Below are positions 1-64,000 of a stretch of 64,000 bases of DNA, piece after piece (position 1 is the stretch's first letter; the number at the start of each line of letters is the position of its first letter). Position numbers and translations under genes: made by a program. Location: contig CAYJVR010000004.1 of the NCBI GenBank assembly GCA_964373715.1, positions 25,255 to 89,254 of the forward strand. The letters are read 5' to 3'. The stretch is from an uncultured Planctomycetia bacterium (GTDB taxonomy: Bacteria; Omnitrophota; Gorgyraeia; 1-14-0-20-64-10). The notes under the pieces were generated by a model that saw only the letters and a list, made by a program, of their open reading frames with translations, did no database searches and had not been told where the DNA came from.

Positions 1-3000
1 TGTCCTGAACCTTCGCCTCTTCGAGGCCGGCGGTGACGATCAGGAACGGCTCTTCGTACGGCCCGGTGGCCTTCAGCCACTGGCCGCTCCGGGGATCGCG
101 AACCTGCGTCGTGAGAACGTACTCGGCAATCCGGCTTGGCGCTGGAAATTCAGCGTAAAACAGGCGGGACCCTTCGGGAAGGACCGCGTAAAGGCGCATC
201 GGCACGTTCACCGGCTTGTCCGGCTCCTCAACCTGCCAGAAAGTGGTCTGCACCTCCGCCTCGCCGTTCGAAACGGATGAGGGCACAACCTCCGCCCAGA
301 CCTGCACCTTGTCGCCAGGAACCCGGATCACCTTCTGCCGGACGCCGTGCTCACTACCACGCAGAGGCCGCATCTTGAGGATTCTTGGCTCAACGGTCCT
401 TTCGAAAGTGGTCCGGGTCCTCTTGCCCTGAGGATCATTGATGACTTTCTGGACGCGCGCATTGGTCGCCTGCGCTATTTCTCCGGCGTTGGCCAGCAAA
501 GCCTCGACGGTGACCGGCTGCCGGTCACGCCACTTTTCGCCGAGCGCGTTGCCGGGAGGGGTGCTTCTAAAAGAGTTATCCAGCGCCATCCAATCCTGGT
601 ACATCACCAGCATGTGGTCCGCGGCGCTCCGAGTCAGCTTCATCAGCGAGGCGTCAAGAATCGCGGTGGCACGCGCTATCAGATTGCCTGCAGGGTACTG
701 AAACGAAGGGACTCTCAACTCTGCCCCAAGCACATGCTCCACCCGCTGAAGCTGTTCGCGGGTCGCACGGCTCTCCTGCTCCATCTCCAGGATATGGCCC
801 AACAACGTCGGTCCGTCATGGGTGCCGGTGAAGCCGTAGCTGTTTTCGGGATGCTCCAGAGTGCTCCAGAATCCGGGGTAGAAATTCGACATGCCGTACA
901 GCAGCAGGCGGATGCGCGGCAGCGCCAGTTCGTACCGGATCCTGGTGGCCGTGTCGAAAGCAGGGGCCCCTTCCGGGAAAGTCTCCGGGACAACCTCTCC
1001 CAAATGGTCAAACGTGACGATCTTCTGGAACTTTTGCATGAAGTCATGGCCCGGACCATCCACATACTGGGCATCGAGCATCCTCATAATCAGGTGAATC
1101 CAGATCTCGAGGTCTCCCCTGTCCCGGCCCTCGGGATCGGTCTTCATCAGGAATTCCCGCTCGAGTTTCTCCCTCGTGTTGGCGTCGGAAAGGGTCGGGG
1201 TTACCTGCTGCCATCCCCTTTGGGTCAGTGTGCCCATTCCGCGCAGGTCCGCGTAGGTCCCATCAAGAAGGATGAAACCAGTGGATTGGTACCTTGGCTC
1301 GTTCGGTCCCCAGACCAAGCGCCCCTGCTGGCGGATCACGGCGACAACCCCGTTGGCGAAAGAAGCCCGGTCGAAGAGAGGCTCATTAGGAGTCGGCGCG
1401 GCCGGCAGGGGGTAAAGCCTCTCGTCCATGATCGCCTGCCGTATCTTCTGCTCGAATTCCGCCCGGTTCTGGACCGGGGTTAAGGGAAAGGGTTCTCCCG
1501 GATATTTGGCGTCCCACGCGCTCTTCAACCGCTGGAACAGGTCCCTCAGCGGGATGTTGGGGTTGCCGCCGGTCCACTTGGCCACGTCGGTCGTAGCCGG
1601 GATCCGGAAATAGGTGCCGTAGCCGACCCAGTAGTCGGCCCGCACGTCGTCGAAAAGACCCGCGTACCGGCGGACACGGGCCATGTGGAGCGGATACCCC
1701 AGCCCCTTCTGCCCCGCCCAATCGTATGTCGGCGATCCGAAATCCTGGCCAACAACCGAATAGACGTCCACCGCCGCCCCCGACACGCCGTTGGCATCCG
1801 ACGCCTCCTGGAACATCCAGGCGGCGTCCCCATCCACGTAATGGGGCATGTCCCCCATGATGCGGATGCCCTTCTGATGGGCACGGTAAAGAAGGGCTTT
1901 CCACTGTTCATCCCAGACGAACTGGACGTACTCGTAGAATTGAACTTCGTCCGTGTGCTCCCGGCGCCATTTATCAATAGCCGCCGGATCCCGACGCTTA
2001 AGATCTTCATTCTTCCATTTCTTCCACCCCTCCCGCTCGGCGCCCGCGATTGTCATGAACGACGTGTAGCCGTTGAGCCAATAGGCTTCCTTTTCGCGAA
2101 ATTCATTGAAGGCCCGGGTCCTCGCCTCGTCTTTGTTCAGCACATTGTCCCGAAAATAGCGGTAGGCGGACCGGAGCACGTCCAGCTTGCCGCGCATCAC
2201 CGGTGGGTAGTCCACCTTCGGCTGGCCGCGCAACTTCGAGGCAGTGTTCGCAATGTAGGTATCGTACATCTGGCGCGCGTCGGCCGACGCCGTGACCTCC
2301 GAAACTCGCCGCAGCCCGATGAAGTTGATGTTGCCCGCAAACGCGGAGCGGGTGAGATACGGGGAGGGGTCCAGGTCGTCCAGGTCCCAGACCGGCATCA
2401 CGTACAGCTGCTGCATGCCCTGGCCGGCCATCCAGTCAATCAGTTTCTCGGTGGCGGGCATGTCCCCGATCCCTTCATCCTCTTCGGAGCGGACCGAGTA
2501 CATCGGCGTAATGTGCCCGACTTTCCGGGCTGCGATGCTTTGAGGATAAGCTTCCGTCGGCACGCCGATCTCCCTGGCAATCTGGAGCAGTTGTTCCACC
2601 TGGTCCGGAGAAACGATCGTCTTCAGCAGAGAACCCAAACTGTCAAAATAACGGCCGGAAGGACTGTTTGGCTGGTAAGCCCACCGGTAAGCGGCCCATT
2701 CAACCAGAAGTTCCCTGGCGAACTGGTCCACCTGGGCGGGGGTAGTCTGCGCGGCGGCAACGAGCGCGTTGAGGCGGGCCTTCAGCAGCGGCGGAACCGG
2801 GCCGAGCGTGCTAGTCTCCCCATCCAGTGTCAGCGTGTGATGAAGGACCAGATGGGCCTCCTCGCGCAATTCCTCGTCTGTGATGAGACTGATCGTTTTG
2901 CCGATCACCTCTTCCAATCCGGGAAGCGAGGGGGGCTTCCCGACCCGCGAAATACGGTCCAAAAGAACCGGATAGGGAAGGAAGGGTTCGGGTTGGGAAA

Positions 3001-3190
3001 CAGGATTCCCGGTCAATCGGCTTAACGTCCGGGTCAGCGGCCCCTTTCCGGAGACGAGCAGCGCATCCCGCAAATCGGCCGCCTGCTCCGGCGCCTCCGG
3101 CTGGCTGGGACGTAAAGCCCAGGCCTGAGGGGGCAGAAAAAGGGAGATTGTTAAGAAAAGTGCCGTCAATTGGGACAATAATCTTCTCAT
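1..3190 (-). CDS. GH77-like 4-alpha-glucanotransferase (amylomaltase) domain protein with N-terminal hydrophobic leader and extra N-terminal region; 3'-partial, C-terminus lies beyond the window start
   Basis: Reverse-strand frame is open from ATG (3190..3188) to position 1, and no stop-terminated minus ORF is listed here. Translation contains amylomaltase signature blocks: FREKEAYWLNGYTSFMTI, QWKALLYRAHQKGIRIMGDMPHYV (compare Thermus GIRIIGDMPIFV), DVRADYWVGYGTYFRIPA (compare VRIDHFRGFEAYWEIPA) and GFTGTHDGPT (compare YTGTHDNDT). N-terminus is MRRLLSQLTALFLTISLFLPPQAWALRP... with a GLEE motif near residue 95. The visible C-terminal end is ...TAGLEEAKVQD. Confidence 0.7.
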   Translation of the reverse strand, partial: MRRLLSQLTALFLTISLFLPPQAWALRPSQPEAPEQAADLRDALLVSGKGPLTRTLSRLTGNPVSQPEPFLPYPVLLDRISRVGKPPSLPGLEEVIGKTISLITDEELREEAHLVLHHTLTLDGETSTLGPVPPLLKARLNALVAAAQTTPAQVDQFARELLVEWAAYRWAYQPNSPSGRYFDSLGSLLKTIVSPDQVEQLLQIAREIGVPTEAYPQSIAARKVGHITPMYSVRSEEDEGIGDMPATEKLIDWMAGQGMQQLYVMPVWDLDDLDPSPYLTRSAFAGNINFIGLRRVSEVTASADARQMYDTYIANTASKLRGQPKVDYPPVMRGKLDVLRSAYRYFRDNVLNKDEARTRAFNEFREKEAYWLNGYTSFMTIAGAEREGWKKWKNEDLKRRDPAAIDKWRREHTDEVQFYEYVQFVWDEQWKALLYRAHQKGIRIMGDMPHYVDGDAAWMFQEASDANGVSGAAVDVYSVVGQDFGSPTYDWAGQKGLGYPLHMARVRRYAGLFDDVRADYWVGYGTYFRIPATTDVAKWTGGNPNIPLRDLFQRLKSAWDAKYPGEPFPLTPVQNRAEFEQKIRQAIMDERLYPLPAAPTPNEPLFDRASFANGVVAVIRQQGRLVWGPNEPRYQSTGFILLDGTYADLRGMGTLTQRGWQQVTPTLSDANTREKLEREFLMKTDPEGRDRGDLEIWIHLIMRMLDAQYVDGPGHDFMQKFQKIVTFDHLGEVVPETFPEGAPAFDTATRIRYELALPRIRLLLYGMSNFYPGFWSTLEHPENSYGFTGTHDGPTLLGHILEMEQESRATREQLQRVEHVLGAELRVPSFQYPAGNLIARATAILDASLMKLTRSAADHMLVMYQDWMALDNSFRSTPPGNALGEKWRDRQPVTVEALLANAGEIAQATNARVQKVINDPQGKRTRTTFERTVEPRILKMRPLRGSEHGVRQKVIRVPGDKVQVWAEVVPSSVSNGEAEVQTTFWQVEEPDKPVNVPMRLYAVLPEGSRLFYAEFPAPSRIAEYVLTTQVRDPRSGQWLKATGPYEEPFLIVTAGLEEAKVQD

Positions 3191-3696
3191 TTAATTAATG
3201 TTCCTGGGGTTGTTCGTTCTAGGCTTCTCGGATTGGAGTCTTGTTAATTATACCTGGTTTTAGATATTTGTTCAAGTCGCGCACAAAATTCTCTGTAACT
3301 TATTTAAATTAAATATCTTATGTATTTATAGTTTTGTGTTAATTAACGACTCTCCTCCTCCCGGAATCGCAAAATTATACCCTGCCTACCTTGATATTCC
3401 GGGCCGCCGTCAGGCATACTTGGGCTAGCAGTTCGGGATATCTGTATCCGTTAGCACATTCTCGATAAAGGCAAACCTCCGCCACAAGTCGTTGGCGGAC
3501 GCGCCAAGATGTGTGGCGCGCAGTGAAAGCTGGGGACGCAAAACCTCGGGCCCTCAAAGAAACGATGGAAAGGGCAGCCGGGTTACCGAAAGAGTGTTCA
3601 ATGGCTTTAAAGCCCGTTCAAAAGAAGCGGTATCGCCCGGTTTCCAAAGGGGAGATGCCGCTTTGCCGTTTTCTGCCCTTCCCCGGAGCAATCCAA

Positions 3697-4070
3697 TGAC
3701 GGCCTCGGCCTTGGCGGTCGCCCTCTTAAGCTTCATCGCCGTCTGTATGACCATCATGACTGTGCTTCTGCTGACGACCTACACAAGCATCCTGCGCGTG
3801 CTCCGGCAACTGCAGGAGATTCTGCCCACCTGCCAGAAGACCTTTCACGAGGCGCATCAGACCCTTCAACAGTCGAGGCAGATCCTCACCCGGGCCAACC
3901 GGGCCAGCGAAGAGGTCGAGCAGGTCGTCCATAAAACCTGCCGCATCGCTTCCGAGGCGGCGGATCAACTCCTCTTTTTTAAGAAGAAGGCGGCTTCTTT
4001 TATCAACCGCCTTGGAATCGGGAACGGAAATGGCAACGGGGCAGGACGCGCGTCTCGCCGTCATTATTGA
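3697..4070 (+). CDS. small membrane protein (one TM helix plus coiled-coil region), C-terminal GNGNGNG tail
   Basis: Listed ORF 3492..4070; its upstream part looks non-coding, so I take the internal start MTASALAVALLSFIAVCMTIMTVLLLT. Hydrophobic N-terminus followed by a Q/E-rich helical segment. Confidence 0.45.
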
Positions 4071-4099
4071 TGAATTGAATAATCCAGGAGGATTTCTCA

Positions 4100-4461
4100 T
4101 GGGAAAGAATAAAATCAAAAAAGCGGCTTCAAAAGGAGCAAAGCCCTCATCCCGCCGCAGAGAGTGGGTGAAAACAGCTGGCGTATTCGCCTTAGGGGCG
4201 GCTGCCGGGAGCGCCGTCGCCCTGTTGACCGCGCCCGCTTCGGGCAAAGTCACCCGCAAGCGGATCGGAATAACGATCCGCTCGCTCAAGAACGCCACGG
4301 GACGCCAGCTGAAGCAGGCGAAGAAGCTTCTCTCCCGGAAAGCCGACGTTCTCCGCGGCGCCGCTGCGGAAAAACTCGGCCACACGAGAGAGTGGTTGTC
4401 GGAGCGAATCGCGACCAACGGCAACGGGAAGCATTCCCGCCGGGTGGTCGCTCACTCCTAA
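4100..4461 (+). CDS. YtxH-like membrane protein
   Basis: ATG preceded by AGGAGG at about 4085..4090. TM helix followed by LLTAPASGKVTRKRIG, resembling the YtxH APxSGKExR motif. Ends ...ATNGNGKHSRRVVAHS. Confidence 0.5.
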
Positions 4462-4481
4462 TCTACACCGAGTTGTTCCAC

Positions 4482-4521
4482 AAAAACGGTAGCCGGAGAA
4501 AAGGCTGCCGTTTTTGTTTTT
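4482..4521. terminator. bidirectional rho-independent terminator between convergent genes
   Basis: aaaaa-ACGGTAGCC-ggagaaaa-GGCTGCCGT-ttttgttttt: a 9-bp stem (one G-U pair) flanked by an A-run and a T-run, located between the 4100..4461 (+) and 4554..6053 (-) stops. Confidence 0.6.
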
Positions 4522-4553
4522 AAAGGAAATCCATTCGGTCAGGGAACCGGCTG

Positions 4554-6053
4554 TTACAGCGCGAGCCGTTTCAAGAAATTCTTCGCGGGAGGGAACCCCG
4601 GGTCGATTTTGAGGGCCCGGTGGTAAGCCTCGGCTGCCTCTTCCCGTTTTCCCGATTTTTCGAGCACCATACCGAGCGCCGTGTGCGCTTTCGCCTTGAG
4701 GTTTTCCGGAGCCGACCGAACCGCTTCCCTGGCCTGCCCGGCCGCTTCCTCCAACCGTCCTTCATGATAGAGCGCGAAAACCAAGTTGAGCCGGGCCCGG
4801 CTGTTCCCGGGGCGGTGCATAACGGTGTGTTCCAGCACGGCGATCTCCGTGGCGTAAAGGGCATTCTGCCGGACCGTCAAAAATCCGAAACAGAGAACCG
4901 CCGCACCAAGAAGACCCGGCGCGGCGTATTTCCGGACGGCGGAGGACGGAACCCTCCGAAGCAGTTCCCATCCGGCCAGCACCGCCGCCGTGAGAACGGC
5001 GCACAGAGGCATGTACATCCGGAATTCCGCGGCAACCTCGGACGGGATCGGAACGAAACTGGAGGTGGGAGCCAGGATAAAAAAGAACCAGACGCCTAGC
5101 ATGCCGGCCGGCTTGTTTTTCAGCGTCAACCAGAGAGTGGCCGCCAGCCCGCACAGCACGATTGAGGCCGGGACGATCACCTCGGAGAGTGTCCTGGCAA
5201 TCGGCCAGTCAAAATAATCGATCACGAGAGGATCCGGCCAAAAAACCAGTCGGAGATAATGGAGGATCACCCCCGATTGGGTGAGCAGGTAATCCCACGC
5301 GGTCACGTCCGACAACAAGTTGAACCCGACTGACTTGCCCCGCGGACCGCTCGCCACGATGAAAATCATGATCCCTAAGGTAACGGCCAACCCGCGGTAA
5401 AAAGCGGGCCGGCGCCGGAGGGCTTCCCGCCATGACCCGCTGAAAAATGCCCTGTCATAGAGAAAGACGATGAGCGGGGCGGACACCATGACCTCCTTGC
5501 TGATCATACCGAGCGCGCAGGCAAGAACAGCGGCGGCCTCCCAACCGGGCGCTTTCCCCGACCTAAAAACCCGGAGTGAACAATAGAGGGTAGCCAGATA
5601 AAAAAATCCCATGAGGAGTTCCGAGCGGGCGGACAAATAGGTAACGGCACCGACCGTCAATGGGTGAACCACCCATAACAGCGAGACCGCGAAAGCCAGC
5701 ACGGAGGAAGTCGCGCCGTACCGCCGCTCAAGAGGAGAACTTTGGAAGATCTGCCTGAGAATAGCAAACAGCAGCAGCCCGCACAGCAGGTGGAGAATAA
5801 TGTTCAGAACATGGTACCCCGGCCCCTTGAGGCCGTGCAGCGCGTAATTCAGCGCGAAAGAGAACGCGACAGCGGGCCTTCCGGAAAGACCCCTCTCCGG
5901 CGGACAATCGAAAATAAAGGCCGGCGGCCAGAGATGGCGGACAGCCGGGTTATTGGCAATCGAAGCGAAATCGTCGAACACGAACACCCCGGACAGGCTA
6001 TTGAGGTAAACGGCACCGCCGACAGCGATAATAATCCAGGGGAAAATGCTCAC
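4554..6053 (-). CDS. TPR-repeat integral membrane protein, TMTC/DUF1736-like (putative GT-C type protein O-mannosyltransferase-like)
   Basis: 499 aa. N-terminal FVFDDFASIANNP motif typical of TMTC/DUF1736 proteins, multiple TM segments, C-terminal TPR repeats (...EEAAEAYHRALKIDPGF...). Confidence 0.6.
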   Translation of the reverse strand: MSIFPWIIIAVGGAVYLNSLSGVFVFDDFASIANNPAVRHLWPPAFIFDCPPERGLSGRPAVAFSFALNYALHGLKGPGYHVLNIILHLLCGLLLFAILRQIFQSSPLERRYGATSSVLAFAVSLLWVVHPLTVGAVTYLSARSELLMGFFYLATLYCSLRVFRSGKAPGWEAAAVLACALGMISKEVMVSAPLIVFLYDRAFFSGSWREALRRRPAFYRGLAVTLGIMIFIVASGPRGKSVGFNLLSDVTAWDYLLTQSGVILHYLRLVFWPDPLVIDYFDWPIARTLSEVIVPASIVLCGLAATLWLTLKNKPAGMLGVWFFFILAPTSSFVPIPSEVAAEFRMYMPLCAVLTAAVLAGWELLRRVPSSAVRKYAAPGLLGAAVLCFGFLTVRQNALYATEIAVLEHTVMHRPGNSRARLNLVFALYHEGRLEEAAGQAREAVRSAPENLKAKAHTALGMVLEKSGKREEAAEAYHRALKIDPGFPPAKNFLKRLAL

Positions 6054-6087
6054 GCGCCCATTCTAACAAAACAGGGCTGACGTCCTC

Positions 6088-6963
6088 TTAAAAAGTAACC
6101 CGGCCCCGCTTAGCCCTTAACTCGTTCATCCCTTTTTGTTGTTGCTTCATCTCTCTCTGGAGCTGCTTTATCTGCCCGTTCAACTGTTCAATGTAGATGT
6201 GAGCTTTCTCCAGCTCCTCCAATATCCCGCGCTGCGAAGCGGCAATATCCACGAACTCTTGCCCGGACTCGTCGAATTGAATCTGAGGAACCGCCCTCAG
6301 ATGGCTGCTCTCCCACATAAAGGCCGCATGCTCCTCAATCGACTCCAGAACATAACCGGGTTGAAACACATAGTCGGCATGGAGCACTCCTCCGCGCTGG
6401 TAAATCGGCCCGTTCACATCCAGCTTGGCAGAGGGATGCGGGTTGGTCGTTCCGATCCCAACGTTGCCGGTGCTTGCTTTAATGACCAGGAGATTGGCTC
6501 CATTGTTGTAAAAAGAAAAATCCTCGTTATTCCCCGCCTGACCGGTTCCAACAAGCCATTTATCAACTCCTGCCGTAGCGAACCTCACTAAGGCAACATC
6601 TGACGTACGATCCCTGCTGAGTCTCAACGAGACAGAATCCGGAGAGTCGATGATGAACGCCGGGTTCCCCCTCGAATGGGCCGCCTCAATAGCGAGCATT
6701 GCCGTCGGATTTGTCGTCCCGATCCCAATCTCTCCGGAGACCGCGAATCGGCCGTTTGGAAAGGATTCGCCATGATGTCTGTAAGACGCCCCGATGGTGC
6801 CCTTATTGGAGTGGAACCGGTTGAAATCTCCGTCGGTGGCAGCTGGGGCCGGGTAATAGGTAACGAGCTCCACCGTCTCTGCCCACGCAAAGCTCACCAA
6901 GACACTGAGAAACAGCGCGCCGCCTATTGCATGTATCTTCCAAATCCGTCCCGTGCAAGCCAT
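6088..6963 (-). CDS. secreted tail-fibre-like repeat protein (GIGTTNP repeats) with C-terminal coiled coil
   Basis: 291 aa. Signal peptide ...LSVLVSFAWA/ETVELVTYYPAPA. Repeats SGEIGIGTTNPTAMLAI and GNVGIGTTNPHPSAKLDV. C-terminus IEQLNGQIKQLQREMKQQQ is coiled-coil. N-terminus is paralogous to the 62695..64000 protein. Confidence 0.6.
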   Translation of the reverse strand: MACTGRIWKIHAIGGALFLSVLVSFAWAETVELVTYYPAPAATDGDFNRFHSNKGTIGASYRHHGESFPNGRFAVSGEIGIGTTNPTAMLAIEAAHSRGNPAFIIDSPDSVSLRLSRDRTSDVALVRFATAGVDKWLVGTGQAGNNEDFSFYNNGANLLVIKASTGNVGIGTTNPHPSAKLDVNGPIYQRGGVLHADYVFQPGYVLESIEEHAAFMWESSHLRAVPQIQFDESGQEFVDIAASQRGILEELEKAHIYIEQLNGQIKQLQREMKQQQKGMNELRAKRGRVTF

Positions 6964-7211
6964 TCTCTTTATCTAACCTATTCAAGTCCTTTCTTCATGT
7001 ATTTCTACTATCCAATATCTAAGTTTACTCGACCGAGAGATAAACTTAGCTCGGCGCCGCTAAAAAATCTCTTAGCCTCACACGGTGTCTTAACCGTAAA
7101 TGCCATTTTGATAAAAACAGTGCCGTGACCCCGAAGAGCCGACTGAATTCATCTAACCCGATCCGATTTGATTTACCCGCCGCCGAAAACCGGCAGTGGC
7201 CGAGTTTGAGT

Positions 7212-7418
7212 GTCATTGCGAGGAGGCCCAAAGGGCCGACGCGGCAATCTCATGCAAAATTTAATTACGGTTAGCCAGTTCGCGTGTTTGCCGGTTTGCC
7301 AGTTAACTCGAAAACTGGCTAACCCGCTAACCGGCCAACGCTCTGTTTCAAAATGAGCTGGCGCTCGTTGCTGAAGCTCCTCGCAATGACGATTTTTCCC
7401 TGTCATTACGAGGAGGCC
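7212..7418. repeat. MITE-like composite: 12-15 bp terminal inverted repeats (gtcattgcgagg / cctcgcaatgac) enclosing a dispersed-repeat copy, plus a third direct copy
   Basis: gtcattgcgaggaggcc at 7212..7228; exact reverse complement cctcgcaatgac at 7379..7390; direct copy gtcattacgaggaggcc at 7402..7418. Hairpin ggccc-aaa-gggcc at 7226..7238. Confidence 0.45.
7268..7348. repeat. dispersed intergenic repeat, copy A (GTTAGC/GTTTGC/GTTAAC word-rich element)
   Basis: cggttagccagtt...aacccgctaaccggccaacgctctgttt. Shares blocks and the 3' end (cccgctaaccgg...ccaacg-tct-tt) with 56910..57011, and in inverted orientation with 58070..58165. Confidence 0.5.
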
Positions 7419-7451
7419 AAAACTGTTTAACCAGAAATCTTTGTTTCATAC

Positions 7452-8978
7452 CTATACCCGCGTGGTTCTGTCCAAACTCCGGTACTGGACCGCCTCCGCC
7501 ACGTGTTCCGGGCCAATCTCCTGCGAGCCGGCCAAGTCGGCGATCGTGCGGGATATCTTCAGTACCTTGTCGTAGGCCCGGGCGGAAAGCCGGATGACCT
7601 GGATCGCGCGGCGGATGAGCTCCTTGCCGTCCGGATCCAGGCGGCAGTAACGTCTCGTCTGTTTGTGGTTCATCCGGGCGTTGCAGAAGAGGGGCCCCTC
7701 CTGTTTGAACCGCTCCCTCTGCCGCGCGCGGGCCTGCTCAATCCTGGCCCGGATGGCGCTGGAGGCCTCCCCCTGCTCCTCGGAGGTCAGCTCCGACATC
7801 GTCAAGGCCGGCACCTCGACATGGAGGTCAATCCGGTCCAGGATCGGCCCGGACACCTTGGCCCGGTATTTCTGGATCTGCGCCGGCATGCAGACGCAGG
7901 CACGTGCGGCATCCCCCAAGAAACCGCAGGGACACGGATTCATCGAGGCGACAAGCACAAACTGGGCCGGGAAGGTGAGTGTCCCCTGCGCGCGGGTGAT
8001 CGTGACAAACCCCTCTTCAAGCGGCTGTCTTAAAGACTCCAGAGAAGAGCGGCTGAATTCCGGCAATTCGTCCAGGAAAAGGACGCCGTGGTGGGCCAAA
8101 GAGATCTCCCCCGGTTTCGGGTTGGACCCTCCCCCCACGAGCCCGACGTCGGAAACGGTGTGGTGGGGAGACCGGAAAGGCCTGCGGTTAAGCAGGGGCC
8201 GCTCAGGGGAAAGCAGCCCCATCACGCTGTAGATCTGGGCCGTCTGGAGGGACTCTTGGAGGGAAAGCGGCGGCATGATGGTCGGGATTCTCCGGGCAAG
8301 CATCGTTTTGCCCGCGCCGGGCGGCCCAAGCAGAAGCAGGTTGTGCCCCCCGGCAGCGGCCACCTCAACAGCCCTTCTGGCTAGAGGCTGTCCTTTAATA
8401 TCGGAGAAATCCGCCCCGTCCTCCTCCGGCTCGTCGGAAAGCAGAAAGGGTGCCCCCTGCAATGCCATAATCTTCTCCTGCCCTCGGAGAAAAGCGATCG
8501 CCTGATGGAGGTGCTCCAGAGGATAAACAGTCGCCGAAGAGACCATGGCCGCTTCCGGCGCGTTGGCGGCCGGCACAAGAAACCTCCTGTTTTTCAAACC
8601 GAGTGTTATAGGAAGGATCCCGGGCACCGGCCTGATCGTTCCATCCAGCGCCAGTTCCCCTACAATCACCGTGCCGTCAAGGGCCGCCTGGTCCAACTGG
8701 TTCGAAGCGGCTAAAAGCCCCAAAGCAATCGGCAGATCGAAGGCGGAACCTTCCTTCTTCACATCGGCCGGAGCCAAATTAACGGTGATCCGGCTCTGCG
8801 GCCAGGCATACTGGGTATTTTTAATGGCCGAGCGGATCCTCTCTTTGGATTCCTTGACGGTGGCGTCCGGAAGCCCGACGATCGAAACGGAGGGTAAGCC
8901 GTCGCTCACATCCACCTCCACCGTCACCGGGACAGCGGAGAGTCCGACCACCGCGGCGGAATGCACTTTCGCAAGCAT
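7452..8978 (-). CDS. comM: YifB/ComM family Mg-chelatase-like AAA+ ATPase
   Basis: 508 aa. N-terminal Lon-like domain (MLAKVHSAAVVGLSAVPVTVEVDVSDGLPSVSIVGLPD), Walker A LLLGPPGAGKTMLARR, C-terminal Mg-chelatase region. Confidence 0.85.
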   Translation of the reverse strand: MLAKVHSAAVVGLSAVPVTVEVDVSDGLPSVSIVGLPDATVKESKERIRSAIKNTQYAWPQSRITVNLAPADVKKEGSAFDLPIALGLLAASNQLDQAALDGTVIVGELALDGTIRPVPGILPITLGLKNRRFLVPAANAPEAAMVSSATVYPLEHLHQAIAFLRGQEKIMALQGAPFLLSDEPEEDGADFSDIKGQPLARRAVEVAAAGGHNLLLLGPPGAGKTMLARRIPTIMPPLSLQESLQTAQIYSVMGLLSPERPLLNRRPFRSPHHTVSDVGLVGGGSNPKPGEISLAHHGVLFLDELPEFSRSSLESLRQPLEEGFVTITRAQGTLTFPAQFVLVASMNPCPCGFLGDAARACVCMPAQIQKYRAKVSGPILDRIDLHVEVPALTMSELTSEEQGEASSAIRARIEQARARQRERFKQEGPLFCNARMNHKQTRRYCRLDPDGKELIRRAIQVIRLSARAYDKVLKISRTIADLAGSQEIGPEHVAEAVQYRSLDRTTRV

Positions 8979-8986
8979 GCCGCCAC

Positions 8987-9526
8987 CTACTCCGGATGAA
9001 ACCCGATTCGCCGGCGCGGCCGCGTCGGCGGCGTCATCAGCTGCCGGATCGCATCAAAAACTATTTTGAATCGAGCGTCGTATTTCTGCTCCAAGGCCTC
9101 TAGCCTTCGGGCTAAATCTTTGTGAGCAGTAAGTATCTCTCGAAGCTTCACGAAGGCACGCATGATTGCGATGTTAACCAACACCGCCCGTTTGCTGTGG
9201 AGCACGCTGGAAAGCATGGCTATTCCCTCTTGGGTAAAGACGTAGGGGAGATGCCCTCCCAGGTGCTTCCTGGAAGGTATCGCATTTTGCGATACCACAA
9301 TTTCCACTTCGTTCTCCGTAAGCTGAAACATAAAATCTGCGGGGAACCGTTCGATGTTCCTTTTCACCTGCTCCCTCAATCGGATCGCTTTAACTCCGTA
9401 AAGCTCCGCCAGGTCGGAATCCAGCATTACCTTATGCCCCCGAATAAAGAGGATGCGGCACTGCACACGCTCCACTGCGGGATTCTTGTGACGAGGTCTG
9501 GTAGTCATTCGGCAGTTAGAATACAC
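8987..9526 (-). CDS. ORF6N (KilA-N-like) domain DNA-binding protein
   Basis: IRGHKVMLDSDLAELYGVKAIRLREQVKRNIERFPADFMFQLTENE is the classic ORF6N signature. The alternative start MTTRPRHK at 9508 is possible. Confidence 0.7.
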   Translation of the reverse strand: MYSNCRMTTRPRHKNPAVERVQCRILFIRGHKVMLDSDLAELYGVKAIRLREQVKRNIERFPADFMFQLTENEVEIVVSQNAIPSRKHLGGHLPYVFTQEGIAMLSSVLHSKRAVLVNIAIMRAFVKLREILTAHKDLARRLEALEQKYDARFKIVFDAIRQLMTPPTRPRRRIGFHPE

Positions 9527-9618
9527 AATCAGATTAAATAAATCAATAATTTATTTGTATATTATGCAATATACATAGAAAATAGAAGCGGGCTTCTTTC
9601 CTCGGAAATCCGTTTGTT

Positions 9619-12600
9619 TTACGCGAAGATGGCGAAGTAATCCTCGCCCTCGATCGTCACCCGCTCGATCGTTCCTCTTGTCAGATCGAGAATGAGGTTA
9701 ACGAGGGCGTCGGGCCGGGCCAGAAACGCCGCCAGCGCGGCCCGGTCAATAAGGTGATAAGTGCTTGGCGACAGGAACAGGGCGACCGGGTGGTTTTCGG
9801 GCAGGCGCACCCCCTGCCCGAAATCAGGATTGAGCGCTATCACCACCTGCTTCCCATCGGCAAAATCATCGGTGGCCTCCTCGAGGAGCGCATTGGCCTC
9901 ATCCGTGTTCTGCTCTGAAACAGCCAGCGTACGGCCGATTGGCCACCCTTCCGGCAAAATCGCCATTGCACCGGAAACGACCGACAAATGGGCGTAAAGA
10001 TCCACGGAGCCAGGCCTCAGTTGGGCGGGAACCGTCTTTGCGGGAACCAAAATCGCCTGCGTGTACCCTTCGGCCTGGGCCGCCGCGGCCAATTCCACGC
10101 CTCTCCTGCCCAGCTCTTCCAGCGTCAAAACCCGGACCCACGGCTCCTCCAGACCCCCGGTAAGGCCGGTAATCAATCCGGCCACAATCGGCAGTATCTG
10201 TTCGAGCCGGGCCGGAGCCGCCTGTTCGGTGGCAATCTGCAGATGCCCTTCTCCTGTAACACGGAACCGGACCCGCGCAAAAACCTGGACATCCGGAGCC
10301 ATGGCGATATTGTGATAAAACGGTGACCATTCCTGCGCAGGCGGCAAAACACGGATGAGCTCTGCCAGCGCCGGGCGGTTCCACCGTCCCGACTCCAGCA
10401 CGGCAACCAAATGACCCTCCATGAATCTCCTCTGCGGCTTGGCGATAATGAACCCTCCCTCATCCACCACCTGGGCCGGTTGGGACCGGTTCCAGCTCTC
10501 AGGCCTTACCATGTCGCTGCGCCCAAGCCGGATGCCCCGCGTCGGATCCATGAATAGGGGAACTACGGACTGTTCATTCCCGTTGAGAAATTCCATGGTG
10601 TTCGGGGCATCGGCCCGAATGACCGAATCCTCCACCGTCTCCATAATTTCCTGGAACAGAGGCTGACCGGACTGCTCAAGCGGGGTCGGAGTCCGGGAGT
10701 TCTGGAATTCATCCTGCTCTCCGCCAAAGGCCGCGAAATTTTCCTGGGGGGCAAAACGGATATTGGCCGCAACCGCGCCGAGCATCTGAACCGTCTCCGC
10801 TTCCGCCTGGTCCCTCAGGCTGGGACGCACGCGGACCCCGGTCCGGCCGGCAATCTCCGCGCGTATGGCTTCGCCCGCCGTTCCGGAGCGAAGCCTTTCC
10901 CGGCGGGCTTCGAGCCGGCCTATCAGCGCGCCGGCTCGCTGGCCGACCAGCGGCAAATCATTCTGTTCCGTAAATTCCAAAAGAGGCAGAGCCACACCGA
11001 TGGAATCCATATCGTCGGCTAAAAGTTCCAGTCCCCGCACCGCCGCCTCCCGGACACTCACAGACGGTTCACCCCATACGTCGTCCGCGGTCCGGCCGGA
11101 AGGGTTCTGCCTCGTCATCAGCTCTCCGAAAAGATTTATAATCTGATTCCTCAGCGCCCTGTTCTCCCCGTAATCCAGCCTCGCCAGTCCCTCCACGGCC
11201 CGGGCGCGCGCGTTCAGCGGGCCCCTTTCTTCCAGCGTCAGCCAGCGTACAAAATAAGCCGCCAGCTCGCCCGCCGCGGCCGGAAACTTTTCCACGTAGA
11301 CCTCCGGGTTCGAGTAGGGCCACCGGCTGATCTCCACCGCGTCCCTGTCGGCCAAACGGCGGATAACAATATCGTTGAACGAAGCGAAATGCCCCGGCCC
11401 GTCACGAAGAGAGGTCTCCCGGCCGAGCACCTGCCCGTTTTCGGAAGAAACCTCCTCTACGAGGACCTCCCACCCCCTTTCAAGAGAGGGCACAGAAAGA
11501 CGGACGAACGTGCCGGGATTTCCCCGGTTGACAATCCGCAGCCCCATTCCCCATCTGGCCAAAAGCTCGAGAGGAACCACCACCGGGTTATCTGCCCGGA
11601 AAAAGAGTCTCTGCTCGAATTGGTCCCTCAGCTGCAGAGAAACGACATCCTTCGTGCTGCGGACCATCTCCTCGTAGAGGGTTTCTTCCAACCCGGCCGG
11701 GGGAATATCCAGCATGCTGATTACATTCGTGGCCCGCCCGACGGCCAGCTTGCCACCGTTCGGGCTGAAGGCCAAACTGAGGATCGAGTGGGGTCCCTTC
11801 ACCGTCCCCCGCGCTTCGCCCGCGTAGACATCCCAGAGATTCAAAACCCCGTCTCTTCCTCCGGTCGCCAGGAGATTCCCATCCGGGTTAAAAGCCAAAG
11901 CCAGGATCTCCTTGCCCGCCTTGTGCTGAAACTCATTCACAAAGAGGCCGGCCCTGTTCCACACACGGACAAATCCTTTGCTGTCGCCCGAGACAACCAG
12001 GGATCCGTCCGGGCTGAAGAGAACCACTGTGACGCCCCCTGCGTGTCCCCTTAAAACACGGAATCTTGTCGCCTCTTCGGAGAACCGATCGCTGACATCC
12101 CGCAGTTCGACGGTCCCCCTGCTTGTCCCGATCAAAGCGATGTTCCCGTCCGGGCTGTAGGCAACGCTTAATGGGAGGCCCTCCTCCGGCTTAAAACGTT
12201 TCACGATCCCCTCCCTGCCGGCATAATCAGCAGCCGCTTCCGGAGCCAGATTTTGGATGAGGGCCTCTTTCCTCAACCCGCCGACCAAAAGGAATTTCCG
12301 GTCCGGAGAAAAAGCGGTGCTGCCCGGATAGGGGGGGGTCTCCGGAAAGAGCGACGACCTGAATTCGATCCGCCCGATCGGATAGGCGTGGAACCAATCA
12401 TGCCGGACAGCGCTGGTGGAGTTGACCGACAGAACGGCCGACCCGGTGGAGGAAAATGCGACCTTTAAAACTCCTGCTTGCTGAATCAGTTTGCCATGGC
12501 CGCCCCTCGTCTCCCAGCTCCAAATCCGGACGGTTCCGTCATCGCTTGCGGAAACAAGCGTCTTACTCTTCGGCGCGGCGTTGAACGCGAGGCTTGTGAC

Positions 12601-13956
12601 CGCTCCGCGGTGGCCGGTGAAACCCTGTTTATTAAATTGATCCTCAACGGGAACTTTTTCTTCAAGCCCTCCCGCGAAATACGGGGCCATCTGCTGGATC
12701 TGCCAGAGAGGGTAAGCCGGGTCATCCAGCTTCATGACCTGGGCCAAGTTTCCGGCTATCTGGTTGAACCGCCCCGACAAGTTTGTGAATCTTATCTCGT
12801 TGCTGACCGGAACATTCGGAATAGCCGCCCGGATGATTTGGCCGGCCAGCTGAGCTCCGACTGCGGCGAGATTCCCTTCGGCGGCAAGCTGCTGCTGTTT
12901 CCGGGAACGGTCCACGGAGCGGGCGGCTTGAAGAAGGGCGTCCGGGACAGGTTCCGAAACAGCGGCCAGGGTTTGGGCCAACGCAGAGGCCAAAGCCTCT
13001 TCACTGAGAACCGGCGGAATTACCGCCGCAGAAAGCCGTTGGCTGTCTTGATACCAGATCAGAAGTTGCGCGTACTTCACCAAAGCAGCGTCCGTCAAAC
13101 GATACGGCCCCGGAGCGGCAAATAGGGAAAAAGCCGCCAGCCGGTGAACCGGCGTTTCTTTCTGCATCAACCGCGCCAATCGCTCTTCATCCCCGCTTTC
13201 GGAAAAATCTCTCGCCTGGTCAATGAATTCGGCAAGCTGGGTTTCGACAGGCTCGATCCGCACAAGACCTCCGAGCCGCAGACCTTCTCCGACGATCTGC
13301 AATACCTCAAGAATGCCGATCTCCTCATCCCGTACGCGGGTTGGATCGTCATTGTCCTGGAGCGGCACCATATTCACCGCTGTCTGCTCGTTGATCCCCC
13401 CCAGCCCGGCGCCCGCCAACGTGGAGCTGGCCTGAAAAGAGAGCCTCATCTGCGCCGCCAACCAGGCCTGCAGCAGAAGAAAATTTGCCCTGCCCTGGTC
13501 CAAAGGGCTGTCGCTCCCGGAAGAGGCTGTCATCACACGCCGGGAAGCCACGGGAAAACGGAAGTGTCCATTAAGAAAGAGGGCCAATTGAAGCGCCGTG
13601 GCGGTATTTAAACTGTATCGCTCTTCCAGTAAATTCACAACACGCTGAATCTGGAAAGGCTCGTCATTGGCCGGCACGCCATCCCCCGGGGTCCTTTCCT
13701 CTACTTCTTCCAACCCGGCCCCTAACCCGGCCAAGACTCCCCGGTCAAACCCCGCGACCCCGGCAAGTTTGTTTAACGTACCCTCTAATTTGGTGGCGCT
13801 TCGGCCGGTGAGCGCTTGCTCAAGGCCGGCAAGAACATCGGGAACTTCAGCGGGGGTTTCGTTTCGGAGCGCAACTGCGTGGCCAGGCAAGCTGAGCACC
13901 GCAGTCAAAAGCAGGGCTATCGTTTGTGTAAAAAACGCGTGTGGTCTCATGGTCAA
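9619..13956 (-). CDS. 1445-aa protein with N-terminal hydrophobic leader, WD40 beta-propeller repeats and a conserved about 190-aa C-terminal module shared with the adjacent 2365-aa protein
   Basis: N-terminus MTMRPHAFFTQTIALLLTAVLSLPGHAVALRNE. WD40-like repeats (SASDDGTVRIWSWE, VSGDSKGFVRVWN, LATGGRDGVLNLWDV, AYSPDGNIALIGTSRGTV). C-terminus ...GGLEEPWVRVLTLEELGRRGVELAAAAQAEGYTQAILVP...LILDLTRGTIERVTIEGEDYFAIFA. Confidence 0.75.
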   Translation of the reverse strand: MTMRPHAFFTQTIALLLTAVLSLPGHAVALRNETPAEVPDVLAGLEQALTGRSATKLEGTLNKLAGVAGFDRGVLAGLGAGLEEVEERTPGDGVPANDEPFQIQRVVNLLEERYSLNTATALQLALFLNGHFRFPVASRRVMTASSGSDSPLDQGRANFLLLQAWLAAQMRLSFQASSTLAGAGLGGINEQTAVNMVPLQDNDDPTRVRDEEIGILEVLQIVGEGLRLGGLVRIEPVETQLAEFIDQARDFSESGDEERLARLMQKETPVHRLAAFSLFAAPGPYRLTDAALVKYAQLLIWYQDSQRLSAAVIPPVLSEEALASALAQTLAAVSEPVPDALLQAARSVDRSRKQQQLAAEGNLAAVGAQLAGQIIRAAIPNVPVSNEIRFTNLSGRFNQIAGNLAQVMKLDDPAYPLWQIQQMAPYFAGGLEEKVPVEDQFNKQGFTGHRGAVTSLAFNAAPKSKTLVSASDDGTVRIWSWETRGGHGKLIQQAGVLKVAFSSTGSAVLSVNSTSAVRHDWFHAYPIGRIEFRSSLFPETPPYPGSTAFSPDRKFLLVGGLRKEALIQNLAPEAAADYAGREGIVKRFKPEEGLPLSVAYSPDGNIALIGTSRGTVELRDVSDRFSEEATRFRVLRGHAGGVTVVLFSPDGSLVVSGDSKGFVRVWNRAGLFVNEFQHKAGKEILALAFNPDGNLLATGGRDGVLNLWDVYAGEARGTVKGPHSILSLAFSPNGGKLAVGRATNVISMLDIPPAGLEETLYEEMVRSTKDVVSLQLRDQFEQRLFFRADNPVVVPLELLARWGMGLRIVNRGNPGTFVRLSVPSLERGWEVLVEEVSSENGQVLGRETSLRDGPGHFASFNDIVIRRLADRDAVEISRWPYSNPEVYVEKFPAAAGELAAYFVRWLTLEERGPLNARARAVEGLARLDYGENRALRNQIINLFGELMTRQNPSGRTADDVWGEPSVSVREAAVRGLELLADDMDSIGVALPLLEFTEQNDLPLVGQRAGALIGRLEARRERLRSGTAGEAIRAEIAGRTGVRVRPSLRDQAEAETVQMLGAVAANIRFAPQENFAAFGGEQDEFQNSRTPTPLEQSGQPLFQEIMETVEDSVIRADAPNTMEFLNGNEQSVVPLFMDPTRGIRLGRSDMVRPESWNRSQPAQVVDEGGFIIAKPQRRFMEGHLVAVLESGRWNRPALAELIRVLPPAQEWSPFYHNIAMAPDVQVFARVRFRVTGEGHLQIATEQAAPARLEQILPIVAGLITGLTGGLEEPWVRVLTLEELGRRGVELAAAAQAEGYTQAILVPAKTVPAQLRPGSVDLYAHLSVVSGAMAILPEGWPIGRTLAVSEQNTDEANALLEEATDDFADGKQVVIALNPDFGQGVRLPENHPVALFLSPSTYHLIDRAALAAFLARPDALVNLILDLTRGTIERVTIEGEDYFAIFA

Positions 13957-14048
13957 TTTAATGCCTACACCATGAAGGTTACCTGAGACCGTGGAGGAAA
14001 AGAAGAGGGGCTAGGCTTGTATCACGTTAACCACCAAATAGTTAGTGG

Positions 14049-17000
14049 TTATGCAAAGATAGCAAAATAATCTTCCCCGTCGATCGTCACCCGTTCGATC
14101 GTCCCGCGAGTCAAATCGAGGATCAGATTTCTTAAAATCTGCGGTTGAGAAAGGAACGCTGCTAAAATCGTCCGGTCAATAAGATGATACGTCTTTTCTG
14201 ACAGGAGGAGCGCGACGGGATGGTTCTGCGGCAGCTGCAGGCCGGACTTTAAATCGGGGTCCAGCGCGATGACAACCTGCCGGCCCCTGGTAAATTCGTC
14301 GGTGGCTTTTCGCAGCAGATCATTTCCGGCAGAGGGATCGTTCTCCGGAATGGCAAGGATCTGTCCGATCCCCCACCCATCGGGCAGAATAGCCATCGCG
14401 GCGGAAGAAACGGAAGGCTGCGCGTAAAGATCCAATGTGGCCGATTCCATCCTGCTTAATACAGCTCCCACCGGAACCAAAACAGCTTGCGTGTATCCTT
14501 GAGCCCCAGCCTCTGCGGCCAATTCCACACCTTTCCTGCCCATCTTTTCAAGCGTCCAAACCCGGGCAGTGCTCTTTTCTTCCAAACCGGCTTTCGAAAA
14601 GGCATCCCGGATCTGAGCCGCTACCTCTTGGATGGACCCCCCCTGGACGGAAACCGGCAAACGAAAGATTATTTCGGAACCCTGCGCGCGCTCAACCGCT
14701 TGAATCGCGGGAGCTTCCCCCGCAGCGGTGTACAGATAACGGATCCTCCCCCCATCCGGCCCGGCCGTTTCCACCGTCAAGGAGCCGCCCGGGATATCCA
14801 TCACCGCTAGGTAGCTGGCGGAGAGGCCAATGCCCGCCTCCCCTTCGTCAAAACCGGTTTTTCGGGTCGATCCCGCCACTCGGACTGCGGTGTCGACCGG
14901 GATTTTCCACGGACCCGGGTTTTCATCCCGATAAGTCACGACGAGGGAACCGGTGGTTTTCCCCTCAGCGGAGACCACTCGCTCGATAGAAAACCGGAGC
15001 GCAGCCGACGGATGGCTTTCTTCCGGCACGTGTTCCAAAAGATTCTTCCCGAGCTCCTGAACCAAAAACATCAGCAGGGTTCCGCTCGTCCGGTTCTGCT
15101 CGTCATACGGCAGTCCCAGCACGGCAGCCGTCTCTGCCGCCAGCCGATTGACCGCCCGTTGGAAGAGTCCCGGATCGCTCAACTGGGCCGTCACTTCCCC
15201 AAGAACGGCGGTCTCCGGCTTCTCTTCCAAACCGGCGGGAATTCCCTTTAACCTGGAGAGGCTGAAGCTCGGTGTATCCGGTCCCCATCCGATAAGAATC
15301 ATTTTCCCTTCTTCAGTCCACCGGATGTTCAGGTCCAAAGTTTCCATGCGCACGAACTCGGAGAAACGGGGCGGCGGCCTCTGGGAACCGACGATCGTGA
15401 TCTTCTGGCCGGGCGCTGCGGAAAATCCTTCGGTCCGGACTTTGAAAAACTGTTCGTCCGGGACAACGATCTGGTCTTTGCCCGAAGGGATGACAAAAAA
15501 CCGTTGTTTGCCCGCCGCGGCGTTCACCTCGAGCAGGAACGTTGATCCGTCCCCCGCCGCCGGAACGGAAACGGGCGACACCTGCTGTTTGGAATCGGCG
15601 ATCTCCAGCGCCAGCACCTCGAACGAAACCCTCTCCATCTCCGCCAAACGGGCCACCCGGAAACGGGGCGTATCCGGACCCCAGGCGAACACCAGGCCGT
15701 TGTCCGGATCGTACCGGAAATTCATGTCGAGGGCTTCGATCCGGGCGGTTTTCGCGCCGACAGGCGGAGGCCGCCGGGGAAAACGGACCGGCATGACCCC
15801 GCCCCCTTCGAACCGGAAACCCTCCCGGGAAACTGTGATGTCGTCCTCGTCCAAAAGAACCGTATTGAGCCGGTCGTTGGCGCCGGTGAAGAAATATTTT
15901 TTGCCGGCCGGCGTATCGACCTCCACGAGAAAGATGTCGCCGGGCCTGACGTGGGGAACGATGACCGGCGAGATCTTCTGCGTCGAATCGGCCAATTCCA
16001 CGCCGAAAATCTCAAAAACTTTTTCATCGGGCTTTTCCGGCCTGCCGATCCCGAGTTCCGCCCGCACTTGCCGAACGAGACTGTCCCGCCGATAACGAAG
16101 CTCGAACGCTTGGCTCAAGACGGCAAGCGCCTCGGCCCCCCGCGCGTCGCTTATGGAAAGCAGAGCGTCGGCCCGCAGGGTCTCCAAGAGGATCATTTGT
16201 TGATAAGCCTCGTACCGGACCAGCCGGTCGGGGTTTTGCAAGGCGGTCTCGAAGGCCTTCTTCAATTCCTCATAAGAGCGCATGGCGGCTTCGTAAACCG
16301 GATCCGGAGACGAAGCCCGGGAGGGGTCGGGCTTGGGGGCGTCGCCGATCCGGACGCTCAGCCGGCGGGCGATCTGCCCTTCGGTAAAGTAGGCAAAACC
16401 GGCGGTTTTCTGAACGATCTGGGCCGAACCCGCCGGTGTCTCCGGAAGCAGACCCTGCCAATAAAGCTGCGCCCGTTCTTCCATAGCGCGGGTCAGATCG
16501 TTATAAAGGAACATCTCCGGCAAAGATCCGGCTTTCCGGATCTCTTCGATGGCGCGCTGGATCCGAATCTCCTTTATGCCCAGCAGAAAGACCGGCCCGC
16601 GCCGTTCCCAGCCGGGAGCCCATTGACCCGAGGGATGGATCTCCGCTTCGATCTGCTTTAAAACCACATCGATCAGGATCGACGGAGATTCTTCCCAGAC
16701 GGAAAGGAACGCCCGGATTGACTGGCCGGTCTCATCGCCGCAAATCCCTTCCAAAACAGCCGCCCGGGCTTGCCGAAGAGGAGGCGTATCGGCCAGGAAA
16801 ATGCCCCGGAGAAACCCCTGGACCTCCGGAGTATCGGAGAGCCAGAGCAGCGAACGGGTCAGAGAAACCCTCTGCTGGGCCGAGAAAGCCGGTGCCTGTT
16901 CAACAAGAAGATTCATCCTCTGGGCCGAATTGTTTTCCGGATCGAACAAACGGTTCAGGAGATTCCGCACCGCCGGGTCAATCTCCTCCGTACCTGCGCC

Positions 17001-20000
17001 GGCATTGTTTGGTTTATTTTCCGGCGGTTTCTCCGGATCGGCCGGAGGCTTTTCCGCGGCGATCTGCTGATCAATCGCCTGTTCGAGAAAAGCCATAAAA
17101 TCTTCTCCCTCGGCCTCGGCCGGAACAGCCGCCTTCTTTAACTCATCTTCCAATCCCAAAATAGCCGCAGCTCCACGCGGCTCTTCCTGGGACTCTTCAG
17201 AAACGGGTCCCTTCTGAACGGTCACCGGCAATCGAAACCGGAAAACCGATCCTGTCGTACCGGCGGCTCCCGCTTCCGCCTGGCTCACACTGCGCACCAA
17301 CTCGAGCACGCCGCTGCGCTTGGTCAATTCATTGCTCAAAGAGGACAGCCCGTATCCGGTCCCCTGCGTTCCGGCCGTTTCCGGCCGATCGAGCCGCTGA
17401 CCGTGTTGGAACAGCACCTCCTCGCGGCTTTTTTCCTCCCCCGCCACAGTGATCTTTGCAGGGATGCCGATGCCGTTGTCCTCGACGGTCACCTCCACCG
17501 TCCGATCCGCCGGAGAATAGACCGCCGTGACGGCAACCTCCAGCGCCTTATCTTGCCTCCGGTACTTCGAGGTGTTCTCCAAAAGCTCCACGAGAGTGGA
17601 GCGGATGAGCCTGGATTCCTCCGGGCTGACATACAGCACGCCCCCTCCTTGCGTCCACTGCAAACTGTCATAGCGGAGGGTAAACTGCCCCGCCCGGGAT
17701 TCGATCTCTTCCCGAAGAATAGATCCGACGTCAACGTGAATCTGTTCGGCAGGCTGCGAAATTTTTCCCAGGTCAACTTCGATTGTCGCGCCGATGTCGG
17801 CCAAAAATTGGTTCGCCTCCTGGACCACCCGGTCGACTCGGTCGGCCAGCTTCCGAACGTCTGCGGCAATTTCCTGGTCGCTTTCCTTCTCGGCAATCGC
17901 TCTGAGTTGGGACGCGAACTCCCTAACCCCCTTAAACCGGGCAATGAAGGTCTGCAGTTGCGGGATGAATTTCTGATTTTCATCGTCCCATTCCTCAACA
18001 GCGGCGATAGCGGAGGAGGCCAAAGCCTCCCAAGCGGCGAGAATTCTTTGCGCCTCCGGATTATCCTTCAATCCGGGATCATCCAAGTGGCGCCGGTAGA
18101 GGGCGCGAACCTCTTCCGGATCGAGATCGCGCACAGCCTCTAAAAAATCCAAAGAAACGCTGTGAAAAAGCTTGTCGAAAACCTCCAGGTTCTGCAGCGA
18201 GGGAGCTTTACGGGCCTGCGCGGGAGGCTCCTTTTTCACCGGCCTCTTTCCCGCCAGGCGCATCACAACCCGCGCTTCCTCGGCCCGCTCAATAATAAAC
18301 CGTTGGACCTCCTGCGCAAGAACGTACAGAACACCGGCCTCCGATTCAAAATCCATGGAAAAAAGCTCGGCCGACGCCGACACGCCGGCGAGTCTGTTCT
18401 TCAAGTCGTGGAGGATTCCGGTGATTCTTTGCCCTTCCTTTTCCAGGTTCATGGCATTCCGATATAACCGGTAATTCCGGACGTTCTGCCGCGCAAAGAG
18501 AGCCGCATTGCCGACGGTCTGCAGAATCCGGAGAACCTGCAGCCGGTAAGCTTCCGTTTCCGCTTCCGACTGTCCCGGGAATAAGGGTGCTCCGCTCTTC
18601 CAGTTATTCACCATGAGCAGCCCCCAGGGCCGGTGGTCAGCATCTCGAAGAACAACGTAGTAGACCGAGCGGACATTGTCGAGATTCCCGCCGGCGTATG
18701 TCTGCGCGTCTTTGGCCAAAAGCGTCTGATCAACGAAATCTGCCTTCTGCCTGTCCTCTACATAAAGATCATCCACACCGCTCTCAAGAGCCTTTTTCTT
18801 TTCATGAGTGGCGGGCGACCAAGAGGCGGCCGCCGACATTCCTTCCAGCGCCCTGATTTCGCTCAGGATTTGAAATTCGTTCGGCTTTTCCGATTGCCGG
18901 ACAAGATAGAGGACCGCGCCGCTGTACCCTAAAACCTCCCGGGCCGACCGGACGAACGGCTGCTCCACCGCGGTCTCATCCTGTGCGGCAAAAAAATCGT
19001 TCATGACACCCAGCAAGGACCCGAGTAAATCCGACGGCATAGATGTAGATATCGCTCCGCCAGGCGGCTTCGTCTCTTCCTCCATACCGGCTGTTTGAGG
19101 CGGCGGACCCTGGGGGGCTTCCAGCCGTTCCCGCAGCATTTCGACAACCTGGTCGTGGTAGCTGCGGACACCCGCATGAACCTGCAGCCTGCGGGCCTGC
19201 TCCAGGGCTTGGGCCACTTGCCGTTCCGAAGGACGGGATTCGCGCCACCAGCGGCGCACCTCGTCTCGCGTGTCGGTCGGGAAGATCTCCCGAATTCGCT
19301 TTTCCGCGGTCCGTTCGGCGGCATGGACCAGGATCGCCGGGATAAGCTCCATCGCGAGGGTATTCGGGTCCAACTCCCCCTTCTCATACCCTTCCTCGAT
19401 GACCCGCCGGACAGCCGTGACGGCTCTGCGCCGCGAAGAGAGGATCGCGTCCCGGGCCCGTTCGAATAATGCCGGAGAATCGGTGATCTCCCGAGCCATC
19501 TGCAGGTGCATCCTCTCTTCATGGATTAATGCGGGGGTAATCTGCCGGGCGTCCTCCCCATAAAGCTCCGACGCCCGGATCAGCACCACCCCCTGCGCAT
19601 CGATCGCCGCCTCGATCAGGTGGTCCAACTCGTATACCCCGTCGAGACCCAGGTACTGGCCCGCCGGAATACTCTCGAGCCGCCACCTTTTGCCGGTGGG
19701 ACTGCTGTCGAAATTCGAAACCGCATTGGGAAGCACCGCCATTCCCGCCGCCCGATCATCGGCTGATGAAGCGGTATCCAACAGGGAGAAGAGGGCATCG
19801 GCGACGACATAGATCGGGACATCAAGCGTCCCGGCAGAAACCTCCCGGAGCATCGGCTCCTGCTCCTCAAGACCGGCGCTGGCGGTTACCTCGAGCATCC
19901 GCTCGATCAACCCGGAAAAATCGCGCAGCGACAGCATCGTGGGGACCGGCTGCGGATTATTCCCTGTCTCGATGTCGGTCAGCAAAGCCGTCGCGCTGAC

Positions 20001-21146
20001 CGTCTGCGTGTTGTTGGTCCGCAGATAAGCGGCGAGCGCCGAAACCAGATCCGGCAGAGCCCGATGAGCCTCCAATGCCGTCGGATGAGCCAAGTAAGCG
20101 TTCTGGAGCTGGGCATCCAGCGGGATTCCCCTTTCCCCCATAATCACATAGAGAAAATCGTCGGCGGAAATCCCGGAACCGATCATCCCCAGCAGAGGAG
20201 CCTGATTCGTCAGGAACTCCTGGAGCGCGGCCGGGATCGCAGAGGCTGGATCCTCGTCGTCATCCTGGATCCTTTTCCGGAGACTCTTGCTGAGGAACCG
20301 GAGCTGAACGCGGAGCGTTTCGGGGCTTTCTTCAAACCCCGCGTTGCCGCGGCGGATCTTTTCGAGGATCATTTCCCCCACCTCGCCCCGGACCTCTCCG
20401 GCGTGCGCGAGGCATTCCCGTTCGAACCGGTCAATCGCCTGCTTCCCAAGCCTCGAATCAATCCTCACCAGCGCGGAGGCAACGCCGGTCAGCGCGTACG
20501 TGCTCCAGGCCAAGTGGGCGTCCAAAAGGGCGTCCCGTCTTTTCACCGAACGCTTGAACGTCTTCTCGCGCGCCTTGAGAGTCTCGATGCTCAGCACCGC
20601 CTGCAGCGCGGCAACGACTCTGTCTTTCTGCGGGACTTTTGCTCCAAGAGCTCCGAGAACCAGCGCGGCTCCGCGCGGATTTTTCCAGTTCGAGTGATCA
20701 TTCAACCGCTCCAAAAGGAAATCTATGGCCCCGTCTGAATCATTGGCGACAATCTTTCTCAGCGCACCGCGGGCTTCGTCCAGATACTCGACATCCAGCG
20801 ACAGGTTCTGAAAAACATCCGTCAGAACCGGCAGACCCTGGACCCCTTTGGCAACCAGCTTGCCGGCCGCCGCCTGCCGGGCCACAGCATCCTCGGTCAT
20901 GAAATCAATCCAGGCCGGTTCCTTCTCTTCCAACCCGGCAGAGGGGACCACCGTTCCCACAAGCCCCGTTATCCTGTCGGTTAAAACCCGGGTATTCACG
21001 GAAGTCAGCGCACGTTTAAGCTCCTGCTCGACATTTCCCTCGGCAGCCTCCTGCGGTTTCAAGGCATAGGCAGGGTTGGGCAACGCTAGCGCAAGCGATA
21101 GCAAAAGCCCTAAAATTCTATATAGAGGAAACGGTTGTAATCTCAT
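14049..21146 (-). CDS. 2365-aa multidomain protein: hydrophobic leader, helical region, GAF-like domain, histidine-kinase core (HisKA H-box plus HATPase_c), two tandem beta-rich repeats of about 190 aa, a degenerate second HATPase-like segment, and the shared C-terminal module
   Basis: H-box ITGILHDLKNRLAGVS. HATPase N-box LVELLENTSKY, G1 VEDNGIGIP and G2 GTGYGLS. Tandem repeat FE[IV]..[VL]E[IL]ADS.Q.[IV]SPV.VP...G..FL.EV...AGK..FF...GWGPDTP.F. Second degenerate ATPase-like block LVQELGKNLLEH...GEAGIGLSASYLAVMDIPGGSLTVET. C-terminus ...LILDLTRGTIERVTIDGEDYFAIFA. Confidence 0.75.
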   Translation of the reverse strand: MRLQPFPLYRILGLLLSLALALPNPAYALKPQEAAEGNVEQELKRALTSVNTRVLTDRITGLVGTVVPSAGLEEKEPAWIDFMTEDAVARQAAAGKLVAKGVQGLPVLTDVFQNLSLDVEYLDEARGALRKIVANDSDGAIDFLLERLNDHSNWKNPRGAALVLGALGAKVPQKDRVVAALQAVLSIETLKAREKTFKRSVKRRDALLDAHLAWSTYALTGVASALVRIDSRLGKQAIDRFERECLAHAGEVRGEVGEMILEKIRRGNAGFEESPETLRVQLRFLSKSLRKRIQDDDEDPASAIPAALQEFLTNQAPLLGMIGSGISADDFLYVIMGERGIPLDAQLQNAYLAHPTALEAHRALPDLVSALAAYLRTNNTQTVSATALLTDIETGNNPQPVPTMLSLRDFSGLIERMLEVTASAGLEEQEPMLREVSAGTLDVPIYVVADALFSLLDTASSADDRAAGMAVLPNAVSNFDSSPTGKRWRLESIPAGQYLGLDGVYELDHLIEAAIDAQGVVLIRASELYGEDARQITPALIHEERMHLQMAREITDSPALFERARDAILSSRRRAVTAVRRVIEEGYEKGELDPNTLAMELIPAILVHAAERTAEKRIREIFPTDTRDEVRRWWRESRPSERQVAQALEQARRLQVHAGVRSYHDQVVEMLRERLEAPQGPPPQTAGMEEETKPPGGAISTSMPSDLLGSLLGVMNDFFAAQDETAVEQPFVRSAREVLGYSGAVLYLVRQSEKPNEFQILSEIRALEGMSAAASWSPATHEKKKALESGVDDLYVEDRQKADFVDQTLLAKDAQTYAGGNLDNVRSVYYVVLRDADHRPWGLLMVNNWKSGAPLFPGQSEAETEAYRLQVLRILQTVGNAALFARQNVRNYRLYRNAMNLEKEGQRITGILHDLKNRLAGVSASAELFSMDFESEAGVLYVLAQEVQRFIIERAEEARVVMRLAGKRPVKKEPPAQARKAPSLQNLEVFDKLFHSVSLDFLEAVRDLDPEEVRALYRRHLDDPGLKDNPEAQRILAAWEALASSAIAAVEEWDDENQKFIPQLQTFIARFKGVREFASQLRAIAEKESDQEIAADVRKLADRVDRVVQEANQFLADIGATIEVDLGKISQPAEQIHVDVGSILREEIESRAGQFTLRYDSLQWTQGGGVLYVSPEESRLIRSTLVELLENTSKYRRQDKALEVAVTAVYSPADRTVEVTVEDNGIGIPAKITVAGEEKSREEVLFQHGQRLDRPETAGTQGTGYGLSSLSNELTKRSGVLELVRSVSQAEAGAAGTTGSVFRFRLPVTVQKGPVSEESQEEPRGAAAILGLEDELKKAAVPAEAEGEDFMAFLEQAIDQQIAAEKPPADPEKPPENKPNNAGAGTEEIDPAVRNLLNRLFDPENNSAQRMNLLVEQAPAFSAQQRVSLTRSLLWLSDTPEVQGFLRGIFLADTPPLRQARAAVLEGICGDETGQSIRAFLSVWEESPSILIDVVLKQIEAEIHPSGQWAPGWERRGPVFLLGIKEIRIQRAIEEIRKAGSLPEMFLYNDLTRAMEERAQLYWQGLLPETPAGSAQIVQKTAGFAYFTEGQIARRLSVRIGDAPKPDPSRASSPDPVYEAAMRSYEELKKAFETALQNPDRLVRYEAYQQMILLETLRADALLSISDARGAEALAVLSQAFELRYRRDSLVRQVRAELGIGRPEKPDEKVFEIFGVELADSTQKISPVIVPHVRPGDIFLVEVDTPAGKKYFFTGANDRLNTVLLDEDDITVSREGFRFEGGGVMPVRFPRRPPPVGAKTARIEALDMNFRYDPDNGLVFAWGPDTPRFRVARLAEMERVSFEVLALEIADSKQQVSPVSVPAAGDGSTFLLEVNAAAGKQRFFVIPSGKDQIVVPDEQFFKVRTEGFSAAPGQKITIVGSQRPPPRFSEFVRMETLDLNIRWTEEGKMILIGWGPDTPSFSLSRLKGIPAGLEEKPETAVLGEVTAQLSDPGLFQRAVNRLAAETAAVLGLPYDEQNRTSGTLLMFLVQELGKNLLEHVPEESHPSAALRFSIERVVSAEGKTTGSLVVTYRDENPGPWKIPVDTAVRVAGSTRKTGFDEGEAGIGLSASYLAVMDIPGGSLTVETAGPDGGRIRYLYTAAGEAPAIQAVERAQGSEIIFRLPVSVQGGSIQEVAAQIRDAFSKAGLEEKSTARVWTLEKMGRKGVELAAEAGAQGYTQAVLVPVGAVLSRMESATLDLYAQPSVSSAAMAILPDGWGIGQILAIPENDPSAGNDLLRKATDEFTRGRQVVIALDPDLKSGLQLPQNHPVALLLSEKTYHLIDRTILAAFLSQPQILRNLILDLTRGTIERVTIDGEDYFAIFA

Positions 21147-21216
21147 CTTTTTTAACGACAGTGGTTACGAAAGGTTAACTGGATATAAGTTTACCCTGCA
21201 TAATGGTTTATTTCAA

Positions 21217-21248
21217 ATGTAAATATAGCTTTATATGTATATTTACAT
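21217..21248. promoter_or_regulatory. perfect 11-bp inverted repeat (ATGTAAATATA-N10-TATATTTACAT) in a divergent promoter region; candidate operator
   Basis: Lies in AT-rich DNA about 70 nt from the start codons of both the 14049..21146 (-) and 21317..22120 (+) genes. A near-palindrome gcagccgtcggttgc sits at 21266..21280. Confidence 0.4.
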
Positions 21249-21316
21249 TCGTCGCAAAGAGGCTTGCAGCCGTCGGTTGCGTGTGCGACACTAATAAAAT
21301 TATGTAGGTTGCTCTC

Positions 21317-22120
21317 ATGTATCCGATAAAAACTAAAAAAACTCTGATGACGCACTTCCTGATCATCCTGCTTATGAGCGGCTGCTCCACAAGCTATAAC
21401 GTCGCCACCGACAGGACCGAATCCCTTGTCCTGAGCCCGGAAAAAGAGTTCCAACTCGGCGAAGCCGCTGCGAAACGGATAGAAGAGGAGTTTGATCTTA
21501 TCCGAGATCCTGCACTCTTGGAACGGCTGGACCGGGTGGGAGAAAAAATAGCGGCTGCTTCCGACAGAACGGATGTCATCTACCGGTTCAACATCGTGGA
21601 CATAAAAGAGAACGGCGTCAGCCAACCCAACGCGTTCGCGCTACCCGGAGGTCCCGTTTATGTGACGGTAGGCCTGCTGGACTTGCTGAAAACGGACGAC
21701 CAGCTCGCCGCGGTATTGGGCCACGAGATCGGCCATGTGGTGGCGCGGCACGCCGCCAAAAGGCTTCAAGGGGCCATCGGCCTCCAACTGCTGCAGGCTT
21801 TAGCCATAGGCAGCGGCTCAACGAAAACTGTCAGACAGAGACAGAACCTGGAGTTGGCTTTAGTTTCCCTGTTGTCTGAGTATTCCCAACAGGATGAGTT
21901 GGAAGCCGATCGGCTGAGTGTGCGGTATCTCAAAAGAGCCGGCTACAACCCGAACGCTGCCCTTGAAGCCCTCACGGCTCTCCGTGAGCATCTTCACAAG
22001 CAGCCTGCCCGGCGATTTTCTTATTTCCGGACCCATCCCTATTTCACCGATCGGCTTCGTATTGTCCGGCAGGAAGCGACCGGGCAGATCGGTTTCGACG
22101 ACTACGTCAACACCCGGTAA
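21317..22120 (+). CDS. M48 family zinc metallopeptidase, lipoprotein
   Basis: HExxH motif LGHEIGHVVARHA. N-terminal lipobox ILLMSGCS. Resembles YcaL/BepA-type periplasmic M48 peptidases. Confidence 0.8.
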   Translation: MYPIKTKKTLMTHFLIILLMSGCSTSYNVATDRTESLVLSPEKEFQLGEAAAKRIEEEFDLIRDPALLERLDRVGEKIAAASDRTDVIYRFNIVDIKENGVSQPNAFALPGGPVYVTVGLLDLLKTDDQLAAVLGHEIGHVVARHAAKRLQGAIGLQLLQALAIGSGSTKTVRQRQNLELALVSLLSEYSQQDELEADRLSVRYLKRAGYNPNAALEALTALREHLHKQPARRFSYFRTHPYFTDRLRIVRQEATGQIGFDDYVNTR

Positions 22121-22170
22121 CAATAGCCCGGTGAATCTCAGTAAGCAAGCCCAAATGGTATAATCGTTTA

Positions 22171-23121
22171 ATGGTTAAAAAAGTTCTCTTGTTTCTGCTC
22201 AGAGCAATCGTCACCCTCCTGGCATTCTGGCTGATCTTCCGGAAGGTTGATTTCTCCACGTTCCAACAAACGATTCTGCAAGCTAAACCCATTTGGCTTC
22301 TGACAAGTCTCGCACTCTTCATTCTGACGCAGTTAGGCTGCATCATCCGGTGGCATCTTCTGGCGCCGAAACACCCTCAACTCACCTTCCCGTTTCTCGC
22401 CAATTCGTACCTTGTGGGGATGTTCTTTAGCGCTTTCCTGCCGACAACGGTGGGGGGAGATGTCATGCGCAGCTACGATCTGATCAAGGCGACGGGACAA
22501 TGGCGAGAACCGCTGGCGTCGGTTCTGATGGATCGGCTGGTCGGAATCACCGGATTGATGATTCTCGCTTTGATTGCCTGGATCTCTTTCCCTCCGGTGC
22601 GGCAGGATCAGGTGATGAATCTCGGCATTTTGTGGCTCTGCGGCATTGTCGTAGCAGCCCTTTGCGTGCTGGCCTCCCGAAGACTGTTGAATGCCACTCT
22701 AAAACCGTTCAGCAAAATCGGCTTGGGACAGCTTCAAAGCCATGCAAAGCAGTTTCAAGAAACTTTGTTGACCTATCTGCGCCGGCCGAACATCCTTATG
22801 GGGGCCCTGGGACTGGCTCTGGCAAACCAAATGTTGGGTGTCATCTCCACCGTGGCGGCCATGAAAGCGCTGAATTTGGAAATACCGGTGTTGTACCTGT
22901 TCATCATCATCCCAATCGTCTCGATGGTTTCGCAGCTGCCGATCTCTCTTAACGGGTGGGGCATTCGGGAAGGAACCACGGTCTTTTTGTTCCACCAGGT
23001 CGGAATTGAACCCGCGATGGGTCTTTCGCTGGCTTTGGTCGGAGCGATGATGCAGTTGTTGCCCGGAATTATCGGCGGGTTTTTGTTTCTAGCGAGACAG
23101 CTCCGAAAGAAACCGGGGTAG
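22171..23121 (+). CDS. flippase-like / lysylphosphatidylglycerol-synthase TM-domain family (UPF0104) membrane protein
   Basis: 316 aa, about 8 predicted TM helices, conserved GGDVMRSYDL-type motif. Confidence 0.55.
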   Translation: MVKKVLLFLLRAIVTLLAFWLIFRKVDFSTFQQTILQAKPIWLLTSLALFILTQLGCIIRWHLLAPKHPQLTFPFLANSYLVGMFFSAFLPTTVGGDVMRSYDLIKATGQWREPLASVLMDRLVGITGLMILALIAWISFPPVRQDQVMNLGILWLCGIVVAALCVLASRRLLNATLKPFSKIGLGQLQSHAKQFQETLLTYLRRPNILMGALGLALANQMLGVISTVAAMKALNLEIPVLYLFIIIPIVSMVSQLPISLNGWGIREGTTVFLFHQVGIEPAMGLSLALVGAMMQLLPGIIGGFLFLARQLRKKPG

Positions 23122-24448
23122 AGCCCTTTCCCAGAAGACGGAGCGCTTCGGCAACCATAAAAAGGGAGCCGGATACCAGGATAAGATCGTCCGAATCCGC
23201 TTCGGATTGAGCCCGTTTGAGCGCCTCCTCAACTGACTCATAAACAGCCGGTTCACTCTTTCCTTCCTCTCTCAAAATCTCCGTTATCTTTTCAGGAGAT
23301 TCGGCCCGCGAAACAGCCGCCCGGGTGACGAGAATCTTCCAATCGGTACGGCTTAAGAGACCGCAAATTCCGGCGAGATCCTTTCCTCTGGAGATTCCGA
23401 GAATCAGCCAAACCTTTTTCTCCGGGAAAATCTCTGTGATGGTCTGACGCAGAACTTTGAAGGAGGCGGCATTGTGCGCTCCATCTAAAAGGATAGGCGG
23501 CCGGCCCTGGACCAGCTGGCAACGGCCGGGCCAAACAACCTCCCGAAGCCCGCGGCATACAACCGTTGTCTCGCATGCACGCCTCTGCCGGGACCACAAC
23601 TCCACCGCACGGACAGCCGTGATGGCGTTTCCAGCCTGGTGACGGCCTAAAAGAGGAACCTCGACTTCCGGATAATCCCCCACGGGTGTCCGGAAGGAAA
23701 ACCGGGTCCCATCCGCGCCTGTTTCAAGACGGGAAACGAGAACCTCCTCCTCTGTCCTGTGCAGCGGGGCACTCCGCGCAGCGGCAACCGCGGAAAAAAC
23801 CGCATCCGCCTCCGGCGGCTGCGGAGCAAGAACCACAGGAACCTTTTCTTTAATGATCCCCGCTTTTTCCAGCGAAATCGCCTCGACCGTATTCCCGAGC
23901 TGCTCCATGTGGTCCAAGCTGACGGGGGTAATTACCGTTACTTCAGGCAGGAGCACATTCGTTGAATCAAGCCTGCCGCCAAGACCGACTTCCACCACAA
24001 CCACATCCACTCCCGCCTCTTGGAAATAAAAAAAAGCCGCGGCTGTCAGGAGATCAAAATACGTCATCTCAGGGACAACAACCGGACGAATCCTGGTGAA
24101 CACCGAGGCAAAATCTTTTTGGGTGATCGGCTCTCCATTCACTTGAATCCTCTCACAGATCGAAAACAGATGCGGCGACGTGTAAAGCCCGGTCCGGACT
24201 CCGGCCGCCTTGAGAATCGAGGCGATAAACGCGCAGGTGGACCCCTTCCCTTTTGTACCGGCGACGTGAATCGCAGGATAACGCCGATGGGGATCTCCAA
24301 GCGCACTCAGTAAGCGGGCGATCCGGTCAAGAGACAAATCCATGGAATAATTCTGCGGCAGGGTTTTTTCGTAATTGACGAAGGAATCGAGATAGTCGAG
24401 CATCTCTTTATAAGTCATAGAAGGCTCCAACCAGAAGGCATTCTGCAA
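23069..24448 (-). CDS. folC: bifunctional folylpolyglutamate synthase / dihydrofolate synthase
   Basis: Mur-ligase P-loop VAGTKGKGST, family-typical length of 459 aa. The 3' end overlaps the convergent 22171..23121 gene by about 50 nt. Confidence 0.8.
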   Translation of the reverse strand: MQNAFWLEPSMTYKEMLDYLDSFVNYEKTLPQNYSMDLSLDRIARLLSALGDPHRRYPAIHVAGTKGKGSTCAFIASILKAAGVRTGLYTSPHLFSICERIQVNGEPITQKDFASVFTRIRPVVVPEMTYFDLLTAAAFFYFQEAGVDVVVVEVGLGGRLDSTNVLLPEVTVITPVSLDHMEQLGNTVEAISLEKAGIIKEKVPVVLAPQPPEADAVFSAVAAARSAPLHRTEEEVLVSRLETGADGTRFSFRTPVGDYPEVEVPLLGRHQAGNAITAVRAVELWSRQRRACETTVVCRGLREVVWPGRCQLVQGRPPILLDGAHNAASFKVLRQTITEIFPEKKVWLILGISRGKDLAGICGLLSRTDWKILVTRAAVSRAESPEKITEILREEGKSEPAVYESVEEALKRAQSEADSDDLILVSGSLFMVAEALRLLGKGSTPVSFGAVSLETKTRR

Positions 24449-24466
24449 CGACAGAACCTGCCATAA

Positions 24467-26044
24467 CTAATGTCTGAAGTGACGTTCTCCGGTGAGCAAC
24501 ATCGGAATCTTCGCTTTTTCGGCGATTTTGATCACCTCCGGATCCTGCACCGAACCTCCCGGCTGAACAATCGCCTTAACACCGGCTTTTACGGCGAACT
24601 GAGGCCCATCCGGTTTCGGAAAGAAACCATCGCTGGCTAAAACAGCTCCCTTGGAACGGGCTCCGGCTTTCTTTAAAGCAATCTTTACGCTGTCCACACG
24701 ACTCATCTGTCCGGCTCCGATACCGACAACCTGCTCATCCTTCACGAGAACAATCGCGTTCGACCGGACAAACCTCGAGACTGTCCAGGCAAAAGCCAGA
24801 TCTCGCCGTTGGGCTGCCGTCGGTTTCACACGGGTCGCTGTGCGCCACTGAGAAGGTTTGACAATCATCCTGTCCGGCTGCTGAACGAGAAGGCCGCTTG
24901 TCACCTGCTTGATGTCCAAACACCCGGAGGGAGGCCGAGTCGAAGAGAGCGGCGCTTCAATCAACCGAAGGTTTTTCTTTCTCTTAAGGATATTGAGCGC
25001 TTCCGCCGAGTAGCCCGGAGCCACGACGCACTCCATAAAACCAGCCTTAATAATCGCCTTGGCGGCCGCTTTATCCACCGTCCGGTTTAAGCCCACAATA
25101 CCGCCGAAGGCAGAAAGAGAATCCCCGGCAAATGCCCGTTCAAAAGCCTTGGCCAATGTCGGAGCACAGGCAGCACCGCACGGATTGGTGTGTTTGATCA
25201 CCGTCGCGGCCGGTTTTTCAAAAGCGGCGGCCACCTCCAAAGCAGCACTCAAATCCAACAGATTGTTGAACGACAGCTCTTTCCCGTGGAGCTGCTTCAA
25301 ATTCCCGCAGCCGTTTGAACCGCTTGCCGCGGAAGGCCACTGGTACCAGCTTCCTCGCTGGTGAGGATTCTCCCCATAGCGGAGGATCTGCCTCCTTGAA
25401 ACGGCTAAAACAAGATGGTCCGGCCACCGCGAATCCCCTTTGGCGTGGCGCGAGAGTCCCTGGCAGATCACGCTGTCATAGTAAGCAGTCTCCGAAAAAG
25501 CGACAACGGCCAGCTTCAGTCGAGTTTCTTCCGACAGGCACCCCCCTTGGCGCCGCAACTCCTCTAGAACCGCCGGATACTGGGAAGGGCACGAAATGAC
25601 ACCGACCGACTCGAAATTCTTAGCGGCGGAACGGATAAGGGCAACCCCTCCAATATCGATTTGTTCGATCAGCTCACGCAGCTTCACCCCTTTCTGCCGC
25701 GTTGTCTCTTCGAACGGGTAAAGATTCACAATGACAAGGTCTATCAGCTTCAGCCCGAGCCTCTTGACCTGTTGAAGATGCCCTTTGTCATGGCGCTTGG
25801 CCAAGATTCCGCCGTGCACTTTAGGGTGAAGCGTCTTGACGCGGCCTGCTAAAATTTCGGGAAACCCCGTAAAATCAGATATCTCCTGGACCGGTATTCC
25901 CCCTTCCTGCAAAAGTTTCGCCGTTCCTCCGGTTGAGATGACCTGAATCCCCATCTCTCTCAAACCGCGGATAAACGGAACAAGATCTCTCTTATCCGAC
26001 ACCGAAACAAGCGCCCTTTTTATTTGGACTCTCTTGGGGCTCAT
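24467..26044 (-). CDS. purH: bifunctional AICAR transformylase / IMP cyclohydrolase
   Basis: 525 aa. N-terminal MGS-like domain ALVSVSDKRDLVPFIRGLREMGIQVISTGGTAKLL and C-terminal AICARFT domain. Confidence 0.9.
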   Translation of the reverse strand: MSPKRVQIKRALVSVSDKRDLVPFIRGLREMGIQVISTGGTAKLLQEGGIPVQEISDFTGFPEILAGRVKTLHPKVHGGILAKRHDKGHLQQVKRLGLKLIDLVIVNLYPFEETTRQKGVKLRELIEQIDIGGVALIRSAAKNFESVGVISCPSQYPAVLEELRRQGGCLSEETRLKLAVVAFSETAYYDSVICQGLSRHAKGDSRWPDHLVLAVSRRQILRYGENPHQRGSWYQWPSAASGSNGCGNLKQLHGKELSFNNLLDLSAALEVAAAFEKPAATVIKHTNPCGAACAPTLAKAFERAFAGDSLSAFGGIVGLNRTVDKAAAKAIIKAGFMECVVAPGYSAEALNILKRKKNLRLIEAPLSSTRPPSGCLDIKQVTSGLLVQQPDRMIVKPSQWRTATRVKPTAAQRRDLAFAWTVSRFVRSNAIVLVKDEQVVGIGAGQMSRVDSVKIALKKAGARSKGAVLASDGFFPKPDGPQFAVKAGVKAIVQPGGSVQDPEVIKIAEKAKIPMLLTGERHFRH

Positions 26045-26685
26045 TTTCTTTTGGATCCCTTCTGTTTCGCCTGCGACTGAAGGATTTTTTTCGCTTCAGG
26101 AGTGGCTATGAACTCCAACCCGATTTTCGCCTTGCGCCGGACGTTCGAATCCGGATCATTCAAGAAGGGGGCAATTACAGGAACCGCTTTCTCAGGCTCA
26201 AGAACCTTGCAAACCGCCTCGATAACAAAACCCCGGACGACTGCTTTCGGATCATTGAGCCTCTCCACAAGGAAGGAAGCGGCCTTTCCTGAGGCTTTCC
26301 CGAATTTGCCGAGCGTCTCCGCAGTCTTGAGCCGGATAAGATATTCTTCGTCTTTTAAGAGAAAAATCAAGATAGCCACCGCCTCTTCGGACGGAACGCC
26401 AATCTCCCCGAGAGCGTCAATACTGTTTTGCCGGACGCGCGAATCTTTGTCTTTCAGAGCTTTCACAAGCAAAGGAACGGCCTCTTTCGCGTCAGGGCCA
26501 AGCCTGGTGAGAGAAACCGCGGCCTCGCGCCTGAGCTCAACATCGGATGACTGCAGATCCTGCACAGCCTCTTTAACCTTCTGCGCATTTTCAGGTTTCT
26601 TCTCATCCGCCCACAAGAAGCCGGGCCGGAAAACAACCAGAGAAAAAAAGAAAACAATGGCCGAGAAACTAACGAATCGTCGCAT
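26041..26685 (-). CDS. secreted HEAT / PBS-lyase-like repeat protein
   Basis: N-terminal signal peptide, then repeated ...VR..A..ALG.IG... HEAT-like units. ATGA overlap with purH. Confidence 0.6.
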   Translation of the reverse strand: MRRFVSFSAIVFFFSLVVFRPGFLWADEKKPENAQKVKEAVQDLQSSDVELRREAAVSLTRLGPDAKEAVPLLVKALKDKDSRVRQNSIDALGEIGVPSEEAVAILIFLLKDEEYLIRLKTAETLGKFGKASGKAASFLVERLNDPKAVVRGFVIEAVCKVLEPEKAVPVIAPFLNDPDSNVRRKAKIGLEFIATPEAKKILQSQAKQKGSKRK

Positions 26686-27427
26686 TCTTCCCCCTCAGTT
26701 TTGACATTAACCGGCGGGTGACGGGACCAGGCACAATCTCCCCAATCCGGCGGCCGTCCACCTCACGGATAGGGAGAAGCCTCATCAAAACGTTGGTAAG
26801 AAAAGCCTCATCCGCGTTAAACAGGTCATGGCGCGTTACCGGAACCTCTTTCACCGGGATCTTCAGACGCCGGGCCGCCTGAAGGACCTTCTTTCTCGTG
26901 ATCCCTTCCAAAACGCCGACCCATGCCGGCGGCGTAAAAAGCGTTCCCTCTTTCACAAAAAAGAAGTTGGAAACCGTCCCCTCGGTAAGGAGACCGTGGG
27001 AACCAAGCCGAAGGACATCAAACGCCTCTCCCCCCTCGCAGCGGGCAAGAATGCTGGAAAGCCTTTCCGAATGTTTCGACAGAGACCGCGCCGTTTCCCC
27101 GGACGGCCAGCGAGTCGGAACTGTCCTGAGCCGGACCCCCCACTTCTGAAGCGCAGGCGTGTAACGGGTCCGCGCAGAAGCGTGCAAAACCGTTCTTCTC
27201 TCGCCGTACCGGTTGACCGTAACACGAACATAACCGCTGCCGATCCGCCGGGCCTCTCTGCGGATTTCGGCCGCCAAATTATCTTGTCCGTAAAAATCAA
27301 CGGCCAACGCATGAAGAGATTCGTTGATCCGTTGAATATGTTCCCTCAGATTCACCGGCCGGCCGTTTTCCACCCGGATCGTTTCAAAACAACCGGAGGA
27401 ATCAAACAGCTCAGGAACTGGACGCAT
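26669..27427 (-). CDS. pabC: class IV aminotransferase fold protein, probable aminodeoxychorismate lyase
   Basis: 252 aa with fold-type IV PLP-enzyme features (...EAFLTNVLMRLLPIREVDG...). Overlaps pabB by 17 nt. Confidence 0.65.
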   Translation of the reverse strand: MRPVPELFDSSGCFETIRVENGRPVNLREHIQRINESLHALAVDFYGQDNLAAEIRREARRIGSGYVRVTVNRYGERRTVLHASARTRYTPALQKWGVRLRTVPTRWPSGETARSLSKHSERLSSILARCEGGEAFDVLRLGSHGLLTEGTVSNFFFVKEGTLFTPPAWVGVLEGITRKKVLQAARRLKIPVKEVPVTRHDLFNADEAFLTNVLMRLLPIREVDGRRIGEIVPGPVTRRLMSKLRGKNATIR

Positions 27428-28904
27428 GCGCTACAAGCTCCCACGCAGGAGAAGAGTTGCTTCGAAAAGCATCCATGAGAGCTTGGGCTTTATGAACCGT
27501 TTCATCATACTCCCTGGAAGGGTCCGAATCGGCCACGATTCCGGCGCCGGCCTGGACATAGACCGTCTCATTGACCGCCAGGCCGGTGCGTATAAGCAGG
27601 TTCAAATCGCTGTCGCCCGTATAGCTGATGTAACCCAAAGAACCTGTGTAAAGCTGGCGACGAACCGGCTCTAGGGAATCGATGACCTTCAAGCACGCAA
27701 TCTTCGGGCATCCGGTAATTGTCCCGCCCGGGAACGCGGCGGCGATAAGATCCACCGGCCGGACACCGGGACGCAAAAAACCCTTCACGTTCGAAACAAT
27801 ATGGATAACGTGGGAAAACTCCTCCAGCACCATCAGTTCATCCACCCGAACCGAACCGGCTCGGCAGACACGGCCGAGGTCGTTCCTCTCGAGGTCCACC
27901 AACATCAGATGCTCCGCCCGTTCCTTCTCGTTTAAAATCAACTCTTGGCGCAAGCGGGCCGTTTCAACGGCAGTTTTGCCCTTTGGCCGCGTTCCCGCAA
28001 TCGGCCTGGTTTCCACTTCTCCCGCCGAAACCCTTAAAAACCGCTCCGGGGAGGCTGAGATGACCTGCAAAAAACCAAGATCGGCGTAACAGGCGAAGGG
28101 AGAGGGGTTGATTTCTGTCAAACGGCGGTAGAACTCCCAAGGGCTCTGCGTTAACGGCATCGAGAAACGCTGGGAAAGGTTCGCCTGGTAGATCTCTCCA
28201 TCGGCAATGAACTCTTTAGCGCGGCGCACCATCGCCTCGAAATCGGCCCGCGTGTGGGTGCTGGAAAAAGACACGGGGCGGAGGGCAAGAGACGGGGGAC
28301 GTTCATTTTGCACGGAACGAGTGATCCTCTTGAGGAGTGCCTCTGCCCGGCCGGCCGCTTGATCATACGCTTGCGCCGGATTCCTGCCCGCGTCAGCGAG
28401 AACAATCACCCAGAGCTGTTTCTTTAGATGGTCTAAAAGCACCGATTCGTCACAGAAAAGGAATCCTATATCCGGCAACCCCAGATCATCCTGCGCTTTT
28501 GAGGCAAGCGGTTCAATGGTGCGGTACGCGTCAAACCCGAAGAAACCAATCGCCCCACCGACGAAGGGGGGAAACCCGGGGATTTTGGCTGCCGGTTTCG
28601 CGTCCAGCATCTGCTGTAAAAGCTCCAGCGGGTTGCCGGTCATCTGTTCGGTTCCCTTTTGGCCGACCAGCGTGATCCGGTCTCCTTTAGCAGTAAGAAA
28701 TAAGGCCGGCTCCCCCACCATCAGGCTGTACCGGCCGGTGACCGGATGAAATCGGGCCGATTCCAGAAGGACAGCCGGGGATTTCCACGCAGCGGCCGCG
28801 AAAAAATCCTGCGGCGAGGCTTCCAGAGAAAGCTTCGCCGCCACGGGGATCCACCGATGGGTCAAGGCTAATTCAAGAAATTTCCAACGGGAAGGTGTGA
28901 ACAC
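27411..28904 (-). CDS. pabB: aminodeoxychorismate synthase component I (chorismate-binding enzyme, TrpE/PabB family)
   Basis: 497 aa. Chorismate-binding C-terminal domain motifs (GAIGFFGFD, RGxYTGSLGYIS, PGGTITGCPK). Adjacency to pabC and folC supports a folate role over a tryptophan role. Confidence 0.75.
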   Translation of the reverse strand: MFTPSRWKFLELALTHRWIPVAAKLSLEASPQDFFAAAAWKSPAVLLESARFHPVTGRYSLMVGEPALFLTAKGDRITLVGQKGTEQMTGNPLELLQQMLDAKPAAKIPGFPPFVGGAIGFFGFDAYRTIEPLASKAQDDLGLPDIGFLFCDESVLLDHLKKQLWVIVLADAGRNPAQAYDQAAGRAEALLKRITRSVQNERPPSLALRPVSFSSTHTRADFEAMVRRAKEFIADGEIYQANLSQRFSMPLTQSPWEFYRRLTEINPSPFACYADLGFLQVISASPERFLRVSAGEVETRPIAGTRPKGKTAVETARLRQELILNEKERAEHLMLVDLERNDLGRVCRAGSVRVDELMVLEEFSHVIHIVSNVKGFLRPGVRPVDLIAAAFPGGTITGCPKIACLKVIDSLEPVRRQLYTGSLGYISYTGDSDLNLLIRTGLAVNETVYVQAGAGIVADSDPSREYDETVHKAQALMDAFRSNSSPAWELVAHASSS

Positions 28905-28921
28905 AAAGACTATTTTATCAC

Positions 28922-28971
28922 GCGGCGGTGTCGTTAGAAAATGGAAGCGGCCTTAAACTGGATCTCCAGCC
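28922..28971 (-). terminator. rho-independent terminator downstream of kamA (minus strand)
   Basis: 11-bp perfect stem aagcggcctta / taaggccgctt with a 16-nt loop. On the minus strand it is followed by ccattttct. Confidence 0.5.
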
Positions 28972-28996
28972 TAAGGCCGCTTTACTTACAAGTTAC

Positions 28997-29056
28997 GACC
29001 GCCGAGGGACCGCGAAGCGGTCCGAGGAAGTAGTTGAGCGTTCCTTACGCTCAGAC
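28997..29056. repeat. about 60-nt structured stem-loop element, copy 1 (abuts kamA stop codon)
   Basis: gaccgccgagg-GGACCGC-gaa-GCGGTCC-g-AGGAA-gtagttgagcg-TTCCT-tacgctcagac: two hairpins. About 85% identical to 33457..33517. Confidence 0.5.
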
Positions 29057-30285
29057 TACGGGATATAATCCTGGAACCCATGGAAACCGTTTCCGCTGCC
29101 ATTCCCGTTGCCGTTAAACTTGATGCGATTCTTTAACGCGACCGGCTGGCCCGCGGGAACCAGTTCGAGCTCCCCCAATTCCGTCTCATAGTAGGTGTAC
29201 TCTTCCCCTTTGAAGTTCCGGAGCCGGATTACACCGTTCTCATAGGAAAGGACGTAGCTGGGAGCCACGGGAATTTTGCCTCCACCGCCTGGGCCGTCAA
29301 TCACGTAGGTCGGCACCGCATAGCCGGTCGTGTGACCGCGCAAGGCCTCCATGATTTTGATCCCGGTGGATACCGAGGTGCGGAAATGACTGATCCCCTG
29401 CGCAGGGTCGCACTGGTAGATGTAATACGGCCGCACCCGGACTTTCAGAAGCTCATGCATCAGCTTCCTCATCACCTGCGGATCGTCGTTCACCCCTTTT
29501 AACAGCACCGTCTGGGACCCGAGAGGAACACCGCTTTCGGAAAGCATGTCCATTGCCTGCTTCAAGCGGGGCGTAACCTCCTTGGGATGGCAGAAATGCA
29601 AGCTCATCCAGATCGGCTTGTTCTTCTTTAAAACCGCGCAGTACTCTTCGGTAACCCGCTGTGGCATCGTAACCGGGGTGCGGCTTCCTATCCGGATGAA
29701 CTCAATATGGTCAATCTTGCGCAGTTCGGCCAAAATCCGGTCCAACCGGACATCCGTCATCATCAGGGGATCCCCTCCGGAGATGAGGACATCCCGCACC
29801 TCTTTGTGCTCCCTCAAATACTGAAAAGCCGGCTCATAGCTGTTCATCAACCCGTTGTTGACGCCGACCAGCCGCCGCCGGGTACAGTGCCTGCAGTACA
29901 TAGCGCACTGTTCGGTGACCAAGAAAAGGACCCGGTCCGGATACCGGTGAACCAGCCCCTTGACCGGCATATCTCCATCCTCACCGCAAGGATCCCGCAT
30001 ATCATGCGGCCCGATTTCGAACTCGACCGATGTCGGAACAGCCTGCTTGCGGATCGGGCAGTTCGGATCCTTCGGGTCCATCAGGGAGGCCCAGTACGGC
30101 GGTATCGCCATCACAAGCCGGCCCTCTTTTCTTGCAACCGCTTCCTCCTCTTCCGGCGTCATCTCGATAATCTGCCTGAGCTGGTCTGCCGTGTAGATAC
30201 GGTTCCGCAACTGCCACTGCCAATCATCCCACTCCTCGGGTGTCACACTCTTCCAGAGCGGTATACGGCGGTAACTGTCGTCCAA
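29056..30285 (-). CDS. kamA: KamA-family radical SAM lysine 2,3-aminomutase
   Basis: 409 aa. CxxxCxxC radical-SAM motif CAMYCRHCTRRR and full-length KamA architecture. C-terminal tail NGNGNGSGNGFHGF. Confidence 0.8.
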   Translation of the reverse strand: MDDSYRRIPLWKSVTPEEWDDWQWQLRNRIYTADQLRQIIEMTPEEEEAVARKEGRLVMAIPPYWASLMDPKDPNCPIRKQAVPTSVEFEIGPHDMRDPCGEDGDMPVKGLVHRYPDRVLFLVTEQCAMYCRHCTRRRLVGVNNGLMNSYEPAFQYLREHKEVRDVLISGGDPLMMTDVRLDRILAELRKIDHIEFIRIGSRTPVTMPQRVTEEYCAVLKKNKPIWMSLHFCHPKEVTPRLKQAMDMLSESGVPLGSQTVLLKGVNDDPQVMRKLMHELLKVRVRPYYIYQCDPAQGISHFRTSVSTGIKIMEALRGHTTGYAVPTYVIDGPGGGGKIPVAPSYVLSYENGVIRLRNFKGEEYTYYETELGELELVPAGQPVALKNRIKFNGNGNGSGNGFHGFQDYIP

Positions 30286-30297
30286 GGTCTTCCTCCT

Positions 30298-31497
30298 TCA
30301 GATCGTCTTCCCGAGCTTTTTCCCATCGGACACAGCCGCGGGATTGCTCGAAGGCCCCGCCTCCTTCTCCATCGGGTCAGGGAGTACCCGATACGCTGGA
30401 GCTTGGGAGACCGGGTTGTTCGTTTTGAATGATGGTATGGATAAAACGGCGCCTAGCTCCGGAGACGGAGAGGACGCCGGCAAGCTCTTGTCGGATGGTT
30501 TATTCAAACGCACAACCGCAAGTTGTATGATCCGGCTGATGAGAGTCGCGTACGGAATGCCTGCCGCCTTGGTCATCATCGGGATGTTCGATTCTTCAGG
30601 ATCCAGCCCGGGCAGCGTGTTGACCTCAAGAACGTAAGGTATCCCTTCCTGGCTCAACCGGATGTCCACGCGTGAGAAATCGCGGCAACCCAAGGAAAAC
30701 GCCGCTTTCTTGGCCACCGTTCCAACCGCTTCGGCAGTGGACAAACTCAGCCGGGCCGGGCACCAGAATTTCGGGTCCAGGTGCATCTCCTTGTTTCCCT
30801 GGTATTCTTTCACCTTCCAAGAGTAGAACGATTCCCCCGCTGGCGCGCATGGGCTAAAATCAATCTCAAGAATAGGGAGCACCTCTTCCCCGAGCAATCC
30901 GACCGTCAGCTCGACCCCCTCGATAAATTCCTCGACCAGCACCTCCTGGCCGTAATCAGTGAAAACCCTTTGAATCTGTGCCCGGAGAGCCGCCTCGGAA
31001 CGAACAACGCTGCTCGTGAGTATTCCCTTACCGGAACCTTCCCTGTTTGGTTTGACAATCAGAGGGAACTGAAGCCGGCTGTCCAACGGTTCATCCAAAT
31101 GCGTGAAAACCTGGAAATTCGGCGTCGGTATGCCGACCGACCGGAAGATATATTTAGAACGGGCTTTGTCCAGAGACAAGGCCAGCGCGAGAACTCCGGA
31201 TCCGGTATATGGGATCTCCAGAAGCTCCAGCAGAGCCGGAACGCGCGCCTCACGGGCTTCACCGGAAAACCCCTCCGAGATATTGAACACGAGATCGACC
31301 GGGTTCTCAGCCAGCCAAAGAGGAAGCTTGCTATCCGCCTCAACCGGGAAAACCTTATGCCCCGCCAACTCGATCGCCTGAGTGATGTACCCAACCGTTT
31401 TCGGGCTGTCGCACTCGGAGTAGTAGTCAGCCGGCCTGCCTGCTTCCTTCACCAGAGGTTTCAAGTTATGGACCAGTGCCACACGCAAACTTTTCAT
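30298..31497 (-). CDS. D-alanine--D-alanine ligase family ATP-grasp enzyme with low-complexity C-terminal extension
   Basis: 399 aa. Ddl-like N-terminal (VALVHNLKP...), central and ATP-grasp domains (EEFIEGVELTVGLLGEEVLPILEIDF..., VDIRLSQEGIPYVLEVNTLPGL). Pro/Ser-rich tail of about 80 aa. Confidence 0.7.
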   Translation of the reverse strand: MKSLRVALVHNLKPLVKEAGRPADYYSECDSPKTVGYITQAIELAGHKVFPVEADSKLPLWLAENPVDLVFNISEGFSGEAREARVPALLELLEIPYTGSGVLALALSLDKARSKYIFRSVGIPTPNFQVFTHLDEPLDSRLQFPLIVKPNREGSGKGILTSSVVRSEAALRAQIQRVFTDYGQEVLVEEFIEGVELTVGLLGEEVLPILEIDFSPCAPAGESFYSWKVKEYQGNKEMHLDPKFWCPARLSLSTAEAVGTVAKKAAFSLGCRDFSRVDIRLSQEGIPYVLEVNTLPGLDPEESNIPMMTKAAGIPYATLISRIIQLAVVRLNKPSDKSLPASSPSPELGAVLSIPSFKTNNPVSQAPAYRVLPDPMEKEAGPSSNPAAVSDGKKLGKTI

Positions 31498-32519
31498 TTT
31501 GCCCGTGCGTTCACTTTCTGTTGGAATTGGGCGGTTGCCTGCTGAAACCCCAGACGCTTGACCGCCGCCTCGATGATTCGGCCGATCATCTGGGGATAGG
31601 TAATGCCAAGACGGTTACAAATGACCTGGAACACGTCCTCGGTGGAAAGGGACGGCAAAGGATTGATCTCCAGCACGTAGACGGAGCCTTCTCTGTCGAT
31701 CCGGAAATCAACCCGCCCAAGGTCAACGCAGTCCACCGCCCGGTAAACCCGGATGGCCAATTCCTGAAGTTTTTTCTCAACCCCCGCGTCAATCCGGGCC
31801 GGACAGATGTACCCTGCCCCCGAGGCAATTCTCGAAAAGGTGTAAAAAAGATCTCCCAAATCCGTCCGTCCGTCTATCGAGATCTGGACCACCGGCAGGG
31901 CTTCGGGCGGGTCATTGCCGACAACCGGCACGGTGAACTCCGTCCCTTGGATGAATTCCTCCACCAGAGCCGGCTCGCGATAAGTGGTCATGAGCCATTG
32001 CGTTTGCGCGCGGAGCTCTTCGACGTTGTGGACGACGGATTTATCGGAAATCCCCTTGCTGGAACCTTCAAAACGGGGCTTGACGATCAGCGGGAAGGAA
32101 ATATCCGGCGGAAGCTGCTGGCCGGGGTCATGGACTTCAAAGAAACGGGGCGTCGGGATCCCTTCTCCGAGGAAAATTCTCTTGGCCATCACCTTGTCCA
32201 GCGTCAGAGCCTGGGTGAGGCCGTCCGATCCGACGTAGGGAATACCTTTCATCTCAAGAAGGATCGGAACCTGCGACTCCCGGTTCCTTCCGCGGAGACC
32301 TTCGGCGACGTTGAAAACCAGGTCCACCCTAACATCATCGAGCTTCTTCAACAGCTGTTCGGCGCTGCCCAGGCGAACCACGGTGTGGCCGAGCGAGGCG
32401 ATCGCGTTTTCGATCACTTCGATGGTTGAAGGGTGGTCAAATTCGGCATTGGCATCCGGGGGATCTCCAACCTTGAAGACATACTCCGTCTTCAAATCAT
32501 AGGTCATCCCGATGATCAT
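31494..32519 (-). CDS. D-alanine--D-alanine ligase family ATP-grasp enzyme (second, divergent paralog)
   Basis: 341 aa. Same domain order (EEFIQGTEFTVPVVGNDPPEALPVVQISIDG..., VDFRIDREGSVYVLEINPLPSL). ATGA overlap with the downstream paralog. Confidence 0.7.
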   Translation of the reverse strand: MIIGMTYDLKTEYVFKVGDPPDANAEFDHPSTIEVIENAIASLGHTVVRLGSAEQLLKKLDDVRVDLVFNVAEGLRGRNRESQVPILLEMKGIPYVGSDGLTQALTLDKVMAKRIFLGEGIPTPRFFEVHDPGQQLPPDISFPLIVKPRFEGSSKGISDKSVVHNVEELRAQTQWLMTTYREPALVEEFIQGTEFTVPVVGNDPPEALPVVQISIDGRTDLGDLFYTFSRIASGAGYICPARIDAGVEKKLQELAIRVYRAVDCVDLGRVDFRIDREGSVYVLEINPLPSLSTEDVFQVICNRLGITYPQMIGRIIEAAVKRLGFQQATAQFQQKVNARAK

Positions 32520-32820
32520 CGCGTCCCCCGGCGAACAAAAAGAGGAGCTCCCTCACACAGGTCGCCCCCCTTCAAACGTGCGATTGTATTCAATTGTGAG
32601 GGTCTGACTACCTCCTCTTCACTTTATCCGAAAACTTAGTGATCGGTCTGCTGATCAAACTCTTGCACCCCAGGCCGAACATCAAAGCAAAACCAATTCA
32701 TCGAAAAGATATTCTTAAGAAAAAATAACATGAGTGTCTGACGTTGTCAAGTTCGAACGAAGAAAAATTTATTCCCGCCGACGGAAATGATTACAATAGG
32801 AACTTCGAGAAGGAGGTTCT

Positions 32821-33447
32821 ATGGCAACTTTAATACTGGTCAGGCATGGACAGTCTCAATGGAATTTAGAGAACAAATTCACCGGGTGGGTGGATGTTCC
32901 GTTGACCGATAGCGGGCGCGCAGAGGCGCGGCGGGCGGGAGAACTCGTCAAACCGCTGGGCATCACATTCGACGTCGCTTACACATCGGTCCTCGTTCGG
33001 GCGAACGAAACCCTCTCCATCATCCTCGAGGTCCTCGGGCAGGAAAATATACCGGTGATCAAAGACAAAGCGCTTAACGAACGGCATTACGGAAAACTGC
33101 AGGGTCTCAATAAAGAAGAAACAGTCAAGAAGTACGGCGAGGAGCAGGTTAAAATCTGGCGGCGAAGCTACGACGTGGCCCCTCCCGAGGGTGAATCGCT
33201 CAAAGACACGGCCGCCCGGACCCTTCCCTATTTCGAATCGCGCATCCTGCCTGACCTTAAAACCGGCAAGAATGTGCTCATCGCCGCGCACGGAAATTCG
33301 CTCCGCTCCATCGTGATGGACCTGGATAAGCTCACGAAAGAACAGGTGCTCGCGCTGGAGCTGGGGACCGGCGTCCCGGTCCGCTACGAGATCAATCCTG
33401 ATGGATCTGTAAAATCAAAACAGATCCTCTCTCCCGCCATTCGTTAG
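32821..33447 (+). CDS. gpmA: 2,3-bisphosphoglycerate-dependent phosphoglycerate mutase
   Basis: [24 protein letters not shown] catalytic-His motif. 208 aa. RBS GGAGG upstream. Confidence 0.9.
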
Positions 33448-34540
33448 ATACTCGGTGACCGTCGAGGGGCCGCGGAGCGGCCCGAGGAAATGGTTGGGCG
33501 TTCCTTACGCCCAGACCATGAAGTCGAAGCAGATTCTCGCGCCGACCGCGGCACAATAACCTGATTCACCCCTTCTCTGCCCAGTTTCCTCGAATAGTGG
33601 AAGAGGTACTGCTGGGCCCAGCCGCAGTAAGGACCGAAATGCTTCCGGGCGAACTCGCGTATCTTTCTATCCGGCACCTTCCTGTTCCGGAAATACCAGC
33701 GCCGCATGCACCGCGCGATCCAGACATCCACCGGGAAGGCCGATTCCCGTCCGTAGCCGAAGAGCATCACGCATTCCGCCACCTTCTGGCCGATCCCGGG
33801 GATCTCCATCAGCGCTTCCCGCAGCGCGTCATCTTCCAGTCCCTTTAACTTTTCCGGATCGATCCGGCCTGAGGCATGCATCCGGGCCGCCGCCTTCAGG
33901 TAGGGCGCCCTGTAGCCAAGCCCGCACGCCCGCAGCTCATTCTCGGATACACCAGCCAATCTCTCAGCCGTCGGAAAGCGAGGAGTGGTGTTGGGCGGGA
34001 GATCGCGGGTGACGCCTGCGGAGATGCCCTTTCTAGCCGCGCGCAGTTCCGCAGACCCTTCTCTCTTGTTTAGTGGGGTCGAGGACTGTCTGAGCACGGC
34101 GAAAGGGCGCTCTGCAAGCGGCAGGACCCGCGACCGGTTCTCCATAACGCTCGGCGAGGCAGTTCAGCATGCCGGTCAAGCGAACGATGTTGTTGTAGGC
34201 CGAGAGGATGAAGCTGGCCGTGCACTCCCACGACTCCTGCCGGATCAGCCGAAGCCCCCAGTGGGAGCGGCAGGCTTCATGGATGATCGGATCGACATCT
34301 ATTTGAGCGGCGAGCGCCGGCAGATCGACGTCGAGAGAAAAAAAGCGGCTGATCGCCTCTGGGGACGCCCCATTGAAAAAGATCTGCCCGCCGCTCTGGG
34401 AAATCCGCACGCGGGAACCGGTGAGCCAGCCCTCGAACCATCCGGGCTGGGATTGAGACCACCTGAAGACCTGGCCGGAAAACAAAGTCGCCTGCAGGTC
34501 AAAATCCCTGCAGGCGATTGTTTGAAATTCCGTTCGAACG
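33444..34540 (-). pseudogene. ogg: 8-oxoguanine DNA glycosylase (OGG family, HhH-GPD) with an apparent frameshift between the N-terminal and HhH-GPD domains
   Basis: OGG N-terminal domain (ATLFSGQVFRWSQ...LAERYGEPV) is in one frame, ending at the stop at 34033. The HhH-GPD part (FPTAERLAGVSENELRACGLGYRAPY...LMEIPGIGQKVAECVMLFGYG...FPVDVW) is in another frame, 33444..34145. No ATG exists for the N-terminal part downstream of the dcd stop; a TTG start is possible. The start coordinate is approximate. Confidence 0.5.
33457..33517. repeat. about 60-nt structured stem-loop element, copy 2 (between convergent gpmA and ogg stops)
   Basis: gaccgtcgagg-GGGCCGC-gga-GCGGCCC-g-AGGAA-atggttgggcg-TTCCT-tacgcccagac. 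Stem 1 differs from copy 1 by two compensatory changes (A to G and T to C) that preserve pairing. Confidence 0.5.
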
Positions 34541-34555
34541 GTGAGCCCTCTTTTA

Positions 34556-35182
34556 CTAGGCGTTGTGGATCTTCGGCAGAACGATCGACTGCTGTTTCTG
34601 GTACTTCCCCTTCCGGTCGCCGTAGGAGACTTCGCAGGGCTCCTCCGAAGCAAAAAACAGCACCTGAGCGATTCCCTCGTTGGCGTACACCTTCGCCGGC
34701 AACGGGGTCGTGTTGGAGATCTCCAGCACCGCGAACCCTTCCCACTCCGGCTCAAACGGGGTGACGTTGACGATCAGGCCGCACCGGGCGTAGGTCGACT
34801 TGCCCATCGTCACGGTCAGCACATTGCGCGGGATACGGAAATACTCCACCGTCCTGGCCAGCGCGAAAGAGTTCGGCGGGATGATGCAGTGAGGCCCCTT
34901 CATGGAGACGAACGACTTCTCATCGAACGCCTTCGGGTCCACCACCGTGTTCCACACATCGGTGAAAACCTTGAACTCATCGGCTAAGCGGATGTCGTAG
35001 CCCATCGAAGAGAGCCCCCAGGAAATCACTCCCTTGGAATTCAGATGGTCAGAAAACGGCTCGATCATGCCGTACTTCTGGACATACTCCTTGATCTCCT
35101 TGTCGATCAGAAGCTTGCTCTTCAACGTCAAACGCGAAGCGGGCTGTTTCTCTGCCGATTTGTGACTCGCCAGGGTAGGCAT
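34556..35182 (-). CDS. dcd: dCTP deaminase
   Basis: 208 aa with dCTP deaminase / dUTPase-fold motifs ([40 protein letters not shown]). The N-terminal about 25 aa may be an over-extension. Confidence 0.8.
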
Positions 35183-35194
35183 TAAAATTCCTCC

Positions 35195-35377
35195 TTACTC
35201 TTCTTTCTTTTCAGGGGTGGATTGCGGTTTCGGCTTGTTATACGCCTTCATCTGTTCCTTTTTTGAAAAACAATCCGGGCAGTTGTAAACCGGTTTGGCG
35301 GCCACTTTGTTGTAATCCACATAGATCACCACACGGCTGACTTCCGGAACCTCTTTATGGCACGTATCGCACTTCAT
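35195..35377 (-). CDS. small zinc-ribbon protein
   Basis: 60 aa with CDTCHK...CPDC (two CxxC pairs) and a Lys-rich C-terminus. Confidence 0.4.
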   Translation of the reverse strand: MKCDTCHKEVPEVSRVVIYVDYNKVAAKPVYNCPDCFSKKEQMKAYNKPKPQSTPEKKEE

Positions 35378-35414
35378 CCCGCCACCCCGCTACTTTTTCG
35401 ACCAAGTGGTGGGA

Positions 35415-35861
35415 TCATTTGAGCAGCTGGGCAACAAGTTGGTTGACCTGCTTGCCGTCGGCCCGGCCTTTGACTTTCGGCAGAACTACCTTCATTATCT
35501 GGCCGACCGCGGAGGGGCCGCTGGCCCCCAGCTCCTTTATCGCTTCCTGGATAATCGCCCTTAACTCCTCCTCCGGCATCGCCGGCGGAAGGTAAGCCTG
35601 AAGGATCTGCGCCTCTTTCTTCTCTTTGTCGGCAAGATCGTTCCGTCCGGCCTTGGTGTAGGCATCCACCGATTCCTGCCTTTGTTTCATCAGCTTCTGC
35701 ACAACCTCCAGCATCTCCCCATCCTCCAGGAGATCTTTGCCCTTTTGAATCGCAGCATTGGAGGAGGCGGCCTTGAGCATCCTCAAGACCGACGTCCTTA
35801 ATTCATCCCTCGCTTTCATCGAGGCCTTCAACTCATTATTGATTTTTTCTGCAAGCGTCAT
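35415..35861 (-). CDS. yqeY: GatB/YqeY domain protein
   Basis: Starts MTLAEKINNELKASMKARDELRTSVLRMLKAA, a typical YqeY N-terminus. ATGA overlap with the tatC stop. The listed longer ORF 35415..36209 is an upstream over-extension that overlaps tatC. Confidence 0.8.
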   Translation of the reverse strand: MTLAEKINNELKASMKARDELRTSVLRMLKAASSNAAIQKGKDLLEDGEMLEVVQKLMKQRQESVDAYTKAGRNDLADKEKKEAQILQAYLPPAMPEEELRAIIQEAIKELGASGPSAVGQIMKVVLPKVKGRADGKQVNQLVAQLLK

Positions 35862-36610
35862 TTTCTTCCCACCAGGAAAGCAAGACCGACCGATATAAGA
35901 TACAGGAACCCCATCGGCAGCGCTAATAACATCTGCGTTGCCACATCCGGCGTCGGGGTCAAAACCGCAGCCAGAACGAAAATCCCAAGAACCGCGAACC
36001 TCCACTGCTTCAGCAGTGTCGCCGGCCTGACGATCCCGGCCCGCGCTAGAACCAGAATTGCGATTGGCATCTGAAAGAAAAGCCCGCAGCCGACCAACAA
36101 CCAGCCGGCGAACCCCAAGTAACTTCCGACGGTGATCATCGGAACCATATTCTCGGAGCTGAATCCGAGCAGGAACTTCAACCCCACCGGCAGGAGAAAC
36201 CGCCAGCAAAACCAGCCGCCGATGAAGAACAGCCCGACGCTGGCCGGTATCAGAAAAACAAACCTGCGCCGCTCATGCGGAAACAGTGCCGGCTGCAGGA
36301 ATCCCCATGCCTCTGCCGACAAAAAAGGGGAGGCTAAAGCCGTGCCGGCAATAACGGCGACCTTCAGGTACGCCAAAAACGGCTCGATCGGGCTTAAGAA
36401 AACAACGCTGCCGACCGGCTGGATAAACCAGGCCAATAAATCCTTGGCGAAATAAAACCCGACCGCCGTACCCACTCCAACCCAGAGGAAACAGCGCAGG
36501 AAACGCCACCGGAGCTCTTCGAGATGAGCGAGAAGCGGGCGCTTGCCTTCGTCCGGCAAGGGTACTGGACCCAGTATCTGCTGGGGTTCAATTGTCGGAC
36601 TTTCCGTCAT
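35858..36610 (-). CDS. tatC: twin-arginine translocase subunit TatC
   Basis: 6-TM TatC signature (LAHLEELRWRFLRCF..., FAVLGIFVLAAVLTPTPD). The start is taken at MTESPTIEP and overlaps the tatA 3' end. Confidence 0.8.
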   Translation of the reverse strand: MTESPTIEPQQILGPVPLPDEGKRPLLAHLEELRWRFLRCFLWVGVGTAVGFYFAKDLLAWFIQPVGSVVFLSPIEPFLAYLKVAVIAGTALASPFLSAEAWGFLQPALFPHERRRFVFLIPASVGLFFIGGWFCWRFLLPVGLKFLLGFSSENMVPMITVGSYLGFAGWLLVGCGLFFQMPIAILVLARAGIVRPATLLKQWRFAVLGIFVLAAVLTPTPDVATQMLLALPMGFLYLISVGLAFLVGRK

Positions 36611-36740
36611 CCTTGAGAGTGTTCTTGAACTCTTTAACGGCCTTGCCCAGCTGCTTGGCAATATCAGGCAAACGCCCGGCTCCGAAAAGAAGCAGGCAGA
36701 TGAATAAAATCAGGATGAGTTCCGGCCAACCGATATTCAT
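36588..36740 (-). CDS. tatA: twin-arginine translocase subunit TatA/E
   Basis: 50 aa: MNIGWPELILILFICLLLFGAGRLPDIAKQLGKAVKEFKNTLKDDGKSDN. Conserved FG hinge and amphipathic helix. Below the 60-aa ORF-track cutoff, so I translated it by hand. Confidence 0.75.
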   Translation of the reverse strand: MNIGWPELILILFICLLLFGAGRLPDIAKQLGKAVKEFKNTLKDDGKSDN

Positions 36741-36768
36741 AGTTTACTCCTTGAGAGTCTCCCTCACC

Positions 36769-38013
36769 CTACTGCTGAGGAGCCACGACTATCTGTCCCT
36801 CTTTTTTAGTGCCCAGGTCTGGGTTAAGTGTGTAGAGGTATTCCACAATAGCGTCAATCTCTTCCTCCGGGATCTTTCCTTTCCAGGAGGGCATCCACAG
36901 GGGAGGCGACATGCCGCCCGAATCGGCCCGGGCCGGATAGCGTCCCACCTGAATTACCGTCTTCATCTCCTCCTTGGTGAATCCGGCCGACACGTAGACC
37001 AAAGAGGGGACTTCCTCTCCGGGGAACATGTTCTTGTTCCGGACGCCTCCGCGCCCTTCCAAACCGTGGCAGGCGGTGCATCCGTACGACTTGAACGCGG
37101 CCTTCCCCTGCTCCGCTTTCGAGGCGTACACCTTCTTCTCCTCTTTGTGCGACGGGGCAGGCACCCGGTACTTAGCAGGGATCGGGTGGTGTTCGTCCTC
37201 CTTGGCCGCCGCAAAACTCAGAACCAGCGCGGTTAGCGCCCGGTTCTGCTCTTCGGTGAATTCGTAGTTGGGCATTGCCGACTCCGGAATGCCGACAGCT
37301 TTATCTTCGGGAACAATCCGCTGGGGATCCTTAAAATGGTCATAGATCCAGTTCGCCACGGTGTGGGCCCCGTGCACGTTCCGGAAATCTAATTCATCCA
37401 GCGCCTTCTTCCCCGTATCGGAAAGTTCTGGACCGATCTGGTTGCCGACGCCGTTCAGAGCGTGACAGCCAATACATCCCTTCGTATCAAAAAGGATCTT
37501 CGCCTCCGCAAGCTTCTCCGCCCCCTTGAGTTCGAAAACGTTGTCGTGGCAAACAGAGCAGTTGGAAACAACCAAATCTTTGTCGAGAAGGGGCTCCTCC
37601 CAGTGCTTGACGCGGCCGTGAGCCGCCTCTTTTGTGGTGGCCATTCCCTGCCCCTCATGGCAGACAGTACAGCCGATCTCCCTGAACGGGTGGGCTGCGA
37701 GGAAACCGGGAATACCCAAGTCCGGATGGCTCCTGAACGGCTGGGGCTGATCCGCCAACTTGGGATTATCAATCCCCGCATGGCAGGTGATGCACCGGTC
37801 GGTCTTATGGAATTGGGGCAGATAGATTTGCTCAACCTTGAGCGGCATCTTCGCGCGGGTCGGGTCGCCAGTCACCTGGGCAAGCCGGCGGTAATATTCC
37901 TTCTGAACGGGCATCCACTCCGGGGTCGACTCCTGCCAAATCAGGTAGCCGGCCATGAACCCCAGCGAAAAACCGGAGAGGATGAACAGCTTATTCCAGA
38001 CCGATCTCTTCAT
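36769..38013 (-). CDS. membrane-anchored pentaheme c-type cytochrome (bc-complex cytochrome c subunit)
   Basis: Five CxxCH motifs (CITCH, CTVCH, CSVCH, CIGCH, CTACH), N-terminal TM anchor, adjacent to cytochrome b. Confidence 0.8.
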   Translation of the reverse strand: MKRSVWNKLFILSGFSLGFMAGYLIWQESTPEWMPVQKEYYRRLAQVTGDPTRAKMPLKVEQIYLPQFHKTDRCITCHAGIDNPKLADQPQPFRSHPDLGIPGFLAAHPFREIGCTVCHEGQGMATTKEAAHGRVKHWEEPLLDKDLVVSNCSVCHDNVFELKGAEKLAEAKILFDTKGCIGCHALNGVGNQIGPELSDTGKKALDELDFRNVHGAHTVANWIYDHFKDPQRIVPEDKAVGIPESAMPNYEFTEEQNRALTALVLSFAAAKEDEHHPIPAKYRVPAPSHKEEKKVYASKAEQGKAAFKSYGCTACHGLEGRGGVRNKNMFPGEEVPSLVYVSAGFTKEEMKTVIQVGRYPARADSGGMSPPLWMPSWKGKIPEEEIDAIVEYLYTLNPDLGTKKEGQIVVAPQQ

Positions 38014-38018
38014 CAGGT

Positions 38019-39581
38019 TTACAGGTTCAGGTTAAAGTCCGGGAAGGAAATGATGTATTTGATATTGAAGAAGTTCCTCAGCACAATCTTCACTGGGACG
38101 AAAAACATCAGCAAAACCAGCGACATGACAACGACATACTTAATGGGGCCGAGTTTTTTGTAGAAATCTTTGAAGCAGAGTTTGGGCAGCAGCATCCCTA
38201 TGCCGCCGTAGCCCAGAACCAGCGCAAGCCCCGCCCAGTTCGGCATATTGTGCATCGCCCCAGCTTTTGAAATCCGGTGATAATCCCACGCCTGCCAAGG
38301 CATGTACATTTCCCATCCGGGGCCGCGCATGTAATAGCCGATGAAAATCAGCGCAAACCAAAAAACGATTCCAAAGGTGAACATGCTCACGGCAAACTTC
38401 CGGTTCTTGAAATTGTAGTAGCCGATGCCGGTCGGATTGATATCAATGTACGGGATCGCCATGAGACCGACCAGGATAACCGTCGGCAAAACCACGCCGG
38501 CCATCCAGGGATCGAAATAAACCAGCAGCTCCTGCAGTCCCACGAAATACCAGGGGGCCTTGGAGGGATTCGGCGTCTTGTTCGGGTTGGCCAATCCCTC
38601 CAGCGGGGCATGGGCCAGGATCGACCACAGCGTTAAAACGGCCGTCAGCACGAGCGCGCCGACAAACTCCTTCGAAACCAGCGCCGGCCAGGTGAAGACC
38701 TTTTTTTGGAGTTCCTCCGGGTGGGCCTTCAGCCATGCTTCGGGGAGAACGCCCTTCTTTTTTTCCTCTTTTGGAGGCAAAGGAATAGCGGAGAATTCAT
38801 CCTTGCGAACGCGCCAAAGGTGGACCGACACGAAGACGAGAAAGATCAAAGGGAGAAAAACGCAATGGAGCACGTAGAACCGGAGCAGCCCCGACTGCCC
38901 GACAATCTTGGATCCCAGCAGGATAAAGCGGGCGTCCATATCGGGCCCCACGATTGCAAAGGGGCCTTCGGAACCCAGCAACGGAGTGGCCGCGGCCATG
39001 TTGGTTCCCACAGTCACGGCCCAAATCGCCAGTTGATCCCACGGAAGCAGGTAGCCGGTGAATGAAAGGAGGAAGGTGATGAGCAGCAGGATGACACCCA
39101 CCACCCAGTTGTATTCGCGCGGAGGCTTGTAGGCCGAGCGGTAAAAGACCGACGCCATGTGAAGCATCACAAACAGAACCATGACGTGGGCCGACCACCG
39201 GTGGATGTTCCTCAAGAACGGGCCGAACGGCACCGCATAGCGCAGATCCTTCATATCCCAGTAGGCGTGTTCGATCGTCGGCCGGTAATAGAACATGAGG
39301 AAGACACCGGTGACAGTCAGCAGGATGAACAGATAAAAGCTTAACCCCCCCAGACCCCAGGTATAGCGGAACTTCAAGGCGGCCGGCCGCGTCTTCACCG
39401 GATGCAGGTGAAGAAAAACATTGGAAAGAACCATCAGCGCCCGGTTCCGCGGCGTGTCCTGATATCCGTGACGGAAGATGGACTTCCATATCTTGGATTG
39501 CCGGACGGTCCGGGCAATCGTGTTAAACAAGGGTTCCTTCTTCTCAGGTGATGCTGGGGATTCTGTCTTTTCGTCGGCCAT
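38019..39581 (-). CDS. cytochrome b (fused N- and C-terminal domains) of a cytochrome bc complex
   Basis: 520 aa. Cytochrome b/b6 motifs (heme-ligand His pairs within TM helices, PEW-like region [10 protein letters not shown]). Confidence 0.85.
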
Positions 39582-39596
39582 TGTGTGTGTGTCGCC

Positions 39597-40238
39597 TTAC
39601 ACGTTCACTTTGAGATAAAAATCCGGTTTCTTCCAGTCCTTAGGGTTCTTAAGCCGCGTGCCGGTGTCCACCAAGATCTGCCCGTCGTCGGCCAAGACCA
39701 CCTTGCACCGCTCCAACGGCCGGGGGGCCGGCCCTTCGAAGTTGATGCCGGTCCTCCGGAAACCTGACCCATGGCATGGACACTTGAACTTTCTCTGTCC
39801 CTCGAGCCAATTCGGCGTGCACCCCAAGTGAGTGCATCGCGCGAAGATGACGTAGATCGCGGCTCCCTCCGCTACACTGTCCCGGCAGACCCATATCCGG
39901 TATTTCTTCTTCAACCGCTCGGTCACCTCTCCCGGAAGGTATTCGTCCGGCTTTCCGATTTTAAAGGTGGACGGCGGATCATAGGTAATCTGCGGGATGA
40001 AGAACCTCAAAATGGCCAGAACTGAGGCACCGAGTCCGGCCAGCACAGCACCCCAGGCCGCCAGAGAAAGAAATTCCCGTCGGGTGAACCAGAGGTTCGG
40101 GACTTTGGTCTCATCCACCTCAATCTGGTGAATGGATTTCGCCGGCCCCTTAGGAACAGCGGGGGCGAGGGGTTTCGCGGCGGCCATCGGAGGCGTCTGC
40201 GCCGGCGTTGCCGGCTGGGGTGTTCCCTCAACGCTCAT
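39597..40238 (-). CDS. Rieske [2Fe-2S] protein with twin-arginine signal
   Basis: Box I CTHLGC and box II CPCHGSGF. N-terminal TRREFLSLAAWGAVLAG is a Tat signal, consistent with nearby tatAC. Confidence 0.85.
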   Translation of the reverse strand: MSVEGTPQPATPAQTPPMAAAKPLAPAVPKGPAKSIHQIEVDETKVPNLWFTRREFLSLAAWGAVLAGLGASVLAILRFFIPQITYDPPSTFKIGKPDEYLPGEVTERLKKKYRIWVCRDSVAEGAAIYVIFARCTHLGCTPNWLEGQRKFKCPCHGSGFRRTGINFEGPAPRPLERCKVVLADDGQILVDTGTRLKNPKDWKKPDFYLKVNV

Positions 40239-41336
40239 TTATGAAGCGACCTCTTTATAAATAGGCTCATCTTCCTGAAACCGGATGTCTTGGGGCTGGT
40301 CTTTTCTGCTGAACCGGCTCAGGAAATCGGCCATCTGTTCTTCAATGATTCGGGTGCAAGCGTCCGCTTCTTTCAGACGCAACCTAAGATTCGCAGAGGC
40401 AATCCCTTCCAGGTCATCAATATCGTAAAGATAAACGTTTTCCAACTGCCCCGCACGGGGGTCTACATTGCGGGGAACGGATATATCGATGAAGAAAAGC
40501 GGCCTCTGCCGCCGGACGGCCATCACTCGGCGCACCTGCTCGGAGCTCAGCAGATACCTGTCGGAAGCGGTCGAGCAGATCACGATGTCCGCTTTCGCCA
40601 GAAACTGCTCCAAGCTGGAGAGAGGAACCGCCTGCCCTCCGACGGCGCGGGCCAACACGGCGGCTGATTCAACCGTCCTGTTGGCAATGATGATGGAGGA
40701 AACCCCCTGCTCCTTTAAGCAGGTGAGCGTCGATTCCGCCATCTGGCCCGCCCCTAAATTCAAAATTGTTTTTGTTTTGAAATCGAGGAATATCCTGCGG
40801 GCCAGCTCAACAGCGACCGAGCTGATGGAGACGGCCCCCTGGCCGATCCGGGTCTTTGAACGGGCCTCTTTGCCGATCCGAATCGCGGTCTGGAAAAAGC
40901 GGTGGAAGACGGATCCCACGGTCCCGTGCGAAACCGCCTGCGTGTAAGCATCCCGGACCTGGCCGAGAATCTCCGATTCCCCGACAACCATTGAATCCAA
41001 ACCGGCGGCCACCCGGAAGAGGTGCCGGACTGAATTCGGCTGCCGGTACGAATAGAAATTGCTCTCGAAATCTTTCAGGTTCACTCGATGGAAACGGGAG
41101 AGAAAACCGCGCAGTTCCTCTTCGATCCCATTCTCCCGCGGCAGGAGCGTGTACAGCTCAACTCTGTTGCAGGTGGACAGGATCACGCATTCGGGAATTC
41201 CCACCTCCTCCCGAATAGCGTTTAACGCGACCGGGATCCGATCTTCCTGAAACGCCAGCCTTTCGCGAAACTCCACAGGGGCTGTGCGGTGATTTAAACC
41301 GAGTACGCCGATGTCCATTTTCCCCAGTAGACCCAC
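40239..41336 (-). CDS. hemA: glutamyl-tRNA reductase
   Basis: Active-site region VILSTCNRVELY, NADP-binding GAGQMAE. The true start is probably MDIGVLGLNHRTAPVE at 41318. Confidence 0.85.
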   Translation of the reverse strand: MGLLGKMDIGVLGLNHRTAPVEFRERLAFQEDRIPVALNAIREEVGIPECVILSTCNRVELYTLLPRENGIEEELRGFLSRFHRVNLKDFESNFYSYRQPNSVRHLFRVAAGLDSMVVGESEILGQVRDAYTQAVSHGTVGSVFHRFFQTAIRIGKEARSKTRIGQGAVSISSVAVELARRIFLDFKTKTILNLGAGQMAESTLTCLKEQGVSSIIIANRTVESAAVLARAVGGQAVPLSSLEQFLAKADIVICSTASDRYLLSSEQVRRVMAVRRQRPLFFIDISVPRNVDPRAGQLENVYLYDIDDLEGIASANLRLRLKEADACTRIIEEQMADFLSRFSRKDQPQDIRFQEDEPIYKEVAS

Positions 41337-41411
41337 ATTTATAGTCCGATCAAAAAGAACTTAGATGCGACATGCGCGCAACAAAGCAGATCAGCCTTTT
41401 TCATCGGACAC

Positions 41412-41855
41412 TCAAAAGAAGACGTGTTTGCCGCCGACAAGGTAGTTCACGCCGATGAAAGTAAACATGACCAGCAAAAAACTCACGACCGACATCAGCA
41501 CCACCCGCCGGCCCTTCAATCCAACAGTGGCGCGCAGAACAAGAACGGCCGCGTAAGCCAGCCAGGTAAACCCGCTGGAAACTTCTTTCGGATCCCAGGT
41601 CCAGAAGGCCCCCCAATTCTCCCTCGCGAGGAAAACCCCCTTCAAGATGCCGAAGCTGAAAAGGCTGAACCCGATCACAACAGCCCAGAAATTCACACGA
41701 TCCAGAAGATCAAGAGGAATGGTCGGCATAGCGAGAATCCGCGCATCTTTGCGCTTAAGACGGCCCTCCTGAACAAGAAACGCGACACCGGTCAAGACCG
41801 CCAGAAAAAAAGCGGCGTAACTGGCAAAGATAACTCCGGCATGCAAACCGATCAC
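41412..41855 (-). CDS. short CcsA/HemX-like cytochrome c assembly family membrane protein (WWD motif)
   Basis: WGAFWTWDPKE tryptophan-rich heme-handling motif. 147 aa with 4 TM helices. Sits between sirC and hemA, as hemX does in hemAXCDBL-type operons. Confidence 0.6.
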   Translation of the reverse strand: MIGLHAGVIFASYAAFFLAVLTGVAFLVQEGRLKRKDARILAMPTIPLDLLDRVNFWAVVIGFSLFSFGILKGVFLARENWGAFWTWDPKEVSSGFTWLAYAAVLVLRATVGLKGRRVVLMSVVSFLLVMFTFIGVNYLVGGKHVFF

Positions 41856-41946
41856 CCCACCACCCCATCACTCTTCCCACCACGTGATGGAACCGCCTGC
41901 TTATCCGCTGAAAACATCTGCTTTCTCAGCTTTCTTTGTGGTGGGG

Positions 41947-42534
41947 TCACTTTAGCGCATTCTCCACAACCTTCATGTAGGCCTTTAAAGCCGTCTCAAA
42001 AAGCTCTTTTCGCCGCCGGAAACCCGGCACCTTACTTTTTACGGCCTCACGAACACTCACCATCTTCTTCAGTAGAGGGTCGAATTCAGGGCCGTACCGG
42101 TTTCCGATGTCCCGCCGTATCCATTTTGCCAGAGCCGGGCTCACCCCGCCGGTTGAAACGGCCAGCACCAGTTTTCCCCTGCGCACCACAGAGGGAAAAA
42201 TAAAAGAGCACAGGTCCGGCTGATCCACAACGTTGATCCAGACTCTTTTGCGCCGAGCGATCCTGGAGGCCAGCTTATTCACCTGCTGGTCGTCCGTGGC
42301 GGCGACTGCCAACTGGGCTCCCCGCATATCGGACGCTTTAAAGCGCTTTTTGTGCCACCGGATTTTCCCCTGCCGGGCCAGCCGCATGAGCTCGCCGACA
42401 GCTTCAGGACTTACTACCCGGACTTGAGCCCCGCATGAAAGCAGTGCTTTTACCTTGCGGCAGGCAATCTCCCCGCCCCCGATTACCAAGCAAGGACGGC
42501 CTTTTAACTCCAGAAAGATCGGGTAATACCGCAC
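41947..42534 (-). CDS. sirC: siroheme synthase N-terminal domain protein (precorrin-2 dehydrogenase / sirohydrochlorin ferrochelatase)
   Basis: MRYYPIFLELKGRPCLVIGGGEIACRKVKALLSCGAQVRVVSPE Rossmann motif typical of CysG-N/Met8/SirC. 195 aa. Confidence 0.75.
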   Translation of the reverse strand: MRYYPIFLELKGRPCLVIGGGEIACRKVKALLSCGAQVRVVSPEAVGELMRLARQGKIRWHKKRFKASDMRGAQLAVAATDDQQVNKLASRIARRKRVWINVVDQPDLCSFIFPSVVRRGKLVLAVSTGGVSPALAKWIRRDIGNRYGPEFDPLLKKMVSVREAVKSKVPGFRRRKELFETALKAYMKVVENALK

Positions 42535-42590
42535 AATACGATTGCCTATAAGAGGCCTATTATCCAGGATTTAAAGCGCAAAGACAAGTA

Positions 42591-43619
42591 TCAGTAAATC
42601 TGCAAAAGATAGTCGGTAAGCCCGAGCAGACTCTGCTTATGCGGGCTTGAAGGAAAAGGAGCGACCGAACTTCTTGCTTTAGCCAAATATTGGTTTGCCA
42701 CCCGGTTGCAGTAGGCCTGAACACCGTGGTCCACGGCCTGTTCCTTCAGAAACTGCATCTGCTCTTGAGCCTGGGCGGTGGACCGGTAACCGTTTCCGTT
42801 GAACCATTGGGTCAATTTCCGGCGAAGTTTCGGCTTGGCGACATCCCTGAGATAAAGCAGCGGCAGCGTCAGCTGGCCCAGAGCCAGATCGGTCCCGAGC
42901 GATTTGCCCATCACCTCCTGATCGCCGATCAGGTCCTGGGTATCGTCCAAGATTTGAAAGGCAATCCCGAAACTCAGGCCAAAGTTTCCTAAACGCTTCG
43001 CTTCAGTCGGGGTCGCTCCGGTGAGGAGCGCGCCTGATTCGGCGGCCGCCCCCATCAGCGAGGCGGTCTTCCACTCGATGATCTTCAGGTAGGACGCTCT
43101 GGAAAGAGAGTAATCGTACTGGTGGTGGATCTGGGCAACCTCCCCTTCGCAGACGGTGCGGGCGGTGTCGGACATCAATTGGAGAACCTTCTGGTTATTC
43201 AGCTCGCTCAAGAGGCAGAAAGCCTTCGAATAAAGGTAATCCCCCGATAAAACGGAGAGGGTATCGCCCCACTTGGCATTGAGCGTGGAGAGCCCCCGGC
43301 GTAAAGTCGCGCCGTCAATCACGTCATCATGGAGTAGCGTGGCGGTGTGGATCATCTCCACCGAGCTGGCCAGTTTGACGGCCTGGGAAACGTAGGAGGA
43401 GGAACCGTTCTTTTTTCTGCGGCCGTGAGCCGCCGTATTCGCCCCCAAAAGCGCGAGGGCCGGGCGGAGTCGTTTTCCAGGCATTAAGGAAACATGGCGG
43501 GTCAAATCCGCCATCAAGCTATCGCGGAAACGTTCCTTGGAAGAGAGTTCCTTGACGAGAAGGGATTCAACTGCTTGCAGTTGCGACAGGATCGGCCGAT
43601 AGATCTCGTGAAGAGACAC
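42591..43619 (-). CDS. polyprenyl diphosphate synthase (hepta/octaprenyl type)
   Basis: First DDxxD (LLHDDVIDG) and second DDxxD (FQILDDTQD) aspartate-rich motifs. 342 aa. Confidence 0.8.
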   Translation of the reverse strand: MSLHEIYRPILSQLQAVESLLVKELSSKERFRDSLMADLTRHVSLMPGKRLRPALALLGANTAAHGRRKKNGSSSYVSQAVKLASSVEMIHTATLLHDDVIDGATLRRGLSTLNAKWGDTLSVLSGDYLYSKAFCLLSELNNQKVLQLMSDTARTVCEGEVAQIHHQYDYSLSRASYLKIIEWKTASLMGAAAESGALLTGATPTEAKRLGNFGLSFGIAFQILDDTQDLIGDQEVMGKSLGTDLALGQLTLPLLYLRDVAKPKLRRKLTQWFNGNGYRSTAQAQEQMQFLKEQAVDHGVQAYCNRVANQYLAKARSSVAPFPSSPHKQSLLGLTDYLLQIY

Positions 43620-43631
43620 CCCACCACCTAC

Positions 43632-44789
43632 CTATCCGCCACAGGCGGACGCTGATTCCGCAGTCACTTTAACATCGAAACCCAACCTTTCAAACTGATG
43701 AGAGGTGGTGGGGACATCAAACACCTGTAAGAGTTCGTATTTGGTATTCCGCTGGACAGGCACTCGGCCCGCGTCCCGGATGAGGCGGAGGGCCTCTTCT
43801 TTATCCACCCGGTAAACGACCCCGGTGGCCCCGACAACCACTTCGTCCACCAGTATCCCGCCGAAATCGTTGGCGCCGAAACCCAACGCCAGCTGGCACA
43901 TCTTCGGGCCTTCGGTGACCCACCCTGCTTGAATACTCAGGATGTTGTCCAGCACGAGACGGGAGATCGCGATAATCCGAAGATATTCCGCCCCGCCGGA
44001 TGGGGGGGTATTCAAAACGGTATGCCCCCGCTGGAAAGACCAGGGGATGAAGGCGCGGAACCCGGCGGTCTCATCCTGCAGTTCGCGCAGACGGATGAGA
44101 TGCTCAATCCTCTCCGCTTTCGTCTCCACCATACCGTAGGTCATCGTGCAGGTGGTCTTTAACCCGGCCTGGTGAGCTACCCTGTGGATCTCGAACCAGC
44201 CGGCCGCCGAAAGTTTTTTCGGGGAAACAGCCTGTCTCACCCGCTCGACCAGGATTTCCGCCCCGCCGCCAGGCATTGAATCTAGCCCGGCCGTTTTAAG
44301 GGCTTCGAAAACCTCCCGGTAGCTTTTTCCGGAGGCTTTCGCTATCGTGTCGATCTCGGGGGCTGAAAAGGAATGGATGTCCACGTGGGGATATTTTGCC
44401 CGGACCGCCCGAACCATCTGCTCGTAGAAAGAAAGCGGGATCGACGGATCCAGCCCGCCCTGGAGCAAAACCTGGGTCCCGCCGATCGAGACAAGCTCGC
44501 CGACCCGCCGAAGGATCTCGTCGATCGGTAGAATGTACGATTCCGGATGGCCGGGTTTCCGGTAAAACGCGCAGAAAGAGCAGTCGGCCACGCAGGCATT
44601 TGTGTAGTTGATATTCCGGTCCACTACAAAGGTGCCTAGGTTGGCCGGATGAAGCTGTCGGCGGACATCGTCCGCGGCCCGTCCCAGAGAGGGCAAATCG
44701 GCCTCTTCGTAGAGGAACAGCGCCTCCTCCTGGCTGAGCCGGTTACCCGACAACACCCCTTCGAGAAGCTCCTTCACACGGCTCTTCAT
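43632..44789 (-). CDS. MqnC/MqnE-family radical SAM enzyme (futalosine pathway)
   Basis: CxxxCxxC motif (ACVADCSFCAFYR), 385 aa, adjacent to mqnA. I cannot distinguish MqnC from MqnE by eye. Confidence 0.7.
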   Translation of the reverse strand: MKSRVKELLEGVLSGNRLSQEEALFLYEEADLPSLGRAADDVRRQLHPANLGTFVVDRNINYTNACVADCSFCAFYRKPGHPESYILPIDEILRRVGELVSIGGTQVLLQGGLDPSIPLSFYEQMVRAVRAKYPHVDIHSFSAPEIDTIAKASGKSYREVFEALKTAGLDSMPGGGAEILVERVRQAVSPKKLSAAGWFEIHRVAHQAGLKTTCTMTYGMVETKAERIEHLIRLRELQDETAGFRAFIPWSFQRGHTVLNTPPSGGAEYLRIIAISRLVLDNILSIQAGWVTEGPKMCQLALGFGANDFGGILVDEVVVGATGVVYRVDKEEALRLIRDAGRVPVQRNTKYELLQVFDVPTTSHQFERLGFDVKVTAESASACGG

Positions 44790-45763
44790 GAAACGGCTAC
44801 TTGCCCTTCAACAAGCGCGTTGATCGTTTCCTGGCGCAGACGCTTCGCGGTCCCCTTGGGAAGCTCTCCTATCGCCTCTGCCTCTTTCGCGAACCGGACC
44901 AGACCTTCCCAGGCGGTCCTATCCATTCCGTAGGAAATTGCCTGAAGATACCTCCTCAGAAAATTTGCTTCAAACGGAAAGATCTTCCGCATGCCGGCGA
45001 TCAGCTCATTCTGATGCTCTTTGCCCCAGGAACAGGACAATTCCAGGGCCATCCGCAAATCTTCGACGGAGGAGGGCCTCTCCTCCGCCATCTGGCGCCG
45101 GATCACCCAGAGCGCGTAGACCATCGGCTGGTCCGTCCACTCGTTCCAGGCTTCCCCAAGGTCCCACCACTGCAGGCCGCTGTCGGACTGGCTCGCTTCA
45201 AGTGCCTCATCCCCAATCAGCAGCGCGGCCGGGTATTCTTCAAGGATCTCTGGATACCTCAGGTCGGTTACTTCAAAACCAATCTTCAGCTGTTTCCGCG
45301 CCGCCAAAATTTTCAGGAGAACAGGTGTGGTCGCCCCCTGGTTGCTGACACCGATGGTGCGCCCCTTAAGCGTCGTCAGCGGCTGCCGGCTGACCACCAA
45401 AACACTATGTACATCGCTATCGGAACGAATGCACAGACCGGGTACCGGGACAAGTTCCTCCTGGTGGCACAGGTACATCATCACGGAGACGGCGCTGGCA
45501 TCCAGCTCGCCGATCAGCAGGCGGCGGTTCAAGTCGGCCGGCGTGCTGGAGATCAGCTGTACCGGAGCAGGAATAATCCCCTTGCGCAAAGCGTAGGTGA
45601 CCGGCCAGGAATTGAGGAACTGGATATCTCCTAGCCGGATGTCCTCCTGCCCTGACTTCTTTGTTCTATGTCCGTTTCTGTAAACCGGTTTGATCGGCAC
45701 GTTCTCTCTGTCCTTAGTTGAGGCTCGGCAGACGCCGTTCGCCGTTGGTGTAAAGGCTGTCAA
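44786..45763 (-). CDS. mqnA: MqnA/MqnD-family protein (chorismate dehydratase-like)
   Basis: IRLGDIQFLNSWPVTYAL N-terminal motif (compare RLGxISYLN) and periplasmic-binding-protein-like fold length. The start may be later than annotated, since the first about 17 codons overlap the upstream gene. Confidence 0.65.
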   Translation of the reverse strand: MTAFTPTANGVCRASTKDRENVPIKPVYRNGHRTKKSGQEDIRLGDIQFLNSWPVTYALRKGIIPAPVQLISSTPADLNRRLLIGELDASAVSVMMYLCHQEELVPVPGLCIRSDSDVHSVLVVSRQPLTTLKGRTIGVSNQGATTPVLLKILAARKQLKIGFEVTDLRYPEILEEYPAALLIGDEALEASQSDSGLQWWDLGEAWNEWTDQPMVYALWVIRRQMAEERPSSVEDLRMALELSCSWGKEHQNELIAGMRKIFPFEANFLRRYLQAISYGMDRTAWEGLVRFAKEAEAIGELPKGTAKRLRQETINALVEGQVAVS

Positions 45764-46817
45764 TCAGCTTCGGGGTCCGCCCGGCCTCGGTAATCAAAGA
45801 GGTCAATTCATCCACGCTGGGGGCGTCGAAATGGTTCGCTCCGGCTGCCTTAACGATCCGCTCCTCCATATTGGTGGAGCCGACATCATCCACGCCGAAA
45901 TCCAGAGCCACCTGGATCATTTTGGTCCCCACATAGGTCCACAGCAGTTTGATGTGCGGCACGTTGTCGAGCATCAACCGGGAGATCGCGTAGACCTTCA
46001 GGTCCTCAAAACCGGTTGTCGGCGGAATGTCAGGGAACGCTGTTCCTTCGGCATGATAGCTCAGGGGGACGAACGCCTGGACGCCGCCGGTCTCATCCTG
46101 CAACTGCCGGATGGCCACCATATGGTCGATCCGCTCTTCGAGCGTCTCCACATGGCCGTAAAGCATCGTGGCGTTGGTCGGGATCCCGCTGCGGTGGGCC
46201 TGTTTCTGCACCTCCACCCAGCGCTCGCCGGAAATCTTTTCGGGGCAGATGATCTGGCGCACCCTCTTGGCCAGGATCTCGGCTCCCCCACCCGGCATGC
46301 AGTCCATACCGGCCGCCCTTAACCGCTCAAACACCTCGTCCACCGAAAGCCTGTAGAGCTTGGAAAAGAAATCTATCTCGACCGAGGTAAAGGCCTTGAC
46401 GGTCGCTTCCGGAACGATCTTTTTGAGCGCCCGGAACATCTCTTCGTAGTAATCGAATTTTAAGCGGGGATTCAATCCGCCCGTGATGTGGAATTCCTTC
46501 ACCCCCAGCTTGCCGGCAATCTCCGCCTTCTTGGAGATATCTTCCAACGAAAAAGTGTAGGCCTCCTTGTGGTCCAGCGGGCGGTAAAAAGCGCACAGCC
46601 CGCAGGAAAGGACGCACGCATTGGAATAATTCAGGTGGAGCGTATGGGTATAGTAGGTGGTGTCCCCATGCATCCGCTCCCGGACGATGTTGGCCAGCTC
46701 TCCGAGAGTAAACAGGTCGGCATCGAAAAGACGGACCCCCTCTTCCCGGCTCAGACGTTTTCCGGCTTGAACCTTTTCGGCGATACCGGAATAACCGGCG
46801 CTAGTCGTTAAAAACAT
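45714..46817 (-). CDS. MqnE/MqnC-family radical SAM enzyme (second paralog)
   Basis: CxxxCxxC motif (ACVLSCGLCAFYR). 367 aa, about 35% identical to 43632..44789. Confidence 0.7.
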   Translation of the reverse strand: MFLTTSAGYSGIAEKVQAGKRLSREEGVRLFDADLFTLGELANIVRERMHGDTTYYTHTLHLNYSNACVLSCGLCAFYRPLDHKEAYTFSLEDISKKAEIAGKLGVKEFHITGGLNPRLKFDYYEEMFRALKKIVPEATVKAFTSVEIDFFSKLYRLSVDEVFERLRAAGMDCMPGGGAEILAKRVRQIICPEKISGERWVEVQKQAHRSGIPTNATMLYGHVETLEERIDHMVAIRQLQDETGGVQAFVPLSYHAEGTAFPDIPPTTGFEDLKVYAISRLMLDNVPHIKLLWTYVGTKMIQVALDFGVDDVGSTNMEERIVKAAGANHFDAPSVDELTSLITEAGRTPKLIDSLYTNGERRLPSLN

Positions 46818-47394
46818 TTTCCATCACCGGAAGACCGGTCCATCTTTTACTCAAGCTATGCGGAATTTTCATCAAATCCAACACCCGGGCAACGACAAAA
46901 TCGACCAGATCATCAATTGTTTTTGGGGCGTGATAAAAGCCGGGATTCGCCGGCACCATGTGAACGCCGGCCTGCGAGAGAGTGAGCATGTTCTGCAGCG
47001 TAATCTGGGAGAGCGGGGTCTCCCGGGGCACGACAATCAAAGGCCGCCGCTCCTTCAAACTCACCTCCGCCGCCCGGTGGATCAGGTTGGAGGATATCCC
47101 GTGGGCGACCGATCCCAGAGTTCCGGTGGAACAGGGGATGATCACCATTCCGGAGGTCGGAAAAGAGCCGCTCGCCAAAGGAGAGGCCAAATCCCGGACA
47201 TCTTCCTCTCTGTAGCCGGTGGTCCCAAGATAATCCTTGAGGTCTCCGGAACCGAGCTCCACGCCCAGCACCTGGCGGCCAGCGGGGCTCACCACGACGT
47301 AAGGTTCCAGATCCTTCTCGATCAAAACCCGAAGAAGCCTGACGGCGTAAAGGGAACCGGAAGCGCCGGTTATGGCAACGATTGGATGATTCAT
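46801..47394 (-). CDS. ubiX: UbiX-family flavin prenyltransferase
   Basis: MNHPIVAITGASGSLYAVRLLRVL N-terminus. The listed longer ORF 46801..47619 is an over-extension. ATGA overlap with the ubiA-like stop. Confidence 0.8.
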   Translation of the reverse strand: MNHPIVAITGASGSLYAVRLLRVLIEKDLEPYVVVSPAGRQVLGVELGSGDLKDYLGTTGYREEDVRDLASPLASGSFPTSGMVIIPCSTGTLGSVAHGISSNLIHRAAEVSLKERRPLIVVPRETPLSQITLQNMLTLSQAGVHMVPANPGFYHAPKTIDDLVDFVVARVLDLMKIPHSLSKRWTGLPVMENVFND

Positions 47395-48257
47395 GTTCCC
47401 GCTTTGAGTCCTATCCATGTAAAGAGGAAAAAACTGACGCTGATCCACCCGTTGACGGTGAAAAAGGCCTTGTTGATCCGATCCAAGCGGCTCGGGCCCA
47501 CCAACTGGTGCTCGTAAAAAAGGAGCCCAGCCACGATGGCTAAACCCACCCAAAACCAAAGTCCCTGCCCTGCCTGAAAACCGAACCGACTGAAGCAGAG
47601 AACGGTCGCGATATGGCACAGGCGGGAGGCGGTAAGGGCCCCGTGGAGCCCAAAACGCTGTGGAATTGAATATACGCCGTGCCGGCGATCAAAGTCAAGG
47701 TCTAACAGGGCGTAAAGAATGTCGAAACCGGCCACCCAGAACAAAACACCGAAAAAGAGGGGCAGGACGGCCGGATCCCATCTGCCGGTCACCGCCAGCC
47801 AGCCCCCTACCGGCGCAGATCCCAGCACCATCCCCAGGCCGAAATGGCAGGCCCACGTGAACCGCTTCAGGCAAGGATAGACAGCCAGCAGAAAAACGGC
47901 GACGGGGGACAGTTTGAAGCAGAGAGGATTAAGGCGACCGGCGGCCAACAAAAGGACAAACGCTCCGGCAACAGCGATCAGAAAAAGAACGGGCCCTTTG
48001 ACTCGCCCGGTGGATGTCGGCCAATTCAGAGTTCGGGGATTCAGCCGGTCGATTGACCGGTCAAGTAACCGGTTGATCGACATCCCGGCGGTCCGGGCTC
48101 CCACCATTGCCAACGTCACCCAGCCGACAGTGCCCCATGCCGGAGATCCTCCAGCCGCCACCCAAAGTCCCACGTAAGCAAACGGCAGCGCAAAGATCGT
48201 GTGTTCAAGCTTTAAAGCTTCAACAATGTCCGAAATCTTCGCCATCAGTCCTGCCAA
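47391..48257 (-). CDS. UbiA-family aromatic prenyltransferase (MqnP / menaquinone-type)
   Basis: 288 aa polytopic membrane protein with UbiA Asp-rich motifs (NRLLDRSIDRLNPRT, YALLDLDFDRRHG). Confidence 0.75.
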   Translation of the reverse strand: MAGLMAKISDIVEALKLEHTIFALPFAYVGLWVAAGGSPAWGTVGWVTLAMVGARTAGMSINRLLDRSIDRLNPRTLNWPTSTGRVKGPVLFLIAVAGAFVLLLAAGRLNPLCFKLSPVAVFLLAVYPCLKRFTWACHFGLGMVLGSAPVGGWLAVTGRWDPAVLPLFFGVLFWVAGFDILYALLDLDFDRRHGVYSIPQRFGLHGALTASRLCHIATVLCFSRFGFQAGQGLWFWVGLAIVAGLLFYEHQLVGPSRLDRINKAFFTVNGWISVSFFLFTWIGLKAGT

Positions 48258-48667
48258 ATCCGGTCACGGGGAGCTAAAAAGAATCCGATTCCCGCGGCCG
48301 CTATCAAACCAAAAAACAGGTAAAAAGCGATCGCAAACCACATCCTCGTGTCCGCGGCTCCGATCGAGAACTTGATAAAACCCTGGACAACCGCGTATAA
48401 ACAAATCAGGAGCTGAACGGCAAGAAGCAGAACACTAAATACCCTGCCCACCGGCCAAACCGTCAGGACAAGAATCCCCGCGACGGCCATCAGAACGCCG
48501 TAAATCAGGACCGGGATAAAAACCATAGCACCAAACCCGCTCACCAGCTTATAGCCGCTGAACAGGTCCCCTAACCCGAGAAAGATACCCGGCGCGATGC
48601 ACAAAATACCCCACAACAACTCCATGAGCCCGGCTGTCTGGTCTTTATCTTTTCGGGAGGGTTCCAT
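48245..48667 (-). CDS. small integral membrane protein, unknown function
   Basis: 140 aa, 4 predicted TM helices, no recognisable motif. Located between ubiD and ubiA. Confidence 0.4.
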   Translation of the reverse strand: MEPSRKDKDQTAGLMELLWGILCIAPGIFLGLGDLFSGYKLVSGFGAMVFIPVLIYGVLMAVAGILVLTVWPVGRVFSVLLLAVQLLICLYAVVQGFIKFSIGAADTRMWFAIAFYLFFGLIAAAGIGFFLAPRDRIWQD

Positions 48668-48685
48668 ATTCAGCGGCGGTAAAAC

Positions 48686-50125
48686 CTATAAACCGTATTC
48701 CGCCCAGCGGCGGGAGACCTTCTCCCGGATTTCCGGACTCATCTCAATCACATCCGGCCACGGCCTGGGATGCCCCTCTTCCGGCATTTTGCGAGTCGCG
48801 TCGATCCCCATCTTGGAGCCGTAGTTCCACTCGGCGGAAGCGTGATTCAGCGTGTCCACCGGACCTTCCACGAAGAAACAATCCCTCTTGGGGTCAATGT
48901 TCATGAAGGAAAGCCAAACCACTTCGCTGAGATTGTGGACGTCGACCCAGTCATCCACCACGATCACGACTTTGGTGAACATCGCCTGGCCCAGGCCCCA
49001 CAGGGCGTGGGCCACCTTGCGGGCCTGGCCCGGATATTTCTTCCGGATCGAGACGATCACCGCGTTGTTGAAGATCCCCTCCGCAGGAAAATTCATGTCG
49101 ATGATCTCCGGGACCATCTTTTGGATCAGCGGCAGGAAAACCCTCTCGGTGGTCTTCCCGAGCCAGAGGTCTTCCATCGGGGGCTTGCCCACAATCGTGG
49201 TCAGATAGACCGGATTGCGCCGATGGGTGATCGCCGTCACCCGCATCACCGGATATGGTTCGGCCAGCGAATAATAGCCGGTGTGGTCGCCGAACGGCCC
49301 CTCCTCCCGGCGCGGCCCCACCTCCACCTCCCCCTCGATCACAATCTCCGCATGGGCCGGCACCTCCAGGTTCACTGTCACCGCCTTGACCAGCTCCACC
49401 GGTTCTTTCCGGAGAAACCCGGCAAACAGATATTCGTCGATCTCCGGAGGAAGCGGCGCGCTGGAGACATAGACGCTTGCCGGATCGCCGCCGATGGCGA
49501 TAGCGACCGGCATCTTCTCCCCTCTCACGTAGCCGCGCCAGTGGTCGGCCCCGTCCTTATGAAGCTGCCAGTGCATCCCGAGCGTCCGGTCATCGAAAAC
49601 CTGAAGACGGTAGAGCCCGACGTTGCGGCGGCCGGTTTGCTTGCTGCGGGTGACCGTGGCGCCGAGCGTGATGTATTTTCCGGCGTCGAGAGGCCAGCAT
49701 TTCAGGATCGGCAATAGCGATAAGGACAAGTTATCCCTGATCACGACCTCTTGGCAGGGGGCCTTCAAGACCATCTTCGGCGGGAATTGGGCCATCTCGG
49801 CCAGCTTCGGCAGAAGCGAAAGTTTTTCCAGCAGGCCTGTGGGATTCGGGATCTCCATCAGCTTCTCGATCCGGGCCGGGATCTCGTTCAGGTCGTTGAC
49901 GCCAAGGGCCAGTTGCATACGCCTTTTCGTGCCGAACAGGTTGATCGCCAGCGGAATCGAGGAGCCGTTCACCTTCTCGAAAAGGAGGGCCGGCCCTTCC
50001 TTCTTGATCAACCGATCGGCGATCTCGGTGATCTCCAGCTCCGGGTCAACCGGCGCCTTGATCCTTTTGAGTTCTCCCCTTTTCTCCAGCTCCGCGATGA
50101 ATTCCTGCAGGTTCTTAAAAGCCAT
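48686..50125 (-). CDS. ubiD: UbiD-family (prFMN-dependent) decarboxylase
   Basis: 479 aa, UbiD-typical architecture and motifs (...IAIGGDP..., ...EGPFGDHTGYY...). Confidence 0.85.
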   Translation of the reverse strand: MAFKNLQEFIAELEKRGELKRIKAPVDPELEITEIADRLIKKEGPALLFEKVNGSSIPLAINLFGTKRRMQLALGVNDLNEIPARIEKLMEIPNPTGLLEKLSLLPKLAEMAQFPPKMVLKAPCQEVVIRDNLSLSLLPILKCWPLDAGKYITLGATVTRSKQTGRRNVGLYRLQVFDDRTLGMHWQLHKDGADHWRGYVRGEKMPVAIAIGGDPASVYVSSAPLPPEIDEYLFAGFLRKEPVELVKAVTVNLEVPAHAEIVIEGEVEVGPRREEGPFGDHTGYYSLAEPYPVMRVTAITHRRNPVYLTTIVGKPPMEDLWLGKTTERVFLPLIQKMVPEIIDMNFPAEGIFNNAVIVSIRKKYPGQARKVAHALWGLGQAMFTKVVIVVDDWVDVHNLSEVVWLSFMNIDPKRDCFFVEGPVDTLNHASAEWNYGSKMGIDATRKMPEEGHPRPWPDVIEMSPEIREKVSRRWAEYGL

Positions 50126-50958
50126 CAGCCTTTGACTCCCGTATAAAGGACCACGATGTTCCCGTTGAACGATTCCGCGCGCGCCTGGGCAAAACCGGCC
50201 CTCTTAAGCCGTTCAAGGACACCCTCCGGCGGCATAAAGCGGAGGATCGAACGCCGAAGATAGGTGAACGGCCAGAAACTGCCGGTCGTCAGGAACCCGG
50301 CCGACGGCAGGCCGGCGGTCAGCCATAGCCAATGCCCTATCCTCAGAAAAAGATTTTTCGGACGGCCGAACTCAAGAAGGCCGATCCGTCCTCCCGGCTT
50401 CAAAACGCGGTGCAGTTCCAGGAAAGTCTGCTCCAGGTCGGTCACGTTGCGCAGAGCAAAGCCGATCGTCGCCGCGTCGAAACTGCCGTCTTCAAACGGA
50501 AGGGCCTCCGCCCTCCCCTGAATAAGCCGGACATGCCACCGGGCAGCCGGGACCCGCTCAAATTTCCGCCCGGCATACTTAAGCATATCGCCCGAAACGT
50601 CGCAGGCCGCCACCAGCCCCAATGGAGCAAGCGTCTCGGCCTGAAGGCAGGCAAGGTCCCCGGTTCCGCTGGCCAGGTCGAGCACCCGCATGCTCGGCTT
50701 CAGCTGCAGGCTCCGGACTGCGCTGCGCCGCCATCCCTGGTCCATCCCGAAACTGGAAAGTTTGTTGAACAGGTCGTACTGGGGGGAGATTTTGTCGAAC
50801 AATCCCCGGATGAAGCTGTCCTTATTTCTTCCGGCGGCCGGGCTGTTTGGTGAGGAGGAGGACCCCTTTGGCGTCATCAAAGCAGACCTGATAGCGTCTG
50901 AAGAAATCCCTTCGTCCAAGGAGGTTAAACGCGACATCGAAATCCCGAGGTACTCCAA
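50125..50958 (-). CDS. ubiE: demethylmenaquinone / ubiquinone C-methyltransferase
   Basis: FDKISPQYDLFNKLSSFGMDQGWRR is the UbiE/MenG signature. SAM motif VLDLASGTGD. The start is probably internal (MTPKG...). TGATG overlap with ubiD. Confidence 0.8.
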   Translation of the reverse strand: MEYLGISMSRLTSLDEGISSDAIRSALMTPKGSSSSPNSPAAGRNKDSFIRGLFDKISPQYDLFNKLSSFGMDQGWRRSAVRSLQLKPSMRVLDLASGTGDLACLQAETLAPLGLVAACDVSGDMLKYAGRKFERVPAARWHVRLIQGRAEALPFEDGSFDAATIGFALRNVTDLEQTFLELHRVLKPGGRIGLLEFGRPKNLFLRIGHWLWLTAGLPSAGFLTTGSFWPFTYLRRSILRFMPPEGVLERLKRAGFAQARAESFNGNIVVLYTGVKG

Positions 50959-51235
50959 AGGTGACCGAAAGCCGTTCTTTGCCTATTTTCACCCAGAGCC
51001 TGTGCAGGGTGATCCTCTGGGTCCTTCCGCCGCTGGTGGTGACAGGCAGCCCGCGCGCCTTGATCTTCAAGAGGCCGAGGCGCCGGGCATCAACGACGGT
51101 TAAAACGCTGTAGGCGGCGCCTGAGTCGACGTAGGCCCATACCCTCTTCCACCGGTGGCCGCCCAGCACCTTGATGGAGATAATGGGAGCTGCGCCTCCC
51201 ATGTAATGCCTGTAGGGTAACCGGATTATGGGCAA
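50822..51235 (-). CDS. retropepsin-like (clan AA) aspartic protease domain protein
   Basis: 137 aa with YVDSGAAYSVL (D-S/T-G-A catalytic motif). Overlaps the 5' region of the ubiE ORF in another frame. Confidence 0.45.
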   Translation of the reverse strand: MPIIRLPYRHYMGGAAPIISIKVLGGHRWKRVWAYVDSGAAYSVLTVVDARRLGLLKIKARGLPVTTSGGRTQRITLHRLWVKIGKERLSVTFGVPRDFDVAFNLLGRRDFFRRYQVCFDDAKGVLLLTKQPGRRKK

Positions 51236-51287
51236 TTTTGTTCTAAAACTCTAACCGGCTCACGATACCACAGCCCGGAAAGCCGGG

Positions 51288-53405
51288 TCAATGGCCCGTG
51301 GTTTTGCCGATCGCGGCGAGGGTCTCCCGGCAGAGAAACCGGATCTCCTCTTGATTGATTGCCAACGGCGGAATAATCACGATCACATTGCCCAGAGGAC
51401 GCAGGAGGATCCCGCGGGTCCGCAGGACTTGGCAAACCCGGATGCTAGCCTTCTTCTCAAGCGGGTACGGGGCCGCCGTTTTCTTGTCGGCCACCAGCTC
51501 AATGCCGGCCATTAATCCCCTCTGCCGGACCTCGCCGACGTGCGGATGGCTCTCAAATGCTTTCAACTCCCACGCCAGCGCCCGAATCTTTGGCTGGAGG
51601 TTCTTCAGCACTTTCTCCCGCCTGAAGATCTTCAGGCTCTCCAGCGCCACAGCGCAGGCCAGCGGATTTCCAGTATAGCTGTGGCCGTGGAAAAAGGTCC
51701 GGGAGGAGGCGTAAGGCCCGAGGAACCCTTTGTAAACTTTTTCGGTTGTGAGCGTCGCCGCCAGCGGAAGATATCCACCGCTAATCCCCTTCGCCACGCA
51801 CAGAAAATCAGGCCGGACATTCTCCTGTTCGCAGGCTAACATCGTACCGGTCCGGCCGAAGCCGACCGCCACTTCGTCTGCAATCAGAAAGATGCCGTAT
51901 TTCCGGCAGAGCCTCCCGACCTCCTTAAGCCACCCCTTGGGCTGAACGATCATGCCGGAGGCCCCCTGCACCAACGGCTCCACCACGAGGCCGGCCGCCT
52001 CCCTATGGTGCTTTCTCATCACCTTCTCAAGCGCCCTCAATGAATCAGCGCCGCTGACTCCCCGATACGGGTACGGGGCCGGCACCTTGAACCCTTTAAA
52101 AAGCAGAGGCCCGTAAACCTGATGGAAAAGATCGATCCCTCCAACCGAGACCGAACCAACTGTATCTCCGTGATAGGCGTTGACGAAATGGATGAACTTC
52201 TTCCGGCGGGGCTGTCCGTTCTGCTGGCAGTATTGGAAGGCCATTTTCAGCGCGATCTCCACCGCAGTGGAGCCGCTGTCGGAATAAAAAACTCGCTTTA
52301 AGTTTTGAGGAGCAACTTTGAGCAGCTCGTCAGCCAGTTCAATGGAAGGAATATTGCCGGCCCCCAGAAGTGTGGAATGAGCAACCTTCTCAAGCTGTTC
52401 ACGTAGGGCTCTGTCTAAATCCGGATGCCGGTGCCCGTGCAGGTTCACCCAGAGGGAGGACACTCCGTCCAGATATTTATTTCCCCGCGTATCGCGCAGA
52501 TAAACCCCTTGCGCCGATTCCACAATAAGAGGTTCACCCTGTTCCCACTCCTGCATCTGGGTAAAAGGGTGCCAGACCGTTTTCCGGTCAATCCGGGAGA
52601 GGCGCTTCGCCTCCGGCAACGGCAGGCGTTCCTCTTTCTTTTTCAACCGGCTGAGGATCTCCTCTACCTCGATAAAGGAGGCCGCCGTCGAAGGGGACGG
52701 TTTCGCCATTTGGGGAACAATCCCCAGGATCGGGATATCCCCGAGCCGGCGGATCACGTCGGGATTGGTCCTCTCCGAAAGGGACGGCGTGGCCGACCGG
52801 CCGTTTAATACAACACCGATGACGTTCAATCCCTCGGAACGGGCCGCCTTCAGCGTCAGTAAAGTATGGTTGATCGTCCCCAGCCCCGCCCGGGCGACGA
52901 TGAGGATCGGCAGGTCGAGACGCCTCGCCAAATCCGCCACTGTGCTCTTTTTATCGAGCGGAACGAGAAGCCCGCCGATCCCTTCCACGAGAACGATCTC
53001 ATGTTTTCGGGCAAGCATATCGAACGATTGTTTAATTCGATCCAGCGAGATTTCTTTGATTGCCCTCACCCTGTTCCCTCCCCCGTCTCGGGAGAGGGTG
53101 GGGGTGAGGGTAAGGGCAACAAGCGGGGCGACCGGCGGCTCGAACCGGTACGGAGAGACCAGTTCGTGCGGATCAGCAACGCCGGAGGAAGCAGTTAAAA
53201 CGCGGGCGTCTTCCGAGACCAGCAATCCGTTTTCCTTAAGACAGCCTGTCGCCACCGGCTTCATCACACCGACATCCATTCCTCGGCGCCGGAAGGCGGC
53301 GGCAAGCGCCGCCGTGACGAACGTCTTGCCTACCTCGGTATCGGTCCCTGTGATGAAAAGACCGGGGCACGGAACAGGGGGCGCGGGGCGAGAAAAGCGA
53401 GGCAT
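51288..53405 (-). CDS. bioDA: BioD-BioA fusion: dethiobiotin synthetase plus adenosylmethionine-8-amino-7-oxononanoate aminotransferase
   Basis: N-terminal ITGTDTEVGKTFVTAAL (BioD P-loop). C-terminal class-III aminotransferase with PLP lysine region FLIADEVAVGFGRTGTMLACEQENVRPDFLCVAKGISGGYLP. Confidence 0.85.
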   Translation of the reverse strand: MPRFSRPAPPVPCPGLFITGTDTEVGKTFVTAALAAAFRRRGMDVGVMKPVATGCLKENGLLVSEDARVLTASSGVADPHELVSPYRFEPPVAPLVALTLTPTLSRDGGGNRVRAIKEISLDRIKQSFDMLARKHEIVLVEGIGGLLVPLDKKSTVADLARRLDLPILIVARAGLGTINHTLLTLKAARSEGLNVIGVVLNGRSATPSLSERTNPDVIRRLGDIPILGIVPQMAKPSPSTAASFIEVEEILSRLKKKEERLPLPEAKRLSRIDRKTVWHPFTQMQEWEQGEPLIVESAQGVYLRDTRGNKYLDGVSSLWVNLHGHRHPDLDRALREQLEKVAHSTLLGAGNIPSIELADELLKVAPQNLKRVFYSDSGSTAVEIALKMAFQYCQQNGQPRRKKFIHFVNAYHGDTVGSVSVGGIDLFHQVYGPLLFKGFKVPAPYPYRGVSGADSLRALEKVMRKHHREAAGLVVEPLVQGASGMIVQPKGWLKEVGRLCRKYGIFLIADEVAVGFGRTGTMLACEQENVRPDFLCVAKGISGGYLPLAATLTTEKVYKGFLGPYASSRTFFHGHSYTGNPLACAVALESLKIFRREKVLKNLQPKIRALAWELKAFESHPHVGEVRQRGLMAGIELVADKKTAAPYPLEKKASIRVCQVLRTRGILLRPLGNVIVIIPPLAINQEEIRFLCRETLAAIGKTTGH

Positions 53406-53413
53406 GCGGCCGG

Positions 53414-54835
53414 CTAAGCGTTTGCCGTTCTTAAAGGGGGTTTGCCTGAAACGGTGAATTCCGTCGGCGGAACAACACCGATGAAATCGTCGCTGGAAGC
53501 GCCCCGCATAATGGCCGAGGCGATAACTCCGGTGGCGGCAGTGGTCACAGAGTTCAAAGTAGAAAAGATCGCCGGGATATTCGCGCTCGCGTAGGGCGCG
53601 GCGGAAGGCCCGTAGAGCCTCTGGAGCGTCACCGTATGCCCGTACAGGTCATCCGCCCTGGCCTGCAAAGAGGCCCGCTCCGCCGGATCGGAAAAGGACG
53701 CGGCCATCTCTCTCATGAAAAGGACGAGGCCGTAAGCGGCCTCCAGTTGAAAGATCAACTCCAGCTTGCCTCTGTGCTGCGGCGGGACATCCACAAACGG
53801 GTCCTGGAAAGTGGCCTGGAAATAATAAACCCCCTCGATCTTGCCGTCCGGCGAGAAACCGTTTGGGGCGTCCTCTATATGGGCAAACGGCGTGCGGGTG
53901 AGAAATTTCTCTTGAACGAACTTCAGCGACGAGCGGACCATGTCTGTGTCGTAAGGAACGTAAATGTGGGCCGCCCAGGTGTTGTTATCCACCGCGATGC
54001 TGGGATTCCCGTCCGTGCCCAAATAGAACTTCCCTCGGCCGTCCATCGCCGAAACGAAATGGTCCTTCTGCCAGAAAGCCCGCTGTATCCCCCGCATCAG
54101 CAAATCATGGCGGTGGATCAGCTCCTCCATGAATTTCGTCTCCTGCGGGGTGAAACGCTTGGCAGCGCGGAAAGCGAGCCTTAAAGTCCCGGCGATGTCA
54201 GCGTTATGCTCCAAGATGATGTGTTCGTATTGCTCGTTGGCCCGGTCTTGATAAACCTTATAGCCCATCTGGTTGCTGCCCCGGCCCAAATCGTCCGGGT
54301 TATGCAGACCGGCGCGGAACAAACCGCAGCGGGGATCGCCGGGATCGGTGACCTGCTGGCTGAAAAGGAAGGTCTGAACAGCCCGGTTTATCCAGGAGAG
54401 GGCTGAGGTGTCGCCTGAGGCCAAAATGAACGAGTAGATCGCGTTCAGGCACCAGGAGTTGGCGCCCGTCGGGCCGCGGGGGTCAATGAAAGAATCTTCC
54501 CTGGTGTTATAGGAGAAATGCCAAAGACCTTTATAGCCCTTCGATTCCTCCTGAAGGGCCAGCTGCATCGCCCGCCCCACCTGATAGCCGGCCTGGCGGA
54601 TCCGGCCGGCTTTAATATCGGCATAGATGCTTAAAGCGACGTCGTAGATCCAGAGCCGACCGAACCGGGCGACAAACTTGGAGTCCGGATGATTCGGGTC
54701 GTCTTTATAACTGTACCTCAAACCCTGGAAATCAAAACCGACCTGGTCATTCACGCTCGGCTGTAAAATTCGCTGCCGGTCGAGAAAAACCAGGCCTTCC
54801 TTTAAGTGCATGGCGCTGAGTTCAGCGAGTGTCAT
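53414..54835 (-). CDS. hypothetical protein, possibly (alpha/alpha)6 six-hairpin glycosidase-like, embedded in bio operon
   Basis: 473 aa, no confident motif. Translationally coupled (ATGA) to the bioF stop and 9 nt from the bioDA start. Confidence 0.45.
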   Translation of the reverse strand: MTLAELSAMHLKEGLVFLDRQRILQPSVNDQVGFDFQGLRYSYKDDPNHPDSKFVARFGRLWIYDVALSIYADIKAGRIRQAGYQVGRAMQLALQEESKGYKGLWHFSYNTREDSFIDPRGPTGANSWCLNAIYSFILASGDTSALSWINRAVQTFLFSQQVTDPGDPRCGLFRAGLHNPDDLGRGSNQMGYKVYQDRANEQYEHIILEHNADIAGTLRLAFRAAKRFTPQETKFMEELIHRHDLLMRGIQRAFWQKDHFVSAMDGRGKFYLGTDGNPSIAVDNNTWAAHIYVPYDTDMVRSSLKFVQEKFLTRTPFAHIEDAPNGFSPDGKIEGVYYFQATFQDPFVDVPPQHRGKLELIFQLEAAYGLVLFMREMAASFSDPAERASLQARADDLYGHTVTLQRLYGPSAAPYASANIPAIFSTLNSVTTAATGVIASAIMRGASSDDFIGVVPPTEFTVSGKPPLRTANA

Positions 54836-56073
54836 GTGTGCGGCAACCCTACGTTTTGAGAACCCGCGGCCGGAGCCTTTTCAAGACAGACTCTTATTGT
54901 CTCATCTTTAGACAGCTTTTTAAAGATATCTAAAGCTACCTTAATATCCGCCTCTTCATGAAGCGCCGTCAGACTCGTCCGTATGCGGCACGCACCGGCC
55001 GGCACCGTCGGAGGCCGGATGCCTGGCGCATAGACGCCGGCCTCTAAAAGGAGGCGGGCCATCCGCATCGTCCCGTTATTATCCCCGGTCCACACGGGAA
55101 CGATCTGGCTCTCGGCCGACATCAACCGGTAGCCGGCCTCCCGAAGGCCCGCCACCCAGATCCGGACGTTCCTAAAAAGGTTCTCGCGCAGAGAAGGCTC
55201 CTGCTCCAGAACAGCCAGCCCTTCCAGAGCGGCGGCAAGAGATGCTGGCGAGGAAGCGGTCGTGTAAATGAAGGAGCGGGCCTTGTTTTTCAGGTAATCG
55301 ATCACCACCTTCGGCCCGGCTACAAAACCCCCCACAGACCCCAGGGCCTTGGACAATGTCCCCATCTGGAGGATCTCCTCGGTGGAGATCCCAAAATGCT
55401 CCAGAGATCCCCTTCCGGCGGCGCCCAAAACCCCTGTGCCGTGCGCATCATCCACCAAAAGCCAGGCCCCGGTTCGGCGCGCCACCTCAGCAATATTGGG
55501 CAAAGGAGCGATATCTCCATCCATGGAGAAAACCCCTTCGGTCACGACAAGCACACGCCGGTAGCGCCCGATCCTGCTCTTCAGCGCTTCGCCGAGCCGC
55601 TCCGCGTCGAGATGGGGATAGACGCGGAAAGAGGCCCCGCTCAACCGGCAGGCATCCACGAGGGAGGCGTGGTTCAGATGGTCGCCGATCACAAGGTCTC
55701 CGGGACCAACCAAAGCGGTGATGATCCCGAGGTTCGCCATGTAGCCGGTCGGGAAAACCAGCGCCGCCTCCGCTTGCTTAAAAGCGGCGAGCTTTTCCTC
55801 CAACCGTGCGTGGAGAGAGAGTGTTCCCCCAATTAAACGAGCGGAACCGGATCCGGCGCCGAATTCATCGCACCCCTTTTTCGCAGCGGCAATGACCCGC
55901 GGGTGCAGGTGCAGGCCGAGATAGCCGTTGGAAGCCATATGGATGAGCCAGCGGCCGTCCACGCGAATCCGCCCGCCCCGGACCTCCTCGACCTCACTGC
56001 AGGAGCGGTAAAGGTTTTGTTCCCGCAAATTATCTAATTCTTCTTGTAGCACGCTGAATGGCATCATCTTCAA
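54832..56073 (-). CDS. bioF: 8-amino-7-oxononanoate synthase (class II aminotransferase)
   Basis: 413 aa. PLP-lysine region GTLSKALGSVGGFVAG. Resembles BioF/KBL. Confidence 0.8.
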   Translation of the reverse strand: MKMMPFSVLQEELDNLREQNLYRSCSEVEEVRGGRIRVDGRWLIHMASNGYLGLHLHPRVIAAAKKGCDEFGAGSGSARLIGGTLSLHARLEEKLAAFKQAEAALVFPTGYMANLGIITALVGPGDLVIGDHLNHASLVDACRLSGASFRVYPHLDAERLGEALKSRIGRYRRVLVVTEGVFSMDGDIAPLPNIAEVARRTGAWLLVDDAHGTGVLGAAGRGSLEHFGISTEEILQMGTLSKALGSVGGFVAGPKVVIDYLKNKARSFIYTTASSPASLAAALEGLAVLEQEPSLRENLFRNVRIWVAGLREAGYRLMSAESQIVPVWTGDNNGTMRMARLLLEAGVYAPGIRPPTVPAGACRIRTSLTALHEEADIKVALDIFKKLSKDETIRVCLEKAPAAGSQNVGLPHT

Positions 56074-56077
56074 CCCT

Positions 56078-56160
56078 GGGGCATGAGGCTAGAAAAGAGG
56101 CGCGGGGCATGAGACGGGGGAAAAGTCTTTGAAATTCTTTTCCCCCATGCCCCATGTCTC
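56078..56160. promoter_or_regulatory. nested inverted-repeat stem-loop between fabG-like and bioF
   Basis: ggggcatgag ... ggggcatgag-ac-GGGGGAAAAG-tctttgaaatt-CTTTTCCCCC-atgcccc: a 10-bp perfect inner stem with an extended outer stem. No T-run follows. Confidence 0.35.
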
Positions 56161-56171
56161 TTGCCCCGGTT

Positions 56172-56897
56172 TTAAATACGGCTGTCTAACTGAAATACCT
56201 GGCCGGTCACGTTTGTGCACAGATCGGAAAGCAGCCAAACGATGAACGAGGAGGCCGTTTCAACCGAAGAGATCGTCCCGAGAGCCGATTCGCTTTTTGC
56301 CCGCTCCCACGCCTCTTGTGGAATTTTCCGGGTCATCCGGGAATCCACGAAGCCGGGGCAAACAACGTTGGCCGTCACGCCGAAGCGGCCCGCCTCTTTC
56401 GCAACCGACTTCATGTAGCCGATGACGCCGGCCTTCGCGGCGCTGTAATTGGGCTGGCCCAACCGGCCGATAACCCCGGAGAGGGACCCAATCGCGATGA
56501 GTTTCCCTCGCCCTTTTTCCCGCATCACAGGCAGGACCGCCTGCGTCACGGCAAACAGGCTGTTCAGATGGACCGCGATCACCTCATCCCATTCCTGGTC
56601 GGTGATTTTAGCCGCCGTCCGGTCCCGCGTGTTCCCCGCCGAATAAACCAGGCCGTCCAGATGGCCGGCCTGCGCGAGAACGGCCGAGACCAGGTTTCTC
56701 GCCTGCGCCCGGTCGGACAAATCGCTTTTGACCATGAAGACCCCCTGCGACTGAAGCTGCTGGGCCTCCTCCTCAGACTGGAAATAGGAACCGGCCACCC
56801 AGGCCCCGGAATGCAGAGCCTCTTCGGCGACAGCTCGGCCGACGGCGCCGCTGGCGCCGGTAACAAGGATTTTCTTCCCTTCGAGAGAGATATTCAT
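56172..56897 (-). CDS. short-chain dehydrogenase/reductase, FabG-like 3-oxoacyl-ACP reductase
   Basis: TGASGAVG Rossmann motif. Catalytic YSAAK (Y-x3-K). Confidence 0.8.
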   Translation of the reverse strand: MNISLEGKKILVTGASGAVGRAVAEEALHSGAWVAGSYFQSEEEAQQLQSQGVFMVKSDLSDRAQARNLVSAVLAQAGHLDGLVYSAGNTRDRTAAKITDQEWDEVIAVHLNSLFAVTQAVLPVMREKGRGKLIAIGSLSGVIGRLGQPNYSAAKAGVIGYMKSVAKEAGRFGVTANVVCPGFVDSRMTRKIPQEAWERAKSESALGTISSVETASSFIVWLLSDLCTNVTGQVFQLDSRI

Positions 56898-56909
56898 GGG
56901 GAGTAAAAA

Positions 56910-57011
56910 CCGTTAGCCAGTTAACCGGTTTGTCCGTTAAACCCGCTAACTCGCAAACAGGCAAACCCGCTAACCGGATAACCCGCTAACTCGCCAACCG
57001 GCCAACGATCT
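56910..57011. repeat. dispersed intergenic repeat, copy B (abuts bioB stop)
   Basis: ccgttagccagttaaccggtttgtccgttaaacccgctaactcgcaaacaggcaaacccgctaaccgg...ccaacgatcttt. Confidence 0.5.
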
Positions 57012-57986
57012 TTAAACGGCGAAACCTAAATCCTGGAGCATCCGCACATCATTCGCCGGCTGCCGACCGGATGTCGTGAGGTACCCGCCGATGATCAGAG
57101 AATTGGCGCCCGCCAAAAAGGCCAGCGACTGGAAATCCCGCAGATTGACCTCCCGGCCTCCGCCCAACTCTAGTTTCGATTTTGGAAGAATAAAACGGAA
57201 TACGGCAATCGTCTTGATCACCTCAAGAGGATCGGGCGGTGTGGTGCCCGCGAGAGGCGTCCCTGGCCGCGGGTTAAGGACGTTGATCGGGGCGCACTCC
57301 ACCTCGAACTCGGCCAGCTCGAAAGCAAGCCGGATACGTTCTTCGCGGGACTCCCCAAGCCCGAGTATCCCGCCGCTGCAGATCTCCAGCCCCTGTTTCT
57401 TGAGCTGTTTGAGCGTGTTCAGCCGGTCCTGGTAGGTGTGAGTGGTGCAGATGTTCGGGAAATTCGATTCGGCGGTCTCGAGGTTATGGTTGTAGCGGGT
57501 CATGCCGGCCGCCTTCAACTGCGAGAGCTGTTCGTCGGTGACGAACCCGAGCGAGCACTCCGGGACCAGACCCGTCTCCTCCTTCACGCGCCGCACCGCT
57601 TCGCAGAGGACCGGCAGGTCCTTGTCGGAGAGGCCACGGGTCGCAGTGACGATGCAGAACCTCTTGGCGCCGAACTCCTTGGCCTGCTTGGCCCGGGCGA
57701 CAATCTGGTCCGGGTCCATCAGCGGGTAGGTGGTAACGCCGGTATTGTGGTGGCCCGACTGGGAGCAGAAGCCGCAGTTTTCGGCGCACTGCCCCGATTT
57801 CGCGTTGACGAGCGCGCAGAGGTCCACGTCGTTGCCTGTGAACTTCTCCCGGATGCGGGTCGCGTGGGAAGCGAGCTCCAAGACTTCAGGCCAGGTGTCG
57901 AACTCGATGAATCTCTTGGCCTCTTCAAAGGTGATTTCCCCGCCTTCTAAAACACGATCCGCCGCCTGTTTGATCTCGCTGGACAT
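57012..57986 (-). CDS. bioB: biotin synthase
   Basis: CAENCGFCSQS radical-SAM motif. The start is taken at MSSEIKQ with AAGGAG 6 nt upstream. The listed ORF extends to 58043. Confidence 0.9.
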   Translation of the reverse strand: MSSEIKQAADRVLEGGEITFEEAKRFIEFDTWPEVLELASHATRIREKFTGNDVDLCALVNAKSGQCAENCGFCSQSGHHNTGVTTYPLMDPDQIVARAKQAKEFGAKRFCIVTATRGLSDKDLPVLCEAVRRVKEETGLVPECSLGFVTDEQLSQLKAAGMTRYNHNLETAESNFPNICTTHTYQDRLNTLKQLKKQGLEICSGGILGLGESREERIRLAFELAEFEVECAPINVLNPRPGTPLAGTTPPDPLEVIKTIAVFRFILPKSKLELGGGREVNLRDFQSLAFLAGANSLIIGGYLTTSGRQPANDVRMLQDLGFAV

Positions 57987-58037
57987 GCGATTCTCCTTAA
58001 GGTTTACCCACTCTTTTATCAGGCCGGCGGGGTGAAA

Positions 58038-58067
58038 TGTCAACCGATTTCATCGATTAGGTTGACC
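58038..58067. promoter_or_regulatory. BirA-type operator (TGTCAACC-N14-GGTTGACC) upstream of bioB
   Basis: 7-bp perfect inverted arms with a 14-nt spacer, about 50 nt upstream of the bioB start. Matches the TGTnAACC-N14-GGTTnACA bioO architecture. Confidence 0.5.
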
Positions 58068-58069
58068 AT

Positions 58070-58165
58070 GGAAAATCGTTGACGGGTTAGCGAGTTTTCC
58101 AGTTTGCGAGTTGGTGGGTTTAACAGGCAAACAGACTAACCGACTAACTGGCAAACGATTTACCG
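58070..58165. repeat. dispersed intergenic repeat, copy C (inverted relative to copy B; overlaps stop of 58160..59584)
   Basis: The reverse complement reads tcgtttgccagttagtcggttagtctgtttgcctgttaaacccaccaactcgcaaactgg...cgctaacccgtcaacgattttcc, aligning block-by-block with copy B. Confidence 0.5.
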
Positions 58166-59584
58166 CAGCATCCAAACAGCAATGAGGCCACCGCGGCGGG
58201 AGACATTGACGACCGATTCCCCGGAGGAGCGCCCCAGCACCGCCAGCCCGTCCCGGGAGGCGGCAAAACCGGTGACCGCGTAGAACGGCGTGAGGCGTAT
58301 CTCTCCATCCCGAGAAACCACGGGGAATAGCTCGGACCGGACCGGGACCGCCAGCTGAATCACATACGTGAACGGCTTTTTGAATGCCTTGCCGAGCCCC
58401 TGTTCCCAGTTGGTCTGGGAAACCTGGTGCCCGAAAATCACCCCCTGCCCCCCGTACTCCCGGTTCGGCTTTAAAACGAGCGTCTGGCGGTTCTTCCGGC
58501 AGAAAACCGCGAGATCCACGGTCCTTCCTTTCGGGTCGGTCGTTTTGCGCGCCCACAAAAGGCGTGTCCACAAAACATGGGACCTGAACAGGCGCCGTTG
58601 TTTCAGCGAAAAACGGGAAGCAAAAACAGGGCTGGTTAAAAGTTCCCATGCCGATTTATGGTCGAATTCACCGGCGATCGAAGAAACAACCTGGTTCCGT
58701 ATGAAGGCCTCCCGGACGGCTTGAAATGCCTCGGAGTTTTTCCGGAGATGGCCCATCGCCAGCATCTCGGTGATCTCGGTGTCCCGGTAAAGAATATCCA
58801 CCGGCAAGCCCTTCACGGTGATCTCCCCGCGGCGGATCCGAATCTCGGAGGGATCGGCGGTCAGCGCCGACACTCCAAACCGCTTGAAATAAGGGATGAG
58901 CGAACGGAATTCATCGGTGCCGCCCGGCTCGGACTGGTCTTCGATGAAAGCGAGCCTTTTGAACCGGCGGCCGATCGCCTTTGCGTGCCGGCTGAAAACC
59001 CCGAATAGAATCCTCCGGATGTCATCCGGAGGAACAAACTTTAGATGCGGCACCTTCTTCTTCAGAAACGGGAGGACCCACTCCCCGGTCAGATGGTAAG
59101 CCGCCGGTATGTAGTGAACTCCTCCTATTCCGACCGAATTCGGCTCCAAAAACCAGAAATTCGTTTTCCAGTCGGGCACCGCGAAGGTGGCTGTGGCGTC
59201 GAGCCGGTCCATCACAGCCTGCGGTTTCTGAATACGTTTTCTGTTGGCCGCCATGAGCCACTCGTGCTCTTCCGGATCGAGCGGGACAATCTGGCGGACC
59301 TTGGGGTCGGCCAGATACATCGGCATCACCTGGCAGAGGGCGCTTTTAAGCAGCAGGCAAGCCTTATGAAAGAAAGCCCTCTGCCCTTTGTCTACAAGCC
59401 AGGGGCGCAACTGGACGTCAATCAGACGGACCTCCCCTTTCTCGTTGTGCATCGTCATCCCATGCTTCACGAAAACGGGGTATTTCCGGGAGAGAAGGGC
59501 CTTTACCTCCTGGCGGGACATGGAGAGAAAGGCGGCGTTGATCTGCTCCATGGCCTTCTCTGGTGTGACATTCATGGCCGACAT
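58160..59584 (-). CDS. hypothetical 474-aa protein (possibly circularly-permuted ATP-grasp / glutathionylspermidine-synthetase-like; weak)
   Basis: Long ORF with coding-like composition and no motif I can assign confidently. It is the first gene of the long minus-strand array and is divergent from tldD. Confidence 0.45.
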   Translation of the reverse strand: MSAMNVTPEKAMEQINAAFLSMSRQEVKALLSRKYPVFVKHGMTMHNEKGEVRLIDVQLRPWLVDKGQRAFFHKACLLLKSALCQVMPMYLADPKVRQIVPLDPEEHEWLMAANRKRIQKPQAVMDRLDATATFAVPDWKTNFWFLEPNSVGIGGVHYIPAAYHLTGEWVLPFLKKKVPHLKFVPPDDIRRILFGVFSRHAKAIGRRFKRLAFIEDQSEPGGTDEFRSLIPYFKRFGVSALTADPSEIRIRRGEITVKGLPVDILYRDTEITEMLAMGHLRKNSEAFQAVREAFIRNQVVSSIAGEFDHKSAWELLTSPVFASRFSLKQRRLFRSHVLWTRLLWARKTTDPKGRTVDLAVFCRKNRQTLVLKPNREYGGQGVIFGHQVSQTNWEQGLGKAFKKPFTYVIQLAVPVRSELFPVVSRDGEIRLTPFYAVTGFAASRDGLAVLGRSSGESVVNVSRRGGLIAVWMLR

Positions 59585-59794
59585 TATATCAAACCAGCAT
59601 ATTTCTCAATCAACAGCTGGGCACGGGTCCTGCCACCTTTGGGCCCCTCCGCCGTCCGTCCTCGTCCGCTATAAAAGCGTGGCGGACTCCGGGCGCGGCG
59701 GCGAAGGCCTACCCACCGGTGTCACCCGTGCCCCCTCCGTCGCTATGTACTAGGTTGACAGGGAGAGGGAAAAGACTTAGCTTAAAGCCTTCCC

Positions 59795-61249
59795 ATGAGA
59801 AAGAGCCTTCGGGACCTCCTGGAGCAAACCGTCAAGCTCCTCAAGCGCCGCGGGGTGGACTACGCCGACCTGCGGTGGGTGGAACAGCTCCACGAAGAGG
59901 TGGTCGTGCAGAACATGCACCTTCAGCATGTCAGCACCTCCTCGTCGGAGGGGGTCTCCATTCGGGTTCTTTACAAGGGATTCTGGGGATACGCCTCCTC
60001 CAGCCGGGTGGACGCGCAGGGTTTGAAAAACACCGCGGAGCAGGCGATCGAGATGGCCAAAGCGATCGCGATCGGCTCCCACGCGAAAGTCTCGCTGCGC
60101 CCGATTGAATCGGTTCGGGCCTCCTATAAATCCCCTCTCGAGGTGGACCCCTTCCAGGTAGAATTGCAGAAGAAAATCGACTACCTGATGTGGGCAAACC
60201 ACGTCCTCAAAGACCACGACAACATCAAAACCGCCACCTCGACCCTCGAATTTTTCCAGACAAAGAAGCTATTCTGCTCGACCGAAGGATCCCTGATCGA
60301 ACAACAGATTACCGAATCAGGCGGATTCCTGGAATCCACCGCCATTCTGAACGGGGAGGTGCAGAAACGCTCTTACCCAAGCGCGAATTCCCCGTCGCTC
60401 GGGCAGGCCGGCTACGAGTACGTCAAGGCACTGGACTTTGTAGGCCAAGCGGCCCGCCTGAGGCGAGAAGCGGTCAGCCTTTTAAGAGCCAAAGAATGCC
60501 CCGCCGGCGCAACGACGGTCATCCTGATGCCGGACCAACTGATCCTTCAGCTTCATGAATCCTGCGGGCATCCCGCCGAATTGGACCGGGCAATGGGAAT
60601 GGAGTTGTCATTCGCGGGAGGGTCGTTCCTCACACCGGACCTTCTGGGCTCCTACCGGTACGGCTCGAAACTGGTCAACGTCACCGCAGACGCCGCCTTG
60701 CCTCTGGGCTGCGGCTCCTTCGCCTATGACGACGAAGGGGTGCAGGCCCAGAGGGTTCCGATCATCCGTGAAGGGATCTTCGTCGGCTACTTGAGTTCCC
60801 GCGAAACCGCGGCCCGGATCAACCGGACCTCCACCGGCGCCATGCGGGCCGAGGGGTGGAATTCCGTGCCAATCGTCCGGATGACCAATGTGAACCTTGA
60901 ACCGGGCATCGGCACCCTGCAGGACCTGATCCGGGACACCAAAAAAGGGATCCTGCTGGCAACCAACAAGAGCTGGTCCATCGACGACCGGCGCCTGAAT
61001 TTCCAGTTCGGCACGGAGATCGGATGGGAGATCGCCAACGGACGGGTCGGCCAAGTCCTCAAGAGCCCTGTCTACACCGGGATCACCCCGGAATTCTGGG
61101 GGTCGTGCAGCGGCATCGCCGGCAAGTGGGAATGGCAGCTTTACGGCGTGCCCAACTGCGGCAAGGGGGAACCAATCCAGGTCATGCATGTTGGGCACGG
61201 CGCTTCTCCGGCCCGGTTCGAAAAAATCCAGGTGGGACATTCCCGGTGA
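59795..61249 (+). CDS. tldD: TldD-family metallopeptidase
   Basis: 484 aa. HESCGHPAELD (TldD HExxxH zinc motif) and a Gly-rich C-terminal region. Confidence 0.85.
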   Translation: MRKSLRDLLEQTVKLLKRRGVDYADLRWVEQLHEEVVVQNMHLQHVSTSSSEGVSIRVLYKGFWGYASSSRVDAQGLKNTAEQAIEMAKAIAIGSHAKVSLRPIESVRASYKSPLEVDPFQVELQKKIDYLMWANHVLKDHDNIKTATSTLEFFQTKKLFCSTEGSLIEQQITESGGFLESTAILNGEVQKRSYPSANSPSLGQAGYEYVKALDFVGQAARLRREAVSLLRAKECPAGATTVILMPDQLILQLHESCGHPAELDRAMGMELSFAGGSFLTPDLLGSYRYGSKLVNVTADAALPLGCGSFAYDDEGVQAQRVPIIREGIFVGYLSSRETAARINRTSTGAMRAEGWNSVPIVRMTNVNLEPGIGTLQDLIRDTKKGILLATNKSWSIDDRRLNFQFGTEIGWEIANGRVGQVLKSPVYTGITPEFWGSCSGIAGKWEWQLYGVPNCGKGEPIQVMHVGHGASPARFEKIQVGHSR

Positions 61250-61255
61250 TAAGCC

Positions 61256-62611
61256 ATGCTGCTCGGTGAATCCAGGATCTTAACAGCCCTGCAAAAAGCG
61301 GCCAAGTCTTCCGCGGCCGATAACACCCTGATCGCCGCCCAGCGCAGCAGCCGGAAAACACTCCGTTTCTCGGGTGGGCAAATCCATCAGAATTTCCAAG
61401 AGGAAGAGATCACGGTCTGGGTTAAGGTGGCCTGCGGCGGGCGGCTGGGAGTTTCCAGCACCTGTTCTCTCCGCCACGAAGCGATCCTCCAAGCGGTACG
61501 GTCCGCCATGACGATCGCTCAAGCTTCTTCGAAAGGGCCAATTCCCTCTTTCCATACAGGACAAACGCAGGGGCCGGCCGCCGTGCCCGAAACCCACTTC
61601 GCTTCGACGGCCCACTTCACCCTCACCCAAGCAGTCGATCTGATCCGCTCGCTGGATGCCTGGTTCTTGAAGAAAACGGTCGGGCTGGCCGGCTCCTTTG
61701 TGTTCGGAGAAGATGAAATGGCCGTCGCCGGCTCGAAAGGCCTCGCACAATACCGGCCGTTCACGATCGCCGGCCTGCGCCTGGTCCCGACCAGCGGAAA
61801 ATCATCCGGGTTCGCTTCTCAGACTGTCCGGAACTTAAGTCTGCTCAACACGGAGGTTCTGGCGGAACGAGCGTGGGAATTCTGCCGGCTCAACAAAAAC
61901 CCCCGTTCGATTCCGACCGGGAAATATGACGTCCTGCTGGAGCCGGAAGCGGTCGCAGAATTGCTGGAATGGCTCAGCTACATCGGCTTCGGGGCCAAAC
62001 AGATGACGGAAAGGACCAGCTTCATGGCCGGCCGCATGGGAGAAAAAATCATGAGTCGGTCCGTCGCTATCGCGGACGACGGCCTTGACCCGGACGGGCT
62101 GGTGGTCCCGTTCGACTACGAAGGAACGCCAAAACAGCGGGTCATCCTGATTGACAACGGAACCGCTTCAAACATCGTCTACGACAGCCATTACGGAAAA
62201 CTCCAGAAGAAACCCTCGACCGGGCACGCCCTCGCCTATGATGAAGCCGAAGGACCGACCGCCTGCAACCTCTTCATGGCGCCCGGGCAAACCCCTTACA
62301 AAGAGCTGCTCGGCCGCATGGGCCGGGGCCTATGGATATCCCGTTTCCATTACGTCAGCGGCCTTCTCAAAACGCACGAAGCCCTGATGACTGGCCTGAC
62401 CCGCGATGGAACTTTCCTGATCAAAAACGGGAGGGTATCAGCGGCAGTGAAAAATCTCCGGTTCACCCAATCGGTGCTGGAGGCCTTCTCCCGGATCGCG
62501 GCGGTTTCACGGGAGCGCCGGATGATCGCCGATCCGGGTCACGGGCTTTCGGCGGTCGTGGCCCCCGCACTGTTGATCAAGGGCTTCTCCTTCACGGGAC
62601 AAACGAAGTAA
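61256..62611 (+). CDS. pmbA: TldE/PmbA-family peptidase partner
   Basis: 451 aa. TldD/PmbA fold without a canonical HExxxH. Lies 7 nt after tldD, as in tldD/tldE pairs. Confidence 0.8.
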   Translation: MLLGESRILTALQKAAKSSAADNTLIAAQRSSRKTLRFSGGQIHQNFQEEEITVWVKVACGGRLGVSSTCSLRHEAILQAVRSAMTIAQASSKGPIPSFHTGQTQGPAAVPETHFASTAHFTLTQAVDLIRSLDAWFLKKTVGLAGSFVFGEDEMAVAGSKGLAQYRPFTIAGLRLVPTSGKSSGFASQTVRNLSLLNTEVLAERAWEFCRLNKNPRSIPTGKYDVLLEPEAVAELLEWLSYIGFGAKQMTERTSFMAGRMGEKIMSRSVAIADDGLDPDGLVVPFDYEGTPKQRVILIDNGTASNIVYDSHYGKLQKKPSTGHALAYDEAEGPTACNLFMAPGQTPYKELLGRMGRGLWISRFHYVSGLLKTHEALMTGLTRDGTFLIKNGRVSAAVKNLRFTQSVLEAFSRIAAVSRERRMIADPGHGLSAVVAPALLIKGFSFTGQTK

Positions 62612-62694
62612 CCCTTCCCATTCTCTTTTTAGTATAATCGGTGCTTGGGTTATTAACTCCGAAATCGAAGGCAAAAGGAGGCGTTTACCTCTTC

Positions 62695-64000
62695 ATGAAG
62701 AAGCGGTTGTGGCAAACACACGCACTCGGCATCCTCCTGCTGGGTAACGTAATGGCTTATTTTGCCTGGGCTGATACCTCGGAATTTGTCACTTATTACC
62801 CAACTGCCACAAGCACCACTTTTGACCGGGCGCATGCCAACCGGATGACGATCGGAACCCCTTACCAGCCGTCCACTGTTCCGACCACCCTCGTTCCGGA
62901 CGGAACTCTCCTCGTATCCGGAAAAATAGGCCTCGGAACCACCGCTCCGGCAACGGCAAAAATGGTCGTTGTCGGTTTCGTCACGGACGCCAACAACAAC
63001 AACATCGTCAGCCGGTTCGAAAGCGGCCAGACGAATTCCACCCTCCAGGTCGCCGGCACCACCGGATCCGCCTTCTTCGGAACGGACACCCAGGGAGATG
63101 TCTTCTTGGGCTCCTACACACCCGGACGCAATCTGCGGCTGCTTATTGCGGGAGGCCCAGAGCCGATGAGGATCACCGCCTCCGGCAACGTCGGCGTCGG
63201 AACGACGGGACCAAGTACAAATTTGCACGTTAAAGGAACAACGGACGTGGCGACGCTCCAAGCCTCCAATGTAGCTGGGGCTAAATTTCTTAGTTTTGAT
63301 TATGCCGATGGCGGCACGTCTGATTATGGTAATTTTCAAATACAACCAAGTACATTGGTCTTACAGGCAGGCAACTTTAACGGCAAGCTTCAGCTCACGC
63401 CGTACAATGGCGGCATTTACAACAGCAATTTAGGGCTAATTGTAAATCCCTCCGGCAACGTCGGCATTGGAACAGCATCCCCCTCCTACCCGTTGGCTGT
63501 ACGGTCGAGCAGCACAAATGCCGTCTATGGAAATACGTCGGCGTCCGGTGCCTACGGCGGCTACTTTGAAGGAAATACAAACGGAGTCCTGGGCAGCGCT
63601 TCCACCTACGGAGTGGTCGGCTACGCTTCCTCCTCCGGCGGCATCGCCTCCTACGCCTACAACACCGGCGCGGGCAGTTATGGAGGCCTTGGTTGGAGCA
63701 GTGTAGGCGTGTATGGACACGGTGCATCGAACTGGTCCGGCATTTTTGCTGGGGATTATTACGGCGCCTACGGCTACGGCTATTATTACGGCCTGTACGG
63801 CCAAAACGCCTACTATTGGACCCCCGCCGTCTTCGCTTACAATGGCGGCTCCGGTTATTGGGCTTACATCGGTTATGGATATTACGGCATGTACACAAAC
63901 GGCTATGTCACGGCAGCGGCGTTCACCTACTATTCCTCTCTCGACCGTAAAAAAGACATCTCCGTCCTCTCTCCGGCTGAGGAATTGTCAATGCTTCAAA
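62695..64000 (+). CDS. secreted tail-fibre-like repeat protein with Gly/Tyr-rich region and start of a peptidase S74 (intramolecular chaperone) type C-terminal domain; 3'-partial
   Basis: Signal peptide ...GNVMAYFAWA/DTSEFVTYYPTAT, paralogous to 6088..6963. Repeats SGKIGLGTTAPATAKM, SGNVGVGTTGPSTNLHV and SGNVGIGTASPSYPLAV. GY-rich segment. The end ...SSLDRKKDISVLSPAEEL resembles the SDxRxKxNI start of the S74 chaperone domain. The frame stays open to the window end. Confidence 0.65.
   Translation, partial: MKKRLWQTHALGILLLGNVMAYFAWADTSEFVTYYPTATSTTFDRAHANRMTIGTPYQPSTVPTTLVPDGTLLVSGKIGLGTTAPATAKMVVVGFVTDANNNNIVSRFESGQTNSTLQVAGTTGSAFFGTDTQGDVFLGSYTPGRNLRLLIAGGPEPMRITASGNVGVGTTGPSTNLHVKGTTDVATLQASNVAGAKFLSFDYADGGTSDYGNFQIQPSTLVLQAGNFNGKLQLTPYNGGIYNSNLGLIVNPSGNVGIGTASPSYPLAVRSSSTNAVYGNTSASGAYGGYFEGNTNGVLGSASTYGVVGYASSSGGIASYAYNTGAGSYGGLGWSSVGVYGHGASNWSGIFAGDYYGAYGYGYYYGLYGQNAYYWTPAVFAYNGGSGYWAYIGYGYYGMYTNGYVTAAAFTYYSSLDRKKDISVLSPAEELSMLQ

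Follow-up and report, generated by a model that had tools for sequence, protein, structure and literature searches.

A conserved operon of Ddl-like ATP-grasp ligases and lysine 2,3-aminomutase in Omnitrophota: a candidate beta-lysine ligation module

Introduction

Few fates of beta-lysine are known to us: it can be acetylated to give an osmolyte, attached to EF-P, incorporated into NRPS antibiotics, or fermented. In the AblA/AblB system, which synthesizes N-epsilon-acetyl-beta-lysine in methanogens and some bacteria, beta-lysine is made and then modified by an adjacent acetyltransferase. In the EpmB/EpmA system, a KamA-family aminomutase works together with an ATP-dependent class II LysRS paralogue that forms a beta-lysyl amide on EF-P. 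Enzymes of the ATP-grasp fold build small peptides without ribosome or NRPS, as do the bacterial L-amino acid ligase BacD and animal carnosine synthase, which joins beta-alanine and histidine, and other ATP-grasp enzymes modify proteins (RimK, LysX and TTL). In Enterococcus faecium, an operon encodes aspartate racemase (Racfm) together with the ATP-grasp D-aspartate ligase Aslfm.

Bacteria of the uncultivated phylum Omnitrophota are ultra-small and host-associated. We examined a stretch of 64,000 nt (the window) from an Omnitrophota genome (GCA_964373715.1, contig CAYJVR010000004.1) that contains an operon of two Ddl-family ATP-grasp ligases and a lysine 2,3-aminomutase homologue. The operon resembles AblA/AblB in its logic, in the affinity of its aminomutase to the AblA equivalog model, and in the GNAT domain of one distant variant; it differs in that the modifier is an ATP-grasp ligase and not an acetyltransferase, and its distribution seems to span the phylum and not to follow adaptation to salt. 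By analogy with EpmB/EpmA, a KamA-family aminomutase would be coupled to an ATP-dependent enzyme forming beta-lysyl amides, but here the aminomutase is not of the EpmB type and the ligase is not a LysRS paralogue. The initial annotation had set the locus apart from both systems, and we concur: no GNAT gene is present in the window operon or its flanks or among the conserved neighbours, no EpmA-like (tRNA-synthetase-type) gene occurs among the Pfam-annotated neighbours, and neither efp nor epmA was found in 1.25 Mb of related loci, which were searched for efp by TBLASTN.

The likeness to BacD and carnosine synthase is one of analogy, in that small peptides would again be made without ribosome or NRPS and, in the case of carnosine synthase, from a beta-amino acid as proposed here. 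Our literature search found no ATP-grasp dipeptide ligase paired or fused with a radical-SAM aminomutase, and no paper describing this KamA-ligase system. Aslfm/Racfm offers a further analogy, the producer of a non-standard amino acid lying beside the ATP-grasp ligase that installs it, although the ATP-grasp family and the amino acid are different and the target, peptidoglycan, is known.

Results and Discussion

Organization of the operon

Ligase 1, ligase 2 and kamA follow one another on the same strand (Table 1). The ligase genes overlap by 4 nt (ATGA), and kamA begins 12 nt after ligase 2 with a TTG start codon that is preceded by AGGAGG. The ORF coordinates, overlap and gap in the initial annotation match the called ORFs exactly.

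Table 1. Features of the ligase-kamA operon in window coordinates.
Feature	Coordinates	Strand	Length or remark
Promoter-like element TAGTCA-16 nt-TACAAT	32583..32610	-	consensus scan
5'-leader terminator-like hairpin and U5 tract	32533..32572	-	~20 nt before ligase-1 start codon
Ligase 1 (Ddl-family ATP-grasp, type 1)	31494..32519	-	341 aa
Ligase 2, whole ORF (Ddl-family ATP-grasp, type 2)	30298..31497	-	399 aa
Ligase 2 catalytic core, residues 1-337	30487..31497	-	PF07478, AlphaFold core
Ligase 2 Pro/Ser-rich C-terminal tail (residues 338-399) and stop codon	30298..30486	-	low pLDDT
kamA (radical-SAM/PLP lysine 2,3-aminomutase homologue)	29056..30285	-	409 aa
Structured 3' UTR, three hairpins	28905..29055	-	last hairpin is the intrinsic terminator

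KamA is of the lysine 2,3-aminomutase type

The KamA protein carries Radical_SAM and LAM_C domains, matches the C. subterminale LAM (2A5H) with an E-value of 5e-138, and scores 363.4 against the family model TIGR00238 (cut-off 199.2). Against the AblA equivalog TIGR03820 it scores 498.6, just short of the cut-off of 525.4; its scores against the Glu and Arg aminomutase models are lower and well under those cut-offs, and its score of 244.1 against the EpmB model TIGR03821 compares with a cut-off of 369.3. On these comparisons KamA is of the long LAM/AblA type and not the EpmB type. It retains C125/C129/C132 (CxxxCxxC), R134, D293, D330 and K337, which are invariant in 64/64 orthologues. Following the 2A5H structure and published work on glutamate 2,3-aminomutase, we take D293 and D330 to bind the epsilon-ammonium group of lysine, and R134 its carboxylate. 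The prediction that KamA makes beta-lysine from free L-lysine is well supported by these conserved residues.

The ligases are related to Ddl but lack its substrate signature

Both ligases match PF07478 (Dala_Dala_lig_C), with E-values of 4.7e-37 for ligase 1 and 7.7e-36 for ligase 2, and they are 39% identical to each other. The AlphaFold model of ligase 2 has a core pLDDT above 90, and its best PDB matches are Ddl structures (26-32% identity, target-normalised TM-score about 0.85-0.88). We compared the residues of 77 ligase-1 and 71 ligase-2 sequences, using E. coli DdlB numbering. The ATP, Mg and catalytic residues K97, K144, E180, E187, R255, D257, E270 and N272 are kept in all 77 and all 71 sequences, S150 is likewise kept in both ligases, and we predict that both are catalytically intact ATP-grasp enzymes. 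The fold and the residues for ATP, Mg and acyl-phosphate chemistry are thus held in common with the Ddl/VanA family, as probably is the joining of two small amino acids.

The D-Ala site is where the two part. We take H63, K215, Y216, S281, L282 and E15 to be residues of this site, following the DdlB literature. H63 is replaced by Glu in every sequence of both types, and no orthologue retains E68 or D69, the GEDG of Ddl becoming RxRE. At the second site the types also differ from each other: ligase 1 has Ile for K215, a deletion of Y216, Asp for S281 (77/77) and Val for L282, whereas ligase 2 keeps the K215 equivalent, has a 6-aa omega-loop insertion and carries Asn at residue 282. The N-terminal domain has an insertion of ~12-15 aa relative to Ddl, which makes the alignment ambiguous, so that the equivalent of E15 is uncertain. 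The ligases have motifs of their own, PxDxxxExD and, where Ddl has HGxxGEDG, FNxxEGxxGxxRE; acidic residues D22, E26 and D28 in the N-terminal domain are invariant.

Curated Ddl models give a similar separation. The cut-offs are 243 (NF002378) and 245.65 (TIGR01205), and both ligases fall below them, ligase 1 with 178.8 and 156.1 and ligase 2 with 208.2 and 180.0, respectively. Taken together with the replaced D-Ala-site residues, these scores argue that neither ligase is a bona fide Ddl. The initial annotation had proposed comparing specificity residues with Ddl and had raised the alternative of a bona fide Ddl with a paralogue, conserved D-Ala residues and murein-synthesis neighbours. That is not what we find: the D-Ala-site signature is missing in both ligases, and the window and about 170 related loci have no mur or dcw neighbour, the partner gene being kamA.

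The naming of these proteins in databases does lend something to the idea that they are the organism's D-Ala-D-Ala ligase and a paralogue, with the adjacency of KamA an inherited synteny of no functional meaning. JGI labels many members D-alanine-D-alanine ligase, and the K01921 calls that an Omnitrophota survey scored as present in 176/176 complete genomes might be these very genes. NCBI, however, uses only "ATP-grasp domain-containing protein", the NF002378 scores and the replaced or lost residues described above point away from Ddl, and because KamA-ligase fusions occur in both orders (see below), synteny alone is insufficient as an explanation. We consider this idea very improbable.

The pairing of ligase and KamA is conserved

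We surveyed a set of 80 species-level Omnitrophota loci with differing flanks, counting gene order only where the available sequence left room for it. Ligase 2 directly follows ligase 1 in 70/70 such loci, and KamA is next after the ligases in 61/61; KamA was adjacent or near in 52/54 metagenome loci with room. This gene arrangement is far beyond chance. Ligase 1 orthologues are 57-69% identical across the 80 genome loci.

In a second large group of Omnitrophota (group B), KamA is accompanied by a single ligase gene, of the same type as ligase 1; a 3.36-Mb genome and Ca. Zapsychrus exili are examples of the single-ligase form. The number of ligases per module varies from 1 to 3, and ligase 2 is confined to part of the phylum. 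Because group B has one ligase only, we regard one ligase plus KamA as the core module. The two ligases emphasized in the initial annotation, and a tripeptide deduced from their number, are therefore not what defines the system. In one locus (L092), whose context is unrelated, about 4 kb separate KamA and a ligase.

KamA and ligases of this subfamily are also found as single proteins, in at least four cases and in both orders: KamA-ligase in L170:1078-3300, P0359 and P0378, and ligase-KamA in P0302. The KamA residues D293, D330, K337 and R134 and the CxxxCxxC motif are kept in 3/4 fusions, P0302 having Gln at position 293. The near-invariant adjacency and the fusions in both orders support a functional link between KamA and the Ddl-like ligases, as had been claimed from the single locus; loss of the adjacency in related genomes, which would have spoken against that claim, was not seen.

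The fusions also lead to two associations that belong to relatives and not to the window operon. In the distant variant L170 a ligase is fused to a GNAT acetyltransferase, the sole such case. The ligase in P0359 and P0378 is of the type found as the C-terminal half of di-ligase proteins, which are encoded beside Peptidase_S58 genes. S58 is the DmpA/BapA family, which includes beta-aminopeptidases. Small peptides with a beta-amino acid, such as those made by carnosine synthase, are acted on by S58 peptidases (PMC9235088).

Neighbouring genes

In most loci the module is followed by purH and folC, often with mnmE. In 33 loci the gene directly after kamA encodes an EF-G paralogue, and a gene for a protein with a YchF C-domain follows in 45; in group B, rpsU and mnmE are downstream and era upstream. 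In the window's clade, kamA and purH are separated by pabB and pabC, an arrangement that returns in the single-ligase locus L094. The genes for an HhH-GPD glycosylase, era, yjeF_N and rpsU around the module are equally syntenic. Because all of these genes belong to a long, phylum-wide synteny block, we treat their adjacency as weak evidence of a shared role. No candidate gene for a carrier or target protein is conserved in the operon.

Two explanations draw on these neighbours. In the first, the ligase would beta-lysylate a component of translation, as an ATP-grasp analogue of EpmA/EpmB acting on EF-P or of RimK acting on S6. Such ATP-grasp protein modifiers have precedent, ligase 1 has a weak Pfam match to TTL, and translation genes recur close downstream of the module. 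The long LAM/AblA type of KamA, the failure to find efp or epmA in the related loci, the membership of the translation genes in the synteny block and the variable number of ligases all weigh against it, and we judge protein modification to be improbable. In the second, with the ATP-grasp enzymes MptN and CofF as models, the ligases would attach beta-lysine to the tail of a folate or pterin, as purH, folC and the pab genes might suggest. Since the other flanking genes are just as syntenic, the purH/folC linkage looks like a housekeeping block and not a pathway; in addition, a strong terminator parts kamA from pabB in the window, and we know of no chemical precedent for adding beta-lysine to a folate or pterin. 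We give cofactor tailoring hardly any credence.

A proposed beta-lysine ligation pathway

We propose, with a probability of roughly one half, that the operon is an ATP-dependent beta-lysine ligation module that produces a small beta-lysyl peptide or amide. KamA would convert L-lysine to beta-lysine by radical-SAM/PLP chemistry. Ligase 1, the putative ancestral partner of KamA, would then spend ATP on an acyl-phosphate and couple beta-lysine, by an amide bond, with another substrate that is an amine or a carboxylate. The most economical guess for this partner, by analogy with the joining of two D-Ala by Ddl, is another beta-lysine, and the additional invariant acids (D22, E26, D28 and the Asp in place of Ser281) may fit such a pair of substrates. 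In the part of the phylum that has ligase 2, this enzyme would go on to make another amide bond, by which an amino acid is probably added. The most likely product would be a small free peptide, a beta-lysyl di- or tripeptide that is cationic or zwitterionic and that Omnitrophota synthesize constitutively.

A small-molecule product is hinted at by the variation in ligase number, the ligase-GNAT fusion and the S58 association, and by the lack of a conserved carrier or target protein gene in the operon. To name a compatible solute, a wall modification or another product is pure conjecture. A free solute is no better a fit than an essential structural role, in the wall or in a translation factor, because every related locus examined has the module, conservation is unusually high and the neighbours are housekeeping genes (rpsU, the EF-G paralogue, purH, folC, mnmE and era).

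A wall role has a specific form, in which beta-lysine would be ligated to a peptidoglycan precursor, either to form a side chain or bridge or at a free carboxylate of the stem peptide. The closest characterised relatives of the ligases are cell-wall enzymes (Ddl), the E. faecium Aslfm/Racfm operon is a precedent, the module is present and highly conserved in every related Omnitrophota locus examined, and the range of one to three ligases resembles variation in bridge length. A preprint (10.64898/2026.06.07.730766) also reports a complete peptidoglycan pathway in Omnitrophota. On the other side, neither the window nor about 170 related loci have a mur, dcw, pbp or fem gene beside the module, the sequences give no sign of a nucleotide-precursor binding site, and the S58 aminopeptidase and GNAT associations of relatives favour small peptides. 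We think a peptidoglycan modification unlikely.

Returning to the ligation of beta-lysine into a small product, we suggest tentatively, with somewhat less confidence than for the module itself, a broader reading in which a dedicated Ddl-like "beta-amino-acid ligase" subfamily makes a new beta-lysine compound that is universal in Omnitrophota and present in scattered lineages bearing the fusions. Such a compound might be beta-lysyl-beta-lysine, an oligo-beta-lysine of short length or an amino acid carrying a beta-lysyl group, and it might serve ribosomes and nucleic acids as a polyamine-like counter-ion or be a covalent substituent of the wall.

If the proposal is correct, beta-lysine would gain a new fate in the ATP-grasp synthesis of beta-lysyl amides, and a function would be assigned to a large and presently mis-annotated Ddl-like subfamily; a search with ligase 1 at E ≤ 1e-30 yields about 1,100 clusters (50% identity), probably including some canonical Ddl. 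Where genome surveys rely on K01921, the mislabelling may inflate their peptidoglycan-gene counts. Given the occurrence of the module across the phylum, its product is likely to be basic to Omnitrophota physiology, and it could double as a chemical biomarker for them.

Fine-scale features of the operon

The promoter-like element upstream of ligase 1 is probably the operon promoter, judging by its consensus match. It lies within a conserved block, of which 31 nt are 87% identical in a close relative (L010), and the same block is found in L133 and L175 at about 75% identity over 90-150 nt. In the 5'-leader hairpin, a consensus stem of 13 pairs, 2 of them compensatory, is shared by the window and by L133, L175 and L012, and a terminator scan also matched 32554..32542 within it; the hairpin may act as an attenuator or may be the relic of a terminator.

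At the other end, the terminator scan identified an intrinsic terminator at 28982..28945, with a 17-bp stem (9 pairs GC) and a U-rich tail. The 3' UTR (154 nt) folds with -69.8 kcal/mol, far more stably than shuffled sequences (z = -6.96). The "strong terminator" of the initial annotation is borne out, but the accompanying "structured repeat" consists of nested hairpins around the terminator, with no recurrence of the motif elsewhere in the window.

We also note the C-terminal tail of ligase 2, residues 338-399 of which have an AlphaFold pLDDT below 50. It is indeed rich in Pro and Ser (11 of each in 72 residues), although the low-complexity stretch covers about 62-72 aa and not the 80 aa first assigned to it. 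Its sequence is not conserved within the window's subclade, and it is predicted to be a disordered extension outside the conserved mechanism. Tails of 58-99 aa occur in 8/71 ligase-2 orthologues, all in this subclade, and the median elsewhere is 7 aa.

A conserved ligase-KamA module

The operon consists of two tandem Ddl-like ATP-grasp genes (ligase 1 and ligase 2) and a downstream homologue of lysine 2,3-aminomutase (KamA). All three ORFs lie on the minus strand where the initial annotation had placed them, and the ORF coordinates bear out the 4-nt overlap between the ligase genes and the 12-nt gap to kamA that it had described (Table). Both ligases match the Pfam family Dala_Dala_lig_C (E about 1e-36), and the KamA homologue matches Radical_SAM and LAM_C.

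The nearest homologues of ligase 1 (59-76% identical) and the nearest single-domain homologues of ligase 2 (mostly 54-74%) were found in metagenome-assembled genomes of Candidatus Omnitrophica/Omnitrophota. We scanned genomes at one per species and examined the 80 best-matching loci, nearly all from Omnitrophota, by TBLASTN. Among these, ligase 2 came directly after ligase 1 wherever there was room to see it (70/70), and KamA was directly next in all 61 loci with room. An independent scan of metagenome contigs, which carry no taxonomic label, again gave 80 best-matching loci; 54 had room, and of these 49 had KamA adjacent, 3 had it near and 2 lacked it. Because the gene order was kept in both scans, the kamA adjacency, on whose conservation the initial annotation had made its reading depend, is clearly conserved in relatives. 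An essential structural role would also fit, given that the module was present in every related locus examined and that its sequence conservation is very high. One of the only two KamA-less loci with room, L176:6214-9572, holds three tandem ligases of the subfamily and no KamA within 8 kb.

The initial annotation had treated two ligases plus KamA as the unit. The link between ligase and KamA held, but the pair of ligases did not hold as the core: in a second, large Omnitrophota group (group B), among whose members are Ca. Zapsychrus exili and a genome of 3.36 Mb, one ligase is followed directly by KamA, and by BLAST score and pocket motifs this ligase is of the ligase-1 type. The core module is thus two genes, not three. 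Ligase 2 is a distinct, older subtype (type 2) that also occurs outside this operon, and variants with three ligases were found at L170 and L176. Disorder is predicted for the ligase-2 tail (residues 338-399), where pLDDT is under 50; in the core it exceeds 90. Such Pro/Ser tails, 58-99 aa long and unconserved, occur in 8 of 71 ligase-2 orthologues, all in the subclade of the window; the weakly conserved tail end overlaps the kamA Shine-Dalgarno sequence.

Table. Coordinates of the operon, its flanking elements and related fusion and di-ligase loci
Feature	Location	Strand	Description
Ligase 1	31494..32519	-	ORF, 341 aa
Ligase 2	30298..31497	-	ORF, 399 aa; ATG overlaps ligase-1 stop by 4 nt
KamA homologue	29056..30285	-	ORF, 409 aa; TTG start 12 nt past ligase-2 stop, AGGAGG before start
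Terminator hairpin	28982..28945	-	17-bp, U-rich tail; after kamA
Promoter-like block, then terminator-like hairpin	32533-32610	-	TAGTCA-16-TACAAT, then hairpin + U5; conserved
pabB-like, pabC-like, HEAT-repeat protein, purH, folC	23069-28904	-	Downstream, same strand as module
Fusion	L170:1078-3300		740 aa; KamA then ligase
Fusion	P0359		784 aa; KamA then ligase
Fusion	P0378		744 aa; KamA then ligase
Fusion	P0302		695 aa; ligase then KamA
Di-ligase/Peptidase_S58	L007:8001-11347
Di-ligase/Peptidase_S58	L008:8001-11197
Di-ligase/Peptidase_S58	L009:1968-5164

KamA-ligase fusions and related ligase clusters

Four proteins join KamA to a ligase of the subfamily (Table). That both domain orders occur, and that the fusions involve different ligase subtypes, is strong evidence, at the level of sequence, for KamA and the ligase acting in one pathway. 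At L170:1078-6026 (JGI Ga0315308_1001669), a variant cluster, the 740-aa fusion is encoded together with a 343-aa ligase of type 1 and a 537-aa ligase-GNAT (Acetyltransf_3) fusion.

The fused ligase of P0359 and P0378 (C-loop GLTPxYSD) shares its type with the C-terminal half of a set of di-ligase proteins, 680-700 aa long with two Ddl-like ATP-grasp modules, which are encoded directly upstream of a Peptidase_S58 gene with no KamA nearby. Peptidase_S58 is the DmpA/BapA family, which includes beta-aminopeptidases. Half-by-half matches ruled out that the di-ligases are fusions of ligase 1 with ligase 2: the C-terminal half is the best match of both ligases (40-46% identity), and the N-terminal half matches more weakly (about 34-38%). 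No description of the di-ligase/Peptidase_S58 system was found in the literature searched.

The ligases differ from Ddl in sequence

Both ligases have the Ddl fold, their top PDB matches being Ddl at 26-32% identity, and since the residues checked for ATP binding, Mg binding and catalysis are all conserved, both should be active enzymes. As judged from sequence, however, they are not Ddl. They score 179 and 208 bits with the curated Ddl HMM, against a cut-off of about 243, and NCBI names both only "ATP-grasp domain-containing protein". EGxxGxxRE stands where Ddl has HGxxGEDG, and an N-terminal insertion, in a region whose alignment to Ddl is uncertain, carries an invariant PxDxxxExD. The second-substrate site is altered as well (E. 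coli DdlB numbering): in ligase 1, K215 and Y216 are missing and Ser281 is always replaced by Asp; in ligase 2, K215 is retained, but the omega-loop contains 6 inserted residues and position 282 is Asn. A reading of these proteins as true Ddl enzymes conflicts with the residue changes and with the KamA fusions, even though K01921, called in 176/176 complete Omnitrophota genomes (10.64898/2026.06.07.730766), could in that survey refer to these very genes. A third, canonical Ddl was looked for near the module in the loci compared and was not found, and NCBIfam holds no specific model for the ligase subfamily, fused forms included.

KamA most likely produces beta-lysine

KamA aligns over its full length (E 5e-138) with 2A5H, the structure of lysine 2,3-aminomutase from Clostridium subterminale. 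It retains R134, D293, D330, the PLP lysine K337 and the CxxxCxxC motif (2A5H numbering); these are invariant in 64 orthologues and kept in three of the four fusions, P0302 having Gln at 293. In 2A5H, D293 and D330 hold the epsilon-ammonium of lysine; these positions differ in the Glu-specific enzyme, glutamate 2,3-aminomutase. Because the lysine-site residues are invariant, the most likely substrate of KamA is free L-lysine, and its product beta-lysine. The C-terminus of clostridial lysine 2,3-aminomutase carries a zinc-binding Cys cluster. Most Omnitrophota KamA proteins stop at about the position of clostridial residue 367, and no cysteine occurs in any of the Omnitrophota tails. The C-terminal part of the KamA of the window (29056-29181, minus strand) ends instead in a Gly/Asn-rich stretch, NGNGNGSGNG.

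Proposed pathway and alternatives

What was observed directly is the gene order and how well it is conserved, together with the fusion proteins and the residue patterns. In the pathway that we propose, KamA would supply beta-lysine, ligase 1 would form a beta-lysyl amide via an acyl-phosphate intermediate, and ligase 2, where present, would make a second amide bond. The simplest guess, and only a guess, is a Ddl-like homodimerisation to beta-lysyl-beta-lysine, as extra invariant acidic residues in both ligase-1 substrate sites would suit a substrate with two ammonium groups. We lean towards a free small peptide as the product because between 1 and 3 ligases are present, depending on the locus, a GNAT fusion occurs in one variant, the operon has no conserved target or carrier gene, and the KamA-fused ligase type is shared with the di-ligases beside Peptidase_S58.

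The module would thereby work like an ATP-grasp dipeptide ligase, with the addition of a dedicated aminomutase feeding the ligase. Its likeness to Ddl is confined to fold and chemistry, and its likeness to AblA/AblB and EpmB/EpmA to the use of beta-lysine; the initial annotation had already set it apart from the latter two arrangements. Defining features of all three families were looked for in the module and not found. No account of a system pairing KamA with an ATP-grasp enzyme turned up in full-text literature searches that covered aminomutases, beta-lysine, ATP-grasp and amino acid ligases and the Omnitrophota. The enzyme families are known; their combination is new, conserved and sometimes fused.

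The strongest rival to a free peptide is peptidoglycan modification, for which the Aslfm/Racfm operon is a precedent, although the module has no linked murein gene. Modification of a translation factor is suggested by the recurrence of EF-G-paralogue, YchF-like, rpsU, era and mnmE genes as neighbours, but these are part of a long synteny block, the KamA is of other than EpmB type, and efp was not found in any of the loci compared, so that a link to EF-P was rejected. The pabB, pabC, purH and folC genes downstream would favour a link to folate; this reading is weakened because the upstream genes are as syntenic as the downstream ones, and a terminator follows kamA. In most Omnitrophota loci, purH and folC, often with mnmE, come after the module in a long conserved synteny block. 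The flanks upstream of the module vary among lineages.

RNA elements and other features of the window

The 3' UTR, taken over all 154 nt, is unusually structured (z = -6.96), but the "structured repeat" that had been noted past the terminator has no second copy elsewhere in the window. The leader hairpin lies about 20 nt 5' of the ligase-1 start codon. Three other loci (L133, L175 and L012) share it, and two of its base pairs are compensatory; it may work in attenuation, or be what is left of the terminator of a membrane gene that stood upstream and that the window has lost. At 15 loci (L010:1711-2397, L001:7242-7913 and 13 more), ligase 1 is immediately preceded by a co-oriented gene for a membrane protein of ~228 aa (PF05552, mechanosensitive-channel TM helix); the window has no such gene. 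In group B, an MgtE-type gene takes the position upstream of the ligase (L096, L097); in L097 the gene immediately preceding the ligase is an Nramp gene. A riboswitch in the 5' leader was rejected: Rfam gave no hit at E ≤ 5, folding was no better than that of shuffles, and the short conserved hairpin was the only element found there.

Elsewhere, the window carries a c-di-GMP-I riboswitch aptamer (RF01051; 3460-3590, plus strand) that scores 49.1 bits, where the gathering score is 35. Two giant minus-strand ORFs, one of 2365 aa with HATPase_c as its only match (14049-21146) and one of 1445 aa with WD40 repeats (9619-13956), fit the reported leaning of the phylum to giant proteins. On the same strand, at 36769-50958, a Rieske/cytochrome b/multihaem cytochrome c cluster adjoins hemA and a futalosine-type menaquinone set comprising an MqnA-like gene, two CofH/MqnC-type radical-SAM genes and UbiA, UbiD, UbiX and UbiE homologues. 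A recent Omnitrophota survey described biotin synthesis as largely deficient across the phylum; the window encodes a biotin gene set (51288-58043, minus strand) that includes BioB, a BioF-like aminotransferase and a 705-aa BioD-BioA fusion.

Follow-up and report, generated by a model that had tools for sequence, protein, structure and literature searches.

The stretch of DNA analyzed here, referred to as the window, is 64,000 nucleotides (nt) long and contains two copies of a 63-bp element, the only two in about 70 kb of the source genome. Copy A (28997..29059, model orientation on the plus strand) scores 94.9 bits with a covariance model (CM) and falls within the 212-nt spacer between kamA (29056..30285, minus strand), encoding a 409-amino-acid KamA-family radical SAM protein with Pfam Radical_SAM and LAM_C domains, and a PabB/TrpE-like chorismate-binding gene (27411..28904, minus strand) located downstream in the kamA transcription unit. 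Copy B (33457..33519) scores 96.6 bits and lies where gpmA (32821..33447, plus strand), for a 208-amino-acid protein of the histidine phosphatase family, meets an ogg-like open reading frame (ORF) for an HhH-GPD glycosylase of 233 amino acids (33444..34145, minus strand).

Each copy is 63 nt long and the two agree at 53 of 63 positions (84%), so an earlier, sequence-only reading of the window was right to describe two copies about 85% identical at these places. Copy A consists of a tail (28997-29006, GACCGCCGAG), a 7-bp hairpin 1 with the loop GAA (29007-29023), the linker GAGGAA (29024-29029), and hairpin 2 (29030-29059), with 12 bp, a bulged G, and the loop TCCTT. The corresponding parts of copy B are at 33457-33466, 33467-33483 (loop GGA), 33484-33489, and 33490-33519. 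The helix of hairpin 2 pairs GTAGTTGAGCGT with ACGCTCA-G-ACTAC in copy A and ATGGTTGGGCGT with ACGCCCA-G-ACCAT in copy B, in each case through 12 bp with one bulged G. Four compensatory pairs distinguish the copies, three in hairpin 2 and one in stem 1, where the change from GGACCGC/GCGGTCC to GGGCCGC/GCGGCCC had been correctly recognized from the letters. The second stem proposed at that time, AGGAA-N11-TTCCT, is wrong, the real stem being the 12-bp helix with the bulged G; a comparison of 22 copies gives no covariation for the AGGAA/TTCCT pairing, which 7 cells break. A 27-nt degenerate core pattern matched only copies A and B in the window (0 expected from 100 shuffles). The covariance model gave them 95 to 97 bits (E of about 1e-19) and nothing above 13 bits in the rest of the window.

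The kamA and gpmA/ogg sites

Copy A had been placed right after the kamA stop, but the present stop TAG (29056-29058, minus strand) falls within the last four bases of copy A and comes from the end of the element. A relic of the original kamA stop, TAA, lies at 28993..28995 (minus strand), past the new TAG by 63 nt, or 21 codons in the same frame. Deletion of 28997-29059 rejoins kamA as ...ATC CC/G TAA (the slash marks the junction), a normal gene end, and the site is empty in L012 (KamA 88% identical), L014, and L015, reading ...ATT CCG TAA in L012. Copy A would have inserted into the last codon/stop of kamA. A separate terminator-like hairpin of 17 bp followed by CCATTTTCTA (28945..28982, minus strand) lies 14 nt beyond copy A in the direction of kamA transcription and is likely the real kamA terminator, outside the repeat.

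At the second site, which the sequence-only reading had put 10 nt after the gpmA and ogg stops, copy B begins 9 nt after the gpmA stop (TAG, 33445-33447) but does not lie past the ogg stop (33444-33446). The ogg ORF reads through all of copy B, as residues 209-230 (SWSGRKERPTISSGRSAAPRRS), three codons ahead of its stop. Removal of copy B leaves a normal Ogg end, ...ASTS-PSI followed by the stop, and copy B would have inserted nine bases ahead of that stop. The window and L012 both carry an element at this site, with differing flanks, and L014 and L015 have none; in L014, the 3' ends of the two genes overlap. The functional gpmA tail sits just before copy B, and directly after it, antisense to the ogg tail, is a relic second gpmA 3' end (33521..33559, plus strand; KSKQILAPTAAQ followed by a stop). 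These two gpmA tails gave the only matches of 7 of 8 or better to KSKQILSP among 127,948 six-frame windows. Simple transposition does not account for the diverged gpmA-tail duplicate beside copy B.

A double-hairpin family in groundwater Omnitrophota

A metagenome scan combined with covariance models, covering three groundwater-type metagenome data sets, recovered 22 further full-length copies scoring 69 to 97 bits, from assemblies that may carry false joins at repeats. The sequence-only reading had suggested a covariance-model search and had named a lack of other copies, along with RNA-seq showing no transcript ends or enrichment there, as the outcome that would count against it; other copies exist, and they support the REP-like element among its options. 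Family CM scores are bimodal, with members at 79 to 94 bits and chance matches at 31 bits or less. Every full copy is 63 nt long except for a single one of 64 nt (L012/L038). The sole partial copy, at 4283-4326 of L098, is a truncated unit adjoining a full one. Tandem arrays comprise four head-to-tail units in L120 (an NCBI MAG), 2 units in L062, and 1.7 in L098. Only 2 nt separate copy B in sequence from the argS copy of L097. Proteins flanking the copies are closest to those of Candidatus Omnitrophica, and the exact loop/linker pattern was found in no genome among GTDB representatives. The family is young and homogeneous and belongs to a clade of groundwater Omnitrophota.

The unit is composed of a 10-nt tail (GACCGYCGAG), a 7-bp G+C-rich hairpin, the linker GAGGAA, and a terminal 12-bp bulged hairpin (...CAGACCAY), and its two unlike hairpins always occur together. 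Terminal inverted repeats are absent, the ends GACCGCCGAGGG... and ...CGCCCAGACCAT not being reverse complements. The unpaired segments (GACCGYCGAG, GAGGAA, and the TCC loop) are invariant or nearly so in 22 copies, and the stems covary. The most variable base of the tail, GAC-CGNC-GAG, is position 6, at which C, T, A, and G all occur.

Pairing is retained in 95.9% of cells across the 22 copies, and 8 of the 19 pairs change on both sides (43 cells). The earlier proposal that compensatory changes preserve the structure, made from two copies, is thus upheld far more strongly. None of 500 shuffles equaled the observed pairing, slid controls pair in at most 38% of cells, and in the L120 array, the hairpin 1 core, elsewhere invariant, has C-G exchanged for G-C. 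The 418 pair cells comprise 399 Watson-Crick pairs, 2 G·T, 5 A·C, and 12 other mismatches, and G·U is over-represented on neither strand. As DNA, the two strands fold to equal stability (for copy A, -18.5 kcal/mol on the plus strand and -18.4 kcal/mol on the minus strand, z about -5). In short DNA palindromes, compensatory change can arise without selection through templated (quasi-palindrome) correction. The best reading is that the hairpins matter to the propagation of the element itself at the DNA level, where their recognition would take place.

Genomic settings and likeness to known repeats

Copies are located after stop codons, in ATGA stop/start overlaps, in 5' leaders, between divergent genes, and in frame within genes, and 8 to 10 members lie within about 60 nt of a stop. 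The four 63-bp units of L120 sit exactly inside an ATGA overlap; in L098, the stop is at unit position +2 and the ATG at -2, and the copy in L064 lies between the gatC stop and the gatA start. In-frame copies occur in argS, a radical-SAM gene, recO, ogg, a bactofilin gene, gatA, and wzy, in four different frames, and gene callers include it in the translations of ArgRS, GatA, Wzy, PMT_2, bactofilin, Ogg, and RecO. Five of six frames are open in a typical copy; copy A has stops in four of six. The filled argS site reads AAT/element/CAG versus AAT CAG for the empty site. The argS copy displaces about 13 residues of the native linker and is not a clean addition.

In 12 of 22 copies, the AY dinucleotide on one side recurs on the other (TAC in copy A), and no duplication longer than AY was seen outside the conserved unit. 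The identities of the -1 base and the opening base of hairpin 2 are correlated (Fisher P = 2.3e-4). Ten of 22 right flanks look like the 5' tail of the unit itself, and 5 of 22 left flanks look like its 3' end, a likeness present in 2.7% of control windows in each case. L113 and L052 are identical through the left flank and the element and part exactly where the element ends. Between the inverted copies of L062 there is no mobilizing gene, only tsaD and a deacetylase gene.

Repetitive extragenic palindromes (REPs) tagged by GTAG or CGTC are likewise small, dispersed, G+C-rich hairpin repeats with a conserved unpaired tail. They occur singly, as dimers, or in clusters, and most lie at gene ends with convergent or co-directional ORFs to either side (Di Nocera et al. 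2013, PMC3733652). They often overlap ORF termini, donate stop codons, and also sit inside genes, including tRNA synthetase and repair genes, where they encode about 20 to 30 residues (PMC3733652). The 63-bp family is similarly mostly extragenic near ORF 3' ends, with some copies overlapping or intragenic. However, a REP proper is a single 20- to 40-bp palindrome ending in a GTAG or CGTC tag, whereas the unit described here is 63 bp with two unlike hairpins, and its tail reads CGYC/CGNC with no conserved tag; among 22 copies, copy A alone has GTAG, where hairpin 2 begins. The element also lacks the A-T first stem pairs of CGTC families and forms head-to-tail arrays, which are reported to be negligible among CGTC REPs (PMC3733652). 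REPs have other hosts and are associated with a RAYT (Y1 transposase) gene that the repeats flank; this family is in Omnitrophota, and approximate queries gave no RAYT match in 0.83 Mb of DNA.

As summarized in PMC3184786, MIRUs (mycobacterial interspersed repetitive units; Supply et al. 1997) are 40- to 100-bp units with internal G+C-rich inverted repeats that lie in operon spacers and overlap the flanking ORFs, the ends of their open frames overlapping flanking stop and start codons. Variable-number tandem arrays are described there too, as are empty and filled sites with short direct repeats that suggest insertion. The 63-bp family shares this general plan, with stop/start-overlapping spacer units in some copies (L120, L098, and L064) and variable tandem arrays. 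Its sequence is unrelated and its phylum a different one, and copies are found between convergent genes and deep inside ORFs (argS and radical SAM) as well. MIRU orientation follows transcription of the flanking genes, whereas here 9 copies are sense, 8 antisense, 3 convergent, and 2 divergent.

Rickettsia palindromic elements (RPEs; Ogata et al. 2000), as summarized in PMC10969869, are selfish palindromes inserted in frame in unrelated housekeeping genes and tolerated there, a habit seen here in argS, the radical SAM gene, recO, ogg, and the bactofilin gene. By that description, RPEs are about 105 to 150 bp, are specific to Rickettsia, and have one conserved peptide and one frame per family, whereas the 63-bp unit uses at least four frames and mostly occupies gene boundaries. 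The unit lacks the terminal inverted repeats of a MITE. Miniature elements derived from IS200/IS605 (PATEs) and REPINs resemble it in that absence and in their end hairpins, conserved short left flank, and probable single-stranded DNA structure; they differ in that the two hairpins here are unlike, neither a parent IS nor a Y1 transposase turned up, and head-to-tail arrays are atypical of them.

Interpretation as selfish repeats

We consider both sequences to be selfish, non-autonomous 63-bp repeats of the REP, MIRU, or RPE kind, with a probability of roughly 70%. It rests on what the analysis shows, namely family membership, conservation of structure, presence and absence at orthologous sites, exact 63-bp insertion, in-frame copies, and the lack of strand or orientation bias. 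From these observations we infer mobility in the strict sense, recognition at the DNA level, and a mobilizing enzyme, be it an HUH/Y1 transposase, a recombinase, or other. Units would join the chromosome as exact 63-bp (21-codon) insertions, singly or as head-to-tail arrays, beside an A-Y dinucleotide that would afterwards be present on both sides. Gene boundaries would be preferred, including ATGA stop/start overlaps, in which the unit ends GA... and ...AT would rebuild the upstream TGA and the downstream ATG. Intragenic copies would be tolerated as 21-residue inserts or tail extensions because most frames are open and the length is a multiple of three. The trans-acting enzyme presumably recognizes the hairpins as folded single-stranded or cruciform DNA, and the hairpins would be kept because only copies with intact, fully Watson-Crick stems propagate, and not for any service to neighboring genes.

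A bolder form of this reading, which we regard as improbable, is that structure-guided mobilization not yet described for so small a unit makes the element a programmable "gene-boundary" parasite that homes to ATGA overlaps and termini, possibly via a 63-nt circular intermediate. The outer helix of hairpin 2 would then recognize the A-Y target through base pairing, and this would account for the covariation of the -1 base with the first base of hairpin 2, and the ends GA... and ...AT would have evolved to spare both genes at insertion.

It is possible, if unlikely, that the unit is specifically a miniature element of the IS200/IS605 or REP/RAYT type and that a Y1 HUH transposase mobilizes it in the form of single-stranded DNA. 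The protein would bind hairpin 1 and the inner part of hairpin 2, the outer 5 bp of hairpin 2 (RTRGT/ACYAY) would represent guide-to-cleavage-site pairing, and insertion would occur 3' of an A-Y target without true duplication. The two ends of IS200/IS605 elements such as IS608 and ISDra2 carry hairpins similar to each other. Consistent with such an origin are the hairpins at both ends without terminal inverted repeats, the conserved left-flank AY identical to the unit's last two bases, the covariation at -1, the left flanks that resemble the unit's 3' end, and strictly Watson-Crick stems, which suit single-stranded DNA recognition. However, the two hairpins of the unit differ from each other, the covariation may just mark a subfamily by descent, and the arrays and 5'-tail-like right flanks fit a circular intermediate with a site-specific recombinase, or slippage, at least equally well. 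A tblastn search of 0.83 Mb of DNA with approximate IS200 TnpA and RAYT queries gave no match, a weak negative.

A second alternative is a cis-acting RNA element at mRNA 3' ends, whose hairpins would block 3'-exonucleases or aid termination and so stabilize or delimit the upstream mRNA. Both window copies abut stop codons, as intrinsic terminators do with their G+C-rich hairpins, several other members lie near a stop, the hairpins are stable as RNA (z-scores of -2.6 to -3.75), and REPs of other bacteria are reported to act as stabilizing or terminating elements at mRNA 3' ends (PMC3733652). We nevertheless think this role quite unlikely. The sequence-only reading had stressed gene 3' ends and transcript-stabilizing or terminator functions, but sense and antisense copies are equally frequent, and copies in 5' leaders, divergent spacers, and ORFs do not fit. 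A terminator scan found at neither copy A nor copy B the U-tract that directly follows the hairpin of an intrinsic terminator; its sole match, at 28982-28945, is the separate hairpin past copy A, which further weakens a terminator-associated role. G·U pairs are not enriched, and no Rfam family matched the element at gathering score, the only such match in the window being a c-di-GMP-I riboswitch at another place; a limit of E <= 10 added nothing but noise from microRNA models, on the hairpin neighboring copy A. Moreover, close relatives have no element at the orthologous kamA and gpmA/ogg sites, the gpmA/ogg site of L012 excepted.

A role in chromosome organization has been proposed for some REP/BIME elements. 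The 63-bp units could similarly be host-domesticated sites scattered for chromosome organization and bound by a nucleoid-associated, gyrase-like, or recombination/repair protein. Near-invariant unpaired motifs beside covarying stems, the independence of orientation, and the divergence of L113 and L052 at the element end, as expected of recombination points, would fit such sites. We find this doubtful, since presence at orthologous loci is sporadic, copies lie within essential coding sequence, tandem arrays reach four units, the family is very young and homogeneous, and recognition by a mobilizing enzyme predicts conservation of the unpaired parts equally. Selection for a 21-residue peptide cassette (e.g., TAEGPRSGPRKWLGVPYAQTM) contributing to proteins is most improbable, for although all but one copy measure exactly 21 codons, with most frames open and translated by gene callers, four frames over both strands are used in different genes, many copies are intergenic, copy A is largely closed, N-terminal cases probably start translation at an ATG after the unit, and stem covariation alters the encoded residues (G/S/R and A/T), a constraint on pairing and not on the peptide.

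As selfish repeats, the 63-bp units would constitute, as far as literature searches show, the first family of the REP/MIRU/RPE type described in Omnitrophota, with a compact and well-defined double-hairpin architecture. Covariation among repeat copies may mirror the propagation of a selfish element and need not mean host RNA function, a point to heed when structured RNAs are sought in genomes. Because the family lengthens or interrupts real proteins (Ogg, ArgRS, RecO, GatA, and a radical-SAM enzyme) and marks at least one apparent synteny breakpoint, it has consequences for gene calling, protein-length annotation, and MAG assembly in Omnitrophota. Its precise fit to ATGA overlaps offers a simple natural system for how small repeats pick harmless insertion sites.

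A double-hairpin unit of 63 nucleotides and its family

The repeated element that the sequence-only reading placed at two sites in the window was confirmed at both, copy A at positions 28997 to 29059 and copy B at 33457 to 33519. Each copy is 63 nt long, and the two agree at 53 of 63 positions. A 27-nt degenerate core pattern matched copy A and copy B and nothing else in the window, with no match expected from 100 shuffles, and a covariance model built from the pair scored both at 95 to 97 bits, the rest of the 64 kb reaching at most 13 bits. Both copies adopt the same fold as RNA or DNA and on either strand, namely, a 10-nt tail (GACCGYCGAG), a first hairpin of 7 bp with a 3-nt loop, a linker (GAGGAA), and a terminal second hairpin of 12 bp with one bulged G and the loop TCCTT. 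The compensatory change noticed earlier in stem 1 was correct. The proposed second stem, AGGAA-N11-TTCCT, is not formed, showing no covariation and 7 broken cells in an alignment of 22 copies; the actual hairpin 2 has three additional compensatory pairs between copy A and copy B. No Rfam family was found for the 63-nt unit at the gathering score, or for the region around copy A at an E value of ≤10. A small self-cleaving ribozyme or a tRNA-like T-arm was ruled out because both the core motifs and an Rfam match are absent. The only Rfam family in the window is a c-di-GMP-I riboswitch aptamer, RF01051 (positions 3460 to 3590, plus strand; 49.1 bits against a gathering score of 35).

Searching metagenomes with a pattern anchored on hairpin 1 plus its flanking sequence yielded 83 loci, among which the covariance model recognized 22 full-length units (69 to 97 bits) and one truncated unit, all from groundwater data sets (OBEQ01/GCA_900206355, JGI Ga0209515, and JGI1358J11329). 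About 55 of the 83 loci were chance matches in G+C-rich DNA, at 31 bits or less. A second model, built from the 22 copies, gave a bimodal result: 24 units at 79 to 94 bits, one partial unit at 44 bits, and all else at 31 bits or below. In GTDB representative genomes, the pattern CCGAGGAAN8SSSTTCCTTASSS, which is tied to the hairpin-2 loop and too strict there, had two matches (L005 and L006), both due to chance and lacking hairpins. In viral contigs, the pattern GACCGNCGAGGN{17,18}CGAGGAA had 18 matches, all of them chance by the covariance model, and thus no phage link was seen. An additional ~5 kb of sequence to the right of the window contained no further unit.

The plus-frame translation of copy B had one true match among 1.8 billion representative proteins, P0241, a PMT_2 glycosyltransferase whose called N terminus consists of four tandem 21-residue units. 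Its DNA (contig L120, NCBI GCA_023248015.1) contains four head-to-tail 63-bp units in which the hairpin-1 core, invariant elsewhere, has changed from CCGC/GCGG to CGGC/GCCG, a compensatory substitution. The metagenome pattern is blind to this variant, and the family is therefore broader than sampled. The other match of the same search, P0242, was false; its 485 aa are a three-frame translation of a repeat array, a repeat of ~36 nt with spacers that gives the peptides ASTGPRSSPRRW, LQRGRGLHRGDG, and RFNGAAVFTAEM. P0242 almost certainly represents a CRISPR array mistaken for a gene, and its weak similarity to the unit's peptide is coincidental. Five open-frame translations joined as one query had no match in an index of 5.8 billion proteins, an uninformative outcome.

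The earlier inference of a conserved structure was borne out in the 22-copy alignment, where standard pairs occupy 95.9% of 418 pair cells, both-side changes occur at 8 of 19 pairs (43 cells), and three kinds of pair (A-U, G-C, and C-G) occur at each of two paired positions. Such values were reached in 0 of 500 column shuffles, and pairing fell to 24 to 38% when partner columns were shifted by 1 to 3. The original observation is real and stands on solid statistics. Variation is absent or nearly absent in the tail, the linker, and the TCC of loop 2, and loop 1 is free to vary. The 19 non-Watson-Crick cells comprise 2 G·T on the model strand, 5 A·C, which are G·U on the other strand, and 12 others, chiefly purine-purine. 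An RNA under selection would be expected to accumulate numerous G·U intermediates in one strand. The mismatch spectrum, with no G·U excess, fits a requirement for strict DNA complementarity and could also arise by templated correction of quasi-palindromes.

Filled and empty sites in the window and its relatives

The kamA gene (29056 to 30285, minus strand; Radical_SAM and LAM_C domains) has its TAG stop within the last four bases of copy A. In silico removal of exactly 28997 to 29059 rejoined kamA to ...ATC CCG TAA, and the empty kamA site of the closest relative, contig L012, reads ...ATT CCG TAA, matching the restored end. Readthrough of the kamA stop codon into copy A was dropped as an explanation, since inserting 63 bp ahead of the old stop trivially keeps the shared frame. 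A 17-bp hairpin with a trailing T-run, CCATTTTCTA (28982 to 28945, minus strand), lies 14 nt past copy A, with a PabB-like gene next; it is likely the intrinsic terminator of kamA and distinct from the repeat. The orthologous spacer in L012 (5070 to 5296) has a long hairpin unlike that of the window, and such spacers therefore turn over quickly. On the other side of the gene, two independent assemblies (Logan contigs L003 and L004, position 1 to 14) break 13 nt before the kamA start, which hints at a repeat or strain variation directly upstream of kamA.

Copy B begins 9 nt past the gpmA stop (plus strand). The ogg-like open reading frame (ORF) on the minus strand (33444 to 34145; HhH-GPD domain) reads through copy B and stops three codons beyond, and in silico removal of 33457 to 33519 leaves an Ogg end of ...ASTS-PSI*. 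Because removing 63 bp restores both the kamA and the Ogg ends, copy A and copy B act as clean insertions of 63 bp, or 21 codons, at the very 3' ends of genes on the minus strand. The final 12 codons of gpmA occur twice, flanking copy B: the set in use at 33409 to 33447 and a relic, KSKQILAPTAAQ*, at 33521 to 33559, both on the plus strand. These two tails are the only such matches in the six-frame translation of the window and differ mainly at synonymous positions, and the relic is antisense to the ogg tail, as is the real gpmA end in the syntenic relative L014. This arrangement suggests that copy B came with a foreign gpmA 3' end by recombination, rather than by simple insertion.

KamA homologues place the affinity of the window with Candidatus Omnitrophica (Omnitrophota), and three syntenic contigs were searched with the covariance model. 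L012, with a KamA 88% identical, has no unit after kamA and has one at the gpmA/ogg junction, with flanks that differ from those in the window. In the L012 unit, hairpin 1 carries another two compensatory pairs, one G-C pair of hairpin 2 has become C-G, and the loops are altered; its hairpin-1 loop contains the stop codons of both gpmA (TAG) and ogg (TAA), making the whole unit "coding." No unit was found at the kamA or gpmA/ogg site of L014 (82%) or L015 (81%), and in L014 gpmA and ogg overlap tail to tail. Presence of the unit at orthologous positions is therefore sporadic. At the position occupied by the repeat in the window and in L012, L015 has an AAA_14/DUF4143 ATPase gene between ogg and gpmA (2488 to 3636), so that the junction looks like a recurrent insertion site. 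The window ogg-like ORF (233 aa) and its L015 orthologue (211 aa) have HhH-GPD only, and the L014 orthologue (5378 to 6304, 308 aa) has OGG_N as well. Since ~410 nt upstream of the window ORF has no assigned gene, the window gene may be N-terminally truncated or frameshifted.

Gene settings and junctions

Gene calling used log-odds of codon usage, with the window as the training set, and key ORFs were checked against Pfam. Units were found after stop codons of opposite-strand genes (copy A, L063, L109, and L091), between convergent genes (copy B, L012, and L053), between divergent genes (L035 and L086), directly upstream of start codons (NUDIX in L113 and glgX in L052), and at stop/start junctions of operons (wzy in L098, gatC/gatA in L064, recO/glyQ in L090, and L120). 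The clearest intragenic unit, in contig L097, lies in frame in the variable linker of arginyl-tRNA synthetase, at the start of the DALR domain, reading ...YYIQYAHARICNILEN-DRRGAAKRPEEMVGRSLRPDH-QHLNAPEE..., where DRRGAAKRPEEMVGRSLRPDH represents the unit's residues. Nine Omnitrophota orthologues (72 to 87% identity) have an unrelated linker of 13 to 15 residues, and at the DNA level the filled argS site, AAT-unit-CAG, compares with an empty AAT CAG in L117. Units also lie in frame in a radical-SAM ORF (L039), a RecO tail (L090), a bactofilin tail (L062), and both Ogg tails; overall, in-frame units use four different reading frames on both strands. A PDB search with the L039 protein found no homologue, and its in-ORF position therefore rests on the Pfam domain span. 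Relative to local transcription, 9 units are sense, 8 antisense, 3 convergent, and 2 divergent. With such varied settings and both orientations, the gene-3'-end placement noted by the sequence-only reading was an accident of the two window copies. Its functional suggestion, a 3'-end RNA or terminator-associated motif, is unsupported, as the unit does not resemble an intrinsic terminator and has no orientation bias.

Immediately to the left of the unit, the dinucleotide is AT in 13 of 22 copies and AC in 4, and it equals the unit's final dinucleotide in 12 of 22; copy A has TAC on both sides. Base -1 (T/C) tracks the first base of hairpin 2 (A/G) in 21 of 22 copies (Fisher P = 2.3e-4), a correlation that may stem from guide-type pairing, from a 2-bp duplication or crossover dinucleotide, or from subfamily membership. 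A resemblance to the unit's 5' tail is seen in the right flank of 10 of 22 copies, compared with 2.7% of control windows, and 5 of 22 have a left flank similar to the unit's 3' end. Partial adjacent units, a target preference for a head-to-tail-like junction of ...CAGACCAT with GACCGCCGAGG, or both would account for this resemblance. The four L120 units lie exactly within an ATGA overlap, the left side keeping the upstream TGA and the right side the downstream ATG, and L098 has the same arrangement. The unit ends, GA... and ...AT, thus rebuild the upstream TGA and the downstream ATG, which accounts for the harmlessness of such insertions. Two units, in L035 and L044, are followed directly on the 3' side by an additional shared 34 nt, GACCGCCGGGKAAATTATTAGTAGTAKATAAATC (L035, 3880 to 3913; L044, 343 to 376; minus strand). 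Their left flanks are unrelated, and the AT-rich part of GACCGCCGGGKAAATTATTAGTAGTAKATAAATC occurs nowhere else in the collected contigs; the extension may be part of a longer composite element or an adjoining second repeat.

Spread of the unit and comparison with known repeats

The best-supported reading is that the unit is a non-autonomous selfish repeat propagated at the DNA level, with the hairpins and unpaired motifs as putative recognition features. What is observed is dispersal to many unrelated loci, presence or absence at orthologous sites, exact 63-bp units, tandem amplification, tolerance within coding sequences, and conserved structure without strand or orientation bias. As to how such a repeat would move, slippage with homologous recombination of the flanks is hinted at by the doubled gpmA 3' end around copy B and by two units from different metagenomes, L113 (reverse, 1320 to 1382) and L052 (reverse, 6832 to 6894). 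These share 83 of 83 left-flank bases and 62 of 63 unit positions and diverge completely after the unit, into NUDIX and glgX; either a rearrangement had its breakpoint at the repeat or an assembly is chimeric. HUH/Y1 single-strand transposition is possible, as is a small circular intermediate with a site-specific recombinase. The interval between inverted units in L062 contains no transposase, and tblastn of the collected contigs with approximate IS200 TnpA and Escherichia coli RAYT queries gave no match, a weak negative.

The unit shares its placement behavior with REPs, which adjoin or overlap ORF ends, donate stop codons, lie between convergent and codirectional ORFs, and are also intragenic, including in tRNA synthetase genes (Di Nocera et al., PMC3733652). 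However, the unit lacks the defining REP features tested, being no single 20- to 40-bp palindrome and having no GTAG/CGTC tag. It is like MIRUs (PMC3184786) in size, G+C-rich internal repeats, tandem arrays, and stop/start-overlapping ends but, unlike them, is not orientation-locked. In-frame insertion in housekeeping genes is shared with RPEs (PMC10969869), although the unit is half their size and uses several frames. Having no terminal inverted repeats, it is not a classical MITE. The unit represents a new family within a known class of bacterial repeats, apparently undescribed so far in the Omnitrophota, as literature searches gave no earlier account, and its points of interest are the compact double-hairpin design, the exact 21-codon length, and the neat fit to gene boundaries.
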